From positions 36,038 to 100,037 of the forward strand of contig JAZLBC010000031.1 in the NCBI GenBank assembly GCA_045613505.1: a stretch of 64,000 nt of DNA. Reading direction: 5' to 3'. Shown piece after piece: positions 1-64,000 of the stretch. A program made the translations under genes and the position numbers. Below the pieces are notes generated by a model. The model did no database searches. It was not told where the DNA came from and worked only from the letters and a program-made list of their open reading frames with translations. The stretch's first letter is position 1, and the number at the start of each line of letters is the position of its first letter. Source of the stretch: Christensenellaceae bacterium. Its GTDB lineage: Bacteria; Bacillota; Clostridia; Christensenellales; Borkfalkiaceae.

Positions 1-1669
1 CTGGGCTAACGTAGTTAGAAGAACCAGCAAACAATACTCTATCGACGAATACAACGTTAGAATTAACGGTTTCTCCGCCAACAACAACTTTTACAGGGTA
101 TTTTTTACCAAATTCGATACCGTCGTAGTTTTGAACTGAAACCTTGTCATCTTCTTGAATGAAAGGTCTTTCTTCTCCGTTGTTAATAACGATAGAAGAA
201 ACAACTTCGTTGGTACGTAGTAATGGATTTGGGTTAGAGTTGCCTATACCAGAGTATAAAACTACTAGACCTAAATCGTTTGAAACGTGATAAACTTTAT
301 TACCATCTTTATTGTTTGCAGAAAGGTAAATCTCTTCGTTCCTTTCAAGAGAAGATAAAGTAGCGGTAGCATATTCGCCATTTACTACGTAATCACTTGA
401 AGTAAGAGTGCTATCTTCGCCATTTATATATAATGTATAGTTAGAAACACCATTATAAAGTTTCCAAGTGATTGATTTAGATGCGTAGTTTATATCGGTA
501 TAAAGACTAGTAACGAAATCAATAGAGTCAGCATCGCCAGCCTTAAAATTTAAGCCGTCGCCTTTTGCTCTAACCATAAACGAGTACTTACCAGAAGGGT
601 AATCCTCAGGTATTTCGTGAGTGGTAGTTCCAGAAACGTTTTCCCATCTAAAACCACCGTCAGTACTGAATTCATAGCCGTTAGCGTTTGCAACAGGCGC
701 CCAAGAAATAACGTTGCCCGCGATAGAAGCGTCTACAGCGTTAAGTTTTTCTAGAGTGTCTGCCGTAACTGAAACCTCACATTCTGCATAGAAATCATTG
801 ATTTGCGCTCTAATGATTGCCGTGCCGATTGAAGCACCGGTTACGTATACTGCTGAATTATCTTCGTTTACAACGATGGTAACGCAAGTAGCGTTATCAA
901 CGATAGACCAAACTGCACCAGAAACGTCTAAATCGGTTACTAGTTTAACGGTTTGGGTAACGCCAACTTTTGTATTAAGGGTAATAGTGTCGAATTTAGC
1001 AGAAGTATTTTTGTTTGAATCTTGCGCGTGTGATGGCGCAGGAGCACTAACTTCTACATTCATAACGTCTTTAATAGTACCGTTTGACAAATAAACTTCA
1101 GTAGAACCAACTGCTAAGCCGATAACTGAACAAGTAGTTTTATCTGCTGATGGAACGATTTTTGCAACGTTTGCATCTTTTACTGACCAAACAAGGCTGT
1201 TAGTATCTACAAACTTAACGATTGAAGAAACGGTAGTAACACCGCCTACGGTAGTTTTTAGATAAGGAACAGCAATGCTTAAATCTGGATTACCAACAAT
1301 TACGTCTTCGCCTTTTTCAGGTTCTGGAACGAAATTAGATTCTAAAACGGTAACCTTGAAAGAAGCAGTATTTGAGCCGATAGTTTGTGTAATTTCGCTA
1401 GAACCTACTTTAAGTGCAGATACTTTGCCGTTATCTTTTTGAACGGAGATAACGGTTTCGTCTGAAACGGTGATATCGTATGCTTTACCTTTTGAAATTG
1501 CATAGAAGTCAAGGTATTTAACTTCACCAACGTGCATAGAAATTTCAACGTCAGCAACCTTGGTAGGTTCTGGGTCTTTTTCTTTACCACACGCTACGCA
1601 TAGAGAAAAAGATAGAAGCATCACGAAAGTAAGAGCGATTTGTAGGATTTTCCTAATATTACTCTTCAT
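1..1669 (-). CDS. Probable surface lipoprotein with bacterial Ig-like (Big_2-type) and Fn3-like repeats; C-terminus lies beyond the left window edge (partial)
   Basis: Absent from the ORF track because it has no stop in the window. Manual minus-strand translation from ATG 1669..1667, preceded by tGGAGGaaaaaATG, gives MKSNIRKILQIALTFVMLLSFSLCVACGKEKDP... (signal peptide plus Cys). I translated the whole frame by eye and saw no stop down to position 2, but re-checked codon by codon only positions 1-121 and 1561-1669. Repeated blocks such as VWSVKDANVAKIV...GLAVGSTEVYL look Big_2-like. ISWAPVANANGYEF looks Fn3-like. Confidence 0.7.
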   Translation of the reverse strand, partial: MKSNIRKILQIALTFVMLLSFSLCVACGKEKDPEPTKVADVEISMHVGEVKYLDFYAISKGKAYDITVSDETVISVQKDNGKVSALKVGSSEITQTIGSNTASFKVTVLESNFVPEPEKGEDVIVGNPDLSIAVPYLKTTVGGVTTVSSIVKFVDTNSLVWSVKDANVAKIVPSADKTTCSVIGLAVGSTEVYLSNGTIKDVMNVEVSAPAPSHAQDSNKNTSAKFDTITLNTKVGVTQTVKLVTDLDVSGAVWSIVDNATCVTIVVNEDNSAVYVTGASIGTAIIRAQINDFYAECEVSVTADTLEKLNAVDASIAGNVISWAPVANANGYEFSTDGGFRWENVSGTTTHEIPEDYPSGKYSFMVRAKGDGLNFKAGDADSIDFVTSLYTDINYASKSITWKLYNGVSNYTLYINGEDSTLTSSDYVVNGEYATATLSSLERNEEIYLSANNKDGNKVYHVSNDLGLVVLYSGIGNSNPNPLLRTNEVVSSIVINNGEERPFIQEDDKVSVQNYDGIEFGKKYPVKVVVGGETVNSNVVFVDRVLFAGSSNYVSP

Positions 1670-1719
1670 TTTTTCCTCCAATATATAGGTAAACCTAAGA
1701 ATACCTATATTATACCCCC

Positions 1720-1741
1720 TGCCCTGCAAAATCGCAGGGCA
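1720..1741 (-). other. Intercistronic 8-bp GC-rich hairpin without a U-tract, between the solute-binding gene and the Big_2 lipoprotein gene
   Basis: tgccctgc-aaaatc-gcagggca read directly. No T-run follows on either strand, so it is not a canonical terminator. It could be an attenuator or an RNA-stability/processing element. Confidence 0.35.
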
Positions 1742-1777
1742 AGAGAAAGTCCATATTTTTTAGATTGATACTTTAGA

Positions 1778-3424
1778 TTAACCTAGGGCATCATAACGAA
1801 CAGAATTCCAATAACGGAATTGACCGTTATAGTAATCCTCAACGTTTGCTTTACCTGGATGACTGATTAAGTATGACCATGGGTTGTTGGTTACGGTTCC
1901 GTCTGAAACTTTAGTATAGTGGAACCAAGTTAAGAAACGATCGTATTGATTGTAACGAGTTTTACAAGTAGAAAGTTCGTAACACATTTCGTAAGTTGAT
2001 TCTGCTTTATAAGCGTAAACGTTTTGAGTTATTGGTGCAAGTTCAGCAAGTTGATCTTTGGTGAACTTGGTTGCAATAGTTCTTGGAGCACAAGAACCTT
2101 TAACGTTTAAGAAACAACCTTCGTTTGAGTTAAGATATTGATAGAATGCCTTAACTTCTGGTTTGCTAGCAGATTTAGCGTTTACGAAAATGAAAGCGTC
2201 TGAACCAGTAGAATACATGGTGGTTTTGCCGTAGTTCTTGGTTTCTGGAACACCTGAACTATCGTTGCCGTCAAATTTTGGTAAAGCCATGTAACGGAAA
2301 TCACGTTTGCCGTAGCCGTAGTTAGGATTTAATTTTTCCATAGCAGCAAAAACAGGTCTTGCTTCGTTGTGCCAGTAAGCACCTTCCATGAACATTGCTA
2401 CACGTTTGCCTTTATTTTGCATTTGAATAGATTGAATGAATTCTGCTTGAGCGTCGGTGTGGCCGTGGCCTCCTTTATAAGAAGCGTCAGAGAAGTTTTC
2501 TGGTTTAACGATTTCGTTAATCATGGTAAGAGCAGCAAGTCTGCCATATTGTTTTGCTAAGTATTTAAAGTTAGCAGTGTCAGGATTTGCGTTGATTTCG
2601 TAAATATCTTCGCCGTTATCACCTTTAACAGGAGTTTGAAGAGTGCCGTTGAACGAGAAGTTGATATCGAAGTCGTGTTTACCTTCGTATGCAGCAACGA
2701 AAGCATCGAACATACCTTTACGTACGTAATCGATATCTGATGCACAGAAAGGAACAAGACCAGCGCCCCTGATTTCATCTAGTAAATTAAGGAATTCTTT
2801 CCAAGTTCCTGGAAGACCGTCGTCGGTAGTGCCTTCTATTCCGTCTGGGCCGTTGCCATAGTTAAGAAGGTCTTCACCATCTGGTCCTAATAGGTCGTGA
2901 TCGTACCAAATACCCCAAATACCTTCGTAGTAAGGAGTAGCATAGTAAGAACCATTGTGGTTATATAGAGTTTGATAAGATTCAGGCATTCTATCTTTGA
3001 TAGAAACGGTACCGCCACTTGGAACTAGGTTGTAGTTTTCGTCGTAGCAAGGTTCGGTGATCCATTCGGTGATATCTGCAAGATAGCCAGAACCTGCGAA
3101 CATTTTATAACTATCCCTTGCGTTTAGATATACGTCGAAATGAGAGTCTGCCATTTCTTCTAAATTTGCTTCACGATAGTTGGTATCTACCAAAAGTTGA
3201 TATTCTGGGAACATTTTTTCGAAACCGGCTTTAATGTCGTATTTCATCCAGTCTATACCCATACCGTCGTTGATGATGGTAACCCAAACAGGTGTTCTAT
3301 CTGGATCAACAGGTTCTTCTGGTGGTTTGTTTGGGCCTTCTGTTTCGCCACAACCCATGAACGCACCAAGCGCACATGAAAGGGCAAGAACTAGAACAAG
3401 AACTTTTTTAAGTAAACTTTTCAT
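1778..3424 (-). CDS. Large extracellular solute-binding lipoprotein (ABC-transporter SBP family 1, LplA-like size class)
   Basis: Signal peptide plus Cys (LALSCALGAFMGCGE). AAGGAG RBS. The 548-aa size and W/Y/D/N-rich composition fit sugar-binding SBPs. The family call is from overall resemblance, not a strict motif. Confidence 0.55.
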   Translation of the reverse strand: MKSLLKKVLVLVLALSCALGAFMGCGETEGPNKPPEEPVDPDRTPVWVTIINDGMGIDWMKYDIKAGFEKMFPEYQLLVDTNYREANLEEMADSHFDVYLNARDSYKMFAGSGYLADITEWITEPCYDENYNLVPSGGTVSIKDRMPESYQTLYNHNGSYYATPYYEGIWGIWYDHDLLGPDGEDLLNYGNGPDGIEGTTDDGLPGTWKEFLNLLDEIRGAGLVPFCASDIDYVRKGMFDAFVAAYEGKHDFDINFSFNGTLQTPVKGDNGEDIYEINANPDTANFKYLAKQYGRLAALTMINEIVKPENFSDASYKGGHGHTDAQAEFIQSIQMQNKGKRVAMFMEGAYWHNEARPVFAAMEKLNPNYGYGKRDFRYMALPKFDGNDSSGVPETKNYGKTTMYSTGSDAFIFVNAKSASKPEVKAFYQYLNSNEGCFLNVKGSCAPRTIATKFTKDQLAELAPITQNVYAYKAESTYEMCYELSTCKTRYNQYDRFLTWFHYTKVSDGTVTNNPWSYLISHPGKANVEDYYNGQFRYWNSVRYDALG

Positions 3425-3470
3425 AATTTCTCCTTAAAATATTTATAAAATTTTTTATTTTTTTATTTAA

Positions 3471-5468
3471 TTATAGAACAAGAGAAGTGTGGTTTGACAT
3501 GCCAAATTTTTTGATGTTGTTAACGTATCTTATTTTTAACGCTTCGTATTCTTCTACAGAGAAGTTTATTTGACAGTCTTGTAATAAGAAAGATAAGTGT
3601 TGGTGAGCGTCAGTTTCAACTCTGCCCCTTAACGTTTCTTTCATTTCTTCGCTTAAATCACTTTCGTTAATACATCTGTGCGCTTCTTGAGTGATTGCTT
3701 CTAAATCCATAAGGATATCGTAATCCCAGTCACCCTTATCGTCGTAAACGAAGTTATTGTACCACGAGTCGATACAGCCGTTGTAGCCCTTCTTCTTGCT
3801 GATGGCGTTAAAGTTTGCCATAGTTAAATCGTAGTAAGCCTGCATTGCAGGTGCTGCAACTTTATAGTATTGAGCAAAGAATTTAGAAGATAATGAATCG
3901 TAATCGTATTCGTTATCGTAATACAACTTACCGCACATATAATCGAAATATTCACCAAAAGGTCTATCAGCCTCTCTCATTGAACCTTGCCAACGCGTTA
4001 AGGTGTATGGCACTTCTTCGAAATAATCTGCTTGTTCACGTAGCGCTTGGAATTTAGGGAACATTAGCGCAGTGCCTTGTCCGTGGAAAATGTAACCATA
4101 AGTCCAAAGAGACATATTATCGGTAATAGATGCCCAACCGTTAGCGTAGTGAACAGCGCTAAGGTTGTTCGTTTCGCAACGTGGATCACTCCAAGAGTGA
4201 CCTTGGCAAGAACCGATAGGCGTGAAACGAACCATTACCCAATCGTCTACGAACACGTCTTCTGAAACAGTTTCGTATTCTTCGGTAATTTCGTTGTATT
4301 TAGTAGGTGGAGCTTCGTAAATGTTATACATTAAGCCCATTAGGTATACAACGGTATCAACGCCACGCGCTTGCAAGCCTTCTCTAACAATTTTAGCTGC
4401 AACGTTAAGCATATTTAAATATGCTTCAGCGTTGGTGTGAGTTTTATAGTATGCTTCACAATTATCGCATTTACATCTACCTTGGTCGTCAGGGTTACCT
4501 ACTTCGTATATAACGACGTTATCGCCCTTTTGCATCATGTTACATTTAATTAAAATGTCTTCACCTACGGCTTTAAGTGCTTCTGGATTAGAGTAGCACA
4601 AGTGAATACCGTTAGGGAAAAAGTTTTTATTAGTATTACTTAGTATTTGAGTGCCTAGAGTGTGCGAATAGGTTCCAAGTAAGCTCTTACCATCAATAGT
4701 ACCACCGCCAACGAACGTTTCGTACATCATTCTTTGACGTGCTCTAACGTTAGAAGGTTCGTCGATACCAGGGCCTTCAGATACTAGGTTAAATTGAACG
4801 TTTGGTAAATATTTGAAAATACCAAAGTTGTACATTGCTTGTGAATCTTTTTTATCGATATTGTATTCGTCTGAAGCAAATTGTTCAAAACCGAGTTGTT
4901 TTTCGATAAAGGTTACCATAGAAGCGTATGCGCCGTCTGCTTGAGTACCACTAAAGAATATGGTATTGCCCCATAGCGCAAGAAGTTGACCTACAATTTT
5001 TAGTTCATCAAATTTAGGAACTAGATTTGCGTTGGTTTTTTGTGCTTCTGCTAAAACAGTAGTTCTACCGATTGATAGGTAATATTGTTTATTATCCCCT
5101 AAAACAACACCTTCATTGTCGTAAACGATTGGAAGGGTTACACCAAGAGATTCTTTAGTAAATCTTTGTAGGTCGTTAGCGGCGTAAAGTTCACCTTTGG
5201 TTGGTTTTGCAGGAACGATAATCTTATAATTAGAAGTGCCATTTTCTGCAAGCATAAGAGTTTTAGAGGAATCGTTAGCGTCAGTTGCATAACCTAATTT
5301 TTCTAGGGTTAAGATAGCTGAATCTACCATGGTGCCGTCTGGCACGACAGTTTCAACAGTAGGAGGGGTAACCACTGGTGGTTCTTCTTCCTCTCCACAA
5401 GCCACTAGTGAAAAGCATACGGTTAATGCAAGAACTAGACAAAGGATTTTAGATAATAATTTTTTCAT
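3471..5468 (-). CDS. DUF4838-like (glycoside-hydrolase-like) lipoprotein
   Basis: Lipobox FSLVACGEE. GGAGG RBS. HLCYSNPEALKAV and the Cys cluster DDQGRCKCDNCEAYY resemble conserved DUF4838 blocks as I recall them. The start lies 1 nt after the upstream gene's stop. Confidence 0.5.
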   Translation of the reverse strand: MKKLLSKILCLVLALTVCFSLVACGEEEEPPVVTPPTVETVVPDGTMVDSAILTLEKLGYATDANDSSKTLMLAENGTSNYKIIVPAKPTKGELYAANDLQRFTKESLGVTLPIVYDNEGVVLGDNKQYYLSIGRTTVLAEAQKTNANLVPKFDELKIVGQLLALWGNTIFFSGTQADGAYASMVTFIEKQLGFEQFASDEYNIDKKDSQAMYNFGIFKYLPNVQFNLVSEGPGIDEPSNVRARQRMMYETFVGGGTIDGKSLLGTYSHTLGTQILSNTNKNFFPNGIHLCYSNPEALKAVGEDILIKCNMMQKGDNVVIYEVGNPDDQGRCKCDNCEAYYKTHTNAEAYLNMLNVAAKIVREGLQARGVDTVVYLMGLMYNIYEAPPTKYNEITEEYETVSEDVFVDDWVMVRFTPIGSCQGHSWSDPRCETNNLSAVHYANGWASITDNMSLWTYGYIFHGQGTALMFPKFQALREQADYFEEVPYTLTRWQGSMREADRPFGEYFDYMCGKLYYDNEYDYDSLSSKFFAQYYKVAAPAMQAYYDLTMANFNAISKKKGYNGCIDSWYNNFVYDDKGDWDYDILMDLEAITQEAHRCINESDLSEEMKETLRGRVETDAHQHLSFLLQDCQINFSVEEYEALKIRYVNNIKKFGMSNHTSLVL

Positions 5469-5469
5469 A

Positions 5470-8400
5470 TTATACAGCCTCCACTATTACAGTTTTAAGA
5501 GAGCGGTTACCGTTTTGACCGATTGCAAAGTAGAAAATCTTGTAAATGCCAGCCTTTTCAAAATAGATTGGGTTGGTATACACGTCGTTATCAGCAAATA
5601 GATCGCGCGCACGGCCGTCGAAGATATAGAATATATTTATTCCGATTACTGAACCGGCTTTATCGGTTGCAGTTGCACTTGGTAGAGAAAGGATAGTACC
5701 AACTTCTACAACTGATGGAATTTCGCCGTTTATAGTGATTATAGGCGCAGACTGGTCTTTTACTATTACCCTCTTTTCAAGTTCAGATGATCTATTTGCA
5801 TAGTCGGTAACTTTGAAGGTAATTAAGTAAGTGCCGTAGCCCTTATCAAACACGAATTTCATACCGCTCTTAGAAGCGTCTATCGTTTCGGTGTATTGTA
5901 GTTCACTATTTTCGTTGAAATATTGAATAGTTGCAATATTTTCTTTGATTGAGTTAAGAACGTCGTAAGTGTATGGAAGAACGATGTTGTATGAATCGCC
6001 CAAATCAGTTTCTTTATAGTCAGAAAGTTCTTTATCAAAGTAGAATACAGGTTTAATTAAGTCACGCTTAATGCTTAGGTTAAACGCTTGACCAGCAATA
6101 TTAGATACGGTTACTTTGTTCGTTCCGCCGGTAAAACCGAAAGAAGTATAAACGTATTTGCTAGTAAATCCTGCAAACTCGAAGCCAGAAGCATAAGTAG
6201 TTGCTCTGCCAACGTAAATGTTACCATTGTAGAAATCACCGTTTGCTTTTACGTTAAAGTTGAAAGCAACAGAAGTGAAGTTGGTTGCTATGAAAGTTAT
6301 AAATACTCTATCGCCGTTGTCTAAAACGTTATAAACTTCCATTCTATCGTCGCTTACTTGCAAGAAACCGAACACTACGGTTCTGTTAGGATCGCCAGCA
6401 TCAGTAATAGCAACTTCAAACATTGAACCTAATTGGTTGCTTGCATCAAGTTGGAACATCAATCTATAGTAATTTAGATCAATAGCATTGATAAATTCTA
6501 CTTTTTCGGCTTTCGTTGGGTTGGTTGCTACGAAAGGCGTATTTGATGATGAATAGCCTGCGTAGTCATATGATGATGGTAGCGTGAGATAATTAGTTAG
6601 GAATGGAATATCGTATTCTGGATCTTCCTCAGTTCCTACGTTCATTTTAAATCTTTCGCCGTTGTTTACTACTGGAATAGTATAAGACTTAGTAGCCGTT
6701 TTTTCGCCACTGGTTGCAGTATATACAACTTCTACGTTGCCACTTGCTGGAACGGTGAAGTATTTAGTAGTGCAATCCGTGCCGTTAGCCGTAATCTTAA
6801 CGTCTGCTTTTGTTCCGTCTGCTAGAGTTGCCGTTGGCATTGGGAATAAGACTTTTGCTTCTGGAATTAAAGCCTTTTGAATAGCAATACTGCTAAACAC
6901 TATACCAGTGTTTTCGGTTACGTTAATTTCGCGTTTTGCTAAGAAGGTTTTTTCGCCAGCAAAGTCTGTAACGCTATAATTTACCGTATACACGCCCACC
7001 TTATCAGCAGTGAAATAATCGTATGCGCCTTCTTTTATAGCAACAGGTTTACCAGAGAAGAACACTTCGGTAGTTACCTTGTAGAAAGGACTTTGCGCTA
7101 CCGAAACAGGTGCTCCGCCAACAGTAAAGTCTAGCAAGCCGTCGAATAGCGTGATGTCTTCCCCTACGAACGCAGAAGTTGGAATAAGATTGCTTATTCT
7201 ATAAGACACGTCGAAATCTAGATATTCCTTTGCAACTACGACTATCGTCTTTTTAACAGGGTCGCCGATAGAAGGGTCTGGATTTGCGGTGTATTCAATA
7301 TAATATTTACCAGTTTTCGTTACAGGGAAACTGCCGTTTATAATTGGTAAACGGTTTGCTTCGGTTTTAGAATCAAAGTATACTTTTGCGCTTGGGGTTG
7401 GTAAAACACCTTCTATATAGTTATGAGCGTAAGCGTCGTATACTGGGTAGAAACTATTTTTGCCAGCAACAACGTCTGGTAAGGCGTTTTCGTCTAAACC
7501 ATTGGTATCAACGTAGATTTTGGTTTCATAGTTTTCTTCATCCCAAGTATCTAACATTTGTCCACCGATGTTAAATAGCATGAAATTAAGTTCGTTTCTG
7601 CCTTGTCCTGGGAAAGTCATTTCCATCTTGATCATACCAGATGGGAAGCCGTTAAACTTGTCGCCACGTTTAAAATCTTCGTAATCGTCAAAGTCCCAGT
7701 TACCATCGCTATAAAAATATCCGTTTGGAACGTATTTATGCCATGGACTTGGATTGTCTCTTACAGGTTTATCGAACTGTTCTTGTGGGTAACCACCTGA
7801 TTCTGAAATGTAGATTGCTTCGTTAGGGAACGAATAAGCAGCGTTAGTGCCAGCATCGTAACGAAGGTGAAGCGAACTGGTTGCAGGACGGTGCCCGCCA
7901 GATGGTAAAATATCCGTTTGAACAACGCCAGGCCATTCACCACCAGTGTTCGCGTCCGTATTAAACGCACCGTATGCAGAACACAAAGTATAGCAAGAAC
8001 CTGCGCCGGTGTCTTTATTAATGAAACGGTTACCTAGCCAAACGCCAGATTCGTTTTCGTTTGCTCTAACTGATACAGGCACGTTACGACGATGGTAAGA
8101 AGATAATTTAAATTCTAGATGGATGTCAGGATATGCTGCATCGTAGAATTTAACGATTACGCTATCTTGCAATTCTTTAACACCTTGTTTATTAGTTGCG
8201 TCGTATACTGCAGGGGTAAACATCATTTCGATAAGGTCTTCGTGAACGTTTATTTTAGACGCGTCTATAACACCGTCGTATCTTAGAACGGCGTTTTCAT
8301 CTGCTGCAGTAAACTTGATACCTTTGGTAGAACCAACGTAACCAACTGACGCATCTAATGGAGATGGCGTTACGTTTTGAATCCAGTCAGGTAGTTCGGC

Positions 8401-8817
8401 GTTAGGAGTTACGGTAATACCTTCTGACGAGGAGAATAACGATTCAGAAGCGTTTGCTACTGAAAACTCGTCTTCCATTTCGTAGGTGTTAGTACCGTCG
8501 GTGAAAGAATACGTGATTACGTAGTCACCTAGTTCGCTTAACACAATTTGCGAGCCCGTAGTGGTTTTGCCACTTGGGTAAGTTACAGTCGTGGTAAGAG
8601 AATAGTCCGCACCGTTGAGTGTTGCCTTATTTCCTTCCGGAATTGCTAGCACGCTTTGCCTTGCTAATACCTTAGAATAAGCAGTGCTGTTGATGCTCCA
8701 CGTTGGCTCTGAAGCCATTGCGGTTGCAAATACGGTAGAAAGTGAAATACATAGCGCTGATAATGCAACTACGCATAAAGGCAATATCGTTTGTAATAAT
8801 GTCTTTTTTCTCATCAC
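5470..8817 (-). CDS. Large secreted beta-rich protein, 1115 aa, Ig-like repeats, function unknown
   Basis: N-terminal signal peptide (LLQTILPLCVVALSALCISLSTVFATAMA). GGAGG-6 nt-ATG. The C-terminal block DQSAPIITINGEIPSVVEVGTILSLPSATATD resembles bacterial Ig-like (DUF5011/HYR-type) domains. No LPXTG, lipobox or C-terminal TM segment. Confidence 0.6.
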   Translation of the reverse strand: MMRKKTLLQTILPLCVVALSALCISLSTVFATAMASEPTWSINSTAYSKVLARQSVLAIPEGNKATLNGADYSLTTTVTYPSGKTTTGSQIVLSELGDYVITYSFTDGTNTYEMEDEFSVANASESLFSSSEGITVTPNAELPDWIQNVTPSPLDASVGYVGSTKGIKFTAADENAVLRYDGVIDASKINVHEDLIEMMFTPAVYDATNKQGVKELQDSVIVKFYDAAYPDIHLEFKLSSYHRRNVPVSVRANENESGVWLGNRFINKDTGAGSCYTLCSAYGAFNTDANTGGEWPGVVQTDILPSGGHRPATSSLHLRYDAGTNAAYSFPNEAIYISESGGYPQEQFDKPVRDNPSPWHKYVPNGYFYSDGNWDFDDYEDFKRGDKFNGFPSGMIKMEMTFPGQGRNELNFMLFNIGGQMLDTWDEENYETKIYVDTNGLDENALPDVVAGKNSFYPVYDAYAHNYIEGVLPTPSAKVYFDSKTEANRLPIINGSFPVTKTGKYYIEYTANPDPSIGDPVKKTIVVVAKEYLDFDVSYRISNLIPTSAFVGEDITLFDGLLDFTVGGAPVSVAQSPFYKVTTEVFFSGKPVAIKEGAYDYFTADKVGVYTVNYSVTDFAGEKTFLAKREINVTENTGIVFSSIAIQKALIPEAKVLFPMPTATLADGTKADVKITANGTDCTTKYFTVPASGNVEVVYTATSGEKTATKSYTIPVVNNGERFKMNVGTEEDPEYDIPFLTNYLTLPSSYDYAGYSSSNTPFVATNPTKAEKVEFINAIDLNYYRLMFQLDASNQLGSMFEVAITDAGDPNRTVVFGFLQVSDDRMEVYNVLDNGDRVFITFIATNFTSVAFNFNVKANGDFYNGNIYVGRATTYASGFEFAGFTSKYVYTSFGFTGGTNKVTVSNIAGQAFNLSIKRDLIKPVFYFDKELSDYKETDLGDSYNIVLPYTYDVLNSIKENIATIQYFNENSELQYTETIDASKSGMKFVFDKGYGTYLITFKVTDYANRSSELEKRVIVKDQSAPIITINGEIPSVVEVGTILSLPSATATDKAGSVIGINIFYIFDGRARDLFADNDVYTNPIYFEKAGIYKIFYFAIGQNGNRSLKTVIVEAV

Positions 8818-8870
8818 TAGCCTCCAGGGTATAATTACCCATTTATAGTTTTCAATACTAATACATTATC

Positions 8871-8899
8871 ATTATATATGATTTATTTTAATTTGTCCA
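8871..8899 (-). promoter_or_regulatory. Putative sigma-A promoter of the 8817->1 secreted-protein operon
   Basis: Minus strand reads TGGACA-17 nt-TATAAT (plus-strand tgtcca 8894-8899, attata 8871-8876), about 50 nt upstream of the ATG at 8817. Confidence 0.45.
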
Positions 8900-9231
8900 T
8901 TATTTTTTTGACGTCTTTTTATTTTTTTCTATAAATTTTTGATATTTTATATATTTTTTTTAAAAAACATTTAAAAATTATCTTGTAAAAAATTTTTTTA
9001 AACTTTTTTGGCGGGTTTTGTAGATAGCGATTCTTATTAGTTTTTACCAGTTTTTAGTATTTTATATATAAATATATAAACTGAAACTTTTTGAATTTAA
9101 ATCGCACGCTTGTACTTTTATATTTTGTGTTTTTAATTTATTATCACCCGTTATTTATTATACGAAGTTTTTAGGAAAATATGAGCGATCAAAACCCTAG
9201 ATGATTTTAAGATATTTCTTTGTAAAAATAA

Positions 9232-9279
9232 GTCGAATTTTAGCCTATTATATGTGTCGAATTTTAGTCTATTATATAT
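9232..9279. repeat. Tandem direct repeat, 2 x 24 bp, 22/24 identical
   Basis: gtcgaattttagcctattatatgt / gtcgaattttagtctattatatat. On the minus strand each unit carries a TATAAT-like box. Confidence 0.8.
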
Positions 9280-9337
9280 AATGTTTTAAAACAGGGAAAT
9301 TGCGTTGTAAAATTTCGGGCGCTTTTTTATTCGAAAC

Positions 9338-9371
9338 GCAAAAAAATCGGGCAGTTTTCGTTTGCCCGATT
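9338..9371 (-). terminator. Rho-independent terminator downstream of the acyltransferase gene
   Basis: 9-bp stem aatcgggca / tgcccgatt with a 9-nt loop. On the minus strand a 7-nt U-run follows (plus-strand A-run 9340-9346). Confidence 0.7.
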
Positions 9372-9501
9372 TTCGTTTTATTTAGCGTTATTAGTTTCGT
9401 CTTTATTTTGTTTGTTCTATTTTTACGTTTGCAGTGCCTTTTTAATATTTAGACACAAACAATAAGACGGATTTACTCGTGCAGAGCATACAAAAGAGAG
9501 A

Positions 9502-10683
9502 TTATACGTCAAGGGTATAATACTTCTCTTTTAAGTCTGGTTTTAAGATATTAAAAATCAGTATATATTTTAGTGGATTAAACCTTGCGTGCCCTTTAAG
9601 CATTATTGATTTATCGCCTATGTTTACGGCAAGTTTCGTTCCGCCTATCACCGAGAGTGAAGTTATATCGTTTACTAACACGTTTAAGTCACCTATCGTT
9701 AAACTGGTTTTCGTTAACGTTAGTTTCCCCCTAGCAAGAACCTTTCTTACCGCGGTGGTCTTATCAATTGCAACGATAGGCTCGTCTTGATAAATTACTT
9801 CTTCCCCTTCCTTTAATTCGTAGTTCTTGATATAGTCTAGTTGAAATTTATACCAGTCTACTAGTTTAGCGAAGGTAAATGCCTTGTTGTCGGATTTTAG
9901 TTTTAGATCTTCGGTATATTCTACTTTTAGCCCACAAGCAGTGCAAGTTAGGTAGTTACCCTTAGAAACAAGCGCGTGTTCTTTTTTGCAGACTGGGCAA
10001 ACGAAGAGTTCACGTTCTAAATACTCTGCCCTTACTTTCGATTTGTAAGATTTTCCGCTTTCGCTATCAATAACGCGCAAACCTTCTACGATCGTTTTGT
10101 AAAGTTCATCGTCGGTCATGGCTTTGATTTCTTCTAAAGAAAACACTTTTTTAATTTTACCAGTGAACTCACCTTTCCTAAGTTTATTGCCCCAACGCGG
10201 GTTCACGCCGTATCCGCCGTTTAGATTATACAAAATTAGCGGTAGTTTTAACATGCGAACAAGTTTTACGATAGACCTATCTATATAAAACTGAAAATCC
10301 GCCCAAGACCTATTGCCTTCGGGATAGATTAAAACGTTTCCACCAGATTTTGCAACGCTAACACAATCTACTATAAAAGAGATGTCTGCCGTGGCTTTTT
10401 TCTTTTTTATAGGGCCAAAACAATGTTGCATCGCGCGCGACGGAATTGATTTATTGAATATATGGTCACTTGCGACTATGTAGAGAGGTCTGTTAAAACT
10501 AAGAGCCATTAAAGCAGGGTCTAACATAGTTTGATGGTTAGACATTATTAAATAACCCTTGCCCTTCTTCATTTTAAATTTTTCCGCCTTAAAGCCGTGG
10601 GTTATTGAAAAATATTTGGCGATAGGCTTTGCCAACTTAAAGTACGCGGTATGACGTTTTTTTACAATGTTCTTCTTTCTCAT
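9502..10683 (-). CDS. Lysophospholipid (PlsC-family) acyltransferase with a C-terminal zinc-ribbon-containing extension
   Basis: Acyltransferase motifs NHQTMLD (HX4D) and IYPEGNRS. C-terminal CPVCKK...CTACG four-Cys ribbon, followed by about 150 aa that I cannot assign. Confidence 0.75.
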   Translation of the reverse strand: MRKKNIVKKRHTAYFKLAKPIAKYFSITHGFKAEKFKMKKGKGYLIMSNHQTMLDPALMALSFNRPLYIVASDHIFNKSIPSRAMQHCFGPIKKKKATADISFIVDCVSVAKSGGNVLIYPEGNRSWADFQFYIDRSIVKLVRMLKLPLILYNLNGGYGVNPRWGNKLRKGEFTGKIKKVFSLEEIKAMTDDELYKTIVEGLRVIDSESGKSYKSKVRAEYLERELFVCPVCKKEHALVSKGNYLTCTACGLKVEYTEDLKLKSDNKAFTFAKLVDWYKFQLDYIKNYELKEGEEVIYQDEPIVAIDKTTAVRKVLARGKLTLTKTSLTIGDLNVLVNDITSLSVIGGTKLAVNIGDKSIMLKGHARFNPLKYILIFNILKPDLKEKYYTLDV

Positions 10684-10716
10684 AACACTTTTCTTTTATT
10701 AAACAAAATTTAGGCT

Positions 10717-10745
10717 ATTATACCATATACTATTGAATTTTTCAA
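10717..10745 (-). promoter_or_regulatory. Putative promoter of the acyltransferase gene
   Basis: Minus strand reads TTGAAA-17 nt-TATAAT with a TGg extended -10. The -35 lies inside the perfect palindrome ctattgaa-ttt-ttcaatag (10730-10748). Confidence 0.5.
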
Positions 10746-10786
10746 TAGAATTTCAAAAATTTTGACTGCGCTTTTCACTTCTCTAT

Positions 10787-10815
10787 TTGACATTATACCT
10801 TTACGGGTGTATAAT
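10787..10815 (+). promoter_or_regulatory. Consensus sigma-A promoter of the SGNH hydrolase gene
   Basis: TTGACA (10787-10792) - 17 nt - TATAAT (10810-10815), about 28 nt upstream of the AAGGAG RBS and ATG 10844. Confidence 0.65.
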
Positions 10816-10843
10816 TCTTATATACTAATTCAAGGAGTTTTGT

Positions 10844-11494
10844 ATGAAAAAGATTTTACTTATAGGCGATTCGATTAGAATGGGCTACGACAAATACGTT
10901 AAAGAAGCGTTAGACGGCGTTGCAGAAGTTTATTACCCAAAAGAAAACTGCAAAATGGCCGTTTACGTTTTAAGATTTTTACAAGAGTGGATGGAATTTG
11001 AAAAGTGGGATAACGATTTCGATTTAGTGCATATTAACTTTGGGCTATGGGACGTGCTTGAACTTTACGGTGACGAACCGCTTACCCCTATCAACGTTTA
11101 CGCTGATTACGTTAAGCGCATTGATAAACGTATTAGGTTATTATTCCCTAAGGCAAAGGTGGTTTTTGCAACCTCTACGCCGGTTAACGAAGAAAAATGC
11201 CTAGACTGGTTTTCTAGAAAGAACGCAACGATTAAAGCGTACAATCAAACTGCGATAAACGCGCTTAAAGAAATTGACTCTGATACTGTTGTTAACGACC
11301 TTTATGCGCTTTGTGAAACTTTCCCAGACGAATACCACTCAGACGCGGTGCATTTTTACACACCCGAAGCAACTGATAAAATCGGCAAGCAAGTTTTAAG
11401 TTATATTTGCACTATTTTAGATATTCCTGCTAAAAACGTTAACGTTAAAGACTTTAAGCCGGAAAACTACACCAAACAAAACATTGGTGGTTAA
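10844..11494 (+). CDS. SGNH/GDSL-family hydrolase
   Basis: Block I LLIGDSIRMGY. Block V DAVHF (DxxH). AAGGAG RBS. Confidence 0.8.
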   Translation: MKKILLIGDSIRMGYDKYVKEALDGVAEVYYPKENCKMAVYVLRFLQEWMEFEKWDNDFDLVHINFGLWDVLELYGDEPLTPINVYADYVKRIDKRIRLLFPKAKVVFATSTPVNEEKCLDWFSRKNATIKAYNQTAINALKEIDSDTVVNDLYALCETFPDEYHSDAVHFYTPEATDKIGKQVLSYICTILDIPAKNVNVKDFKPENYTKQNIGG

Positions 11495-11515
11495 ACTTTA
11501 TTCTTATAAAACGCT

Positions 11516-11551
11516 AAAAAACCTTTTGCTATTTTGCAAAAGGTTTTTTTG
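11516..11551. terminator. Bidirectional rho-independent terminator
   Basis: accttttgc-tatttt-gcaaaaggt, flanked by an A-run upstream and a T-run downstream. It sits between two convergent genes. Confidence 0.75.
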
Positions 11552-11561
11552 TTTTTCCGTT

Positions 11562-12098
11562 TTATAGATACTCTACGGTATCCGTTATAGGTTTTCTTGA
11601 TTTAACACGGGTTTTATTATCACTTTTTCCAACGGCGATTACTATGCTTGCGCTTTCGCTGTTAGGTAAGTTTAATGCCGTTTTTAATTTTTCACTATTA
11701 ACCCAACCTATTATGCAAGAATCTAGGTCTTGTTCTTTTAGGGCTAGCGTTAAGTACGCCGTTAGTTCGCCTATATCGTATTTTACGAATTTATCCGTGC
11801 TGAAACGCTTTTTAACGTCTTCTTTCATAACGGCGTCTGTTTCGGCAAGCACCAAAAAGGCTTTGGCTTTTTTTAGAAACAAGTTTCTATCGCCTTCGGT
11901 TAGCGCGTCTAATACTTCCGCCATTTTTTCGCCAGTGGTAACGCAGTAAATTTTCCATGGTTGACTATTGCACGCCGACGGCGCTAAAAGCCCCGTGCTT
12001 ATTGCTGTTTTTAGTTTTTCGATACAGATAGGTTCGTCGTTAAAATCTCTACACGCTTGCCTTGATAGCGCAAGGCTTAAAAAGTTTTCGTATTCCAT
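11562..12098 (-). CDS. Nitroreductase-family protein
   Basis: ACRDFNDEP and APSACNSQPWK motifs typical of the NADH/flavin nitroreductase fold. AAGGAG RBS. Confidence 0.75.
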   Translation of the reverse strand: MEYENFLSLALSRQACRDFNDEPICIEKLKTAISTGLLAPSACNSQPWKIYCVTTGEKMAEVLDALTEGDRNLFLKKAKAFLVLAETDAVMKEDVKKRFSTDKFVKYDIGELTAYLTLALKEQDLDSCIIGWVNSEKLKTALNLPNSESASIVIAVGKSDNKTRVKSRKPITDTVEYL

Positions 12099-12175
12099 AA
12101 TTATGCTCCTTTATTTTATTTTAGCAAAGGGCGAAAGTTTTGTCAATATAGTAAAAAGACAATCAAATTGCTAGG

Positions 12176-12574
12176 TTAAGAGTTTTCAAACGCCTTTTCT
12201 TTTTTATAGCGTTCTAGGGCTTTTAGGTAATTTTCAGAAAGTTCTAACGTATAGCGTTGTTTTTCTTCGTAACTGAGCGAATCAAAATACGCTCTATCGG
12301 TTAAAACGCCTATAACGTTAGAAATTTCACCCTCGTTATCTAATATGCTTTTTACTTTTTGGTAAAAACTCTCTTCGAACGGCTTTACCGCTCTTATATT
12401 ATGCGACACTTTTTTTGAATAGTACTCTTTTACCTTAGAAGGACTAACGCCGTGGTTTTTTGCACGGGCTAATTCTTCGTTTAGATTTTTATAGTGCTCT
12501 TCCCAAAAACCAGTTTTCAATCTTTTTTTTGCTTCTTTGCAATAGTCTTTAAGAGTTTTAATCTTATCTTGCAT
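12176..12574 (-). CDS. Hypothetical charged, helical, K/E-rich 132-aa protein
   Basis: ORF with an AAAGGTGA RBS immediately downstream of the rpsU terminator. I recognise no motif. Confidence 0.5.
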   Translation of the reverse strand: MQDKIKTLKDYCKEAKKRLKTGFWEEHYKNLNEELARAKNHGVSPSKVKEYYSKKVSHNIRAVKPFEESFYQKVKSILDNEGEISNVIGVLTDRAYFDSLSYEEKQRYTLELSENYLKALERYKKEKAFENS

Positions 12575-12619
12575 AATATCACCTTTTTCTACAATATTTT
12601 ACTTTTTTCTCTTGTAAAG

Positions 12620-12650
12620 AAAAAACCTACCAAAGTTATCTTTGGTAGGT
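12620..12650 (-). terminator. Rho-independent terminator of rpsU
   Basis: acctaccaaag-ataa-ctttggtaggt followed by a U-run on the minus strand. Confidence 0.7.
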
Positions 12651-12657
12651 AATCGTT

Positions 12658-12837
12658 TTAGCCTTTAACACTTCTTTTTCTAGCCGCTTCGGCTTTCTTC
12701 TTACGTTTTACTGATGGGCTTTCGTAGAATTCTTTTTTACGAAGGTCGCCAATAATACCGTCACGAGAGCATTTTCTCTTAAAACGTCTTAAAGCGCTGT
12801 CTAGATTTTCGTTTTCGCCAACTCTTACTATACTCAT
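12658..12837 (-). CDS. rpsU: 30S ribosomal protein S21
   Basis: Not in the ORF track because 59 aa is below its cutoff. Manual translation gives [67 protein letters not shown] 8 nt upstream. Confidence 0.93.
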
Positions 12838-12885
12838 TGAAATTCGCCTCCTTCACCCTACGGCCGTTAGTTTGTTTACGTATTT

Positions 12886-12914
12886 AGTATATTAAAACCA
12901 ATAGTTTTTGTCAA
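12886..12914 (-). promoter_or_regulatory. Putative promoter of rpsU
   Basis: Minus strand reads TTGACA-17 nt-TATACT. Confidence 0.55.
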
Positions 12915-12961
12915 TTGTTTTTATTATAATATTTCAAATTTTTTGTAGTTTTTGGTCTTTT

Positions 12962-14506
12962 TTACGCTTTTTTCTCTAATTCGATTTCATCAGCGTTTTC
13001 ACCCGTTTCGCATTTTCTTAAAAGCGTGAAATATATAACCATACATATTGCCATTATTGCCACGGCAACGATTACTAATCCTAACCCGTTAGAACTATAC
13101 GCTCTAACGCCGTTCTTTTTAGGAAATATTATATCGATAATACCGAACACTTCTACTACTGCAATCAAAACTGGCGTTATAAATTTAACCATAAACGCAA
13201 ATACTTTTTGGAATTTGCCTAGGTTAAAGCCTTCTTCTTTAAGTGTGCCGTCTAATAGTTTTGGGCTGAACGCTTGCTTTTTGCTTTGATATTTCGTTAA
13301 GCCGTAACCAACCATTAAACAAGCGCCTAGCGCACCTATCGGCATTAGCACTACGTTTGCTATAAGATCTAAAAAGTCTAAGTAGTTTTGACCGAATATT
13401 TGCATCTCGCCACTTTCGATTATTGCCTTTCCTAACGATATAGAAATAGGAATAGACAACAAGAAACAAACGATAGAAACGAGCAATATTGCAATTTTAC
13501 GTTTGATTTTGAATTTTTGGATAGCGAACTGCGTTACTACTTCAAAAAGAGAAATAACCGAAGTTAACGCCGCAATAGTTACCATTGCGTAGAAGAATAA
13601 AGAAACTACCTTGCCAAACCCGCCAAGACTTGTAAAAATCTTTGGCAAAATCTCGAACATAAGCGTCATACCGTTAAGTTTAGTAGCGTCTATATTTGAA
13701 TCGAAGTGGAAAGCCGACGGAAATATAATTAAACCGCCAAGCAAGGCAACCATCGTGTCGAACAGACATATATACCCGATAGATCTGCCAACCTTTACCT
13801 CTTTACCTGCGTAAGAGCCGTAACTTACCATTATTCCCATGCCTAGCGAAAGCGAGAAAAATGCTTGGCTCATTGCGGCAAGCACGCCTTCGAAACCTAG
13901 TTTAGAAAAGTTTGGGTTTAGAAAGAAGTTTAACCCTTCTTTTACGCCACTACCTAGGCAGTTAGCGTAGATTGCAAGGGCAACTAAAATCAAAAACAAT
14001 GCAGGCATAAGAATTTTAGAGGCGTTTTCAATACCCTTTTTTACCCCGCCCATTACGACTAGAACGGCTAGCAGTATAAAAATAAAAGTAAATATTATTA
14101 CGCCAAGACTATTAGAGGCAAAGGATTGCATTATACCACTAGTGCCACTTATTGAAGACGTCGTGTATTTAATAGTATAGCCACCAAGTATTGAATAGTA
14201 GCACACGATTAAAAAAGGAATTACTATTGCGATAAGTCCCAAAAAGCCAAACCTATCGTTTGTTTTTTTATAACAAGTTATAGGGTTTGCCTTACTGCGT
14301 CTGCCGATGTGGAATTCGCAAAACATTACCACGATACCTATAAGCAAAACGCTTATTAGATACATAAAAACGAACGCTGCGCCACCGTATTTTGCCGTTT
14401 TATACGGAAAACTCCATAAATTCCCTAGTCCTATTGCCGAACCTGCCGAAGCAAGTATAAAACCTATACCGCTTTGAAAGCCGTTCGTCTTTTGTTTTTC
14501 TTGCAT
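12962..14506 (-). CDS. Sodium-dependent transporter, neurotransmitter:sodium symporter (SNF/NSS) family
   Basis: Signature AIGLGNLWSFPY near the N-terminus. About 12 hydrophobic segments. Confidence 0.85.
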   Translation of the reverse strand: MQEKQKTNGFQSGIGFILASAGSAIGLGNLWSFPYKTAKYGGAAFVFMYLISVLLIGIVVMFCEFHIGRRSKANPITCYKKTNDRFGFLGLIAIVIPFLIVCYYSILGGYTIKYTTSSISGTSGIMQSFASNSLGVIIFTFIFILLAVLVVMGGVKKGIENASKILMPALFLILVALAIYANCLGSGVKEGLNFFLNPNFSKLGFEGVLAAMSQAFFSLSLGMGIMVSYGSYAGKEVKVGRSIGYICLFDTMVALLGGLIIFPSAFHFDSNIDATKLNGMTLMFEILPKIFTSLGGFGKVVSLFFYAMVTIAALTSVISLFEVVTQFAIQKFKIKRKIAILLVSIVCFLLSIPISISLGKAIIESGEMQIFGQNYLDFLDLIANVVLMPIGALGACLMVGYGLTKYQSKKQAFSPKLLDGTLKEEGFNLGKFQKVFAFMVKFITPVLIAVVEVFGIIDIIFPKKNGVRAYSSNGLGLVIVAVAIMAICMVIYFTLLRKCETGENADEIELEKKA

Positions 14507-14524
14507 AATTTACTCCTTATATCC

Positions 14525-15127
14525 CTACAAGAGTTCTTGTTTTAAGAACTTAAAATCTTCTAAATTTTCCATCGCGCGATTCACCGCAAGATAAACGGCA
14601 GTGGTATCGTAACGCGCATCGTGAAATAATAAGTTTTTTTCAAACAACCTTTTTGTTTCTATGCTAATTTCTTGATCACTAACGCCAAAAAACGCCGTTA
14701 GTTCGCATAGTTTTGGATATTTATAGCCAAGACTGTTAGCACGTTTTAGTTTAAGTACGGGCGTAAACTTTTTCATACTACAAAAGTCGTTTTTATATCT
14801 AAACAGCCTGCCCGTTTCTTCGAATTCTTTTCTTAAAAACGAAAAGTCGAAAGCAGTGTTATGCGCAATTATTAGGCTTGCCGATAAAAAATCTTCTTCT
14901 ATTTCGATAACGTTATCTATAAATTTTTTACCGCACGATAGTTCTTTAAGTTTTTCTACTGAAAAGCCGTGCACTGCTTGCGCGCTTGGTTCTACGTAAG
15001 CAACGCTAAAAAAGAAATTTTTAGATTTAACTTCGGTTGCCGTTTGCATCACGTAGGATAGTTGGCAAATTTTGCCCGGTCTTAAAGAAGACGTTTCGGT
15101 GTCTAAATAAATAATCATAATTCGCAC
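14525..15127 (-). CDS. DEDDh 3'-5' exonuclease (DnaQ/epsilon-like), stand-alone
   Basis: Exo motifs YLDTETS, AHNTAFDFSFL and HDARYD. The track start is a GTG. The ATG three codons downstream (15118) is equally possible. Neither has an SD. Confidence 0.75.
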   Translation of the reverse strand: MRIMIIYLDTETSSLRPGKICQLSYVMQTATEVKSKNFFFSVAYVEPSAQAVHGFSVEKLKELSCGKKFIDNVIEIEEDFLSASLIIAHNTAFDFSFLRKEFEETGRLFRYKNDFCSMKKFTPVLKLKRANSLGYKYPKLCELTAFFGVSDQEISIETKRLFEKNLLFHDARYDTTAVYLAVNRAMENLEDFKFLKQELL

Positions 15128-15130
15128 TAG

Positions 15131-15153
15131 AAAAGGGCAAGGACGTCTTGCCC
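15131..15153 (-). terminator. Rho-independent terminator after the foldase gene
   Basis: gggcaag-acgtc-cttgccc followed by uuuu on the minus strand. Confidence 0.55.
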
Positions 15154-15180
15154 TGCCCTTCGTTGTTTTGTTTTTTTATA

Positions 15181-17118
15181 TTAGCCGATTAAAGAATCAA
15201 ACACTTCGCTATCTATTACAACGCCACCTACTTCGTCGTATAAATATCTGTTTAACACGTTATTTCTAGTAGAATCTACTTCGTTGTTGATTTTGTTAGC
15301 AACTAGGCTGTTTGCTAGATAGAATAGATAATTGTTTTCTTCGCTAAAATCATCCCATTTTTTTACTTGTTCGTTAAAGTATTCTGCCCAAGTTTGACCT
15401 TCTGGTTTGTCGATATCTAAGGTGCTTAAATAATCGTCTAACGTTGGATAGTCATAGTTTACGCTTAACGTTTCAGAATAGAACATTAGGTGGTAGCCGT
15501 AGTCTGATGCAACTACTACGTAGCCAGAACCTTTAGAGATAAGTTCTCTGCCAGCATCGCCAAAAGTTTTAACGAACTCTTCGTTATCTGCGCCGTCTAC
15601 CGGTGGTTTAATTAAATAGCCTTTGTATTTGTTTAGCGAGCCTGGGTCGGTAGAGAACGCGAATAATAGTTCTTCTATCTTGCCGTCGTATTCGCTAACT
15701 TCCTTTTTAAGTTCTTTAGCAACGTATACGTTATGGCTTTCAAATTTTATACCATAAGTTGTAGGCTCGAAAATTTCCGTGGTAGGTTCGGAAGTTCCAG
15801 CGATATATTTTTCTACCATATCGATAAATTCTGCTAGGGTAAATTCATCAACGGTGGTAACACCGTATTTTGCTTTTTCAGTAACTATACCAAATTCATC
15901 TTTAACTTCGTCTTTAACCTTAACGGCAGTGCCCTTAAACTTCAAACTATTTTCTGGGTTTTTTACTAGCGTGTAGTCGCCAGTGAATTTTTCGCCATCG
16001 AAATCGTATCCGCTTTGAATCCAACTAGTTCTTAAATCTTTAACAGTAGTTTTTGCAAGTATTTCTGCTCTTTTTTCAGCAAACAATTCGTCGGTTATAT
16101 TTTTATTGTCGGTTTTAATTTTTGCAATATCGTCGGTTTGAGTGGTGTTTGCACCAAGCAAGATATTGTAAACGTAGCCGTAAGTTCCGTTGTTGTGAAC
16201 TAGTATAGGTTCGGTAGCGCTTTGAGAACCAAGTGCAGTTACGAATTCGGTGTTAGTCATTTCTTTTTGAGCGTTGTATTTTTCTTCGTATAAAGGCTTA
16301 ACGTCGTTTTCATAACTTAAAGTGCTAACGATAGAATTTTTGATATAATCTTCGAAATACGTTATCATTAACGATTCTTGATTGTTCTTTAAGTTGTCGA
16401 TAAAATAGGTTGATTTAGCAAGGTCTCCGTTAAAGTCGCCAAGAAGTGAATATCCGTCTAGTAGGTCTACTACTTTGTTATAGGCTTTTCTTCTTTCTGC
16501 CGTGCTCTTTACGTCAAACCCTTCGGCTTTGTATTTTTCTACGTATGCTTTCTTCTCGTCAAGGGTTAGTTCGTAAACCTCGTTAGTAGCGCCTGTTGGA
16601 ACAGTACGAACTTCGCCAATAATGGTATCTTGTTTAGTGTCGTCGTGCCCGTCTTCGTGGTCGTGCGTGTAAGAATCAAGTAAATCGTTTACCGCTTTAT
16701 AAGCGTTGTATTCACTTTCGATAATATCGTTTACACCATTTGCTTCGTCTACTTTAAGGAATCTTTCTACGCCCGTCTTCGTCTCGTCGATTTTAACGCC
16801 GTATTTAGTTGGATTTTTAGCAAATTCACTTTCTACGTGTTGAATTAGAATTTTGTTTTGAAGCATGCTATCTAAAATCATGTTGTAAACTTTTTCTACT
16901 GTATAGCCGTAGTAGTTTACGTAGTAGTAGCCGTAGTTCATGTATTGCATAACCATATCGCGTTTAGTAATTTTTTCTTCGCGCGTTACGTTTACGGTTG
17001 CAACTACCCTATTCATATCTTTATCGGTATTCGTGGTAACCAAGTTACAGCCCGTTGCCCCTACGCTTATTAACGTTGCAACGATTAGAGATATTATTTT
17101 AATAAATCTTTTTTTCAT
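15181..17118 (-). CDS. PrsA/SurA-like foldase lipoprotein (PpiC-type parvulin domain, divergent)
   Basis: Lipobox SVGATGCN. The C-terminal block FSTDPGS...GYVVVASDYGYHLMFY resembles the parvulin core (xFGYHII). Its position directly downstream of mfd matches many Bacillota. Confidence 0.55.
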   Translation of the reverse strand: MKKRFIKIISLIVATLISVGATGCNLVTTNTDKDMNRVVATVNVTREEKITKRDMVMQYMNYGYYYVNYYGYTVEKVYNMILDSMLQNKILIQHVESEFAKNPTKYGVKIDETKTGVERFLKVDEANGVNDIIESEYNAYKAVNDLLDSYTHDHEDGHDDTKQDTIIGEVRTVPTGATNEVYELTLDEKKAYVEKYKAEGFDVKSTAERRKAYNKVVDLLDGYSLLGDFNGDLAKSTYFIDNLKNNQESLMITYFEDYIKNSIVSTLSYENDVKPLYEEKYNAQKEMTNTEFVTALGSQSATEPILVHNNGTYGYVYNILLGANTTQTDDIAKIKTDNKNITDELFAEKRAEILAKTTVKDLRTSWIQSGYDFDGEKFTGDYTLVKNPENSLKFKGTAVKVKDEVKDEFGIVTEKAKYGVTTVDEFTLAEFIDMVEKYIAGTSEPTTEIFEPTTYGIKFESHNVYVAKELKKEVSEYDGKIEELLFAFSTDPGSLNKYKGYLIKPPVDGADNEEFVKTFGDAGRELISKGSGYVVVASDYGYHLMFYSETLSVNYDYPTLDDYLSTLDIDKPEGQTWAEYFNEQVKKWDDFSEENNYLFYLANSLVANKINNEVDSTRNNVLNRYLYDEVGGVVIDSEVFDSLIG

Positions 17119-17254
17119 TTTTACTCCGTGCCAAAAAATACAGTTTGATTAGTAATTTTCGTTTATTTATAATTATACTTTTCTAGTATAACTTAAAACG
17201 GAAAAAATTGCAATCGTTTTTCGTTTTTTTGTATTGTTTTTTTGAAAAATATTA

Positions 17255-20200
17255 TCATATTTTTATACTTTCTAAAAATTTACGCATAACGACTAGCATT
17301 AAAGAGTTGTCTTCTCCGTTTCTCTTGAACTCTATTCTTGCCTTGTTGCCCATAGAAATATACGCCTTGCCCATAGATTTATCTACCGCTTCTAATAGTT
17401 CGCTTTTCATGAAACTCTTATAATCGTTAAACTCGAAAAACGCCCTATTTTTATCAATCGTAACGTTACTTACACCGAATTTTGCACCTGTGTTTTTAAC
17501 CATCGCAACGTTTATTAAATTTATTACTTCTATCGGTATTTCGCCGTAGTTTTCTTTGGTTCTCGTTATAAACTCCGTTTCTTCTTCTAGGGTAGAAATT
17601 TCGGCAATCTCTTTATAAGTATCCATGCGCGCGGAATTGCCTTCGATATATTTTTCGGGTATATAAGCAGAAAGCCTTACGTCTAAATCCGGGGTTTCCA
17701 CAACCTTTTCATCTAGTTCTTCTTTTAGAAGTTTAGAATAAAGTTCGTAGCCGATTTTATCCATGTGCCCGTGTTGTTCTGCGCCCAAAATATTGCCTGC
17801 ACCCCTAATTTCTAGGTCTCGCATCGCTATCTTTATTCCGCTTCCCATTTCGGTAAATTCTATTATCGCGTTTAGCCTATCGAAAGCAGTCTGGGTTAAA
17901 ATTTTATCCTTTCTAAAAGTGAAGTAAGCATACGCTAACCTATCACTTCTACCAACTCTGCCTTTTAGTTGGTAAAGAGTAGATAGCCCTAGCCTATCTG
18001 CATCAATAACGATTAAGGTGTTGGCTTTTGGCAAGTCTATGCCGTTTTCGATTATCGTTGTTGAAATTAAAACGTCGGTTTCTCCGCGATAGAAAGACAT
18101 AACGTTGTTTTCCATAGCGCGTTCTTCCATCTGGCCGTGAACGACGGTTATTTTTAATTCAGGAATAAGACTTTGTATCTTTTCCTTAAAAGTCATAATA
18201 CTCTCTACGCGATTGTAAAGAATAAACGCTTGTCCGCCACGGTTCACTTCTCTCGTGATAGCGTCTATTATAAGCGTATCGCTCTCTTCGGTAACGTAGG
18301 TTTGAACGGGTAGCCTTTTTTTAGGTGGCGTTACGATAGTGCTTATTTCTCTTATGCCAGACAGCGACATATGTAGCGTTCTTGGAATAGGCGTTGCCGT
18401 TAGCGTTAGAGTATCTACGTTGGTTTTTAAGAGTTTGATTTTTTCTTTATGTTCTACGCCAAAGCGTTGTTCTTCGTCTAGCACTAGTAAGCCTAGGTCG
18501 TAAAAGCCCACGTCTTTACTGATTAGCCTATGCGTGCCTATAACGAAGTCGATTTTGCCTTGTTTTAAGTCTTCGATTATCTGTTTTTGTTGTTTCGGCG
18601 TTCTAAACCTATTAAGGCAAGCAATTTTAACGCCAAAACCCTTAAACCTTTCTATCGCCGTGTTGTAGTGCTGTTCAGTAAGGATAGTGGTAGGCGCAAG
18701 CATAGCAACTTGCTTGCCGTTAGTAACAGCCCTAAACACCGCTCTAAAAGCCACTTCAGTTTTTCCAAACCCCACGTCGCCACAGATAAGCCTATCCATA
18801 ACTTTTGCGCTTAGCATGTCTTTTTTAACTGCTTTTTCGCTTTCTAGTTGGTCGGGCGTTTCTTCAAACGGAAAGGCTAGATTAAAAGCGCGTTCTTCGT
18901 TTTCGTCGCAAGAAAAGGCAAAGCCTTCCCTTTGGTTTCTTTCGTTATATAATTTTTTAAGGTCGAAAGACATTTTTTTAATGCTTTCTATCGCTTGACG
19001 TTTTACCCTTTCAAAGTCTGCCCCACCGATTTTAGATAGTCTTGGGTGCTTTTCGCTACCAAGATATCTAGTCAATAGGTCCATTTGTTCTACGGGTACG
19101 TAAAGCAAATCACTGCCGGCGTATTCAACGGCAATATAATCTTTCGTGCTTTCGGTAGAAGATATGCGCTTTGTGCCGATAACTTTTCCAACACCGTGCG
19201 TTTCGTGAACGCAATAGTCCCCAACTTCTGGCGCGGTAAAGAAAGTTGCTTTGGCTTTTTTCTTGGTTTTAAATTGCGCGTTTTGGTTAGAAGTGTAAAG
19301 GTTTCCACTACCGATAACGGCTAGTTTTTTCTCGTGGAAAATAAAACCGCTAGAAAGGGGCTCGGATAAAATTTCTACGCCGATAAGTTTTAATTCGCCG
19401 TCTATTTTAGATGCGATGCCGTGTGAAGATAATTCGCCTGATAAATATTCAGATCTTTTTTGGTTATTAGTGCAAATTATTACTGAATAACCCGTTTTTA
19501 GCCAGTTATCTATATCGCGATATATTTGCCCGAAATCTAGTTTGTAGTTAACCACACCACCAACTGATGGATTAACGATTTTAAGTGGCGAAAACAAACT
19601 TAGCGAAGATGACATTAAAGATAGCGTTGCCTTTTTGAAGTTTTTAAGGCGTTCTACAATTCGCTCTTTAAAAACAAATCCGTTCTTTTGAAATTTGAAC
19701 GCCTCGCCACCCTTATATAGCGTTTTATGTCTTTCCAGAAATTCTGTTTCTAAAAGCGAAATGGTTTCGCTAACTTTTTTTTCTTCGTCAAAGATTATTG
19801 CCGTGTTCTCATTTAATATATCAAATAGCGTAACGGAGTTTTTAGAGAGCGGGTAAAGCATATCAAGGCTTTCAAAATCGCCAACTTCGCTAGCAGACAC
19901 TAAATCGTTGTAAACGCTTTTTAGTTTTTCACGCCTGTCGGCGCTAGCGTCTTGACACTCTAATTTTACCTTTGCTAAAAATTCGGTTATCTCTTCGTTT
20001 GAAAAAGAAAATTCCACCAAAGACAGTATTTTAACGCTATTTATAAAGCCTTGGTTTTTACGCGTTTCTACGTCGTATTTTTTTATGTTTTCGATTTGGT
20101 CGCCAAAAAAATCTATTCTAACGGGACAATCTTGGTCTACTAAAAACACGTCTATAATATCGCCCCTTACGGCAAAACTACCCTTGCTATCCACGCTTTC

Positions 20201-20662
20201 TACGCGTTTATAACCCATAGAAATCAAATTTTTAGAAACGCAAGATAGTGAAATTTCTTGCTCTTTTTTTAAGGTTATCGTTTTAACGCTTTTTGGGTAT
20301 AGCGTGGTAAGTGCTTCGGGCGTTACCACTAAAACGTCCGTTTTCCGTAGGTTTTCTAGTGCTGAAAGCCTTGAATAAAGCCCGTCTTTTGAAAAGGCAC
20401 GCACGAACGAAAAGTTTTGGTCTTTACAAGGCATATAAGTTACGCTTTTGCCGGAAAACTCTTTAATGGCTTTAACTGCCGAAAAAGCCGAAACGGTATC
20501 TTTTGCAACGTATAAAACGGGGCAATCTAGCGTGCCGACTAAAAAATTCTTAAAACTATCCGAAACGCCGAAAACCGCCGTAGGAACACCTAGGCGGACG
20601 CTTTCAGTAAACTCTTTAACCGAGCCGAAATTATTTAGTAGTTGGTTGAGTTTATTTAGCAT
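17255..20662 (-). CDS. mfd: Transcription-repair coupling factor
   Basis: 1135 aa. Walker [20 protein letters not shown] box. Helicase motifs [10 protein letters not shown] and QLKGRVGRS. Conserved pth-mfd linkage. Confidence 0.97.
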
Positions 20663-20689
20663 AAAATACCTTTTGGGGTAGATTATTTT

Positions 20690-21262
20690 TTATTTTATTC
20701 CGTTGTATTTAGAGCCGATTTTAATTATATCCGCCCCGTTAATATATTCGATAAGCGCGTCTGCCGTTTTGTTTACGGCGTTTTCGTAAAGGGGCTTATC
20801 TTCTTTTTGTATGCCCGATAAAACGTAGTTAATTAGTGGAATATTAAATTCGCCCTCGGGCTTAAAACCTATTCTTATACGGCTAAAATCTTCGCTACCG
20901 AGTTCTTTAACGATATTGCGCATACCGTTATGCGTTCCGCTAGAACCCTTTTCGCGTATTCGAAGCGCACCTTTTTTTAGGTCGAAATCGTCGTAGATAA
21001 CTACTAGGTCTTTAAGGTCTATTTTGTAGAAGTTAACTAGTTCTCTAACGCTTTCGCCACTTAAATTCATGTAAGTTAATGGCTTGGCAATTAAAACTTT
21101 TTTTGCGCCCGAGCCACTTTCAGCGATAAGTGCACGGCACTTGGTTTTAGAAAACTCTGCGCCAAGTTTTTCAGCAAGGCGTTCTACCGCCATAAAGCCA
21201 AGGTTATGATAGGTGTTAAGATATTCTTTATCTGGGTTGCCCAGTCCTACAATAAGTTTCAT
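20690..21262 (-). CDS. pth: Peptidyl-tRNA hydrolase
   Basis: MKLIVGLGNPDKEYLNTYHNLGF, then GTHNGMRNI. Confidence 0.95.
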   Translation of the reverse strand: MKLIVGLGNPDKEYLNTYHNLGFMAVERLAEKLGAEFSKTKCRALIAESGSGAKKVLIAKPLTYMNLSGESVRELVNFYKIDLKDLVVIYDDFDLKKGALRIREKGSSGTHNGMRNIVKELGSEDFSRIRIGFKPEGEFNIPLINYVLSGIQKEDKPLYENAVNKTADALIEYINGADIIKIGSKYNGIK

Positions 21263-21275
21263 AATTAAAAAAGTA

Positions 21276-21301
21276 AAAGCCGTTTTTAACTAACGGCTTT
21301 T
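21276..21301 (-). terminator. Hairpin plus U-tract between prs and pth (terminator or attenuator)
   Basis: aaaagccgtt-agttaaa-aacggctttt followed by acuuuuuu on the minus strand, ending 5 nt before the pth ATG. Confidence 0.4.
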
Positions 21302-21315
21302 GTTTATCAAATAAA

Positions 21316-22269
21316 TTAGTCTTCGTAAACCGCTGAAAGCGAGGTTTCCATAAATACCGTGTTAATTGCACGTGCAAGCGTTTTTGCAACAGGAAGAATT
21401 TTGATTTTTGGATTGTTTTTAACGCTTTCTGGCATATCAATCGTGTCTAAAACGATTAGTTTTTTAATTGGGGATGCGGTAATTCTATCCATTGCAGGAC
21501 CAGAGAATACGCCGTGAGTACAGCAAGCGTAAACTTCTTTCGCGCCGTTTTTAACAAGCGCTTCTGCACCTTGGCAAATAGTTCCTGCGGTGTCGATCAT
21601 ATCGTCTACCATAAGGCAGGTTTTACCAGCAACGTCGCCAATAACGTTCATAACTTCGATAGCGTTTGCCTTAGGGCGACGTTTATCAACGATTGCAAGT
21701 GATGCGTTTACGCGTGATGCGAAGTTTCTTGCCCTACCAACAGAGCCAACGTCTGGTGAAACTACTACCCAGTTTTCGTCCATTTTATTTTTGAAATATT
21801 TAGCAAGTAAAGGCGCGCCGTAAAGGTGGTCTACTGGAATATCGAAAAAGCCTTGAATTTGCGCTGCGTGAAGGTCCATAGTCATAACCCTGTCTGCGCC
21901 CGCGCTAGTTAAAATATCAGCAACTAATTTTGCAGTGATTGGGTCTCTTGGTCTTGCTTTTCTATCTTGTCTAGCGTAACCGAAGTAAGGGATAACTGCG
22001 GTTATTCTACCAGCAGAAGCGCGACGGCAAGCGTCAATCATAATAAGAATTTCCATTAAGTTATCGTTAACGGGATTAGAAGTGCTTTGGATAATGAATA
22101 TATCCTTACCCCTAACGGTTTGTGGAAGGGTAACGCTAATTTCCCCGTCTGAAAACTTGGTAACTTCTGCTTCTGAAAGTGGAAGCCCCAGTTCTTTTGC
22201 AACAGCCTCTGCAAGAGGTCTGTTAGAGTTGCCTGATAAAATCTCTATCATTGTGCCGTGTGTAATCAT
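21316..22269 (-). CDS. prs: Ribose-phosphate pyrophosphokinase
   Basis: SGNSNRPLA, GYARQDRK and a VDDMIDTAGT PRPP loop. AGGAG RBS. Confidence 0.96.
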   Translation of the reverse strand: MITHGTMIEILSGNSNRPLAEAVAKELGLPLSEAEVTKFSDGEISVTLPQTVRGKDIFIIQSTSNPVNDNLMEILIMIDACRRASAGRITAVIPYFGYARQDRKARPRDPITAKLVADILTSAGADRVMTMDLHAAQIQGFFDIPVDHLYGAPLLAKYFKNKMDENWVVVSPDVGSVGRARNFASRVNASLAIVDKRRPKANAIEVMNVIGDVAGKTCLMVDDMIDTAGTICQGAEALVKNGAKEVYACCTHGVFSGPAMDRITASPIKKLIVLDTIDMPESVKNNPKIKILPVAKTLARAINTVFMETSLSAVYED

Positions 22270-22411
22270 TTTGTTTTTCTCCTAATGTAACTTTTTGTAC
22301 ATCTAGTACCTACGCTTATTTTAACTCTAATAAAGAAAATAGTCAAGGGTTTTTCGTTTTTGTTTTAAATATAAACCTAAATTTATTTGGGTTTTTATAG
22401 CCCCATAACGC

Positions 22412-22440
22412 TTGACTTAAATTTTAGGTTATTGTAAAAT
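22412..22440 (+). promoter_or_regulatory. Putative promoter of glyQS
   Basis: TTGACT (22412-22417) - 17 nt - TAAAAT (22435-22440), 32 nt upstream of the ATG. Confidence 0.6.
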
Positions 22441-22472
22441 AATACTAATTGATTAAATTTTAGAGGTTTTTT

Positions 22473-23870
22473 ATGGAAAACAGCAAAGCAACTATGGAAA
22501 AAATCGTAAATCTTTGCAAAAACAGGGGCTTTATTTTCCCTGGTAGCGAAATTTACGGCGGACTTGCAAACACTTGGGACTACGGTCCACTAGGCGTAGA
22601 ACTTAAAAACAACGTTAAAAAAGCGTGGTGGAAAAAGTTCGTGCAAGAAAACAAATATAACGTTGGGCTAGACGCGGCTATACTTATGAACTCTCAAACT
22701 TGGGTGGCTTCTGGGCACCTTGCAGGGTTTTCTGATCCACTTATGGATTGCAGAAGTTGCCACGAAAGATTTAGAGCGGATAAACTTATCGAAGACTGGG
22801 TTCAAGAAAATAATTACGCGCTAGAAAAACCTATCGACGCAATGACGCACGCTGAAATGAAAGCGTTTGTAGACGAGCACAATATCCCTTGCCCTACTTG
22901 CGGTAAACACGACTTTACTGATATTAGGCAATTTAACTTAATGTTCAAAACCTTCCAAGGCGTTACCGAAGACGCGAAGAACGTTGTTTATCTTCGCCCA
23001 GAAACTGCGCAAGGTATTTTTACTAACTTTACTAACGTGCAAAGAACTACTAGAAAGAAAATGCCGTTCGGTATCGGTCAAATCGGTAAATCGTTCCGTA
23101 ACGAAATCACCCCAGGAAACTTTATTTTTAGGGTTAGAGAATTTGAACAAATGGAACTTGAATTCTTCTGTAAGCCCGGCACTGATTTAGAGTGGTTTAA
23201 CTACTGGCGTTCTTTCTGCCACAAGTGGTTACTTGATATCGGCATTAAAGAAGAAAGATTAAGACTAAGAGACCACAGCCCAGAAGAACTTTGCTTTTAC
23301 TCTAAGGCAACTACCGACTTTGAATATTTATTCCCATTTGGTTGGGGCGAACTTTGGGGTATTGCAGACAGAACTGATTACGACCTTACTCAACACCAAA
23401 ACGTTTCTAAAAAAGACCTTACTTACTTCGACCAAGAAACTGGCGAAAGATATATCCCTTACGTTGTTGAACCATCGCTTGGCGTAGAAAGAACGGTGCT
23501 AACCGTACTCTGCAACGCTTACGACGAAGAAACCGTTGGCGAAAACGATACTAGGGTAGTTATGCACTTCCACCCTGCTCTTGCTCCGTTTAAGGCTGCC
23601 GTTTTACCGCTTTCTAAAAAACTAAGCGAAAAGGCAGGCGCTATTTACGAAGAACTTGCTAAATACTTCTCAGTAGACTTCGACGAATCAGGCTCTATCG
23701 GCAAACGTTATCGTAGAGAAGATGAAATCGGCACGCCACTTTGCATCACTTACGACTTTGATAGCGAAACCGATGGTTGCGTTACCGTTCGCGATAGAGA
23801 TACTATGGCGCAAGTTCGTATTCCTATTGGTGAACTTAAAGCGTATATCGAAGATAAAATTAAATTCTAG
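22473..23870 (+). CDS. glyQS: Glycine--tRNA ligase, homodimeric class II type
   Basis: 465 aa. [48 protein letters not shown] and GVERTV motifs. Confidence 0.96.
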
Positions 23871-23892
23871 TTTTTAATTAGATAAAAAAATT

Positions 23893-23919
23893 AAAGCCAC
23901 TGAAATCAGTGGCTTTTTT
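23893..23919. terminator. Rho-independent terminator between the convergent glyQS and LRR genes
   Basis: gccactg-aaat-cagtggc followed by tttttt, with an A-rich run upstream. Confidence 0.7.
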
Positions 23920-23940
23920 GTTTTGCACGTGTTTTATGGG

Positions 23941-26892
23941 TTAGTTCCCCGTGTATCCCCATACAACTGGGCGGTTAGAATCGTTCCAACTATAATTCCA
24001 TCCACTTGGCTTAGAAGTTGCTTCGCAGTAGATAGTGAGTGAGTAGCAATATTCGAACGCAGCATAACCTATACTTGTTACGCTGTTTGGTATCGTTACG
24101 CTTGTGAGCGAGGTGCAATTATAGAACGCGTAACCACCTATACTTGTTACGCTGTTTGGGATTGTTATGCTTGTGAGTGAGTCGCAAGAATAGAACGCAT
24201 CATCACCTATACTTGTTACGCTATTAGGGATCGTTATACTTTTGAGCGAAGAACAATCATAGAACGCATAATCACCTATACTTGTTACGCTGTTTGGGAT
24301 AGTTATGCTTTTGAGCGAGTAGCAGTTATAGAACGCTTCTGAGCCTATACTTGTTACGCTATAAGTTTTATTTTTATAGGTTACGCTAGACGAGATATTA
24401 GCAGTTGATATATTACTTGATTGTCTTAAAACAGTTGCAACACCGTCTTTTATTCCGTATCTTGTTTCGTTAAATATGGTGTGGATATATCCGTCTTCTG
24501 CCACGTCGTTATTATTGCAATCCCATACTACTGGGCAGTTAGAATAGTTCCAACCACTATTCCAGCCACTTGGCTTAGAAGTTGCTTCGCAGTAGATTGT
24601 GAGCGAGGTGCAATTATAGAACGCATAAGAACCTATACTAGTTACGCTGTTTGGGATAGTTATGCTTGTGAGTGAGTCGCAAGAATAGAACGCATCATAA
24701 CCTATACTAGTTACGCCACTACCTATCGTTACGCTTGTGAGTGAGTCGCAATTAGAGAACGCATAAGAACCTATACTTGTTACGCTATTACCTATCGTTA
24801 CGCTTGTGAGTGAGTCGCAATCAGAGAACGCATAACTATTTATTTTAGTTGCCGTGGTTATATTCGCTTGGGTTACTAATTCACCATTTATATATAACTT
24901 TTTAGCATAATATATTGGATTAGAAATATAATCGCTAAACACTATTTGTGCCCATTGGTCTATAGTGCCTGTATAGTTTACACTTGTTAATTTATTGCAA
25001 TTTTCGAACGCATAATAACCTATACTAGTTACACTGTTTGGTATTGTTACGCTTGTGAGCGAGTCGCAATTATAGAACGCATAATCACCTATACTTGTTA
25101 CGCTATTTGGTATTGTTACGCTTGTTAGCGAGTAGCAATAATAGAACGCACTATCACCTATACTTGTTACGCTATTACCTATCGTTATGCTTGTGAGCGA
25201 GTAGCAATTATAGAACGCACTTTCACCTATACTTGTTACGCTATTTGGGATAGTTATACTTGTTAGCGAGCGACAACCAGAGAACGCACCATCACCTATA
25301 CTTGTTACGCTATAAGTTTTATTTTTATAGGTTACGCTAGACGAGATATTTGCGGTAGTTATATTACTTGATTGTCTTAAAACAGTTGCAACACCGTCTT
25401 TTATTCCGTATCTTGTTTCGTTAAATATGGTGTGGATATATCCGTCTTCTGCCACGTCGTTATTATTGCAATCCCATACTACTGGCGTTTCAGCATTCCA
25501 ACTACTACTCCATCCACTTGGCTTAGAAGTTGCTTCGCAATAGATTGTGAGCAAGTCGCAATTATAGAACGCTTCTGAACCTATACTTGTTACGCTATTA
25601 GGGATCGTTATGCTTGTGAGCGAGTCGCAAATAGAGAACGCAGAAGAACCTATACTTGTTACGCTATTAGGGATCGTTATGCTTGTGAGCGAGTAGCAAT
25701 CTGAGAACGCAGAAGAACCTATACTTGTTACGCTGTTTGGGATCGTTATGCTTGTTAGCGAGTTACAATAACGGAACGCAGAAGAACCTATACTAGTTAC
25801 GCTATTTGGGATAGTTATACTTGTTAGCGAGCGACAACCAGAGAACGCACTTTCACCTATACTTGTTACGCTATAAGTTTTATTTTTATAAGTTACGCTA
25901 GACGGGATATTAGCAGTAGTTAAATCTTTAGATTGTCGTAAAAAAGTTGCAACACCGTCTTTTATTCCGTATCTTGTTTCGTTAAATATGGTGTGGATAT
26001 ATCCGTCTTCTGCCACGTCGTTATTATTGCAGTCCCATACAACTGGGCAGTTAAAATAGTTCCAACCACTAGTCCATCCACTTGGCTTAGAAGTTGCTTC
26101 GCAATAGATTGTTAGTAAGTCGCAATAATAGAACGCTTCTGAGCCTATACTTGTTACGCTGTTTGGGATAGTTATGCTTGTAAGCGAGTCGCAATTAGAG
26201 AACGCTCTATCATCTATACTTGTTACGCTATAAGTTTTATTTTTATAAGTTACGCTAGACGGGATATTTGCGGTAGTTAAATTTTTAGATTGTCTTACTA
26301 CGTTTGCAACGCCGTCTTTTAGCGAGAACCTTATTCCGTCAATTATCCTGTAAACGTATCCGTCTTCTGCCACGTCGTTATTATTGCAGTCCCACACCAC
26401 TGGCGTTTCAGCATTCCAACTGGTATCCCAGTCGGTTGGGATTGATTGCGCCTCGCAATAAATCGTGAGTGTGTCGCAATATGCGAACGCATATTTACCT
26501 ATACTAGTAACGCTGTTTGGGATAGTTATGCTTGTGAGTGAGTCGCATTCAGCGAACGCGTATTCTCCTATACTTGTTATGGTGTTAGGGATTTCTACGC
26601 TAGTTATTATTTCGTTACAGCAAAAGCCTGCATCATCTCCGCCAAGAATACTAGTTACTTTATAGCCGTTAAAGGTTTCGGGTATAACGACTTCTTCGCT
26701 ATCGCCTATGTAACTGGTTACTGCTAATTCTGCGCCGTTTTCGCCTGAAACAAACGAATACACTAAACCTTTAGTGCCAGTAAAAGTTTCTACGACAGGT
26801 TCATCTTCTTTATCGCCACATGCGGTTAAGCCAAGAACTAGCGAACACGCTAGCAACGCTGATAAAACGAGTAATAAAAATTTTTTTCTCAT
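23941..26892 (-). CDS. BspA-type leucine-rich-repeat (LRR_5) surface lipoprotein
   Basis: About 27 units of the type SLTSITIPNSVTSIGxxAFxxC. Lipobox GLTACGDKED. I prefer the ATG at 26892 (AAGGAGaaactttATG) over the track's GTG at 26913. Confidence 0.85.
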   Translation of the reverse strand: MRKKFLLLVLSALLACSLVLGLTACGDKEDEPVVETFTGTKGLVYSFVSGENGAELAVTSYIGDSEEVVIPETFNGYKVTSILGGDDAGFCCNEIITSVEIPNTITSIGEYAFAECDSLTSITIPNSVTSIGKYAFAYCDTLTIYCEAQSIPTDWDTSWNAETPVVWDCNNNDVAEDGYVYRIIDGIRFSLKDGVANVVRQSKNLTTANIPSSVTYKNKTYSVTSIDDRAFSNCDSLTSITIPNSVTSIGSEAFYYCDLLTIYCEATSKPSGWTSGWNYFNCPVVWDCNNNDVAEDGYIHTIFNETRYGIKDGVATFLRQSKDLTTANIPSSVTYKNKTYSVTSIGESAFSGCRSLTSITIPNSVTSIGSSAFRYCNSLTSITIPNSVTSIGSSAFSDCYSLTSITIPNSVTSIGSSAFSICDSLTSITIPNSVTSIGSEAFYNCDLLTIYCEATSKPSGWSSSWNAETPVVWDCNNNDVAEDGYIHTIFNETRYGIKDGVATVLRQSSNITTANISSSVTYKNKTYSVTSIGDGAFSGCRSLTSITIPNSVTSIGESAFYNCYSLTSITIGNSVTSIGDSAFYYCYSLTSVTIPNSVTSIGDYAFYNCDSLTSVTIPNSVTSIGYYAFENCNKLTSVNYTGTIDQWAQIVFSDYISNPIYYAKKLYINGELVTQANITTATKINSYAFSDCDSLTSVTIGNSVTSIGSYAFSNCDSLTSVTIGSGVTSIGYDAFYSCDSLTSITIPNSVTSIGSYAFYNCTSLTIYCEATSKPSGWNSGWNYSNCPVVWDCNNNDVAEDGYIHTIFNETRYGIKDGVATVLRQSSNISTANISSSVTYKNKTYSVTSIGSEAFYNCYSLKSITIPNSVTSIGDYAFYDCSSLKSITIPNSVTSIGDDAFYSCDSLTSITIPNSVTSIGGYAFYNCTSLTSVTIPNSVTSIGYAAFEYCYSLTIYCEATSKPSGWNYSWNDSNRPVVWGYTGN
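24421..24534. repeat. 114-nt intragenic repeat, copy 1
   Basis: Reads identical by eye to 25372-25485 (ttgtcttaaaacagttgcaacaccg...atcccatactactgg). A third, partly diverged copy lies near 25932-26045. Confidence 0.8.
25372..25485. repeat. 114-nt intragenic repeat, copy 2
   Basis: See copy 1 at 24421-24534. Confidence 0.8.
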
Positions 26893-26930
26893 AAAGTTTC
26901 TCCTTTCTTTCACATAAGTAAAGCAACGTT

Positions 26931-26959
26931 ATTATAGCACTAATTTAAAAGTTAATCAA
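26931..26959 (-). promoter_or_regulatory. Putative promoter of the LRR lipoprotein gene
   Basis: Minus strand reads TTGATT-17 nt-TATAAT with a TGc extended -10. Confidence 0.55.
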
Positions 26960-26999
26960 CTAAATAAAAAAGATGTGTAAAAGTTTATATAAATATTGT

Positions 27000-27383
27000 T
27001 TATCCGTTTTTAGCGTTTACTGATATTACGCCCGAGATTATGCCGATTATCGTGCAAAAAAGAAGTTCTAAAATAAAACCCAGAAAGTTTGAATAACCGC
27101 CACCTATAACCTTGAATAGTAGGCTAACTAAAAGGCTATAAAGCACGCCGAGAAAAACGCCTTTAACTAGGCCTTTGTTTTCTTTAATAGAAAACAACGC
27201 GCCTAAAAAAATCGATATGATTTTTATAAACTGGTTAACGCTTTTTATTGCTGTTTCGGAAAGACTAGTTAGTTTTACGATAAGTGCGAAAAATAAAACG
27301 CCTATAGTGGTGCAAAACACGCCCACTACCGCGCCCTTTATAATTTGTTTTATTAAACCTGTATTTTGAATATTTTTTGACAT
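27000..27383 (-). CDS. Small 4-TM membrane protein (possibly YrzE/TIGR04086-like)
   Basis: 127 aa with four hydrophobic segments. Its position downstream of yajC matches Bacillus yrzE. The family assignment is tentative. No SD. Confidence 0.45.
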   Translation of the reverse strand: MSKNIQNTGLIKQIIKGAVVGVFCTTIGVLFFALIVKLTSLSETAIKSVNQFIKIISIFLGALFSIKENKGLVKGVFLGVLYSLLVSLLFKVIGGGYSNFLGFILELLFCTIIGIISGVISVNAKNG

Positions 27384-27386
27384 AAA

Positions 27387-27425
27387 AAACCCCGATACCT
27401 TTTTAGTTTAAGATATGCGGGGTTT
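27387..27425 (-). terminator. Weak hairpin plus U-run after yajC
   Basis: aaaccccg...cggggttt 8-bp stem with a large 23-nt loop, followed by uuuuuu directly abutting the next ATG. Confidence 0.3.
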
Positions 27426-27462
27426 ATGTTTTTTAGTATTAGTTTTACAAACTACTTATAAA

Positions 27463-27966
27463 CTATTCTTTATCAGCGGTTTCTTCTTTAACGTCTTCTT
27501 TAACGTCTTCTTGGGTTTCAACCACTACTTCTTTTTTTGCTTTTTTGCCTTTTGATTTAACGGAAGTTTTAACTTCTACGTTTTCTACGGGTTTAGTTTC
27601 TTCAGTAGTTTCTTCTTTTACTTCTTCTGCTTTTGGTTTTGGATTAGCGTAACCTTCTTTTGGTGCAGTTTGGTAAATAGCGGCTTTATCAAATTTGATA
27701 TAACTTTTATTGTCGCCCGTGCCGGTTTCTAAAACGAAAGTGTTTTCTGCATCATAGATTTCTACTACGAAACCACAAATACCACCGATGGTTTTTACCC
27801 TGTCGCCTTTTTTAAGGCCAGATAGCATATTTTGTGCTTCTTTTCTTTTTTTCTTGTTAGAAATAGTTGACCAAATAAGCATGCCCACAACGATAACGAT
27901 TAAAGGGATCATTAAACCTAGTCCACCGCCACCGTTTGCTTCGCCTTCTAGTAATAAACGTAACAT
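27463..27966 (-). CDS. yajC: Preprotein translocase subunit YajC with a long K/E-rich C-terminal tail
   Basis: TM segment plus the core MLSGLKKGDRVKTIGGICGFVVEI. AAGGAG RBS. tgt-yajC synteny. Confidence 0.85.
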   Translation of the reverse strand: MLRLLLEGEANGGGGLGLMIPLIVIVVGMLIWSTISNKKKRKEAQNMLSGLKKGDRVKTIGGICGFVVEIYDAENTFVLETGTGDNKSYIKFDKAAIYQTAPKEGYANPKPKAEEVKEETTEETKPVENVEVKTSVKSKGKKAKKEVVVETQEDVKEDVKEETADKE

Positions 27967-28064
27967 TTATTTATCTCCTTAATTTTTAGTTTACTAAATT
28001 ATTATATATTAAAACACGTTCTTTTGCAAGTGTTTTTTTGTTTTTTAATTGCCTATCGATTTTT

Positions 28065-29204
<1,140 letters not shown>

Positions 29205-29236
29205 TTATTTTTGTTGTATTTTTAGCGCAGTCAATA

Positions 29237-29266
29237 AACGCAGTATTGCGATGCTTATAAAAACAA
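29237..29266. repeat. 30-bp direct repeat, copy A (29/30 identical to copy B)
   Basis: aacgcagtattgcgatgcttataaaaacaa, about 45 nt upstream of the tgt start. Confidence 0.85.
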
Positions 29267-29371
29267 CCTTTGATTTTTTGTTTGGTTTTAGAAGCAAGCA
29301 AGACAAGGCTCGACTGCTCAAAAAGATGAGATAGACCGCCTGGTCATCGAAGTTTTTTGAGCAAGGCAGTT

Positions 29372-29401
29372 AACGCAGTATTGCGACGCTTATAAAAACA
29401 A
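29372..29401. repeat. 30-bp direct repeat, copy B, spanning the queA stop codon
   Basis: aacgcagtattgcgacgcttataaaaacaa. It covers the last three queA codons, the stop and 18 nt downstream. Confidence 0.85.
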
Positions 29402-30412
29402 ACACGCGTCGCCAAAAGAAAAGAAACGATATCTTTCTTCTACGGCAGTTTTATAAATATCTAAAATTTTATCTTTGCCGACAAGGCACGCCACTAACAT
29501 TATTAGGGTTGATTTAGGCAAATGAAAATTTGTTATCAATCCGTCTGCTATCTTAAACTTATAAGGTGGATACAAAAAGATTTCGGTGTTGCCTTTTTGC
29601 GGTACGAGTTCGCCGTTTTCGTTTACGGCGCTTTCTAGTGTTCTAACACTAGTTGTGCCAACGGCTATAACTCTTCTGCCTTCTTTTTTGGCGGTGTTTA
29701 TAATATCGCACGCTTCTTTGCTTATTTCGAAATATTCAGAGTGCATGTGATGTTTAGTTACGTCTTCTTCTTTAACCGGCCTAAAAGTGCCAAGCCCTAC
29801 GTGCAACAAAACGTCTACGATTATAACGCCTTTTTCTTTTAGTTTTTCTAGAAGTTCGGGCGTAAAATGTAGCCCCGCGGTTGGCGCTGCTGCCGAGCCG
29901 TCTGTTTTTGAATATACCGTTTGGTAGCGTTCTTTATCTTTTAGTTTTTCGGTGATATAAGGCGGAAGTGGCATTTCGCCTAGTCTACTTATAATATCTT
30001 CGAAAACGCCTTCGTAGATAAACTCTACTTTTCTACTGCCAGACTCTTCTATATTACCTATAACTTTTAGTTTAAGTTCGTTAGAGATTGTTAGAGTTTT
30101 GCCCGTCCTTGCTTTTTTACCGGGTTTTACTAAAACTTCCCACGTTTTTAGGTCGAATCGTTTAAGCAGTAAAATTTCTACTTTTCCGCCGTTTTCGGTG
30201 TAAGCAAACATTCTTGCAGGCAAAACGCGCGTGTTGTTTCTAACTAAAACGTCGCCTTTTTTTAGGTAGGATAAAATATCCTTAAAATGCGCGTGCGTTA
30301 GTTCTTCGGTTTCTTTTTGATATATTAATAGTCTTGAATTGTCCCTTGGCTCGATAGGCGTTTGCGCTATGAGTTCTTCGGGTAAAAAATAGTCGAAATC
30401 GCTTGTTTTCAT
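29390..30412 (-). CDS. queA: S-adenosylmethionine:tRNA ribosyltransferase-isomerase
   Basis: [32 protein letters not shown] and FFSFGDACL. Confidence 0.96.
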
Positions 30413-30428
30413 ATGGCTAGTTTTCCGT

Positions 30429-31442
30429 TTAGTCTAAAAGTCCTTCGGGTACGGGTTTTCCTATATGTTCGTAGCCCTTTTTAAGTAGCACCCTGCCCCT
30501 TGGCGTTCTTGCTATAAATCCAATTTGTAGTAAATATGGTTCGTAAACGTCTTCTATGGTGTTTGCATCTTCGTTAATGGTTGCGGCAAGCGTGTCTAGG
30601 CCACAAGGAATTCCCTTAAAGTTTTCTGCCATAGAGATTAAAATTTTTCTGTCTATTCCGTCTAGACCTAGTTCGTCTACGTCGAGCATTTTTAGTGCGC
30701 CTACGGCGTCGCTTTTAAGCACTACTTCGTGCCCTTTTACTATGGCGTAGTCCCTTACTCTGCGAAGAAGCCTGTTCGCAATTCTAGGCGTGCCACGGCT
30801 ACGTCTTCCTACTTCGTAAGCAGCATCTTTTTCGATTTTTATATTAAGCATTTGGCTAGCGCGTTCTACTATTTCCGTCAGTTCGTTTTCGGTATAGTTT
30901 TCTAGCCTACATATAAGCCCGAACCTATCGCGTAGTGGCGAAGACAACATACCCGCTTTGGTGGTTGCGCCGATTAGCGTGAATTTAGGAAGTGGTATTT
31001 GCACGTTTTGTGCCGACGGGCCTTTACCGAAAATTAGGTCTAGAAAAAAGTCTTCCATCGCAGGATATAAAATCTCTTCTATATTCCTATTTAGCCTATG
31101 AATTTCGTCTATAAACAACACGTCCCCGTCGTTTAGGTTGGTGAGTATTGCGGCAAGGTCGCCTTGATGTGCGATTGCAGGACCACTAGTTACTTTTATT
31201 TGAGAGCCTAGTTCGTTTGCGATAATGTGCGCAAGCGTGGTTTTACCTAGCCCCGGTGGGCCGTAAAGTAAAACGTGGTCCATTGCTTCTTTGCGCATTT
31301 TACTAGAAGCGATAGATATTGCGAGATTATCTTTAATTTTTTCTTGGCCAACGTAGCCTTCCATTGATTTTGGGCGAAGTATATTCTCTACGTCGGTTTC
31401 TACGTCAGAAACGGTGCTAGTTACAATTCTTTCTTCTTCCAT
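30429..31442 (-). CDS. ruvB: Holliday junction branch-migration helicase RuvB
   Basis: Walker [20 protein letters not shown] and [16 protein letters not shown]. Confidence 0.97.
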
Positions 31443-31453
31443 ACTAGTCCTTT

Positions 31454-32053
31454 TTACCTAATATTTTTTAGTGCAAACGCTATGATTGCTTGTACGCCTA
31501 AAACGTTTTCAGCCTTTGCTCTGCTTAACACCTTAACACACTCTGCCTTGTCAAAGCCAAGCCCTAAAAGCGCCATCATTGCGTCTTGATAATCTTTGTC
31601 GTTTAAGTCTAGACCGCTAGTCGTGGTTTTATCTTTAGAAGTTGTGTCGATTTCTTCGGACATTTTTTCGCGAAGTTCTAAGATAATTCTTTCTGCGGTT
31701 TTCTTGCCTAGACCTTTGATTTTTGAAAGCGATTTAACGTCGCTCGTGGCGATTGCCGTGGCGAGTTCTTTAAGCGAAGTTTGAGATAAAACGGTAATGC
31801 CCATTTTAGGTCCAACGCCAGATACCGTTATTAGTTTTAGAAACATCCTTTTTTCTTCTATACTGATAAACCCGTATAAAGAAACCCCGTCTTCACGAAC
31901 GGCAAGGTAAGTATACACTTCGCCACCGCGATTATCTATTACGCTTTTTAGAGCAGAAGACGATAGGGTTAGTTCGTACCCCACGCCGTTAACTTCTAAT
32001 ACGGCAACGTTTTCTTCGGTATATAAAAGTTTTCCTTTAAGATATCCTATCAT
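31454..32053 (-). CDS. ruvA: Holliday junction DNA-binding protein RuvA
   Basis: MIGYLKGKL...VNGVGYEL. HhH motifs VSGVGPKMG and [12 protein letters not shown]. Confidence 0.95.
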
Positions 32054-32060
32054 AATTCAC

Positions 32061-32555
32061 CTATATTCTAAATAGAGAGCCCAGTTTGCTTGTTCTAGAA
32101 TGGCATAGTGCGACTGCCAAAGCGTCCGCAGCATCGTCTGGCTTAGGAACGGCTTTAAGAGAGAGAAAAGTTTTTACCATTTGTTGAATTTGGTTTTTAT
32201 CTGCTCTGCCATAGCCCGTTAGCGCTTGCTTGATTTGTAGCGGTGTGTATTCGTAAAGTTTACCGCATTCTTTTATTGCGGTAAGAAGTATCACTCCCCT
32301 TGCGTGCGCAACGGCAATTGCCGTTTTTACGTTTTTCGCAAAAAATAGTTCTTCTATCGCAATTTCATCTGGCTTAAACTTATCAATTATTTGTTTAACG
32401 CCTTTTTCTAGCATTGTTAGCCTTGACGGAAGGTCTAGTTCTTTTGGGGTGGAAATTATGCCGTAATCAAGCATTTCGGGTTTGCGCTTTGGGTCGGTTT
32501 TTATTACGCCGTAACCAAGCGTTGCTAGCCCTGGGTCGAATCCTACTATAATCAT
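32061..32555 (-). CDS. ruvC: Crossover junction endodeoxyribonuclease RuvC
   Basis: IIVGFDPGLATLGYGVI, AIEELFF and DAADALAVALCH. Confidence 0.95.
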   Translation of the reverse strand: MIIVGFDPGLATLGYGVIKTDPKRKPEMLDYGIISTPKELDLPSRLTMLEKGVKQIIDKFKPDEIAIEELFFAKNVKTAIAVAHARGVILLTAIKECGKLYEYTPLQIKQALTGYGRADKNQIQQMVKTFLSLKAVPKPDDAADALAVALCHSRTSKLGSLFRI

Positions 32556-32563
32556 ACATAGTT

Positions 32564-32592
32564 ATTATACTTTATATAGTAAAAAAAGTCAA
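32564..32592 (-). promoter_or_regulatory. Putative promoter of ruvC-ruvA-ruvB; the -10 lies only 8 nt from the ATG
   Basis: Minus strand reads TTGACT-17 nt-TATAAT-aactatgt-ATG. No SD. Confidence 0.5.
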
Positions 32593-32631
32593 TAAAAAAA
32601 GACTTTTCTAAGGCGCGCCTTTTAAGTCTTT

Positions 32632-32913
32632 TTAGTAAGTTATTATTAAACCGTAAAACACGTAGGTTATTCCGCCGTTAAGATACGAAAGCCGTTCGAC
32701 CGAAGAACCTAGTTTTTTAGAGATAGACTCTAACGTATCGCATGGGTTTACCCTGTAAGCGTTCTGCCCAACGTTTACTATAAGCACGTCGCCCACTTCG
32801 ATTTCGGATTTAAGGCGGTTATCTTGCGCTAAGCAAAGGGTTGGAACTAAAAACGCGTTAGATACCGAAAGCAAAGTGTCGCCTTCTTTAACGCGGTAAA
32901 AAAACTTTTTCAT
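32632..32913 (-). CDS. Small LysM-domain protein (two LysM-like halves)
   Basis: YRVKEGDTLLSVSNAF and YRVNPCDTLESISKKLG match the LysM start pattern Y.V..GDTL..IA. Confidence 0.55.
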   Translation of the reverse strand: MKKFFYRVKEGDTLLSVSNAFLVPTLCLAQDNRLKSEIEVGDVLIVNVGQNAYRVNPCDTLESISKKLGSSVERLSYLNGGITYVFYGLIITY

Positions 32914-32978
32914 ACCAATATTATATTTACTGAATTTTGCGAATAGAATATTTTTAGTTTAACTTTTAAGGTGAGATT

Positions 32979-34508
32979 GTGAGAAGATTTTTTAAGACCG
33001 TTTTAATAGTAACCGTTTTTTCTATTTGCGAAAAATTTTTGGGCTTTTTATACCGAATTTATTTATCTAGAACGATCGGTGCAGAGGGTGTTGGGCTTTA
33101 TCAGGTATCCCTTTCGGTATTCGCTTTTTTGTTAACGATTTGCTGTTCGGGAACACCTATTACCGTTTCTAGACTAATGACTAAATATCAATCTCAAAAC
33201 CAAAACGATAGAACGCGAAAGGTTGTTACTGCGGGAATAGTTTTTACCGCTTTAATTGCCAGTGTGATTTGCCTTTTAGGGTTTGTTTTTAAGGGCTATC
33301 TTAAACTGATTTTTGCCGACGATAGATGCAATAGTATTTTTTTAGTGGTTTTGCCAGGTATTATTTTTACTTCGGTATACGCCGTTCTTCGCGGAGTGTT
33401 TTGGGGAAACAAAGATTTTTTGCCTTATAGCGTTATAGAACTTTTAGAAGAAATTTGCATGATACTCGTTGGCGTTTTGCTGATAAATCGCGCAAGTGGA
33501 GTGTTCGAAGGCGCGTTTAGAGCAGGCGTTGCCGTTCTGGTTTCTTACGTGTTTTCGTTCTCGGTGGCAACCACGGTGTTCTTTATTAGAAAAAACAAAC
33601 TAGCAAACCCCGTTAGCGAACTTAAACCTTTGCTTAGTTCGGCTATGCCCGTTACTGCTATGCGAACGGTTAATTCGCTTGCAGTTTCGCTGGTTTCGAT
33701 AATACTTCCGTTAAGGCTTATTGCAAGCGGACTTAACGAGAGTGAGGCAATGAGTTTGTTTGGTTCGGCTCTTGGGCAAGCGATTCCACTTTTGTTTATA
33801 CCAACCACCTTAATTGGCTCGTTTACGCTTGTTATCGTGCCCGAAATTGCTGAAAATTACTATAAAAAACGCAGTGATTTTTTAAGAAAAGACGTAGAAA
33901 AAACCGTTAAATTTACGCTATTTTTAACCTGTCTTTTCGTGCCCGTTTTCTTCGTTTTAGGCAACCAAATAGGCGTTATGATTTTTGGGAGCACAGATTG
34001 TGGAAAGTACGTTAGGGCGTCTTCTTATCTTATGATTTTTATCGGGCTATCTAACATTACCACCAGTATACTTAACTCTATTGGGCAAGAAAACAAGGCT
34101 CTCGTTTTTTGTATGATTAGCGGGGCGTTTATGCTTTTAAGTATTTGGTTCTTGCCGAAGATTATTGGAATATACGCGTTACTGGTTGGATTTTCTTTCG
34201 TTTACGGGCTAACCACTCTTCTTAACATAATGCTTTTATACAAAAAAATGCCTATTAAACCCAAGATTTTTAAGTTTAGTTTTAGCAGTATTTTACTTTT
34301 ATTACCTACAATTTTCCTTGGCGAAATGTTAAAGAGATTACTGCTTTCATACCTTGGCGCGTTTCTTACCGTTACGATAGTTTCTAGCGTGTTAGTTTTG
34401 TTTTTAGGCGCGTGCTTTTTTGGGTTTAATCTCGTCGAATTTAATATGGTTAAATCCACCTTCTTTTCCAAGAAGAAAAAGAAACAAGATAGCCTTTCTT
34501 ACGCATAA
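32979..34508 (+). CDS. SpoVB-like MOP-superfamily flippase (polysaccharide/peptidoglycan-precursor translocase family)
   Basis: GTG start with an AAGGTGAG RBS. The N-terminus KFLGFLYRIYLSRTIGAEGVGLYQVS closely resembles the SpoVB/MurJ-like consensus. About 14 TM segments. Confidence 0.75.
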   Translation: MRRFFKTVLIVTVFSICEKFLGFLYRIYLSRTIGAEGVGLYQVSLSVFAFLLTICCSGTPITVSRLMTKYQSQNQNDRTRKVVTAGIVFTALIASVICLLGFVFKGYLKLIFADDRCNSIFLVVLPGIIFTSVYAVLRGVFWGNKDFLPYSVIELLEEICMILVGVLLINRASGVFEGAFRAGVAVLVSYVFSFSVATTVFFIRKNKLANPVSELKPLLSSAMPVTAMRTVNSLAVSLVSIILPLRLIASGLNESEAMSLFGSALGQAIPLLFIPTTLIGSFTLVIVPEIAENYYKKRSDFLRKDVEKTVKFTLFLTCLFVPVFFVLGNQIGVMIFGSTDCGKYVRASSYLMIFIGLSNITTSILNSIGQENKALVFCMISGAFMLLSIWFLPKIIGIYALLVGFSFVYGLTTLLNIMLLYKKMPIKPKIFKFSFSSILLLLPTIFLGEMLKRLLLSYLGAFLTVTIVSSVLVLFLGACFFGFNLVEFNMVKSTFFSKKKKKQDSLSYA

Positions 34509-34543
34509 AAAACCGCCCTTTGCAAAAAGCAAGGGGCGTTTTT
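34507..34543. terminator. Bidirectional rho-independent terminator
   Basis: cgccctttgc-aaaaa-gcaaggggcg, a 10-bp stem with one G-U pair, flanked by A6 upstream and T5 downstream. It lies between convergent genes. Confidence 0.75.
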
Positions 34544-34617
34544 ACTTGTTCTAGTTTTTATTGTTTTTCTAATTTTTTTATCTGTTTTAGTTTTATTCTT
34601 TTTTCTAGTTTTTTTAT

Positions 34618-35334
34618 TTATTCTAATTCTTTCAAAGAGTGCATCACTATTGCCGTTAGGGCTATGCAAGCCGTTTCAGCGCGAAGTATGCGCTTGCCTA
34701 AATACACGGTTGTAAAGCCTTTTTCGAGCGCTAGGTCGCTTTCTCGTTTAGAAAAACCACCTTCGCTACCAACCACTATTGCCGTGCTACCCTTAAGCGA
34801 AGAAAAATCCGCTTTGTTTTCGGTTGCAAATTCACACGCGAAAAGTTTATTCTCGCAATCGTTTACGGCGTTTAATGCAGAAATAAAATCTTCTTTATAA
34901 ACAACTTCGGGAGCGACGGCGCGCTTGCATTGTTTAGACGCCTCTTGCGAAACTTTATTAAGCCTTAAAAGTTTGTTCTCGTTTATATACGCAGAAGAAA
35001 ATTCCGAACTAAAAACGATAATTTTATTAACGCCAAGTTCTACTGCTTTTTGAACGACTAGTTCGGTTTTATCGCCTTTTAGATAGCCTGCAACTAGCAC
35101 CACGTTGGTTTTAGGCTCGTTTTCGCTGGCGCGTTTATCGTAAACCTTTGCAGTTAAACTTTTTTTTGTTATAGAACTAATTTTAGCAAAATATTCTAGC
35201 CCTGAATTATCTAGCAAAATAACGTCTTCCCCTTCGCGTATTCTTAAAACGCTAACGGCGTGCCTAAATTCTTCGCCTTCGATAATCACTTCTTCGCTAA
35301 TTTTATCAATAAAAAATCTTCTTAAATCGCTCAT
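34618..35334 (-). CDS. rsmE: 16S rRNA (uracil1498-N3)-methyltransferase
   Basis: RRFFID...EEFRHAVSVLRIREGEDV at the N-terminus. GSEGGFS...LGKRILRAETA at the C-terminus. Confidence 0.88.
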   Translation of the reverse strand: MSDLRRFFIDKISEEVIIEGEEFRHAVSVLRIREGEDVILLDNSGLEYFAKISSITKKSLTAKVYDKRASENEPKTNVVLVAGYLKGDKTELVVQKAVELGVNKIIVFSSEFSSAYINENKLLRLNKVSQEASKQCKRAVAPEVVYKEDFISALNAVNDCENKLFACEFATENKADFSSLKGSTAIVVGSEGGFSKRESDLALEKGFTTVYLGKRILRAETACIALTAIVMHSLKELE

Positions 35335-35443
35335 ACGCTAATATTCCGTAATATTTAATGTAAATTTTAGGTTATTATAACATTTTTTAGCAAGCAAATC
35401 AAGTTAGATATTATACTTTTTTTCTAACTGCACTTATAAATGC

Positions 35444-35472
35444 TTGCAATTTGAATTTGATTGTGCTATTAT
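35444..35472 (+). promoter_or_regulatory. Putative promoter of the licC-like/APC permease operon
   Basis: TTGCAA (35444-35449) - 17 nt - TATTAT (35467-35472) with a TGc extended -10. It would leave a leader of about 130 nt. Confidence 0.5.
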
Positions 35473-35607
35473 AGTTCCATAATTTGTTGCTTATAACTAC
35501 TTTTTGAACAAGAATTTTTATTTTTTATACGTTTTAGTTAGGTTTTACTAAAATTCGCGTTCAATCGTATACGTTAAAGCATAAAAATCGAACAAAGGAA
35601 AACTATT

Positions 35608-36489
35608 ATGCTTACAAGAAAACAATTTGACGTTTTAGTTGCGTTAAACGAAAAAAAGACTTCGCAAAGAGAACTAGAAGAAAAAACGGGTTATTCGCTA
35701 GGCAGTATAAACAAGGTAGTTAAAGAACTAACTACGCTAGGTTACCTAAACGCCGGCGCGATAACCGAAAAAGGCGTTAGCGCATTAGAGCCTTACAAAG
35801 TAAAACGCGCCGTGTTTATTGCCGCAGGGTTCGGTTCTAGACTCGTGCCCGTAACGCTAAATACGCCAAAGCCGTTAGTAAGGGTGCTTGGCGAAAGAAT
35901 TATTGATAGGCTAATCGATGCGTGCCTTAAAGCAGATATTAACGAAATTTATATCGTTAGGGGTTATCTTGCAGAACAATTCGACCAACTTCTTTATAAG
36001 TTCCCTATGATTAAATTTATCGAAAACCCTTACTATAACGAAGCAAACAATATTTCTTCGGCGTTAAAAGCCAAAGACTTACTTTGCAACGCTTACGTGT
36101 TCGAAGCAGACTTACTTTTATATAATCCTAGTATTATAACCAAATATCATTATCAATCAGACTTTTTGGCAATTAAAAAAGACCGTACCGACGACTGGTG
36201 CTTTGAAGTAAAAGACGGTATTATTACCAAGCAAAAAATCGGTGGTTTAGATTGTTGGCAAATGGCTGGTATTTCTTACTGGAACGAAGAGGACGGAAAA
36301 AAACTTGCAATCGACATTGAAGAAGTTTATAACATGCCTGGTGGCAAAGAAAAGTATTGGGAACAAGTCCCCCTTGCCGTTTGCAAAAAGAATTACAAGG
36401 TAGAAATCAGACCTTGCTTAGATTCGGACATTGTGGAAATAGATACTTTTAGAGAGTTAAAAGCAATAGATAAATCTTACGACGTGTAA
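35608..36489 (+). CDS. Winged-helix HTH domain fused to a LicC-like phospho-base cytidylyltransferase
   Basis: N-terminal about 60 aa look HTH-like (KTSQRELEEKTGYSLGSINKVVKEL). The rest is collinear with pneumococcal LicC as I recall it: AVFIAAGFGSRLVPVTLNTPKPLV, YWEQV, IVEIDTFRELKAID. Confidence 0.75.
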   Translation: MLTRKQFDVLVALNEKKTSQRELEEKTGYSLGSINKVVKELTTLGYLNAGAITEKGVSALEPYKVKRAVFIAAGFGSRLVPVTLNTPKPLVRVLGERIIDRLIDACLKADINEIYIVRGYLAEQFDQLLYKFPMIKFIENPYYNEANNISSALKAKDLLCNAYVFEADLLLYNPSIITKYHYQSDFLAIKKDRTDDWCFEVKDGIITKQKIGGLDCWQMAGISYWNEEDGKKLAIDIEEVYNMPGGKEKYWEQVPLAVCKKNYKVEIRPCLDSDIVEIDTFRELKAIDKSYDV

Positions 36490-36502
36490 AGGATAAACAA
36501 AA

Positions 36503-37963
36503 ATGGAAAACAAACAATTAGGTCTTAAAAAACAACTAAACCCAATGAGTCTTTGGGCGCTAGCCTTTGGGTGCGTTATCGGTTGGGGTTCTTTTATTAA
36601 CCCCGGCAAAAAGTTCTTGCCAAACTCTGGTGTTGCCGGAACTGCCATCGCAATGGTGTTGGGCGCGCTCGTTATGGTTATTATAGCGTTTTCTTACGCT
36701 TATATGGTTCCTAAATGTCCAAAAGCAGGTGGCGAATTTAGTTATACCAAAATGTGCTTTGGCAAAACTATGGCGTTTATTTGCGGGTGGTTTTTAATCG
36801 CGGCGTATCTAACTAACGTGCCTATGAACTCTACTGCAATCGGCTTGATTGTAGACGGAATTTTCGGACCCGTGCTTAAATGGGGTTTCCATTATACTAT
36901 TGCGGGTTTTGAAGTTTGGCTTGGCGAAATTTTACTTGCTTCGTTTATACTTATCCTTTTTGGTTTACTTAATATTTGGGGCGTTAAAAAAGCAGGCTAC
37001 GTTCAAACCGTGCTTGCATCTCTTTTAATCGTTTCGGTGTTTACGCTTTTTGTTTCGGCGTTGGTTTCTCCTTATGCTACGCTAGAAAACATGAGCCCTA
37101 TTTGGGGTTTTGATAAATCGCAAGCGATAACGGCTGGTGGATACGACGCTTCGCACGCCGTTAAAGATTCCGGCATTGCAAGCAGTATTTTAGCGACCTT
37201 TGCCATTGCGCCTTGGGCGTTCGTTGGGTTTGATACTATCCCCCAAGCCGCCGAAGAATTTAAGTGCTCTTATAAAAAAGTTATATTTATAATGGTAATT
37301 GCAATAGCGTTCGGGTGCTTTGTATACGTTTCAAACAACACCATTGCTGCGGCTGCGCTTGAAAACTGGCCAGACCTTATAGTTAACGCTGAAGGAACGC
37401 CTTGGTTACTTTTAACTGCGGCGGAAAAACTTTTAGGGCCGTTCGGTAAAGTTTTAGTAGGCGTTGCCGTTAGTTGCGCCGTGCTCTCAGGCATAATGGG
37501 TTTTTACCTTGCATCTTCTAGGCTAATGTATTCTATGAGTAAAGAAGGATATTTACCTAAAATTTTCGGCAAAATTAACGAAAAAACTAGAACGCCTAAA
37601 AATGCAATCATTTTCTGTATGATTATATCGCTTAGCGGGCCCGTTCTTGGCAGAGAAGCGCTTGGTTGGTTTGTGGATATGAGTGCGATTGGCGCATCTA
37701 TTGGGTTTATGTTTACTTGCCTTTCTACTTTCGTTACGATGAAGCGCGACGGCGATGGAACGACCACTCTTAAAATACTTTCACTTATGGGCGCAGTCTT
37801 TTCGATAGCGTTTATGATATTACAACTAATTCCTATCCCCGGGCTAGACGGCGTGCATTTTGGTTGGCAAAGTTATATTATGCTTGGCGTTTGGGTGCTT
37901 ATCGGCGTGGTGTTTTATCTAGTTAAGCGCAAAACCATACACGCTAAAAATATAGAAGAATAA
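36503..37963 (+). CDS. APC-superfamily permease (amino acid, choline or ethanolamine type)
   Basis: 486 aa with about 12 TM segments. The N-terminal LWALAFGCVIGWGSF is typical of APC permeases. It lies 13 nt downstream of the licC-like gene. Confidence 0.75.
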   Translation: MENKQLGLKKQLNPMSLWALAFGCVIGWGSFINPGKKFLPNSGVAGTAIAMVLGALVMVIIAFSYAYMVPKCPKAGGEFSYTKMCFGKTMAFICGWFLIAAYLTNVPMNSTAIGLIVDGIFGPVLKWGFHYTIAGFEVWLGEILLASFILILFGLLNIWGVKKAGYVQTVLASLLIVSVFTLFVSALVSPYATLENMSPIWGFDKSQAITAGGYDASHAVKDSGIASSILATFAIAPWAFVGFDTIPQAAEEFKCSYKKVIFIMVIAIAFGCFVYVSNNTIAAAALENWPDLIVNAEGTPWLLLTAAEKLLGPFGKVLVGVAVSCAVLSGIMGFYLASSRLMYSMSKEGYLPKIFGKINEKTRTPKNAIIFCMIISLSGPVLGREALGWFVDMSAIGASIGFMFTCLSTFVTMKRDGDGTTTLKILSLMGAVFSIAFMILQLIPIPGLDGVHFGWQSYIMLGVWVLIGVVFYLVKRKTIHAKNIEE

Positions 37964-37999
37964 ACCTAAACTTTGCAAAAATCTAAACTAATTTAAAAC

Positions 38000-38029
38000 A
38001 AAAAACGTGGCATAATTGCCACGTTTTTA
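38000..38029. terminator. Bidirectional rho-independent terminator
   Basis: acgtggca-taat-tgccacgt, flanked by A- and T-runs. Confidence 0.75.
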
Positions 38030-38042
38030 TTTCTTTCTTATA

Positions 38043-38819
38043 CTACATTTGTTGTCCGCCGGTAACGTTGATTGCTTGACCAGTCATGTAAGAAGAATAG
38101 TCAGACGCTAAAAATAACATAGCGTTTTCGATATCTTCGTATTCGCAAGAACGTTTCATAGGAACTTGATTGATATATTTTTCTCTAACTTGCGCTTCGG
38201 TAATGCCTTGGTTTTGAGCGTATTGCTTAAATAGGCTGTTTACCCATAGTGGAGAATTTAGTAGGTTTCCTGGGCAAATGCAGTTTACTCTTACACCGCT
38301 TTCTGCAAATTCAAGAGCAAGGCTTTGGGTTAGACCTACGCCACCAAATTTACTTGATGCGTATGCGCCGTTTTTGAAACTTCCTTTTCTGCCTGATTTA
38401 GAGTTGATTTGAATAATGCTACCACTTTTTGCTTGTAGCATATAAGGAGCGAACGCTTTAACGGTGTTGAAATAGCCGTTTAAGTTGATGTTAGTAACAA
38501 GTGCAAACGCTTCTGGTGAAAGGCTGAATATATCGCCACTCTTTACGATTGCAGCGTTAGAAATTAAAATATCTACTTTGCCCCATTTTTCGATAACGGT
38601 TTTAGCGGCAAGTTCAAGTTGGTCGTATTTAGTAACGTCTACTGCGATTGCTATGGCGTTTTTAAGCTTATTTGCAACAGCCATTGCGCCTTCGTAGTTA
38701 ATGTCGCACACAGCAACCATACAACCTTCGCTGTCTAAACGTTTTGCAAGCGCTTCGCCAAGACCTTGGCTTGCACCAGTAACTACTGCAACTTTGCCTT
38801 GTAAATTAAAATTACTCAT
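38043..38819 (-). CDS. Short-chain dehydrogenase closely resembling sorbitol-6-phosphate 2-dehydrogenase (SrlD/GutD)
   Basis: I place the start at MSNFNLQGKVAVVTGASQGLG (ATG 38819, GGAG RBS) rather than the track's 38915. INSKSGRKGSFKNGAYASSKFGGVGLTQSLALEF...INVTGGQQM is collinear with E. coli SrlD as I recall it. Confidence 0.8.
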   Translation of the reverse strand: MSNFNLQGKVAVVTGASQGLGEALAKRLDSEGCMVAVCDINYEGAMAVANKLKNAIAIAVDVTKYDQLELAAKTVIEKWGKVDILISNAAIVKSGDIFSLSPEAFALVTNINLNGYFNTVKAFAPYMLQAKSGSIIQINSKSGRKGSFKNGAYASSKFGGVGLTQSLALEFAESGVRVNCICPGNLLNSPLWVNSLFKQYAQNQGITEAQVREKYINQVPMKRSCEYEDIENAMLFLASDYSSYMTGQAINVTGGQQM

Positions 38820-38857
38820 TTTGTTTTCTCCTATATTTTCTTTTATAATTTTTTTTG

Positions 38858-40129
38858 TTATTTTATAGTGTTTCTGCCGATTGATGCAAAAATTTCTATC
38901 CTTTCTTTTAGGCAAGGCGTTTCTTTTACGGTTTTAGTAGAAAACATACCGCAGTCTTCGCCCTTGTTTTGAACAACGTTTTCGTGCCCGATAAGTGCCC
39001 AAGTAGAAGATATTAGATGTGAAAATTCTGGAAGCGCAAGTGATGCGCACGCAAATTTTTGGCGCGGTGAATTTATATCTTCACCACTAATTTCGAAAAA
39101 GCCGTGTTCTTTGCAAAGCGCTTTAACCCTTTCTAGTTGCTTTAAGGTGTTTCTGGTTGGCATATACGCGATTGCTTGGTATCCTGCTTTTTTAAGTTCT
39201 ATCATAAGTTCGTCTAAAAAATCGTCTTCAAACTTTTGCGCTTTTTTATCGCCCGTAACCGAATCGCCCACGTCCCCTAAATAAGCGTATGCAGGGATTG
39301 CGCCCATTTTTTTAGCCATACTAATAAACTCTAACGCGTCTGGCATTTCTTCGTCTGCATTTATATAAAAGAACGCCGTGTCGGCTTTAAGCACGCCCAA
39401 AAGGTCGTATAAAAAGTGTGGATTTTCTTTGTCAAGTAAATATGACGAAATTTTTTCAGAAACTTTTAAATTTAGGTCGTTTTGTAAAAATTCGATAAGC
39501 GCATCAGTTCTGCCAAACCTATCGCCTAGTTTTTTAGCAAGCGCGAAAAGAAGGTGCCTTTCGGTAACGCTACCGCCCTCGCTAGAACAAGATAGCGGAA
39601 GAACGTCTTTATCAAAATCTAATTCTAGCCCGAACTTGCCGTATTTTTCAGAAATCTTTCGGCACATTTTAGCGTTTCTTTCGTTTCGTTTTTTACGATA
39701 GAAATCAAGGTACGCGTTAAACTCGTCTACGTTTTTTAGTGGAACGCCGTGCGCCGCCATATAAACACAATTCGCTTGGTCTGGGTGGTTGATTTTGCCA
39801 AAACCTTTATCAAACTTTACCCTAACTTCTACGCCTACGGTAGAGCCAAGCCCTAAAATTTCGCAAGCAGACTTAAACTCTTTTGCACCGGAGAGTGAAT
39901 CGTGGTCCATTATACCTGCGCTGGTTAGCCCCGCCCTATACGCCATATACGCTGCTTTGGTTGGCGTGTATGGTGAAAAAGAATAAACGGTGTGGATATG
40001 GTTGTTTGCATCGTTTTCTCTTTTTATAGGTTTTTCTTCTAGTTTAACGAGTTCTCTTAAAGCAGATAACCTTACTTCTACGTTTTTATCGTTTAAGTTT
40101 TCGATTAGATTTTTTATCGTTTTTTCCAT
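38858..40129 (-). CDS. PHP-domain metal-dependent phosphoesterase with an N-terminal HEAT-like segment
   Basis: PHP motifs NNHIHTVYSFSPY and AGIMDHDS. The N-terminal VEVRLSALRELVKLEE looks HEAT-like. Confidence 0.6.
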   Translation of the reverse strand: MEKTIKNLIENLNDKNVEVRLSALRELVKLEEKPIKRENDANNHIHTVYSFSPYTPTKAAYMAYRAGLTSAGIMDHDSLSGAKEFKSACEILGLGSTVGVEVRVKFDKGFGKINHPDQANCVYMAAHGVPLKNVDEFNAYLDFYRKKRNERNAKMCRKISEKYGKFGLELDFDKDVLPLSCSSEGGSVTERHLLFALAKKLGDRFGRTDALIEFLQNDLNLKVSEKISSYLLDKENPHFLYDLLGVLKADTAFFYINADEEMPDALEFISMAKKMGAIPAYAYLGDVGDSVTGDKKAQKFEDDFLDELMIELKKAGYQAIAYMPTRNTLKQLERVKALCKEHGFFEISGEDINSPRQKFACASLALPEFSHLISSTWALIGHENVVQNKGEDCGMFSTKTVKETPCLKERIEIFASIGRNTIK

Positions 40130-40187
40130 AGCGATTTAATTATACAACTTTTACGCTTTGTAGTCAAACTATTTTTTCTTTTAAAAA

Positions 40188-40222
40188 GCAAAAATCAGTC
40201 CGTTTTTCGAACTGATTTTTTT
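40188..40222 (-). terminator. Rho-independent terminator after the ferritin-like gene
   Basis: aaaatcagt-11-nt loop-actgatttt, with T/A runs on both sides. Confidence 0.55.
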
Positions 40223-40230
40223 GTTTTTTC

Positions 40231-41478
40231 TTATTTGCCTTTTACTCTGCCTAGCGTTACGTTATCCGTTTTTCTATCTCTTAAAGTTTTTTCTACGCTA
40301 GGGGCTTTTTCGAATCTATAATCTTCGCCGTGCTTTTTAATATATTTATCAATAACAAGGTGCGACGCCACCGTGTTTTCGTTGCCGTTAACTGTTTTTT
40401 GATATTTAAAAAAGTCTGCCGTATTAGGAATTTTGTTTATATCAAAAAGGTCTTCTTTAACGGCAGTTAGTCGAACACTCTTCATTATATCCCTAACGTA
40501 ATCTATATTAGATTGTAGTTTAATAAGAGTTGGGAAATCCGAACCCGTAACGAAAAGTTGTTCCCAATTTCTACCTTCGTATTTATAAAGGATATCACTT
40601 GCTATTCTTAAATGCGTTAGTTCTTGCTCGTAATGTTCTAGCCAAATATCTTTAATGCGCTCGTCGCTTTCTTCCATATAGCACGAATAATATAGGTAGC
40701 ACTCTATATATTCGTGCAATACCCAACGTTCTAGCATAGTGCAAGACGGGTCTATTAAAGAACCGTAGCCCGTAACGTGTTGTTCTTCTATCATAGCAAT
40801 TTCGGAATATAGTTTTCTGCCGATATCGCTAGTATAAAAAGAGCCTACGTTCATATAATAGTTCATCGTTTGTTGCTCTGCCGCGGTTATAATGTTTACG
40901 TGCAGTCTTGTTATCAAAGAATCTTGCCAGTCGTTAATATATCTTCTTATATCGTCGTTGGGGTGGCGATGTTCGGATATAGTTGGTCTTCCTGGGGTAA
41001 TTTCGGTGTATTTGCCAACCAAGGTTTCGCCTTTTATTCCGTGCTCGTTTAATAGTAAGTCGGAATACCTATAAAGGTGATCAAAGTCTTCTAACAAGGC
41101 AAAGTCTAGTTGCGATTTTACAAACAGGTTTGGCTCGTTTTGAGCGATATTTGCAGTTAAATCTACGGCTAGTTGCTCGTAGGCAATAGTGGTTTCTAAA
41201 ATGCTCTCGTTTATAGGTTTAAGTGCCGAAATACGCTTTTGTTGTTGCTGTTCTTGGCGTCTTACTTCGGCTACGACTCTGCGAATTTCGTTGTTTAGGC
41301 AAGACCTATTTAGGTTATGCAGAAACCAGTTGGCTTCAAATTCCGTGCCGTTCATTAAAATAATGCGCGTTTTTGTGTAAGGCGAAGTGGCGTTTTTGTC
41401 GTAAGATTTAGGCGCTAGCCATTTCCAGTTTTTTAGTTCTACTTTCTTTTTTGGGTTAATCTCTTTAAAAGGGTTCAT
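40231..41478 (-). CDS. Ferritin-like di-iron-carboxylate protein, function unknown
   Basis: I place the start at MNPFKEINP (ATG 41478, GGAGG RBS). E / ExxH / E / ExxH ligand pattern: IAYEQLA, LEDFDHLYRY, AAEQQT, IEEQHVTGY. Confidence 0.6.
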   Translation of the reverse strand: MNPFKEINPKKKVELKNWKWLAPKSYDKNATSPYTKTRIILMNGTEFEANWFLHNLNRSCLNNEIRRVVAEVRRQEQQQQKRISALKPINESILETTIAYEQLAVDLTANIAQNEPNLFVKSQLDFALLEDFDHLYRYSDLLLNEHGIKGETLVGKYTEITPGRPTISEHRHPNDDIRRYINDWQDSLITRLHVNIITAAEQQTMNYYMNVGSFYTSDIGRKLYSEIAMIEEQHVTGYGSLIDPSCTMLERWVLHEYIECYLYYSCYMEESDERIKDIWLEHYEQELTHLRIASDILYKYEGRNWEQLFVTGSDFPTLIKLQSNIDYVRDIMKSVRLTAVKEDLFDINKIPNTADFFKYQKTVNGNENTVASHLVIDKYIKKHGEDYRFEKAPSVEKTLRDRKTDNVTLGRVKGK

Positions 41479-41532
41479 AAATTTTCCTCCTGTTTTTAAG
41501 AAGATTATTGCCAACTGAAAAATTTTATATAC

Positions 41533-41564
41533 AAAAACGCTAGCCGTTTTTCGACTAGCGTTTT
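41533..41564 (-). terminator. Rho-independent terminator after the ygjV-maf fusion gene
   Basis: aacgctag-11-nt loop-ctagcgtt followed by uuug on the minus strand. Confidence 0.55.
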
Positions 41565-41582
41565 ATTTACTTCGTGTTTAGT

Positions 41583-42746
41583 TTATTTTTCGTTTAGTTT
41601 TTCTAGTATTTTATCTTTTATTAGTTCAATCGGAAGCCCTATAACGTTGTTTTTACTGCCGACAAACTCTTTTACTAAATCGTAGCCGTCTTGAATACCG
41701 TAACTTCCCGCTTTATCTAACGGCTTGCCCGATTTAACGTAAGCAAGAATAAGTTCTTCCGTTAGGTCGTTAAAGGTTACTTGGCTTTCTATAAAGCCGT
41801 TTACTTCGCCCGAACTGCTTATTATAGAATAGCCCGTTATTACAGAGTGTGTTTTGTTTGAAAGCGATTTTAAGGTTAGAACTGCGTCTTGCTCGTTTTT
41901 GGGTTTGCCTAAAATATTACCTTCTAAAACCACTATGGTGTCTGCGCCAAGCACTACTGCGCGCGCTTTGTCTTTAAGGCTGTTAAAAACGCTTTTTGCT
42001 TTACTGCTAGCGAAGTTTACGGCAAGGTCTTTTGGGGATAAATTAGCGCTTAAAGTTTCTTCGTAGTCGCTAACGATAACCGAAAAGTTAAAGCCAAAAC
42101 TTTTTAGCAATTCTTTTCTTCTTGGAGAGGCGCTTGCAAGTATTAGTTCTTTCGGGGCTTTTATTAGTTCGTTTTTATTTTCTTTAAGTAATTTATAAAG
42201 CGCGTACCCTATGGCGAAAATATTTAACGTATCCGACACAACGCCGACGTAAGAGCCTGCAAACACGCCGTATACCACCCACATAGGCGACCCGATTATC
42301 GATAAAATTAGTATAGTTTTTTTAGAAGAACAGAAATTCCCTACCGTTAATATAACCGTTCCTACGATAGAAATAATATCGTACCAGTTGTTAAAAGTTA
42401 AAATGCAGAAAGTTAATATTATTGCTAAAAAAACGTATAGCCACGCGTGGCTATTTGCCCATTTATGCTTTTCTTTTTGGCTAAACACTAAATTACGTAT
42501 AACGTTAAAAAAGTTCATAGCCATACCGATAAACGCGCCAAGCATTAAAAAATATAGCACCCAAAACGCACTGCAAACGCTTTGCACGATTAAAAGTTTG
42601 GTTCTCCCCTTGCATTGATAGGCTATTATTGCTAAAACTACGGCAACGATACCCACGCCGTAGGTTATGAAAACGTATGATGCGCCAAGCAACGCTTTTA
42701 AGGAATTTGCAACGCCGTTTAGGGCGTTTATAGAAAATTCTAGCAT
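41583..42746 (-). CDS. Fusion protein: N-terminal YgjV-like membrane domain plus C-terminal Maf nucleoside-triphosphate pyrophosphatase
   Basis: Residues about 1-190 contain several TM helices with YgjV-like features (QCKGRTKLLIVQSVCSAFWVLYFLMLGA). The C-terminal half carries the Maf motifs LILASASPRRKELL, VLGADTIV and AGSYGIQD. Confidence 0.7.
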   Translation of the reverse strand: MLEFSINALNGVANSLKALLGASYVFITYGVGIVAVVLAIIAYQCKGRTKLLIVQSVCSAFWVLYFLMLGAFIGMAMNFFNVIRNLVFSQKEKHKWANSHAWLYVFLAIILTFCILTFNNWYDIISIVGTVILTVGNFCSSKKTILILSIIGSPMWVVYGVFAGSYVGVVSDTLNIFAIGYALYKLLKENKNELIKAPKELILASASPRRKELLKSFGFNFSVIVSDYEETLSANLSPKDLAVNFASSKAKSVFNSLKDKARAVVLGADTIVVLEGNILGKPKNEQDAVLTLKSLSNKTHSVITGYSIISSSGEVNGFIESQVTFNDLTEELILAYVKSGKPLDKAGSYGIQDGYDLVKEFVGSKNNVIGLPIELIKDKILEKLNEK

Positions 42747-42823
42747 TTATCTCTCTCTTCGGTTTTTTTTAATTTTAACATAGTTTCGTGTGCTTTGCAA
42801 ACGTTTAACGTCTTTTTTAGCCT

Positions 42824-43141
42824 TTACCTTTTTATATCGAAAATATCGGCAAAGGGTATCACCGTTTTTATTATGGTAATCTTTCTAAAAGTATAGTCTA
42901 TATTGCTAACCACTCCCGTGAAATCTATATACGCGCCGTTATGATAATATTTTACCGTTATTATATCGCCCTTGTTTACCGCCGTTATTTGCCTAGATAA
43001 AAATTCGGCTTGCTCTTCAGAGAGTTCTTTGCGTTCTTCTAGCGTTTTTTTATTCGCGCTAATCAGATTGTCATAGCCGTCTAGTGGCGAAAAAGGCATA
43101 AATTGCCTTGCCCTATCTAGCCTACTCATCTTCTCCCGCAT
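42824..43141 (-). CDS. YolD-like protein (accessory to the Y-family polymerase)
   Basis: 105 aa. FMPFSPLDGY motif. Overlaps the upstream polymerase gene by 20 nt, as in the Bacillus uvrX-yolD and yqjW-yqzH pairs. Confidence 0.7.
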   Translation of the reverse strand: MREKMSRLDRARQFMPFSPLDGYDNLISANKKTLEERKELSEEQAEFLSRQITAVNKGDIITVKYYHNGAYIDFTGVVSNIDYTFRKITIIKTVIPFADIFDIKR

Positions 43142-44390
43142 TGTGCCCTCCTATCATTTTACTTCTTTCTCTTTGCGTGGCTTTATCAAGATAACTAACG
43201 CCTTTAAGCAGAGCGTTTTTGCCGTATTTTTTTTGCACGCTAACCGTGGTTTCTAAAAGCGCGTGTTCTTTATCTAAACTCTCTACGTCGGTAAACATAT
43301 CAAAGGTCGAGTACTCTGGTTGCCTTACACCGCCAAACGCTACGTTTATTCTTCTAATTTTCTTCGTTGTATCTACTATACTATAAAAAAGTTCTGTAAA
43401 CCTTTGTGATAGCACGTTAAAAGACGCCGTTTCCTGTCCCAAACGCCTAGAAACACTATCAATCCCGACCGTTCTGTCTGCATAGCCGATTGCAAGGGAT
43501 ATAGAACTAGTTACCGTTTTGGTTTTAACAAGTTTTAAGGTTAGGTTAAAAACCATTTCTTTAAGCACTATTTCTGCGTCTTTAACTTCGTAATCGGAAA
43601 ACAATACCTGCCCCGATGATATAGAACAATTTTTGGTTCTATACTCTTTTATATCTTTGATAGTGCAACTCTCTTTTCCCCAAGCGTGGTCGATTAAAAA
43701 CTCTGCGTTAACACCAAACTCTTTATACAAAACTTCTTCGGGCATTTGCGCAACGCCTTGCATGGTGGTTACCCCGTACCTTAAAAGGCGTTTAACAGTG
43801 CCGTTTCCAACGTTCCAAAAGTCCGTTAGGGGCTTATGTTTCCACAGCGTTTTTTTGTATAATTCTTCGTCTAGATAACCTATAAAATCAGGCGAGTGCT
43901 TTGCCGTTATATCAAGTGCGATTTTGGCAAGATACATATTCGTGCCTATACCAACGGTTGCGCATATGCCCGTTTCTTGCATAACTGCGTTCGTTAGCGT
44001 TTTAGCAAGCGTTATAGCATCAGTGTTATATAACTTTATATAGTCGGTAAGGTCTATAAAACACTCGTCTATCGAATAAACGTGCATATCATCAGGACTA
44101 ACGTATCTAAGATAAATTGCATTTATTTCTGCCGACTTTTGCATATAAAGTTTCATTTTGGGCTTTGCCATTATATACTTTATATTTTTAGGAATTTCAA
44201 ATAGCCTACACCTATTAGAAACGCCCAGTTTCTTCATTGCGGGCGTAACGGCAAGACAAATAGTGCCCTTTCCCCTTTCCGGGTCGGCAACCACTAGATT
44301 AGTAGTAAACGGGTCTAGCCCCCTTTCTGCACACTCGCAAGACGCGAAAAAACTTTTTAAGTCTATAACCGCGTAAATTCTTTGTTCCAT
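43122..44390 (-). CDS. Y-family (UmuC/ImpB/UvrX-like) translesion DNA polymerase
   Basis: IYAVIDLKSFFASCECAERGLDP and YSIDECFIDLT catalytic motifs. Confidence 0.9.
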   Translation of the reverse strand: MEQRIYAVIDLKSFFASCECAERGLDPFTTNLVVADPERGKGTICLAVTPAMKKLGVSNRCRLFEIPKNIKYIMAKPKMKLYMQKSAEINAIYLRYVSPDDMHVYSIDECFIDLTDYIKLYNTDAITLAKTLTNAVMQETGICATVGIGTNMYLAKIALDITAKHSPDFIGYLDEELYKKTLWKHKPLTDFWNVGNGTVKRLLRYGVTTMQGVAQMPEEVLYKEFGVNAEFLIDHAWGKESCTIKDIKEYRTKNCSISSGQVLFSDYEVKDAEIVLKEMVFNLTLKLVKTKTVTSSISLAIGYADRTVGIDSVSRRLGQETASFNVLSQRFTELFYSIVDTTKKIRRINVAFGGVRQPEYSTFDMFTDVESLDKEHALLETTVSVQKKYGKNALLKGVSYLDKATQRERSKMIGGHNAGEDE

Positions 44391-44467
44391 TACTACCCCT
44401 TTGCCTTTATATACTTTTAGCCTTATTATTGCCCACGCTACAACTTAAATACATTATAACACAATTA

Positions 44468-44481
44468 TAAACATTTGTTTA
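44468..44481. promoter_or_regulatory. Possible degenerate LexA (Cheo-box-like) operator overlapping the polymerase promoter
   Basis: TAAAC-attt-GTTTA has perfect 5-nt inverted arms with 4-nt spacing (Firmicute consensus CGAAC-N4-GTTCG). It overlaps the -35/spacer of a minus-strand TGtTATAAT extended -10 (plus-strand attata 44453-44458). Confidence 0.3.
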
Positions 44482-44560
44482 GCATTTTTTAAAAGTTTTT
44501 GAAAAAATTTTTTATAATCAGGTTAATAGTGCGATTTTTCTTTAAGTTTTGAAAAAATAA

Positions 44561-44569
44561 TGGTATAAT
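44561..44569 (+). promoter_or_regulatory. Extended -10 element (TGgTATAAT) immediately upstream of trmO
   Basis: TATAAT at 44564-44569. The ATG at 44576 lies 6 nt downstream. No SD. Confidence 0.4.
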
Positions 44570-44575
44570 ATGGTT

Positions 44576-45250
44576 ATGGAAAAGATTATTAAGCCTATAG
44601 GAATAATAGAGAACGATTTTAGTGAAAAGTTTGGTTTGCCTAGGCAGGCGCTTAAAGCACCGTCTTTGATATCTAAAATTACTTTTTTACCTGAATACGC
44701 AGTTGATAGCGCGTTTCGCGCGTTAGAAGGTTTTTCGCATATATGGGTGCTATTCGATTTTTCGCTAGCAAATAATACAAAGTTTAGCCCTACGGTGCGC
44801 CCACCAAGGCTTGGCGGTAACAAAAGAGTTGGGGTGTTTGCATCGCGCTCTCCGTTTAGGCCTAACGGGATAGGGCTATCTCTTGTTAAACTTGTTAAGA
44901 TAGAACGAGATAGTGAAAACAAGGTTAGTTTGATAGTTAGTGGCGCTGATATCGTTAGCGGAACGCCCGTTTACGATATTAAACCTTACGTAAAGCACGC
45001 TGATTGCGTTATAGACGCTGTTTCAGGTTATGCAGACGAAGTGGTTGACTATAAAATCAAGGTGGAATTTACCGGCGATTTACTATCTAAAATTCCCCAA
45101 GAAAAACGTTCTGCACTAATAGAGTGTTTAGAAAACGACCCAAGGCCTTCTTATCAAGAAGACGATAGAGAATACGGCATGTCTTACGCTGGGCTAAATA
45201 TTAAATTTAAGGTTAGTGGCAACACGCTTACCGTTTTTGATATAGAGTAA
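44576..45250 (+). CDS. trmO: tRNA (t6A37-N6)-methyltransferase TrmO (YaeB/TsaA family)
   Basis: PIGIIENDFSEKFGLPRQ, FSHIWVLFDF and GVFASRSPFRPNGIGLS. I prefer the start at 44576 (MEKIIKPIG). The track's ATG at 44570 directly abuts the -10 box. Confidence 0.85.
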   Translation: MEKIIKPIGIIENDFSEKFGLPRQALKAPSLISKITFLPEYAVDSAFRALEGFSHIWVLFDFSLANNTKFSPTVRPPRLGGNKRVGVFASRSPFRPNGIGLSLVKLVKIERDSENKVSLIVSGADIVSGTPVYDIKPYVKHADCVIDAVSGYADEVVDYKIKVEFTGDLLSKIPQEKRSALIECLENDPRPSYQEDDREYGMSYAGLNIKFKVSGNTLTVFDIE

Positions 45251-45271
45251 AAATTAAATCAGGTTAAAATT

Positions 45272-45307
45272 AAAAAAGATAGCATTTTTTGCTATCTTTT
45301 TTTTGTT
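45272..45307. terminator. Bidirectional rho-independent terminator
   Basis: aaaagatagc-atttttt-gctatctttt with flanking A/T runs, between convergent genes. Confidence 0.75.
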
Positions 45308-45314
45308 GTTTTTA

Positions 45315-47417
45315 TTAGTCTTTAACGCTATATAAAATGTCTTCGTAACTTGGGAACGGATAAAAATCTTTACCGATTATTAGTTCGATTTCATCAACGA
45401 AAGAACGAACGGCGTTCATATTCGTTAAAATTACGTCTCTACAATAAACGGCTTTATCGTAATTCGATTTAGAGGCGTCGTATGTTTTTAGGTTTGCATC
45501 TAACTCGTCGATTGCGAGATATAGGTCGCCAGATAATCTAGAAATTTTTTCGATTAGGTTTTCTTCTAGCCTACAATCGAACGAAGAAGAAAGTTTTTTC
45601 TTTTCTTTTAGTTCTTTAAGTAGGAAAGATTGATACTTAATTATTGCAGGAACGATTTCTTTTCTAGCCATGTCTAAGGCAGTTATACCTTCTATATGAA
45701 CGATATTAGAATAGTTTTCAAGTAAGATTTCTGTTCTTGATAAAATTTCGTTTTTAGAGAGTATTTTTAGGCTTTCGAATAATTCTACGTTTTTATCACT
45801 AGCGTATAGTGGAAGCGCGTCTACCGTGGTTTTTAGGTTCAAAAGTCCCCTTCTTTCTGCTTCGATTTCCCATTCTTTAGAGTAGTTGTTGCCAGAGAAG
45901 ATTATGCGCTTATGGTTTTTAACGGTATCTCTAAGTAATTCGTCTAACGTTTTTTCGAAATCTTGCGCGTTTTCTAAAATATCGGCAAACTTTTTAAGTT
46001 CGCTTGCAACAATTGCGTTTATAATAAAGTTAGGGCAAGCAATATTGGTTGAAGAACCAACCATTCTAAATTCGAACTTATTACCAGTAAACGCGAACGG
46101 AGAAGTTCTGTTTCTATCCGTTGAGTCTTTTGGAATAGTAGGCAACACTTTTGCGCCCATTTTTAAGTTGGTTTTTTCTTTTTTAACGTAACTTTCGCCC
46201 TTTTCGATTGCTTTTAAAACGCCTTCGATTTCTTCGCCAAGATAAATAGAAATTATCGCAGGTGGGGCTTCTGATGCGCCAAGACGTAAGTCGTTGCCAG
46301 CAGACGCTACTGATATGCGTAGCAAATCTTGATGCTCGTCTACTGCTTTGATTACTGCTAACAAGAAAAGTAAAAATCTTGCGTTCTTTTCGGGGGTTTC
46401 ACCTGGTTCTAATAAGTTTTCGTTCGTGTCGGTTGAAATTGACCAGTTGTTGTGTTTGCCACTACCCGATACTGATGCGAAAGGCTTTTCTGAGAGTAGG
46501 CACACTAGCCCGTGCTTGCTTGCAACCTTTTTCATAATTTCCATCGTTAGTTGGTTTTGGTCGGTTGCGGTGTTTGCCGAAGTGTAAACGCACGCTAGTT
46601 CGTGTTGACCTGGCGCAACTTCGTTATGTTTGGTTTTTGCATAAACGCCCAAACGCCAAAGTTCTTCGTCTACTTCTTTCATAAATTCAGAAACGCGTGG
46701 TTTAATTGCGCCGTAGTAATGGTCTTCTAATTCTTGACCTTTAGCAGGGCGCGCACCGAAAAGCGTTCTTGAGCAATGGAGTAGGTCTAACCTTTTTTCG
46801 TAAACTGATTTATCGATTAAAAAATACTCTTGTTCTGCGCCAACGGTTGGGATTACTTTCTTCGCCTTGTCGTTGCCAAACAATCTTAAAATCCTGAGCG
46901 CTTGTTTATTAAACGCGTCCATAGAGCGAAGAAGCGGAGTTTTTTTATCAAGCGCTTCGCCACCGTAAGAACAAAAAGCCGTTGGGATATATAAACTATT
47001 ATCTTTTATAAATGCGAAAGACGTTGGGTCCCAAGCGGTATAGCCCCTTGCTTCGAAAGTGGCACGTAGCCCGCCAGACGGAAAACTAGAAGCATCTGAT
47101 TCGCCTTTAACAAGCGATTTAGCAGAAAACTTCATTATAACGTCGCCTTCGCCGTAAGGTTCGATAAAACTATCGTGTTTTTCTGCGGTAATCCCCGTCA
47201 TTGGTTGGAACCAGTGTGTAAAATGCGTTGCGCCGTTTTCGATTGCCCAGTCTTTCATTGCTTCGGCAACTTTAATAGCGTTTTCAGTGTTAAGTGGGCA
47301 CTCGCCGTTAATTGCGCATTCTACGGCAAGATACACGTCTTTAGGTAAACGCTCTTTCATAACTTTTTTATTAAACACTTTTGAACCAAAAATTTCGGGT
47401 ATTGAAGTTTTGCTCAT
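45315..47417 (-). CDS. glnN: Glutamine synthetase type III
   Basis: I place the start at MSKTSIPEIFGSKVF (ATG 47417, AGGAG RBS), giving 700 aa. Size and blocks (GAEQEYFLID, KHNEVAPGQHE, SGSGKHNNWS) fit GSIII rather than GSI. Confidence 0.88.
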   Translation of the reverse strand: MSKTSIPEIFGSKVFNKKVMKERLPKDVYLAVECAINGECPLNTENAIKVAEAMKDWAIENGATHFTHWFQPMTGITAEKHDSFIEPYGEGDVIMKFSAKSLVKGESDASSFPSGGLRATFEARGYTAWDPTSFAFIKDNSLYIPTAFCSYGGEALDKKTPLLRSMDAFNKQALRILRLFGNDKAKKVIPTVGAEQEYFLIDKSVYEKRLDLLHCSRTLFGARPAKGQELEDHYYGAIKPRVSEFMKEVDEELWRLGVYAKTKHNEVAPGQHELACVYTSANTATDQNQLTMEIMKKVASKHGLVCLLSEKPFASVSGSGKHNNWSISTDTNENLLEPGETPEKNARFLLFLLAVIKAVDEHQDLLRISVASAGNDLRLGASEAPPAIISIYLGEEIEGVLKAIEKGESYVKKEKTNLKMGAKVLPTIPKDSTDRNRTSPFAFTGNKFEFRMVGSSTNIACPNFIINAIVASELKKFADILENAQDFEKTLDELLRDTVKNHKRIIFSGNNYSKEWEIEAERRGLLNLKTTVDALPLYASDKNVELFESLKILSKNEILSRTEILLENYSNIVHIEGITALDMARKEIVPAIIKYQSFLLKELKEKKKLSSSFDCRLEENLIEKISRLSGDLYLAIDELDANLKTYDASKSNYDKAVYCRDVILTNMNAVRSFVDEIELIIGKDFYPFPSYEDILYSVKD

Positions 47418-47455
47418 AACTTCTCCTTTCGTTAGTTTATAAAAATACAAAATAA

Positions 47456-47484
47456 ATTTTAGCATTTATAATCGCGTTTGTCAA
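47456..47484 (-). promoter_or_regulatory. Putative promoter of the GS-III gene
   Basis: Minus strand reads TTGACA-17 nt-TAAAAT with a TGc extended -10. Confidence 0.55.
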
Positions 47485-47598
47485 TCTTATTCTTTTTAGT
47501 TTGAATATTTTTAATGGCGCATAAGGGGTTTTTTGCGAATTTTTAATAAATTTTTAATAATTTTTATTAAAAGCACAAAAAATTCCTGTTAAAAATTA

Positions 47599-47626
47599 TT
47601 GATAAACGACAAAAATGTGATACAAT
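47599..47626 (+). promoter_or_regulatory. Putative promoter of the guaA-like gene
   Basis: TTGATA-16 nt-TACAAT, about 30 nt upstream of the GGAG RBS and ATG 47658. Confidence 0.5.
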
Positions 47627-47657
47627 ATTATCGTAAAAAACTTTTGGAGAATTACTT

Positions 47658-48644
47658 ATGAACGCTAACGCTAATATTAGACCTACTACAATGAAAAGAA
47701 TTGTAAACAAAAAACTCGCTAACGCTTTTATCGAAGAACAAATTAAAATCGTTAGAGAACAAGTTAAAGATAAAAAAGTTTTACTCGCTTTGTCTGGTGG
47801 CGTAGACTCTTCCGTAGTTGCCGCACTACTCGTTAAAGCCATTGGCAAGCAACTAGTTTGCGTACACGTTAACCACGGTCTTCTTCGCAAAGGCGAACCA
47901 GAACAAGTTATAAAAGTGTTCCGCGACGAAATGAACGCTAACCTTATCTACGCTGATATGGCTGATAGGTTCTTAGACAAACTAAAAGGCGTTTCCGACC
48001 CTGAACAAAAACGCAAAATTATCGGCGCTGAATTTATTAAAGTTTTTGAAGAAGAAGCAAGAAAACTTGAAGGCATAGAATTTTTAGCGCAAGGCACTAT
48101 TTACCCTGATATTATAGAAAGCAAAGGCGTTAAGGCACACCATAACGTTGGTGGACTTCCAGAAGACCTTAAATTTGAACTTTGCGAACCTATTAAACTA
48201 CTTTATAAAGACGAAGTTAGAGAAGTTGGCAGAGCGCTAGGCTTACCTTCTAGTATGGTTGACCGTCAACCGTTCCCTGGTCCTGGTCTTGGCGTTAGAT
48301 GTCTTGGCGCGATTACCAAAGAAAGACTAGAAGCAGTTAGAGAATCAGACGCGATTTTACGCGAAGAATTCGATAACTTTAAACTAACTTCAAAGGTATG
48401 GCAATTCTTTACAGCCGTTCCAGACTTTAAGTCGGTTGGCGTTAAAAACGACAAAAGGTTCGACGGCTATCCCGTTATTATCCGCGCCGTAAACACCGTA
48501 GACGCGATGACGGCTACCGTGCCTGAAATTCCTTACAAGGTGCTTAAAAAAATCACCGATAGAATTTTAAGCGAAGTAGAAGGCGTTAACCGCGTGCTAT
48601 TCGATATGTCGCCAAAGCCTGTTGCTACTATCGAGTGGGAATAA
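47658..48644 (+). CDS. guaA: GMP synthase ATP-pyrophosphatase/dimerisation part only (GuaA subunit-B-like); no glutamine amidotransferase domain
   Basis: The ORF begins about 35 aa before the PP-loop [11 protein letters not shown] and ends with the canonical KPVATIEWE. It is 328 aa, against roughly 510-525 aa for fused bacterial GuaA. Confidence 0.85.
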
Positions 48645-48656
48645 GATTTAGAAAAA

Positions 48657-48696
48657 TTAAAAACCTTTGCAATATCCTTTTGCAAAGGTTTTTTTA
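48657..48696. terminator. Bidirectional rho-independent terminator
   Basis: acctttgcaa-tatcctt-ttgcaaaggt with flanking A/T runs. Confidence 0.75.
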
Positions 48697-48737
48697 TTTA
48701 TACGTTTTATATTAGATTATAGTTTTTTTGGTTTAGT

Positions 48738-49826
48738 TTATTTTTTGATTAGTTCGGCGTAAATTTCTTTAAGTATTTCTGTGTGTATGCCTAGATATCT
48801 TTTGTTCCACGATAAAATATTCATACCCATAACTACCGAAATTCCGCTCGTTGGGTCTGATAGCCAAAAAGAACCGCAAGCGCCGTCCCAACCAAATTCG
48901 CCTTTATTAAGGCCAAAATCGTTATCCACTAACCTTACCCTTACGCCTAAGCCGTAGCCGTATTCGTTACCTTGCCAGTTAAAACTATGTTTTACGAATT
49001 CGTTAGAAAGTGGTGATTTAGTTAACGCATCAATACTTTCTTTGCTTAGTATTCTTTGTCCGTTTTCCGCCACGCCACCATTAGTTAGGGCCTTTACTAG
49101 TTTTGAATAGTCTTCTACGTTAGATATAAGCCCCGCGCCACCGCTAATATAATTTTTAGAAAACAATAATGCGTTTTCTAGCGTGGTGGGAACTACCGAT
49201 AAATCGTCTTTGCACTCGTACTTTTCATAAACGTTAGTAAAGTCGTTTTTAAACGTTGCGCTTTGCGTTTCTAGTTTGTCGAATATATTTTTCCTAACGT
49301 ATTCGTCAAAACTCATACCCGAAACAATTTCTACAATGCCCGCCAAAACGTCGTGCGAGAGTCCGTAGGTATAACTTGTGCCTGGCTTAAACGCTAGCGG
49401 ACTGCCAACGAAAGCAGGTATAAAATCTTTAAGAGTGGCCGTTTCGTACGCGCTTTCTCTAAGGGCTTTAATACGTGGTGTTTCCGTGTCGTAAGTAAGC
49501 CCCGAAGTCATCATTAAAAGGTGCTTTATAGTTGTTTTAGCCCTGTTTTTCTTGATTTTTTCACCTTTTAGATACGTGGTTTTCTTAAAGCACGGAAAGA
49601 ATTTTTCTACCTTGTCTTTAAGTGAAAGTTTGCCTTGTTCTATAAGTTGCATAATAGACACTACTGTAAAAATCTTACTCATAGAATACATTTGCAATCT
49701 TTCAAGTCCCGTGGCGTTTTCGGTGTTATATTTAAGCACCAAGTCGTACCCCTTAAACACCCTAACGCTAAGGTATGGTAATTCGTGCGCTTTAACTATT
49801 TTCTTTATATTACTTTCAAAACTCAT
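48738..49826 (-). CDS. Serine hydrolase of the beta-lactamase/PBP4* (class C-like) family
   Basis: SxxK motif YSMSKIFT. No signal peptide. 362 aa. Confidence 0.7.
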   Translation of the reverse strand: MSFESNIKKIVKAHELPYLSVRVFKGYDLVLKYNTENATGLERLQMYSMSKIFTVVSIMQLIEQGKLSLKDKVEKFFPCFKKTTYLKGEKIKKNRAKTTIKHLLMMTSGLTYDTETPRIKALRESAYETATLKDFIPAFVGSPLAFKPGTSYTYGLSHDVLAGIVEIVSGMSFDEYVRKNIFDKLETQSATFKNDFTNVYEKYECKDDLSVVPTTLENALLFSKNYISGGAGLISNVEDYSKLVKALTNGGVAENGQRILSKESIDALTKSPLSNEFVKHSFNWQGNEYGYGLGVRVRLVDNDFGLNKGEFGWDGACGSFWLSDPTSGISVVMGMNILSWNKRYLGIHTEILKEIYAELIKK

Positions 49827-49855
49827 TTTATTACTTCCTATTAGTACCTTCTATC

Positions 49856-50509
49856 TTATTCGCCTTTTATTGCAGAAACGTATTTTTTTGCAAGTTCGGT
49901 TATACCTTTCCAGTCTTCGTTTTCTATCATTTTTTTATCGGTTATATTAGAGCCAACGCCAAAGCCCGAAACACCCGCTTTTAGATAGTCTTTAACGTTG
50001 TTTTCGTTTATACCACCAACGGCTAAAAACTTAATATGTGAAAGCGGTGCTTTAACTGCTTTTACGTAGCCCGTTCCTAAATTAGTTATAGGGAAAAGTT
50101 TAACAAAGTCTGCGCCTGCCCTATTTGCAGTTTGTATTTCGCTAGGGGTTAACGCGCCGGGCATAGAAACCATTTCTAGTTCTTTGGTCTTTTTTATAAC
50201 GTTTTCGTAAGTGTCTGGCGAAATTATAAAACAACCACCTGCCGATTTAGTTAGTTCTACTTGGCTTTCTTTTATAACCGTGCCTGCACCGATATACATT
50301 TTTCCATCAAATTCTTTAACAAGGCTAGCAATCATTTCAGCCGTATCTTCATCAGACACTTTGCCGTTTGCTGAATAGGTTACTTCAAGTAGCCTAACGC
50401 CACCGTCGTACATTGCTTTTGCTAGTGGAATTAGTTTGTCTTTTGCAATGCCCCTTACTATTACGATTAGTTTTTCTTGCTCGATTGTTTTAATAACTTC
50501 GTTCATCAT
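49856..50509 (-). CDS. eda: KDPG / 4-hydroxy-2-oxoglutarate aldolase
   Basis: LIVIVRG, GGVRLLEVTY and GADFVKLFP. Confidence 0.85.
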   Translation of the reverse strand: MMNEVIKTIEQEKLIVIVRGIAKDKLIPLAKAMYDGGVRLLEVTYSANGKVSDEDTAEMIASLVKEFDGKMYIGAGTVIKESQVELTKSAGGCFIISPDTYENVIKKTKELEMVSMPGALTPSEIQTANRAGADFVKLFPITNLGTGYVKAVKAPLSHIKFLAVGGINENNVKDYLKAGVSGFGVGSNITDKKMIENEDWKGITELAKKYVSAIKGE

Positions 50510-50521
50510 AATTGCTCCCTT

Positions 50522-52156
50522 TTATTTGTTTTCTTCCCATATAGATTTTAAGTTGTATCTAGTTACTTTTATAGGTTTATCGCTCTTAACGTTAACTTCG
50601 GTTACCCTTGTATCTACGTAATAAGTTAAACTTATTTCGTCTGCGATAAAGAACTCTATGCTCTTTGTATCGGCAAACATCCTAACTTTTATTTCGCCGT
50701 CGGTGATAATTTCATATTCTTTATAATACCTAGTGTCTGAAATGATTTTTCTGTTTTTAGCATCAAAAATTAGTTTTTCGCCGTTTATCGTAAACTCTAC
50801 GTCAAATTCTCCTAGCGTAAACACGTATTCGCAAGGTGTTTTTAATAGTTGAGAAGACTTAAACTCGATTTCTTCGCTATCTTTTCTAAGTGTTAAAAGC
50901 GCATCTATCGGTTTTTTGAACACCCTATAACCTAGTTTTGTTTTTACTAGCGATAGTTCGGTTGCAAGGCTCATTGATGAGTTAAAACCTTCTATTCCGT
51001 AGCCTTGACCTTCTAGGTAAGTACATCGCATATTACTATCTACTAGCCAAGCAAGGTATATGCGTTTTTTGCTTGATGGATAGTTGCAAAACGTTTGACC
51101 TGCGTAAATAGAGTTCCAACCACCATAGTCTAAATATAGGTCTTGCTCTATTGCCGTAAACTTAAAGTTTTCGAACGTGCCGATGCTATATTTGCCGTTT
51201 CCACCATACATAACGTAAAATTTTTCATCGGCGTTAACTACGTCTAATTCAAAAAAATCTGGGCATTCGTGAAATTTTTCACCACTAGAAACCTTTTTCC
51301 AGTTTTTTCCGTCTTCGGTAACGTAAAAAGAAGTGCTAGGCTCTTCGCTAACGGGTTCGAATACTAAAATATAAATCTTGCCGTTATGTTCAAAGATTTT
51401 AGGGTCTCGCCAGTCGTAGCCGTCTGGCACGGGAATTATCGGGTTAAAATCAAAGCGTGTAAACGTCATACCATTATCAGTGCTGTAATACAGGTTTTGC
51501 CCTTCGTCTTGTGTGATTTTTGGTCTGCCGTTATACTGATGCGATTGTAGATAAGTGCAAGCCGAAATTATTGCGCCCTTGCCTTTGCCAAAAAAGTTAT
51601 TATTATCAACGAAAGAACTGCCCGATGCGATAAAGCATCTGCTACTTATCGGCATAATTGCATCTGGATATTCTTCGTAATGCACAAGGTCGGTGGTAAT
51701 TGCGTGCCCCCAAGATACGTTGATAAAGCCGTTTCTACTGCCAAAAGGGTTATGTTGAAAATAAACGTTAAACTTTCCGTCTTTATAAAAAAGTCCGTTA
51801 AGGTCGTTCATCCAACCACGGCGCGATGAAAAGTGAATTTGTTGGCGCGATGGTTCTTTATATAAGTTTGGGTATAAATCTTTTTGTTTTTCAGGCGTAT
51901 CGCCGTAAATAAACCCGTCGAATATGCCATTTGCGTTTTGATACTCGCAAACGAAAGTAATTTCGTTTTCTTTATAGTTAGCAAGGTTTAGCGCAACGTA
52001 AAAATCGGGCTCTACGCCTATTGCAACGTTAAAGTAAAACTCGTGAACAAGTTGTTCGCCATCGTAAACTTTTATGTATTTACCCACGCTTGGATTATCA
52101 TCTCTAATAGGTATATGTAAAAATTTTTTTGTATTAGCAAAAACGCGCTTTTCCAT
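50522..52156 (-). CDS. Glycoside hydrolase family 32 (beta-fructofuranosidase/levanase-like), cytoplasmic
   Basis: Catalytic signatures GWMNDLNGL (WMNDPNG), WRDPKIF (RDP) and HECPDFF (EC). No signal peptide. Confidence 0.88.
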   Translation of the reverse strand: MEKRVFANTKKFLHIPIRDDNPSVGKYIKVYDGEQLVHEFYFNVAIGVEPDFYVALNLANYKENEITFVCEYQNANGIFDGFIYGDTPEKQKDLYPNLYKEPSRQQIHFSSRRGWMNDLNGLFYKDGKFNVYFQHNPFGSRNGFINVSWGHAITTDLVHYEEYPDAIMPISSRCFIASGSSFVDNNNFFGKGKGAIISACTYLQSHQYNGRPKITQDEGQNLYYSTDNGMTFTRFDFNPIIPVPDGYDWRDPKIFEHNGKIYILVFEPVSEEPSTSFYVTEDGKNWKKVSSGEKFHECPDFFELDVVNADEKFYVMYGGNGKYSIGTFENFKFTAIEQDLYLDYGGWNSIYAGQTFCNYPSSKKRIYLAWLVDSNMRCTYLEGQGYGIEGFNSSMSLATELSLVKTKLGYRVFKKPIDALLTLRKDSEEIEFKSSQLLKTPCEYVFTLGEFDVEFTINGEKLIFDAKNRKIISDTRYYKEYEIITDGEIKVRMFADTKSIEFFIADEISLTYYVDTRVTEVNVKSDKPIKVTRYNLKSIWEENK

Positions 52157-52275
52157 AATCTCATTTCCTTTATATTGCGTTTAGTTTATTATACACTAAT
52201 TTACTAAATAAATCTATAATAACTAAAAACTTTTTACAAAATTTTTAGGTTAAAGTTTTATTTTGTGCAAAAGAG

Positions 52276-52303
52276 AAACCGAAAGTTTTACTTTCGGTTT
52301 TTA
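52276..52303 (-). terminator. Hairpin terminator after the CDF transporter gene
   Basis: aaccgaaag-tttta-ctttcggtt. The U-tract is stronger on the plus strand than on the minus strand. Confidence 0.45.
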
Positions 52304-52317
52304 TGCTATATTTCTTT

Positions 52318-53442
52318 CTAAACGTTGTGCTCTACCGTAATAACGGCGCAATATTTATCGTTTATTTCTTTTATTTTTTTAGTTATTATGTCTATAATTT
52401 CTGTTTTAGTTAGTTTTTCGCCGTAAGGAATTACCACATCAAACAACACGTTAGTTCGCCTTTCGCCCACAACTAATCTAAAATCGTGCAAAGAGAACTC
52501 TGGGTTTAAATCTTTTACTATCTTTACAACTTTTTCTTTCAAGAAGTTCGCTTCTTCGTTGTCTGTAACGATTGGGTCTAGATGTCCCGTTAAAATAACG
52601 TTGGTATTATTTAAAAAGTCTTTTTCGATATCGTCTATAAGTTCATGTGATACTAAAACGTCTACTTTTGCATCTACTTCGATATGCACGCTGGCGTAGT
52701 ATTTATTAGGGCCGTAACTATAAACCCATAAATCGTGCACGTCTAAAACGCCGTCGTAAGAAAGTATTTTTTGTTTAATTTCTTTTAGCATGCTCTCGTC
52801 AGGCGCTTTACCGATTAAAGTAGAAAAAATCTCTCTAAGCACGTTTATGCCAGACCAAGCGATAAAGAGCGCCACAAGCACACCCGCATACCCGTCTAGG
52901 TTAAAGCCCGAAAGATGCGTTATTAAAAAGGTTACGCCTACTACGGTAGTAGAAATGCAATCGGTAAGGCAATCTACTGCGCTTGCTTTAAGTATTGAAG
53001 AATCAATCTTTTTGGCAACCTTGGTATAGTAGAAATATAGTAAAATTTTAATTAGTATTGATAATGCTAACGCAAGCACTACCCAAACTGAAAAAGATAC
53101 TGCGCTTGGCGAAATTATTTTTGAAACGCCGTCTTTAACGGTATCAAACGCGACAAGCAAAATCAAAAACGCCACTATAAGTGAAAAAATATATTCAATT
53201 CTTTCGTGCCCAAAAGGGTGTTCTTTATCCGCGGGACGAGAAGACAACTTAAAAGACACTATCGATATAACGCTACTGCCACAGTCGGTTAGATTATTAA
53301 GCCCGTCTGCAAGAACGGATACAACGCCAAAAATACTGCCAACTGCAATTTTTGCGCCGGCTAAAAATAGATTTAACACTATACCTATAATACTCGCCGT
53401 CTTGCCCAATTTTTCTCTTTTAATAGCGTCTTTCTTTTGCAT
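52318..53442 (-). CDS. Cation diffusion facilitator (CDF) family metal efflux transporter
   Basis: Six TM segments plus a cytoplasmic domain. SVLADGLNNLTDCGSS and HPFGHERIE motifs. Confidence 0.82.
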   Translation of the reverse strand: MQKKDAIKREKLGKTASIIGIVLNLFLAGAKIAVGSIFGVVSVLADGLNNLTDCGSSVISIVSFKLSSRPADKEHPFGHERIEYIFSLIVAFLILLVAFDTVKDGVSKIISPSAVSFSVWVVLALALSILIKILLYFYYTKVAKKIDSSILKASAVDCLTDCISTTVVGVTFLITHLSGFNLDGYAGVLVALFIAWSGINVLREIFSTLIGKAPDESMLKEIKQKILSYDGVLDVHDLWVYSYGPNKYYASVHIEVDAKVDVLVSHELIDDIEKDFLNNTNVILTGHLDPIVTDNEEANFLKEKVVKIVKDLNPEFSLHDFRLVVGERRTNVLFDVVIPYGEKLTKTEIIDIITKKIKEINDKYCAVITVEHNV

Positions 53443-53589
53443 AGTTTCTCCCCAAACATATTTTTTACAAACTAATTAAAAATCTCTTTTTATTATTATA
53501 TCACAACATCATTATTTTTCAAGTCAAAAAAAACGCAATCTTTTTTTAGATTATGCCTTTTTTAAATTGCATTTTATAATAAAAATTCA

Positions 53590-53617
53590 AAAAAACGTGA
53601 TAAAGTATCACGCTTTT
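53590..53617 (-). terminator. Rho-independent terminator closing the polysaccharide locus
   Basis: gcgtgata-cttt-atcacg(t) followed by uuuuuuu on the minus strand, starting right after the stop at 53618. Confidence 0.7.
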
Positions 53618-54772
53618 TTATAAGCCTATTCTATTAAATAGTTCTCTTGTTTTATCAACTTGTTCTTTTGTGGTGGTTTTAGTGTTTTTTATAGTAGATT
53701 TTGTGTACGTTCTAGACTTTTTGTTAAATGCTAGGTCGAACCACCTATATATCTGATAGAAAGGAAACAAAATTTTACATTTTTTTAGCGACGGATACTT
53801 TATTGATAGCTCTTTATAATTAACAAAAATCCTAGACAATATATATCTAAATTTTCCACCTTTTTTCGTTTGCTCTACGACAACACGATTCTCTATCGTT
53901 CCGTAAACGCCACCAGTTAAAACGTATTCTTCGAAAGTTTTAAGCGGTTCTTCTAATTCTTCACCGAAAAACCACGTTTTAAGTAGTTTTATAGACGCCG
54001 TTTCAAACGCTTTTAGCCCACCCTTAACTAGCAATTCTTGGGTTTTTTCTCGCGAGAAATCCATTTTTTCTGCGAGCAATGCTAAATCGATAAAAGGTTT
54101 TACACCACATCCACCAGTGCGCATATGCACAGCCATATGAACGATATGATAAACGTAAATCATTTCGTTAGACATGGCGTAGTGATAAGCCTTGCCATCT
54201 AACGTTTTATCCCAAACGGCGCAAAATAAATCTTGCCATTTTTGATCTTCTGTTAGGCTAAAATGAAGTTCCAAACTAATACCGCTTGGCGAGGTTAAAT
54301 TTACGTCGTGCGAGCCGTTATTGCCTTTTTTATACGACAATTCTGCGCATAAAACTTCTATTGCACGCGCTACGTCTTGCTCTTTAACCAAAACGTCTAT
54401 ATCGCAACTAGTGCGCATCCAGGGCTCGTTATAATACTTTCTAATAAGACTGCCTTTTAATGGCATAAACGGAATTTTTGACTTTTCTAAAACGGCGCAA
54501 ATTTGCTCTAATTCATACTCTAAAAGTTCGTGGCGATAATATGCCGTGTTGCGCGACTTTATAAAGCGTTTCACGATGGTTTCTTCGCCAACAAGCACAC
54601 CGTTTTTATCAAGCGAATCGCATACTAGATGTGCCAAATCGTGCTTTTTAGAAAGATTATACAGACTTGGCAAAATTTCAGGCGTTATTAAATTTTTTGT
54701 TTCGCCTAGGTCAAAACCAAAAACGGCGTTTCTAACCAAAGCAAAAAATACGTTAAGCAGTGTATTTTTCAT
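53618..54772 (-). CDS. Uncharacterised nucleotidyltransferase family protein (NTP_transf_5-like)
   Basis: FMPLKGSLIRKYYNEPWMRTSCDIDVLV matches the conserved core of this family as I recall it. Confidence 0.6.
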   Translation of the reverse strand: MKNTLLNVFFALVRNAVFGFDLGETKNLITPEILPSLYNLSKKHDLAHLVCDSLDKNGVLVGEETIVKRFIKSRNTAYYRHELLEYELEQICAVLEKSKIPFMPLKGSLIRKYYNEPWMRTSCDIDVLVKEQDVARAIEVLCAELSYKKGNNGSHDVNLTSPSGISLELHFSLTEDQKWQDLFCAVWDKTLDGKAYHYAMSNEMIYVYHIVHMAVHMRTGGCGVKPFIDLALLAEKMDFSREKTQELLVKGGLKAFETASIKLLKTWFFGEELEEPLKTFEEYVLTGGVYGTIENRVVVEQTKKGGKFRYILSRIFVNYKELSIKYPSLKKCKILFPFYQIYRWFDLAFNKKSRTYTKSTIKNTKTTTKEQVDKTRELFNRIGL

Positions 54773-54795
54773 ACCGCCCCTTGTGTTTATAGTTT

Positions 54796-55890
54796 TTATT
54801 CCTTTTCTAAAATGTCTGCAATTCGCTTACATGCAAAGCCGTCGCCGTAAGGGTTGCTTGCCTTTGCCATTTTTTCGTAAGCGTCTTTGTCTTCTAGTAA
54901 TAACTTAAAGTTTTTATATATAACTTCTTCGTTCGTTCCGACAAGTTTAAGCGTTCCTGCCTTAATCCCTTCTGGGCGTTCGGTAGTATCACGCATAACT
55001 AGAACGGGTTTGCCAAGCGACGGCGCTTCTTCTTGAATACCGCCACTATCGGTTAAAATTAGATAACTGCGCGCCAAAAAGTTATGGAAGTCTAAAACTT
55101 CTAGCGGTTCGATTATTCGTATTCTATCAAAACCGCCTAGTTCTTCTTCGGCGGCTTTTCTAACTACTGGGTTCATGTGTATAGGATAAATGGCTTTAAG
55201 GTCTTTGTGTTCTTCCATTACCCTACGAATAGCCCTAAACATATTGTGCATAGGCTTTCCTTGATTTTCACGCCTATGCGCCGTTATCATAATCAAACGG
55301 CTATCTTTTGCCCACTCTAGTTCGGGGTGTGTATAGTCTTTGCGAACGGTGGTTTTTAGCGCGTCTATCGCGGTGTTCCCCGTTACGAAAATGCTATCCT
55401 TATCTCTACCTTCTTTTATAAGATTATCGCGCGAAAGATTGGTTGGCGCAAAATTGTATTTAGAAATTACCGACACTGCTTGGCGGTTAAATTCTTCTGG
55501 ATAAGGGCTATAAATGTTATAGGTGCGTAGCCCCGCTTCTACGTGGCCGACAGGGATTTGCAAGTAAAAACATGCAAGCGCCGTTACGAAGGTGGTAGAC
55601 GTATCGCCATGAACTAACACAACGTCTGGCTTTACTTCTTCTAACACTTCTTTTATTCTATTTAAAATATTCGTAGTGATGTCAAATAAGGTTTGCTTAT
55701 CTTTCATAATAGATAAGTCGTAGTCTGGCGTTACTGAAAACGCTTCTAAAACTTGGTCTAACATTTGACGATGTTGCCCCGTAACGCAAACTATCGTTTT
55801 AACGTTCTTTCTAGTTTTTAGTTCGTTAACTAACGGACACATTTTTATTGCTTCGGGTCTTGTACCGAACACAAGCATAACTTTTTTCAT
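54796..55890 (-). CDS. wecB: UDP-N-acetylglucosamine 2-epimerase (non-hydrolysing)
   Basis: VFGTRPEAIKMCPLV, VHGDTSTT and DSGGIQEEAPSLGKPVLVMRDTTERPE. Confidence 0.93.
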   Translation of the reverse strand: MKKVMLVFGTRPEAIKMCPLVNELKTRKNVKTIVCVTGQHRQMLDQVLEAFSVTPDYDLSIMKDKQTLFDITTNILNRIKEVLEEVKPDVVLVHGDTSTTFVTALACFYLQIPVGHVEAGLRTYNIYSPYPEEFNRQAVSVISKYNFAPTNLSRDNLIKEGRDKDSIFVTGNTAIDALKTTVRKDYTHPELEWAKDSRLIMITAHRRENQGKPMHNMFRAIRRVMEEHKDLKAIYPIHMNPVVRKAAEEELGGFDRIRIIEPLEVLDFHNFLARSYLILTDSGGIQEEAPSLGKPVLVMRDTTERPEGIKAGTLKLVGTNEEVIYKNFKLLLEDKDAYEKMAKASNPYGDGFACKRIADILEKE

Positions 55891-55911
55891 AAATACACAC
55901 TTCCTTTTATT

Positions 55912-56586
55912 TTAGTAGGTTGTTTCGCCGTTATGAGTAATTAAAGAAACAGCGCAAACATATTCAATTTTCTCTAAATCTTGAACTATCGTATTATTAT
56001 CTGGAACACGCACCTCAATCACCAAAGAATACGAGTCTTTAGATAAATTTTTTGATTTAATCTTATATTTTAGCGACTTGCTGTTTAAATATTGCACGAT
56101 TTTTTCTTCAATAGAAGAACTCGTGCCATTTACGACCAAGATTTGCGGTGATCTTACTTCTTTAACCTTTGATAAAACAACTATCACTATGGTTAAAACT
56201 ACTGATAATATAATTGCAAATTCAGCAAAACCTGCACCGCAAATTATACCGACAGATATCGACCAGAATAGATAAACTAAATCCATCGGGTCTTTTATTG
56301 CCGTTCTAAATCTCACGATTGATAGCGCACCAACCATACCTAAAGAAATTACTATGCTTGATTGAACGGTAAAAATAATAGAAGCAGTTATAAGAGCCGT
56401 TGCAACTAAAGAAATACTAAAACTTAATGAATAGAATATTTTTTTAGTTGTTACTCTATAAATCAAGAAAATGTAACAGCCTATAAGCGCTGTTATTGCT
56501 AACGTTACTACTACAAATAATGTAGTTATGTCCGCAGGTTGATATCCTTCTAAAAATGTTTTCTTAAAAATTTCGCTAAACGTCAT
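55912..56586 (-). CDS. DUF4956-family membrane protein
   Basis: SLGMVGALSIVRFRTAIKDPMDLVYLFWSISVGIICGAG matches the DUF4956 core. AAGGAG RBS inside the 3' end of the CotH gene (11-nt overlap). Confidence 0.75.
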   Translation of the reverse strand: MTFSEIFKKTFLEGYQPADITTLFVVVTLAITALIGCYIFLIYRVTTKKIFYSLSFSISLVATALITASIIFTVQSSIVISLGMVGALSIVRFRTAIKDPMDLVYLFWSISVGIICGAGFAEFAIILSVVLTIVIVVLSKVKEVRSPQILVVNGTSSSIEEKIVQYLNSKSLKYKIKSKNLSKDSYSLVIEVRVPDNNTIVQDLEKIEYVCAVSLITHNGETTY

Positions 56587-58525
56587 TTTTATTTCTCCTT
56601 AACAAAAATTTTGTTACGTATACTATTAGCACGACTATAAATATCACTGCAAAAATTAATTCTATAACAACTATGCTCACCTTTAATTTAAGCACGTTAA
56701 GAATTGATGTCGGCGTTTTTACCCAGGTCGCTTGCAGTGTGACATCTGACTCTATGGGCTTGCTAAAATCAAATGGAAGCCCACTTGCTTTATCTTTCCA
56801 CCCATTAAAAACGTAGCCATCTCGAACGTATTGTGGCATCTGGCTTTCTAACATTGTTTCGCCAGGTTTTAGATAAAAATACACCTTATTCTGCCACTCA
56901 CTCTCTATAGTAACGTTAAAATACTTGTTTCCTGAAAGCCACTGTTCGCTTAAAAAAGAAACTCTTTCTCGCATCCAGATTTTAATGTCTTCGCAACTTT
57001 TATAAAAGTCTTCTCTATCCCACCTGACTTCGTCTATAACGCTAGAAGCCAAATTAGTATTGTATAAAGCATCGAACTTTGTATTTAAAAGTTCATTAAT
57101 AAGTGGCAAAAGCAAGTTTTTATACGCAATTTTTACACCTTCGTTAAATTCGGTATGGGTTAAAAGTCTTTCATACCAATCAGTACTATAATCATTAGCA
57201 TTCAACTTAGTTATATATTTAGAATTTCCCTTAAAAGCACCCTCGAAGTCCCAACCCGGTCCAGCCGTTAATTTATCGTTAACGTCTTTATAATAATACG
57301 CGCTAGAACGCCCTGCATCATTAAAATTTAAGAACTCTTCTATTACATATTTTATAATAAAAGAATCTAAATCTAAATATTCGGTATAATGTTTTCCCGT
57401 CTTAGTATTATAGCCACTTTTATTAGAAATAGCGTCATAAGTTTCTTGCATATAACTGTGGATATAATCGACTTCGCGTTTTCCGGCATGTTTTGGGCCT
57501 TTAATAACGAAATGGTCCCCTGAATTAAGAATAAAACCTGAAACTTCGTCTTTATAATATTCAGGAACGTCGCGTTCTAAAAAGAATCCACCAGTAACGT
57601 TTTCAGGCTCGTTTATCCAAAGAACGCCCTTAGACATGCCGTCTTCTGCTTGATATTTCTTTACTTCGTTTATTTTTTGATTAGGGTTTAATTGTGCATT
57701 TATATCTTGTAGGTTAGTTATATTTATACTATTTTTACTAACCGTTATTTGCTCGCACAATATATAGTTACCCACACAATCACCATTTAGGTATAAATCA
57801 ACGTGCCTGCAATTAGGAACATATTTTACGCCCATATTTTGAGACAACCAAAATGCGATCGTGTTTGATAAATAGTTACTTCTTGCATTTGCTATCAAAA
57901 GATAAGTGTTAGAAGGTTTTAAATCTAGCATCGTTATTTCTTGGTCGAATTCTAATTTATAACCTTTTTTCTCACAACCCGTCCAAGAAGTGTTGCCTCT
58001 TCCTTGCATACGAAGATCACCCTTGATTGATTGCCCATTCCCTTCTAAAAGAGAAAAAACTCCCTTTTCAGAATTACCCTTTACGGCATGCACATATTCC
58101 ATAGAGCCACTTTTTGTGTTTATAAAGAGCGAAGGTATTTCTTTTGATTGCATAAATATAAATTTACTTTCTATAAGTTTATTTTTATATTTAACTCTAA
58201 AATCATATTCTTGTTCCAACGATATATCGCTAATCTGATAACGCACGCCGACCTGTAAATCATTTATTTCCGCTTCTACGTTTTGATTGCTAGTTAACGT
58301 TAAACTTTTAATATTCGATGGTAAAAACACGTAAACAGCATTTTCTTTTTCATAACACTTAATGTTTTCTGTAAAACCATCTGTTTCAATTTCAACACCA
58401 ACCAAATCACTAATCTTCGCTTCTTGCTTCTGAAAAAGCAAAACCGCAACGAATAAAAGTATCGAAAATATTACGATACCTAGCGTTGCCAATATTAACG
58501 ATTTGTTGATTTTACTATTTTTCAT
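56576..58525 (-). CDS. CotH-family atypical kinase-like protein with N- and C-terminal TM helices and a Listeria-Bacteroides (Flg_new) repeat
   Basis: CotH-like block YLLIANARSNYLSNTIAFWLSQNMGVKYVPNCRHVDLYLNGDCVGNYILCEQI. YVFNGWKDKASGLPFDFSKPIESDVTLQATW looks like a Flg_new repeat. The ATG at 58525 overlaps the VTC TGA (ATGA). The track start at 58531 is a TTG. Confidence 0.8.
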   Translation of the reverse strand: MKNSKINKSLILATLGIVIFSILLFVAVLLFQKQEAKISDLVGVEIETDGFTENIKCYEKENAVYVFLPSNIKSLTLTSNQNVEAEINDLQVGVRYQISDISLEQEYDFRVKYKNKLIESKFIFMQSKEIPSLFINTKSGSMEYVHAVKGNSEKGVFSLLEGNGQSIKGDLRMQGRGNTSWTGCEKKGYKLEFDQEITMLDLKPSNTYLLIANARSNYLSNTIAFWLSQNMGVKYVPNCRHVDLYLNGDCVGNYILCEQITVSKNSINITNLQDINAQLNPNQKINEVKKYQAEDGMSKGVLWINEPENVTGGFFLERDVPEYYKDEVSGFILNSGDHFVIKGPKHAGKREVDYIHSYMQETYDAISNKSGYNTKTGKHYTEYLDLDSFIIKYVIEEFLNFNDAGRSSAYYYKDVNDKLTAGPGWDFEGAFKGNSKYITKLNANDYSTDWYERLLTHTEFNEGVKIAYKNLLLPLINELLNTKFDALYNTNLASSVIDEVRWDREDFYKSCEDIKIWMRERVSFLSEQWLSGNKYFNVTIESEWQNKVYFYLKPGETMLESQMPQYVRDGYVFNGWKDKASGLPFDFSKPIESDVTLQATWVKTPTSILNVLKLKVSIVVIELIFAVIFIVVLIVYVTKFLLRRNKNDV

Positions 58526-59232
58526 AAACAAAAAGTGTCTCCAAGGGTTGAAAACTTTTTACACAAATAAAATTTAGAAAAGCTCGTTCGGTTGCCCGTA
58601 ACAGATTTAATTACGTTTTCTATATGTTTTGGCAAAAACTCGTCGTATTTAACCTCTAAAACAAGCATGTCTTGTTGCAAGATTGGCTTTTTAGCATATA
58701 TTTTATCAAAAAAACCACCAAAATCCCGCGAAGAAGAAACGTTAACGTCAAAAGTAATGCGCACATTACCTAAAGCAAACGTATACGGCACACGATCGTA
58801 ATCAACTATCACGTCTGGTTTCAATAATTTGGTTTGACGTACTATTTCAAATTTTTTTAAAAGAGGCGGAAGTTGATTAAAACAATCCAAAAGTTCTCCT
58901 GCCATTATTTTTTTGTATTGCCCTAAAGACAGCTCGCACTGAAACTTTTGCGTCATAGACTTTTCTTTGCGTTTTAATTCCAAGCGAATAAAATCACTAT
59001 TTCCATCGTAGATACGTATCCTGAATTTTTCTCTGGGGTCAACACCGTTCTCATTCTCGTAATAGCAAGTATTATAATAATCGTCGAAATAAATACTTCT
59101 TATATTGTAACTATCGCCCCTTAGGTGCTTATCTTTTTGCATCAGCCCTAACAAAGAATTCTCTATTGTTATCCTTTGCTGATTGCTTATAATAAATTTT
59201 AATTCATGGCGAAATTTCGATTGTTTCTCCAT
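58522..59232 (-). CDS. VTC-domain (polyphosphate polymerase tunnel-fold) protein
   Basis: FRHELKF, IRSIYFDD, REKFRIRIY, LELKRKEK, VRITFD, LEVKYDEFLP and SFSKFYLC follow the bacterial VTC-domain pattern. Confidence 0.78.
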   Translation of the reverse strand: MEKQSKFRHELKFIISNQQRITIENSLLGLMQKDKHLRGDSYNIRSIYFDDYYNTCYYENENGVDPREKFRIRIYDGNSDFIRLELKRKEKSMTQKFQCELSLGQYKKIMAGELLDCFNQLPPLLKKFEIVRQTKLLKPDVIVDYDRVPYTFALGNVRITFDVNVSSSRDFGGFFDKIYAKKPILQQDMLVLEVKYDEFLPKHIENVIKSVTGNRTSFSKFYLCKKFSTLGDTFCL

Positions 59233-59867
59233 TACTTTTCCCCTTGAGAATCTGCCAACTTGCGGATCAATTTTGCAGGATTACCCGCAATAACGCAATT
59301 GCCTTCTGGAAAAGATTTCGTTACTACCGAACCTGCCCCTACAACCGTATGATCGCCAAGTTCTACGCCAGGCAATATCACGCTGTTCATGCCTATCCAA
59401 CATTTTTTTCCTATTTTTACGTCTTTACCGGATGCCGGTTTGGTTAAATCATTAAAATCGTGATTAGCGGTAATTATACCAACGTTTACTGCTATAAAGG
59501 TTCCCTTCCCTATATAGATATGCGCATCTGAAGCAGCTTGAAAATATCCTGGCTTTGTAAAAAGTGAAATATCGTTTATATCAAAATGGATGTTTTCCCA
59601 ATTCAAAAGTTTCATTTGCGGGTCGCACGGGAAAGGCAGATGACGTTGATTACCTAAAACTTTTTGTCTAAAAAAAGTATGAACAACAAATCTCCAACCG
59701 GCACTATATTTGTATTTATGAAAATGAACGCCTTTTAGATATTTTCTTTTATAAAAAATGTGCCCGATAAGCCATGCTATTTGTCGTTTTAAAAAACTAA
59801 TACCCCCGCGAAATATTCTCTTTAATCTACGCTTTCTCTGTTTCCTCATCAACCGAATCCTCCACAC
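59232..59867 (-). CDS. Hexapeptide-repeat (LbH) sugar O-acetyltransferase
   Basis: [49 protein letters not shown]. The start is uncertain: as given the ORF overlaps the upstream flippase gene by 41 nt. Confidence 0.75.
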
Positions 59868-61353
59868 CTTCTTTAGTGCTTAAATGCTTCCACGAGCATT
59901 TTATTGTCTTTTTATTTACAAATAAATAAGCAAGCGCCCATACTATACCAAGTCCTATGGAAATCAAAATCGAAATTGTTCTGTCGTCCGTAGTAAAAAG
60001 ATACTTCTTTATCAAATAAAACGCACAACCAAATAAAAGCGTTTCTAAAATAAAAATACCCAAATTCTTCCAAGGAAAAATCTTTACAATAGAAATCTTT
60101 AGTAGACTACAAGTTACGAACAACTGCGCGAACGCCATAATGTTTATTACTGTTAAACTTGCCCATGCAGGCCCAGTAAAACCAAACAAGTAGTAGAACC
60201 CAATATTAAATATACAATTAAGCAAAAGCGTTAAAATCGAACTATAAAATATAAACCTCGTTTTACCTAGCGCGTTTAACACTATTCCCCAGTAAGTTGA
60301 TTTAAATAGTAAAATTAGAGTATATATTCTAAAAACGGCAACTCCATCTGAAGTAACATATTTTTCGGAGTAAAAAAGCGACATAACGTCCGGTGCAAAA
60401 ACTACAAATCCCCCGACGATTAAGCACATTACGCAAAACGAAATATTTATCGAACTATCCCATAAACTAACGGCTTGTTCATTATTACCACCCTTTAATA
60501 GTCTTACAAATTTTGGCAATAAAACGGTGGATAAAGATGTTGCTAAAACAGTAACTGGTAGAGTTTTAGCCGCATTTGCAAAAATAGCGTATTGTTCCGT
60601 AGTAAAAAACTTACCTATTATAAGCTTATCAAGCTCACCATTAAGCGTTCCAACCGATGATGCAAGCCCGATAGGGATAGCAAACGTGAATATGTTTTTT
60701 AATAATTTTCTATCTATAATTAGTTTTAGCCCGTGGGCAATTTTAACTATCCAACACACCGCAAAAATTGCAAAAATAAGCATAGAAGCCATATACATTG
60801 CGGTGTAAATTTTAAAATTACACGATAAAAACTGAGCAACTAAAAGAATTACTAGGTTTACAACTGCATGTACAACGTTAAATAAAAGTAGTTTACTAGA
60901 TTTACCATAAACGACACACACGTTAGATAAACTATTTATCATTATACTCGCCCAAGGATAAATTGCAAATATATAAGCAAACGTAGTGATATACGGGTTA
61001 TTAAAATAAGATTTTATAAGAGGCAAGCAAATAAATAATATTCCGCCGATTAGGGCCGTAAGTAGAGTGCTTAATACTAAATATAAAGTGATAAATTTTT
61101 GTTTTTCTTCTTCTGTATCGGCTTTTGCAACGAAATAATTAACGCTACTTGGAAGTCCTAAAAGCAAAATAGTAGAAACAAGGTCGGTAATCATTATTAT
61201 TTGCGAAAAAGTCCCGTACTCGTTAAGCGTTCTAAAGCGTGCTAAAAGCATAGACGTTATTACGCCTATTACTGAAACCATAAAATTTGAAATTGTAAGA
61301 GTAACAGCGTCTTTAGCAACTGAAGACGCGCTTTTCCTCATCTTTTTGATCAC
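59827..61353 (-). CDS. Wzx-like oligosaccharide flippase (MOP superfamily)
   Basis: 508 aa with about 14 TM segments. Typical polysaccharide-locus context. Confidence 0.7.
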
Positions 61354-61378
61354 GCTTATTACCTAATTTGTTTTTATT

Positions 61379-62575
61379 TTATTTTTTAAAAGTCTTTAAA
61401 AATCTCTTTTTTATTTTTTTAGGACACAACTTTAATATTGCCCTAGCGATAACTTGTTTTTTGTTTATTTTCTTTACGACTGGCGAAGTTGTATATTTTA
61501 GTATTGTGTTCTCTCCACCTAAAGTTTTGTAATCGTTAAAAAACACTTCTCTATTACTAGCCTTACCAGTTTGCCTAAAAAATAGCGGATTGTATTTCTT
61601 TACGTGTTCTATGTCATATTCTTTTATAATTGCATATTTCTTCATGTTTTCTAACACTACTTCACCTTTTTTCGTGTTAGTAACAACGGTTGAATAATTG
61701 TAATTACTACCAATTAATTCTGGAAAAATTGATTGAACGTTTTTACAGTCTGCAATAGTTAAATCACCTTTTCTGTTGCTCGTTCTGTATATGCAATTTT
61801 GCGCACAGGATGGTCTTAAACAATCTTGATTTAAAAATAGTTGCATATATCTTTCGTCCACCACGTAAAGTTTTTTATTATTGCTAAAAGATAGTTTAAC
61901 AAGATACGGCGTCTCGTACATTATTCTCTTTGCTCTAAATTCGTATTCAACGACCTTTGCATTGAAATCTTTTTCAGCAATATCAATACAATCAGTAAAA
62001 ACTTTAGGACTACCCTCTCCGTGGCAGATTAAATCTATCAATAAAAGATTTTCATAATCTTTACCCAAGAAAGCCTTTAACCCTGCAACTTGACAAGGCG
62101 TGCCACAAAAAATGGCTTTTTTGCCATCTAAAAGCGCCTCCTTAATGATTTTATAGCAATCGTTTACGTTGCTTGCAACGTATTTAGACTTTCTTAGCGG
62201 TGCGATGTTTTCAACGCCTTTAACTACGACATGTTCTACGTTAAACCCATTAAAAACAGCGCCTGATATCATGGTGTTAGCATCGCCGTATGCGTTGCAA
62301 ATCTCTGAAAATGCGCCACCTGAAGCGCTTTTTTTCCAAACCCTTTTGCTCTTACTTAGAACACAATATGCTTTTTGTGTAACCGTTGGCACGCTAACAA
62401 CTTTATTTAAAGACGGACAAATCCTTTCGCATTTTCCGCATTTTCCACATGAGTCTAATACCCTAGGATACAAAAAGCCCTCTTCGTCTTTTTCCATAAC
62501 TATGCTATTAGTAGGACAAGCCGAATAACAGGCCGAACACCCAGTACATTTAGTTTTATCTAAATCTGTTAACAT
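61379..62575 (-). CDS. FrhB-like (coenzyme F420 hydrogenase/dehydrogenase beta-subunit family) protein with 2x[4Fe-4S] ferredoxin motifs
   Basis: CTGCSACYSACP and CGKCGKCERICP. Size and pairing with a pyruvyl transferase fit the family commonly seen in polysaccharide loci. Confidence 0.65.
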   Translation of the reverse strand: MLTDLDKTKCTGCSACYSACPTNSIVMEKDEEGFLYPRVLDSCGKCGKCERICPSLNKVVSVPTVTQKAYCVLSKSKRVWKKSASGGAFSEICNAYGDANTMISGAVFNGFNVEHVVVKGVENIAPLRKSKYVASNVNDCYKIIKEALLDGKKAIFCGTPCQVAGLKAFLGKDYENLLLIDLICHGEGSPKVFTDCIDIAEKDFNAKVVEYEFRAKRIMYETPYLVKLSFSNNKKLYVVDERYMQLFLNQDCLRPSCAQNCIYRTSNRKGDLTIADCKNVQSIFPELIGSNYNYSTVVTNTKKGEVVLENMKKYAIIKEYDIEHVKKYNPLFFRQTGKASNREVFFNDYKTLGGENTILKYTTSPVVKKINKKQVIARAILKLCPKKIKKRFLKTFKK

Positions 62576-63688
62576 CTATTCTCCCAACGCATCAAACAAA
62601 AACGATAGAGATTTCTCTCTTAATTCTTTTAGTTTGTCTTGTACTTTTTGATAATTAAGCGGTGGCACGTCGAAACTTTTCACGTCGCCACTTACAATTC
62701 TGTCGCCTATAGAAAAATAATCAACTAATTGATAAATCCTTGAATTTTGATTTACGGGGTCGTTTTCGCTAAATCTTTCATAAGTGATAAAGCGTTTTTC
62801 ATACAAAGTAGAAAAAATAGTTGCGTGGTAAGAATCTGTAACAACGGTATGCGCTTTACTTATTAACCATAAAAATTCTCTTGGTCCAATATATTTAGTC
62901 ACATCGTACATGTAAGTAGCGTCGTCTGTTTTAAGAGAGTACCCAATAATTTGTAAGCCATTTCTCTTTGCATAATCAATCACGCTTTTTTGGTAATTGT
63001 TTTGCGAGTTAAGAAAATAGCAGAAAATAAATGGTTTTTCAAAATCAAAATCTAAATCAGTAGGTTTTCTTTGAATTTTCTTCCAATCTAAAACGTCTAA
63101 CATTAAGGTTGGATCTGCAACCACGGTTGAAGATATCTTACATTCTTTATCTAAAAGTTCCCTTCCCTTTTCTTCTCTAACGGACACTGCACTAAAATCA
63201 CTTAAAAGGTCGTGATAAGACGTTTTTAGTTCTTCTTTAATATAGTTTAATCCTATGCTAGCCGCATACGAAATTTTTTTTACGTTTTTTGGTACAAAAT
63301 CTAAAAAGTAAACGGGGTCAAAAACACTTGGCGCCCAAATTTGATCACTTCCACATATTATTGCATCAAACTTCTTCGCAACTTTTTTTAGTTTTTCTTT
63401 CGAAGTAAAACTTTTACCTAGATTAAGATAGTCATTATGAAATCTTAAAAATGGATATGTAATTCTTCGACCTAAAAACTTACCTTTTTTTGAAAACAAG
63501 TAAGAAACCACTAATCTACAATTATTCCTAAATGCGTTAGGTTTTCCGTGCCTTGCGCTTCTATAATTTATAATGCGAACTTTTGCTTTTTTCCCTTTGC
63601 AATTCTTTATAGTTTGTCTTAAAGCATACGATTGTAACGCACTCCCAAAATTTAGATAGTAATGCCAAGTTAATATGCCTATCTTCAT
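62576..63688 (-). CDS. Polysaccharide pyruvyl transferase family protein
   Basis: MKIGILTWHYYLNFGSALQSYAL N-terminus and a C-terminal TDSYHATIF block. Zero-nt gap to the FrhB-like gene. Confidence 0.75.
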   Translation of the reverse strand: MKIGILTWHYYLNFGSALQSYALRQTIKNCKGKKAKVRIINYRSARHGKPNAFRNNCRLVVSYLFSKKGKFLGRRITYPFLRFHNDYLNLGKSFTSKEKLKKVAKKFDAIICGSDQIWAPSVFDPVYFLDFVPKNVKKISYAASIGLNYIKEELKTSYHDLLSDFSAVSVREEKGRELLDKECKISSTVVADPTLMLDVLDWKKIQRKPTDLDFDFEKPFIFCYFLNSQNNYQKSVIDYAKRNGLQIIGYSLKTDDATYMYDVTKYIGPREFLWLISKAHTVVTDSYHATIFSTLYEKRFITYERFSENDPVNQNSRIYQLVDYFSIGDRIVSGDVKSFDVPPLNYQKVQDKLKELREKSLSFLFDALGE

Positions 63689-64000
63689 TATTTTTTACCA
63701 TTAACCTTTTGAATTACTTTTTTCCACCTATTTTTCCACGATTCATAAGAAAATCCTTGCTTTACCGTTTCATAGGCGTTGTCTGCAATAGTTTTTCTAA
63801 CGTTTTCGTTTTCTATAAGGTAAGAAATTTTTTCTTCTAACTCTTCTGAATTTCTTTCGGTAAACAAGCCGTTAAAACCATCTAATACAATGTTCGATAG
63901 CCCTCCTGCGTCCGTGCAAATTACAGCGCACCTAGCAGACATTGCTTCTAATAAAGAAAGTGAAGTACCTTCAGAACCTATAGTTGGAACTAATGCTATA
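63688..64000 (-). CDS. Glycosyltransferase family 4 (GT-B), C-terminal part only; N-terminus beyond the right window edge (partial)
   Basis: The frame stays open to the window edge: ...IALVPTIGSEGTSLSLLEAMSARCAVICTDAGGLSNIV. This is the E(x7)E-type GT4 motif region. Confidence 0.8.
   Translation of the reverse strand, partial: IALVPTIGSEGTSLSLLEAMSARCAVICTDAGGLSNIVLDGFNGLFTERNSEELEEKISYLIENENVRKTIADNAYETVKQGFSYESWKNRWKKVIQKVNGKK

Follow-up and report, generated by a model that had tools for sequence, protein, structure and literature searches.

We found that the VTC-domain and DUF4956 genes constitute a core conserved unit with a CotH-family gene as its frequent, non-obligatory partner, and that the co-occurrence of all three far exceeds chance. 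In the window (i.e. the entire 64,000-nucleotide stretch of Christensenellaceae DNA analyzed here), the trio occupies positions 55912-59232 in the order VTC, CotH, and DUF4956, as read directly from the minus strand, and is part of a Wzx-dependent operon. It is plausible, albeit at somewhat below even likelihood, that the three genes comprise a single functional module for moving phosphoryl groups out of the cytoplasm to the surface of the cell.

Inspection of the gene junctions located each of the three overlaps described in the original prediction. The stop codon of the upstream acetyltransferase gene (TAA, 59234-59232) and the VTC start codon (ATG, 59232-59230) share 1 nt in the sequence TAATG, the VTC stop codon (TGA, 58524-58522) and the CotH start codon (ATG, 58525-58523) are joined as ATGA, and the CotH stop codon (TAG, 56578-56576) lies beyond the DUF4956 start codon (ATG, 56586-56584) to yield an 11-nt overlap, with AAGGAGA situated 7 nt upstream of this last ATG. 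A second in-frame candidate start codon for CotH (TTG) occurs at 58531; the public 649-aa protein (P0121) begins at the ATG. Although the junctions supporting translational coupling are present, such tight packing is an operon-wide trait, as 5/9 operon junctions overlap or abut, including those of Wzx/acetyltransferase and glycosyltransferase/pyruvyl transferase. The commonness of these junctions would suit a view of the trio as unrelated neighbors packed by chance into a compact operon, which is addressed below with the co-occurrence survey. Directly upstream in the same operon are a hexapeptide-repeat acetyltransferase gene (59232..59867, minus strand; Pfam Hexapep, E 3.6e-12), which is also the upstream neighbor in relatives L001-L003 and L081, and a Wzx-type polysaccharide flippase gene (59827..61353, minus strand; Pfam Polysacc_synt, E 9e-19), which precedes the trio in L002, L003, and L081 as well. 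A UDP-N-acetylglucosamine 2-epimerase gene (54796..55890, minus strand; Pfam Epimerase_2, E 1.5e-124) lies 21 nt downstream of DUF4956, a position kept in L001-L003 and L081, while an NTP_transf_5 gene (53618-54772) is the last before a terminator-like hairpin (53588..53620, minus strand), which has 15 pairs in its stem and a T-run after it, at the operon end. The operon also includes a pyruvyl transferase gene, so the polysaccharide made here is probably already anionic.

The first gene of the trio (58522..59232, minus strand) encodes a 236-aa protein matching 1-228 of the 235-position Pfam VTC model with 113.7 bits (E 1.3e-32), which is above the gathering score. A profile built from 26 VTC homologues matched yeast Vtc4 (3g3q) at E 7.7e-9, and Vtc4 residues K200, R264, R266, K281, Y359, R361, E426, S457, and K458 correspond to K12, R71, R73, K87, Y145, R147, E193, S219, and K220 of the window protein. 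Eight of these nine do not vary in alignment A1, while K12 is kept in at least 90% of its sequences. When compared with the functional roles of the Vtc4 residues (bioRxiv 10.1101/2023.01.27.525886), every triphosphate- or Mn-binding residue is conserved, as are all residues shown to be required for yeast Vtc4 polyphosphate synthesis, including the equivalent of K458, the single residue that tells active Vtc4 from inactive Vtc2/3. Both the family assignment and the expected tunnel residues were therefore upheld. A hydrophobicity scan detected no membrane segment, and the protein is predicted to be a soluble cytoplasmic triphosphate-tunnel polyphosphate polymerase, its polymerase activity being putative; our literature search found no demonstration of enzymatic activity for any bacterial VTC member. 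The first strand of the bacterial VTC proteins (R8-H9-E10-L11-K12) retains a glutamate where Vtc4 has a threonine, which is reminiscent of ExExK, the motif of triphosphate-hydrolysing tunnel enzymes, and counts against the phosphoryl-transfer module.

The 224-aa product of the third gene (55912..56586, minus strand) matched Pfam DUF4956 as predicted, with 47.2 bits (E 2.7e-12) and above the gathering score. Profile and model comparisons show it to be distantly related to MgtC/SapB: Pfam MgtC matched at E 3.8e-4, which is sub-threshold, and also matched 10/30 DUF4956 family members, while the NCBIfam MgtC/SapB model matched aa 75-214 at E 4.3e-5. The AF2 model (pLDDT 68) contains helices at 22-49, 54-74, 80-96, 100-117, and 121-140 and, after these, a beta-alpha-beta-beta-alpha-beta unit, and Foldseek matched it to ACT domains and to the MgtC C-terminal domain (2lqj). 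Together with the loop charges, we predict five membrane helices (aa ~21-140), with the N-terminus out and the C-terminus in, and an ACT-like domain (aa ~148-216) on the cytoplasmic side. The loop that carries the invariant motif S89-I-V-R92-F-R94-T-A-I-K98-D-P is likewise predicted to face the cytoplasm. The membrane helices contain no charged residues, and neither sequence nor fold searches gave a match to the yeast Vtc1/3/4 membrane chains. The original prediction had suggested that VTC plus DUF4956 could be a split counterpart of the eukaryotic VTC polymerase/translocase, whereas the MgtC-like character of DUF4956 and its lack of a Vtc1/3/4 match rule this protein out as a counterpart by descent of the eukaryotic VTC membrane domain. 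Thus, any translocase role for DUF4956 would be by analogy only.

The middle gene (56576..58525, minus strand) encodes a 649-aa CotH-family kinase-like protein (Pfam CotH, E 7.8e-23, 81.9 bits, above the gathering score), and its AF2 model (pLDDT 87.9) matched Bacillus cereus CotH (5jd9/5jda) by Foldseek at E 6e-13. The kinase-like catalytic domain (56951..58000, minus strand) includes R176-G177-N178, K186-K187, the catalytic aspartate D403 (codon 57319-57317), and the metal-binding aspartate D426 (codon 57250-57248). The two aspartates correspond to B. cereus D224 and D247 in a profile match to 5jd9, which are themselves equivalent to D228 and D251 of B. subtilis CotH (PMC7821199), and the alignment columns are conserved (D403 in 27/31, D426 in 31/31, and RGN in 31/31). 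Both of the membrane helices previously proposed exist with the expected flanking charges. The N-terminal anchor (58433..58498, minus strand) has a hydrophobic core at aa 10-31 following MKNSKINKS (+3), with a Kyte-Doolittle peak of 2.99 and 2+/3- after the helix; the hydrophobic segment spans aa 5-36 and the modeled helix aa 4-32. The C-terminal helix (56582..56704, minus strand) covers aa 608-648 in the AF2 model, with a hydrophobic segment at aa 606-645, a Kyte-Doolittle peak of 3.31, and a basic tail, RRNKNDV (+4/-1). A basic tail is a conserved feature of homologues P0122-P0146, and ~27 homologues, with identities as low as 34%, retain the two anchors. Between the anchors are a beta-sandwich (42-137), the CotH domain (~140-530), and a B-repeat (Flg_new/InlB-type) domain (aa 536-603; 56717..56920, minus strand). 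The Pfam score of this repeat (E 7.6e-5, 23.2 bits) falls short of the cutoff of 27, but the proposed Flg_new repeat is supported at the level of the fold by a match of the AF2 model to the InlB B-repeat (2y5p, E 1.8e-3, TM 0.75-0.80). Related CotH proteins carry additional surface modules (SLH, dockerin, ricin, Fn3_assoc, or CHB_HEX_C). Based upon hydrophobicity, the positive-inside charge bias, and the domain types present, the CotH domain is predicted to lie outside the cell rather than in the cytoplasm, held between two membrane anchors, as originally proposed, with an ectodomain of ~570 aa (37-605) instead of ~590 aa.

Conservation of the trio was apparent from the related genome loci. 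DUF4956 followed VTC in 80/80 loci and CotH was adjacent in 67/72 assessable loci (93%), in agreement with the expected co-occurrence. The adjacency spans Clostridia, Erysipelotrichales, Bacteroidales, Treponema, and Bacilli, as well as plasmids, and gut bacteria widely carry the trio. The gene orders CotH-VTC-DUF, VTC-CotH-DUF, VTC-DUF-CotH, and CotH-DUF-VTC all occur, as expected from selection upon the unit as a whole, and adjacency survives every one of these permutations. At least four different genomic contexts were found. The glycan loci are of a Wzx type (the window and L081), an LCP/Bac_transf wall-polymer type (L083, L085, and ~28/80 loci, with ABC-transporter genes in L083), a chitin-synthase-like/HEAT type (a Planococcus plasmid and C. 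perfringens NELoc-2), and, from the literature, a Pel type, and the trio also occurs alone. The survey refutes the notion of chance neighbors, which we consider vanishingly improbable. Conversely, VTC was found within 6 kb of only 26/80 related CotH genes, most CotH relatives having no adjacent VTC, and some VTC-DUF4956 pairs between glgCD and pth-mfd lack any CotH, which argues that the pair has a role of its own. A C-terminal CotH anchor coincides with an adjacent VTC (5/5 anchored vs. 10/43 unanchored, p 0.002, some of these loci being near-duplicates).

In the module that we tentatively favor, the soluble VTC protein would convert ATP into polyphosphate, or a short oligophosphate, within its triphosphate tunnel at the cytoplasmic membrane face. 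The MgtC-like five-helix DUF4956 protein, probably oligomeric, would use its ACT-like domain and basic cytoplasmic loops to dock the polymerase, and would pass or present the polyanion across the membrane, where the CotH domain, located outside the cell without ATP, may draw on this donor for phosphorylation of a surface substrate. In the window operon, the substrate would most likely be the Wzx-exported, acetylated, and pyruvylated polysaccharide or a cell-wall protein. Polymerase activity, DUF4956 transport, polyphosphate as the CotH donor, and the nature of the substrate are all inferred. Family profiles, topology, co-occurrence, and catalytic residues, the four points on which the original prediction could have failed, were each examined, and none of them refuted it. 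The presence of the trio in glycan loci of different assembly routes fits a step outside the cell after export, while the scarcity of VTC near CotH genes, the CotH-less pairs, and a DUF4956 protein having neither charged membrane-helix residues nor similarity to the yeast channel all count against such a donor chain. The absolute VTC-DUF4956 pairing and dispensability of CotH, the CotH-less pairs at glgCD and pth-mfd, the CotH relatives mostly lacking an adjacent VTC, and the conserved polymerase residues would each suit a different arrangement, in which VTC and DUF4956 are self-contained and both make and export polyphosphate as the final product. The polyanion would then serve as a phosphate store or as a surface/matrix component (a counter-ion or cross-linker of wall or exopolysaccharide polymers), for which the association with cationic Pel loci would provide a fitting partner polymer, and CotH would be an optional accessory that attaches or anchors polyphosphate to glycan or protein or acts elsewhere with another donor. 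We regard this as unlikely, given that CotH is adjacent in nearly all assessable loci, is translationally coupled to both partners here, and is inserted between VTC and DUF4956 in the sub-family of the window, whose polysaccharide is probably anionic already; a VTC deletion in S. intermedius also yielded no matrix phenotype (PMC12345266).

The original prediction knew of no experimental characterization of the triad, which is out of date. The trio was described as an accessory gene group of Gram-positive pel loci by Whitfield et al. 2020 (PMC7112168), and a 2025 study deleted each of its genes in S. intermedius (SIR_1594-1592) (PMC12345266). Deletion of VTC (SIR_1593) caused no aggregation phenotype, while deletion of the CotH or DUF4956 homologue changed Pel levels, in opposite directions, and halved aggregation (PMC12345266). 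The effects of the CotH and DUF4956 deletions are in keeping with the phosphoryl-transfer module, but under a strictly linear pathway from VTC through DUF4956 to CotH, all three deletions should share one phenotype, so these results argue against such a pathway. The opposing Pel shifts and silent VTC deletion, along with the proposal of Pel regulation via protein phosphorylation (PMC7112168), lend themselves to a reading of the trio as a regulatory or phosphate-homeostasis module instead of a donor-supply chain. Here, the MgtC-like protein would modulate the ATP/phosphate balance or a partner enzyme, as does Salmonella MgtC, and would respond to a metabolite through its ACT-like domain, a type of domain common in ligand-sensing regulators. 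For the tunnel protein, the role would be to bind or hydrolyse a tri-/polyphosphate signal, consistent with its retained E10, and CotH would phosphorylate, or merely bind, proteins controlling polysaccharide output. However, an outward kinase domain is poorly placed to regulate synthesis enzymes in the cytoplasm and lacks an obvious source of ATP, the full polymerase residue set is strictly conserved, and the trio travels with unrelated assembly pathways that would need different regulatory targets, which makes this a distinctly doubtful explanation. Trio synteny was also stated not to have been found outside of pel loci (PMC12345266), contrary to the several non-pel contexts and solitary trios found in our survey.

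Returning to the phosphoryl-transfer module, its layout resembles, by analogy only, the extracytoplasmic polymer-decoration systems Dlt (D-alanylation) and AlgI/J/F/X and PatA/B (O-acetylation), which likewise pair an activating enzyme in the cytoplasm with a polytopic membrane protein and an outward transferase, all encoded together and attached to glycan loci, even though their protein families and chemistry are unrelated to the trio. To our knowledge, no phosphoryl version of such a layout has been demonstrated. The yeast VTC complex (Vtc4/Vtc3/Vtc1) shares the tunnel-domain family with its triphosphate-binding residues and Mn ligand, as well as a genetic link between polymerase and membrane protein. 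In contrast, the window VTC is a separate soluble catalytic domain without SPX, its membrane partner is a five-helix MgtC-like protein rather than a three-helix Vtc1-type domain, R-H-E-L-K takes the place of R-Q-T-T-K in its first strand, and an invariant C-x-x-E-N-E-x-G loop is specific to the bacterial proteins. Like MgtC/SapB/YhiD, DUF4956 is predicted to have five membrane helices and, after them, an ACT-like domain in the cytoplasm, with weak but consistent profile similarity over both parts, yet it scores under the curated cutoffs of Pfam and NCBIfam and has its own invariant loop (SIVRFRTAIKDP), and Salmonella MgtC regulates ATP synthase and PhoR rather than a tunnel-enzyme partner. Bacillus CotH (5jd9/5jda) has the same fold and the same catalytic and metal-binding aspartates at ~13% sequence identity, but lacks membrane segments and acts upon CotB and CotG in the ATP-containing mother-cell cytoplasm, whereas the window protein is a membrane-anchored ectoprotein that has a beta-sandwich and a B-repeat in addition, and neither its organism nor its operon is related to sporulation. 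B. subtilis CotH is presumed to use ATP, and we know of no polyphosphate-dependent member of its family, which weighs against the proposed polyphosphate donor. It is the only CotH enzyme with reported activity in the literature found, having been shown to be a protein Ser/Thr kinase (PMC7821199). The pel accessory group differs from the window in its gene order (CotH-VTC-DUF4956), its DUF4832 hydrolase, and a CotH with a signal peptide and FN3 domain in place of two anchors and a B-repeat, while the window lacks pel genes and has acetyl and pyruvyl transferases in its operon. Nonetheless, both place the same three families contiguously on one strand beside exopolysaccharide genes, with CotH predicted to be extracytoplasmic and DUF4956 described as an MgtC-like membrane protein with a cytoplasmic ACT domain.

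The VTC (58522-59232), CotH (56576-58525) and DUF4956 (55912-56586) genes belong to a single compact minus-strand operon, which enters past the window edge (64000) and ends at a terminator-like hairpin (53620-53588). Upstream of this trio are a glycosyltransferase fragment ending at 63688, a polysaccharide pyruvyl transferase (62576-63688), an FrhB-like iron-sulfur protein (61379-62575), a Wzx flippase (59827-61353), and a hexapeptide acetyltransferase (59232-59867), while a UDP-GlcNAc 2-epimerase (54796-55890) and an NTP_transf_5 protein (53618-54772) follow it, all on the minus strand. The three trio genes are contiguous, as is characteristic of the Pel accessory group, and the junctions described in the original prediction were exact upon reading the sequence: TAATG at 59234-59230, ATGA at 58525-58522, and an 11-nt CotH/DUF4956 overlap at 56576-56586, the last of which is preceded by AAGGAGA. 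Overlapping or abutting junctions account for five of the nine in the operon, so the tight packing belongs to the operon rather than to the trio. Promoter-like sites were not in excess (46 vs. 41.5 in shuffled sequence), and therefore no internal promoter can be claimed. The last gene (53618-54772) encodes an "uncharacterised nucleotidyltransferase" (NTP_transf_5 E 1.9e-39) that, among the best 80 of >522 relatives, is retained only in the closest one (L001). The pyruvyl transferase followed by a 4Fe-4S ferredoxin and F420-hydrogenase-beta-like (FrhB_FdhB_C) protein (61379-63688, minus) is a pair that recurs at 15265-17511 of a Pseudobutyrivibrio xylanivorans plasmid (L166), in an exopolysaccharide locus that also bears the trio. 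Outside the operon, the window holds ordinary chromosomal genes (mfd, pth, prs, ruvABC, tgt, queA, glutamine synthetase III, and others). It also contains a 990-aa BspA-type leucine-rich-repeat protein (23941-26913, minus; LRR_5 E 1.7e-177), which is probably a surface protein, and three ORFs having no Pfam match at E 1e-5 (15181-17118, 645 aa, minus; 40231-41514, 427 aa, minus; 10844-11494, 216 aa, plus).

All three family assignments of the original prediction were upheld by Pfam, with VTC (PF09359) scoring 113.7 bits against a cutoff of 23 over profile positions 1-228 of 235, CotH (PF08757) scoring 81.9 bits against 23.8, and DUF4956 (PF16316), which was matched by 30/30 homologues, scoring 47.2 bits against 30.6. 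Single-sequence PDB searches with the three proteins returned nothing usable and profiles were required; a profile of 26 VTC homologues matched yeast Vtc4 (3g3q) at E 7.7e-9. By counting along the profile alignment with chain 8i6v_E in its native numbering, we located the Vtc4 triphosphate/Mn2+-binding residues, mutation of which lowers polyphosphate content (bioRxiv 10.1101/2023.01.27.525886). Vtc4 K200, R264, R266, K281, Y359, R361, the Mn ligand E426, S457, and K458 correspond to K12, R71, R73, K87, Y145, R147, E193, S219, and K220 of the window VTC, respectively. The catalytic residues of the tunnel are thus present, and across the 26 aligned sequences none of those mapped varies apart from K12 (≥90%). 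The retained K220 is the equivalent of K458, the single residue setting active Vtc4 apart from inactive Vtc2/3 (bioRxiv 10.1101/2023.01.27.525886). The bacterial and yeast proteins do differ in the first strand, which reads R8-H9-E10-L11-K12 in the window VTC and R-Q-T-T-K in Vtc4, and in a C56-x-x-E59-N60-E61-x-G63 loop that is invariant in bacterial VTC proteins but missing from Vtc4. Both bacterial motifs (R-H-E-L-K and C-x-x-E-N-E-x-G) are at least 90% conserved, with several positions invariant, and are absent from Vtc4; they may mark another metal site or a docking surface for DUF4956. The 236-aa window VTC has no hydrophobic segment, SPX domain, membrane domain, or further Pfam domain, and the top 150 representatives of its family, which comprises 9,609 clusters at 50% identity, all stand alone at about 230 aa (165-286 aa). 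Looking for fusions of VTC with DUF4956 or CotH that would testify directly to a complex, we found none among 308 close homologues or among these 150 representatives, and our literature search found no report of activity for any bacterial VTC-domain protein. The window VTC is a putative cytoplasmic enzyme with an intact predicted polyphosphate-polymerase site.

The original prediction had also suggested that VTC plus DUF4956 could be a split counterpart of the eukaryotic VTC polymerase/translocase, but the membrane component is MgtC-like and nothing ties it to the yeast three-helix domain. The MgtC Pfam model (PF02308) was matched over nearly its whole length at E 3.8e-4 (21.2 bits vs. a cutoff of 31.4), with similar sub-threshold matches in 10/30 homologues, and the MgtC/SapB NCBIfam model (NF007431) was matched at E 4.3e-5 over aa 75-214 (23.2 bits vs. 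a cutoff of 214). Such scores point to distant kinship with MgtC/SapB rather than to membership. In the AlphaFold2 (AF2) model (pLDDT only 68), five helices precede a beta-alpha-beta-beta-alpha-beta domain, which matches ACT domains and the C-terminal domain of MgtC (2lqj) by Foldseek (2lqj TM 0.64 on target, E 1e-2). The loop charges of DUF4956 agree with an outward N-terminus and an inward C-terminus, and its best-conserved stretch, S-L-G-M-V-G-A-L-S-I-V-R-F-R-T-A-I-K-D-P, extends out of the third helix into a basic loop on the cytoplasmic side. A homologue-profile search of the PDB found no solved relative. We also considered kinship to the yeast VTC channel, which was rejected given the lack of any Pfam DUF202 match and of any Foldseek match to 8i6v or 7ytj chains.

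The AF2 model of the CotH protein is confident (pLDDT 87.9) and consists of a membrane helix (aa 4-32), a beta-sandwich (aa 42-137), the CotH domain (about aa 140-530), a B-repeat (aa 536-603), and a second membrane helix (aa 608-648). Its fold matches both B. cereus CotH (5jd9/5jda; Foldseek E 6e-13, TM 0.66-0.70 on target) and the InlB B-repeat. In the profile alignment, D224 and D247 of 5jd9 fall upon D403 and D426 of the window CotH, which are conserved in 27/31 and 31/31 CotH sequences, respectively, and the catalytic aspartates are therefore in place. Their B. subtilis counterparts are the catalytic D228 and the metal-binding D251, and mutation of these inactivates the kinase (PMC7821199). 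Both termini are basic (MKNSKINKS, +3; C-terminal tail, +4/-1), and together with the hydrophobic anchors they predict an N-in/C-in protein whose 570-aa catalytic part lies outside, as originally proposed. About 27 homologues, with identities as low as 34%, retain both anchors, while in more distant relatives only a hydrophobic segment at the N-terminus remains, alongside SLH, dockerin, ricin, Fn3_assoc, or CHB_HEX_C modules, all of which are marks of surface proteins. When helix-bearing loci (L086, L099, L114, L125-L129, and L137) were compared with other metagenome loci among L087-L165, CotH genes encoding a membrane helix at the C-terminus neighbored VTC in 5/5 assessable cases vs. 10/43 for those without it (Fisher p 0.002, with several of the loci being near-duplicates). 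There is a faint hint here that the C-terminal helix might contact DUF4956 in the membrane.

To survey co-occurrence, we scanned one genome per species with a VTC profile and analysed the best 80 of >522 relatives. Clostridia make up most of these, along with some Erysipelotrichales, a single Bacteroidales, and a single Treponema; the nearest are uncultured Clostridia, Acutalibacteraceae and Faecousia MAGs. VTC was followed by DUF4956 in 80/80 of these loci, immediately so except in four with CotH in between (L001-L003 and L075). A custom HMM found CotH in 63/72 loci having sufficient upstream sequence but missed a divergent Fn3_assoc-CHB_HEX_C-CotH protein in three others (L044, L065, and L075), which Pfam recovered, and one additional locus encodes CotH on the opposite strand. 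CotH is consequently adjacent in 67/72 assessable loci, so the predicted co-occurrence of the trio is conserved and chance adjacency is excluded. The most common gene order is CotH-VTC-DUF4956, whereas the window shares VTC-CotH-DUF4956 with L001-L003, L075, L081, and L086; the orders VTC-DUF4956-CotH and CotH-DUF4956-VTC were found as well. In the reverse survey, only 26/80 metagenome CotH loci had a VTC gene within 6 kb. Since DUF4956 accompanies VTC in every locus and CotH often occurs without VTC nearby, the invariant core is VTC plus DUF4956, with CotH being a very frequent third member whose genes also live elsewhere. In many Lachnospiraceae loci (L013, 1178-7993; L008, L015, L026, L029, L033, L040, L042, L054, and L074), a lone VTC-DUF4956 pair is preceded by between two and four CotH paralogues in tandem, as if several outside enzymes had one supply unit in common. 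Five loci truly lack CotH. One is L073, and in the other four (L021, L022, L035, and L064) the pair lies between glgC/glgD (ADP-glucose pyrophosphorylase) and pth-mfd (around 4.8-13.5 kb of each locus), a housekeeping setting beside glycogen synthesis. In the window, pth-mfd (17255-21262) has no VTC-DUF4956 pair beside it. That such CotH-less pairs exist, and that many CotH genes have no adjacent pair, is a main objection to the phosphoryl relay considered below. Export of polyphosphate might instead be the end product in itself, a reading that we consider unlikely.

The settings of the module are diverse. In the closest relatives (L081 and L001-L003), Wzx, one or more hexapeptide transferases, VTC, CotH, DUF4956, and the 2-epimerase end a glycosyltransferase-rich cluster. 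In about 28 of the best 80 loci, two GT2 genes come after CotH-VTC-DUF4956, along with a Bac_transf priming enzyme and an LCP ligase, and L083 adds Wzm/Wzt transporter genes to this set, which marks a wall-glycopolymer locus. The trio stands alone in L084 and is part of another exopolysaccharide cluster on the Pseudobutyrivibrio plasmid. On a Planococcus maritimus plasmid (L167, 5389-12090), six genes are arranged as VTC-DUF4956-CotH-hypothetical (~690 aa)-HEAT-repeat-glycosyltransferase, a layout identical to that of NELoc-2, the necrotic-enteritis pathogenicity locus of C. perfringens (PMC2879425). The 2010 description of NELoc-2 labelled its DUF4956 genes "tubulin/FtsZ GTPase" (PMC2879425), which appears to be a mis-annotation; the RefSeq names of the trio genes are "polyphosphate polymerase domain-containing protein", "CotH kinase family protein", and "DUF4956 domain-containing protein". 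Once the published pel loci are counted, the module is known alongside four or more distinct routes of glycan assembly, and this indifference to the route fits a step after export.

The original prediction knew of no experimental work on the trio, yet the module is already in the literature. In 2020, Whitfield et al. described an accessory group made up of cotH, a polyphosphate polymerase, DUF4956, and DUF4832 that directly adjoins pelDEADAFG in streptococci and clostridia; in a bifidobacterial variant DUF4832 is replaced. They proposed a regulatory kinase role (PMC7112168). Each trio gene was deleted in S. intermedius in a 2025 mBio study: loss of the DUF4956 homologue raised Pel and loss of the CotH homologue lowered it, either deletion cut aggregation in sputum medium by more than half, and losing the VTC homologue gave no phenotype in aggregation (PMC12345266). 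Those authors considered a link to phosphate metabolism possible and stated that the synteny of the trio was not found outside pel loci (PMC12345266). Our survey corrects the latter statement, as the same synteny is common outside pel loci. A regulatory or phosphate-homeostasis module is another reading of the trio, in favor of which are the proposal of Whitfield et al. and the opposing Pel phenotypes; we judge this even less likely than polyphosphate export as an end product.

The original prediction came through each of the tests it had proposed, namely HMM assignment, CotH topology, co-occurrence, and the catalytic residues of VTC and CotH. An intact polymerase site, an ever-adjacent membrane protein, and an outside kinase-like domain are encoded together in a portable unit, the simplest reading of which is a phosphoryl relay. 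The conserved residues, topology, and linkage are test results, and the biochemical steps of the relay are inferred: VTC would build polyphosphate from ATP in the cytoplasm, DUF4956 would pass or present it across the membrane, and CotH, whose residues predict a catalytically intact kinase-like domain held where ATP is lacking, would use it to phosphorylate the exported polymer or a surface protein. We tentatively favor this phosphoryl relay as the most likely mechanism, while rating it as somewhat short of probable. Against it stand the lack of an effect on aggregation when VTC was deleted in S. intermedius, the glutamate kept in the first tunnel strand of VTC, and a DUF4956 protein with neither in-membrane basic residues nor channel homology. 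The more specific version, in which the Vtc4-like tunnel enzyme and the MgtC-fold protein form a bacterial polyphosphate synthase-exporter and CotH proteins are polyphosphate-dependent ectokinases of surface glycans or proteins, is more doubtful still. Our search found no paper proposing polyphosphate as the donor for an extracellular CotH.

If true, the synthase-exporter version would constitute a new way to power phosphorylation outside the cell. It would also give bacteria a route to polyphosphate that does not depend on PPK, and the MgtC/SapB fold a biochemical role in transport for the first time. The phosphoryl relay, if it holds, would tell what kind of job this membrane fold does. It would explain how secreted CotH-type kinases, of which gut Firmicutes and Bacteroidota have many, find a phosphoryl donor where ATP is absent, and would give a job to the thousands of bacterial VTC-domain proteins in those 9,609 clusters. 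The module would then be a portable phosphate-adding kit for cell-surface polymers that fits into Wzx, ABC/LCP, synthase, and Pel pathways, its carriers including the necrotic-enteritis-associated NELoc-2 and the S. intermedius pel cluster. Whatever the mechanism, the survey shows VTC plus DUF4956 to be an invariant core and the module to be independent of the assembly pathway.

Each component also departs from or resembles a known system. Yeast VTC couples its tunnel domain to a Vtc1-type three-helix membrane domain and to SPX, whereas the window VTC has neither. The window DUF4956 is predicted to share with MgtC/SapB a set of five membrane helices and, after them, an ACT-like domain in the cytoplasm. 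The Ser/Thr kinase CotH of B. subtilis phosphorylates spore-coat proteins in the mother cell, presumably with ATP, in contrast to the window CotH, which is predicted to act outside the cell and is encoded in a polysaccharide operon. The Pel accessory group adjoins pelDEADAFG and a DUF4832 hydrolase; neither occurs in the part of the operon that lies within the window, up to its edge at 64000. The window trio constitutes a variant whose CotH gene stands between the two core genes and encodes a B-repeat protein that is doubly membrane-anchored by prediction, and its Wzx-dependent, pyruvylating host operon shows no pel genes over that span.
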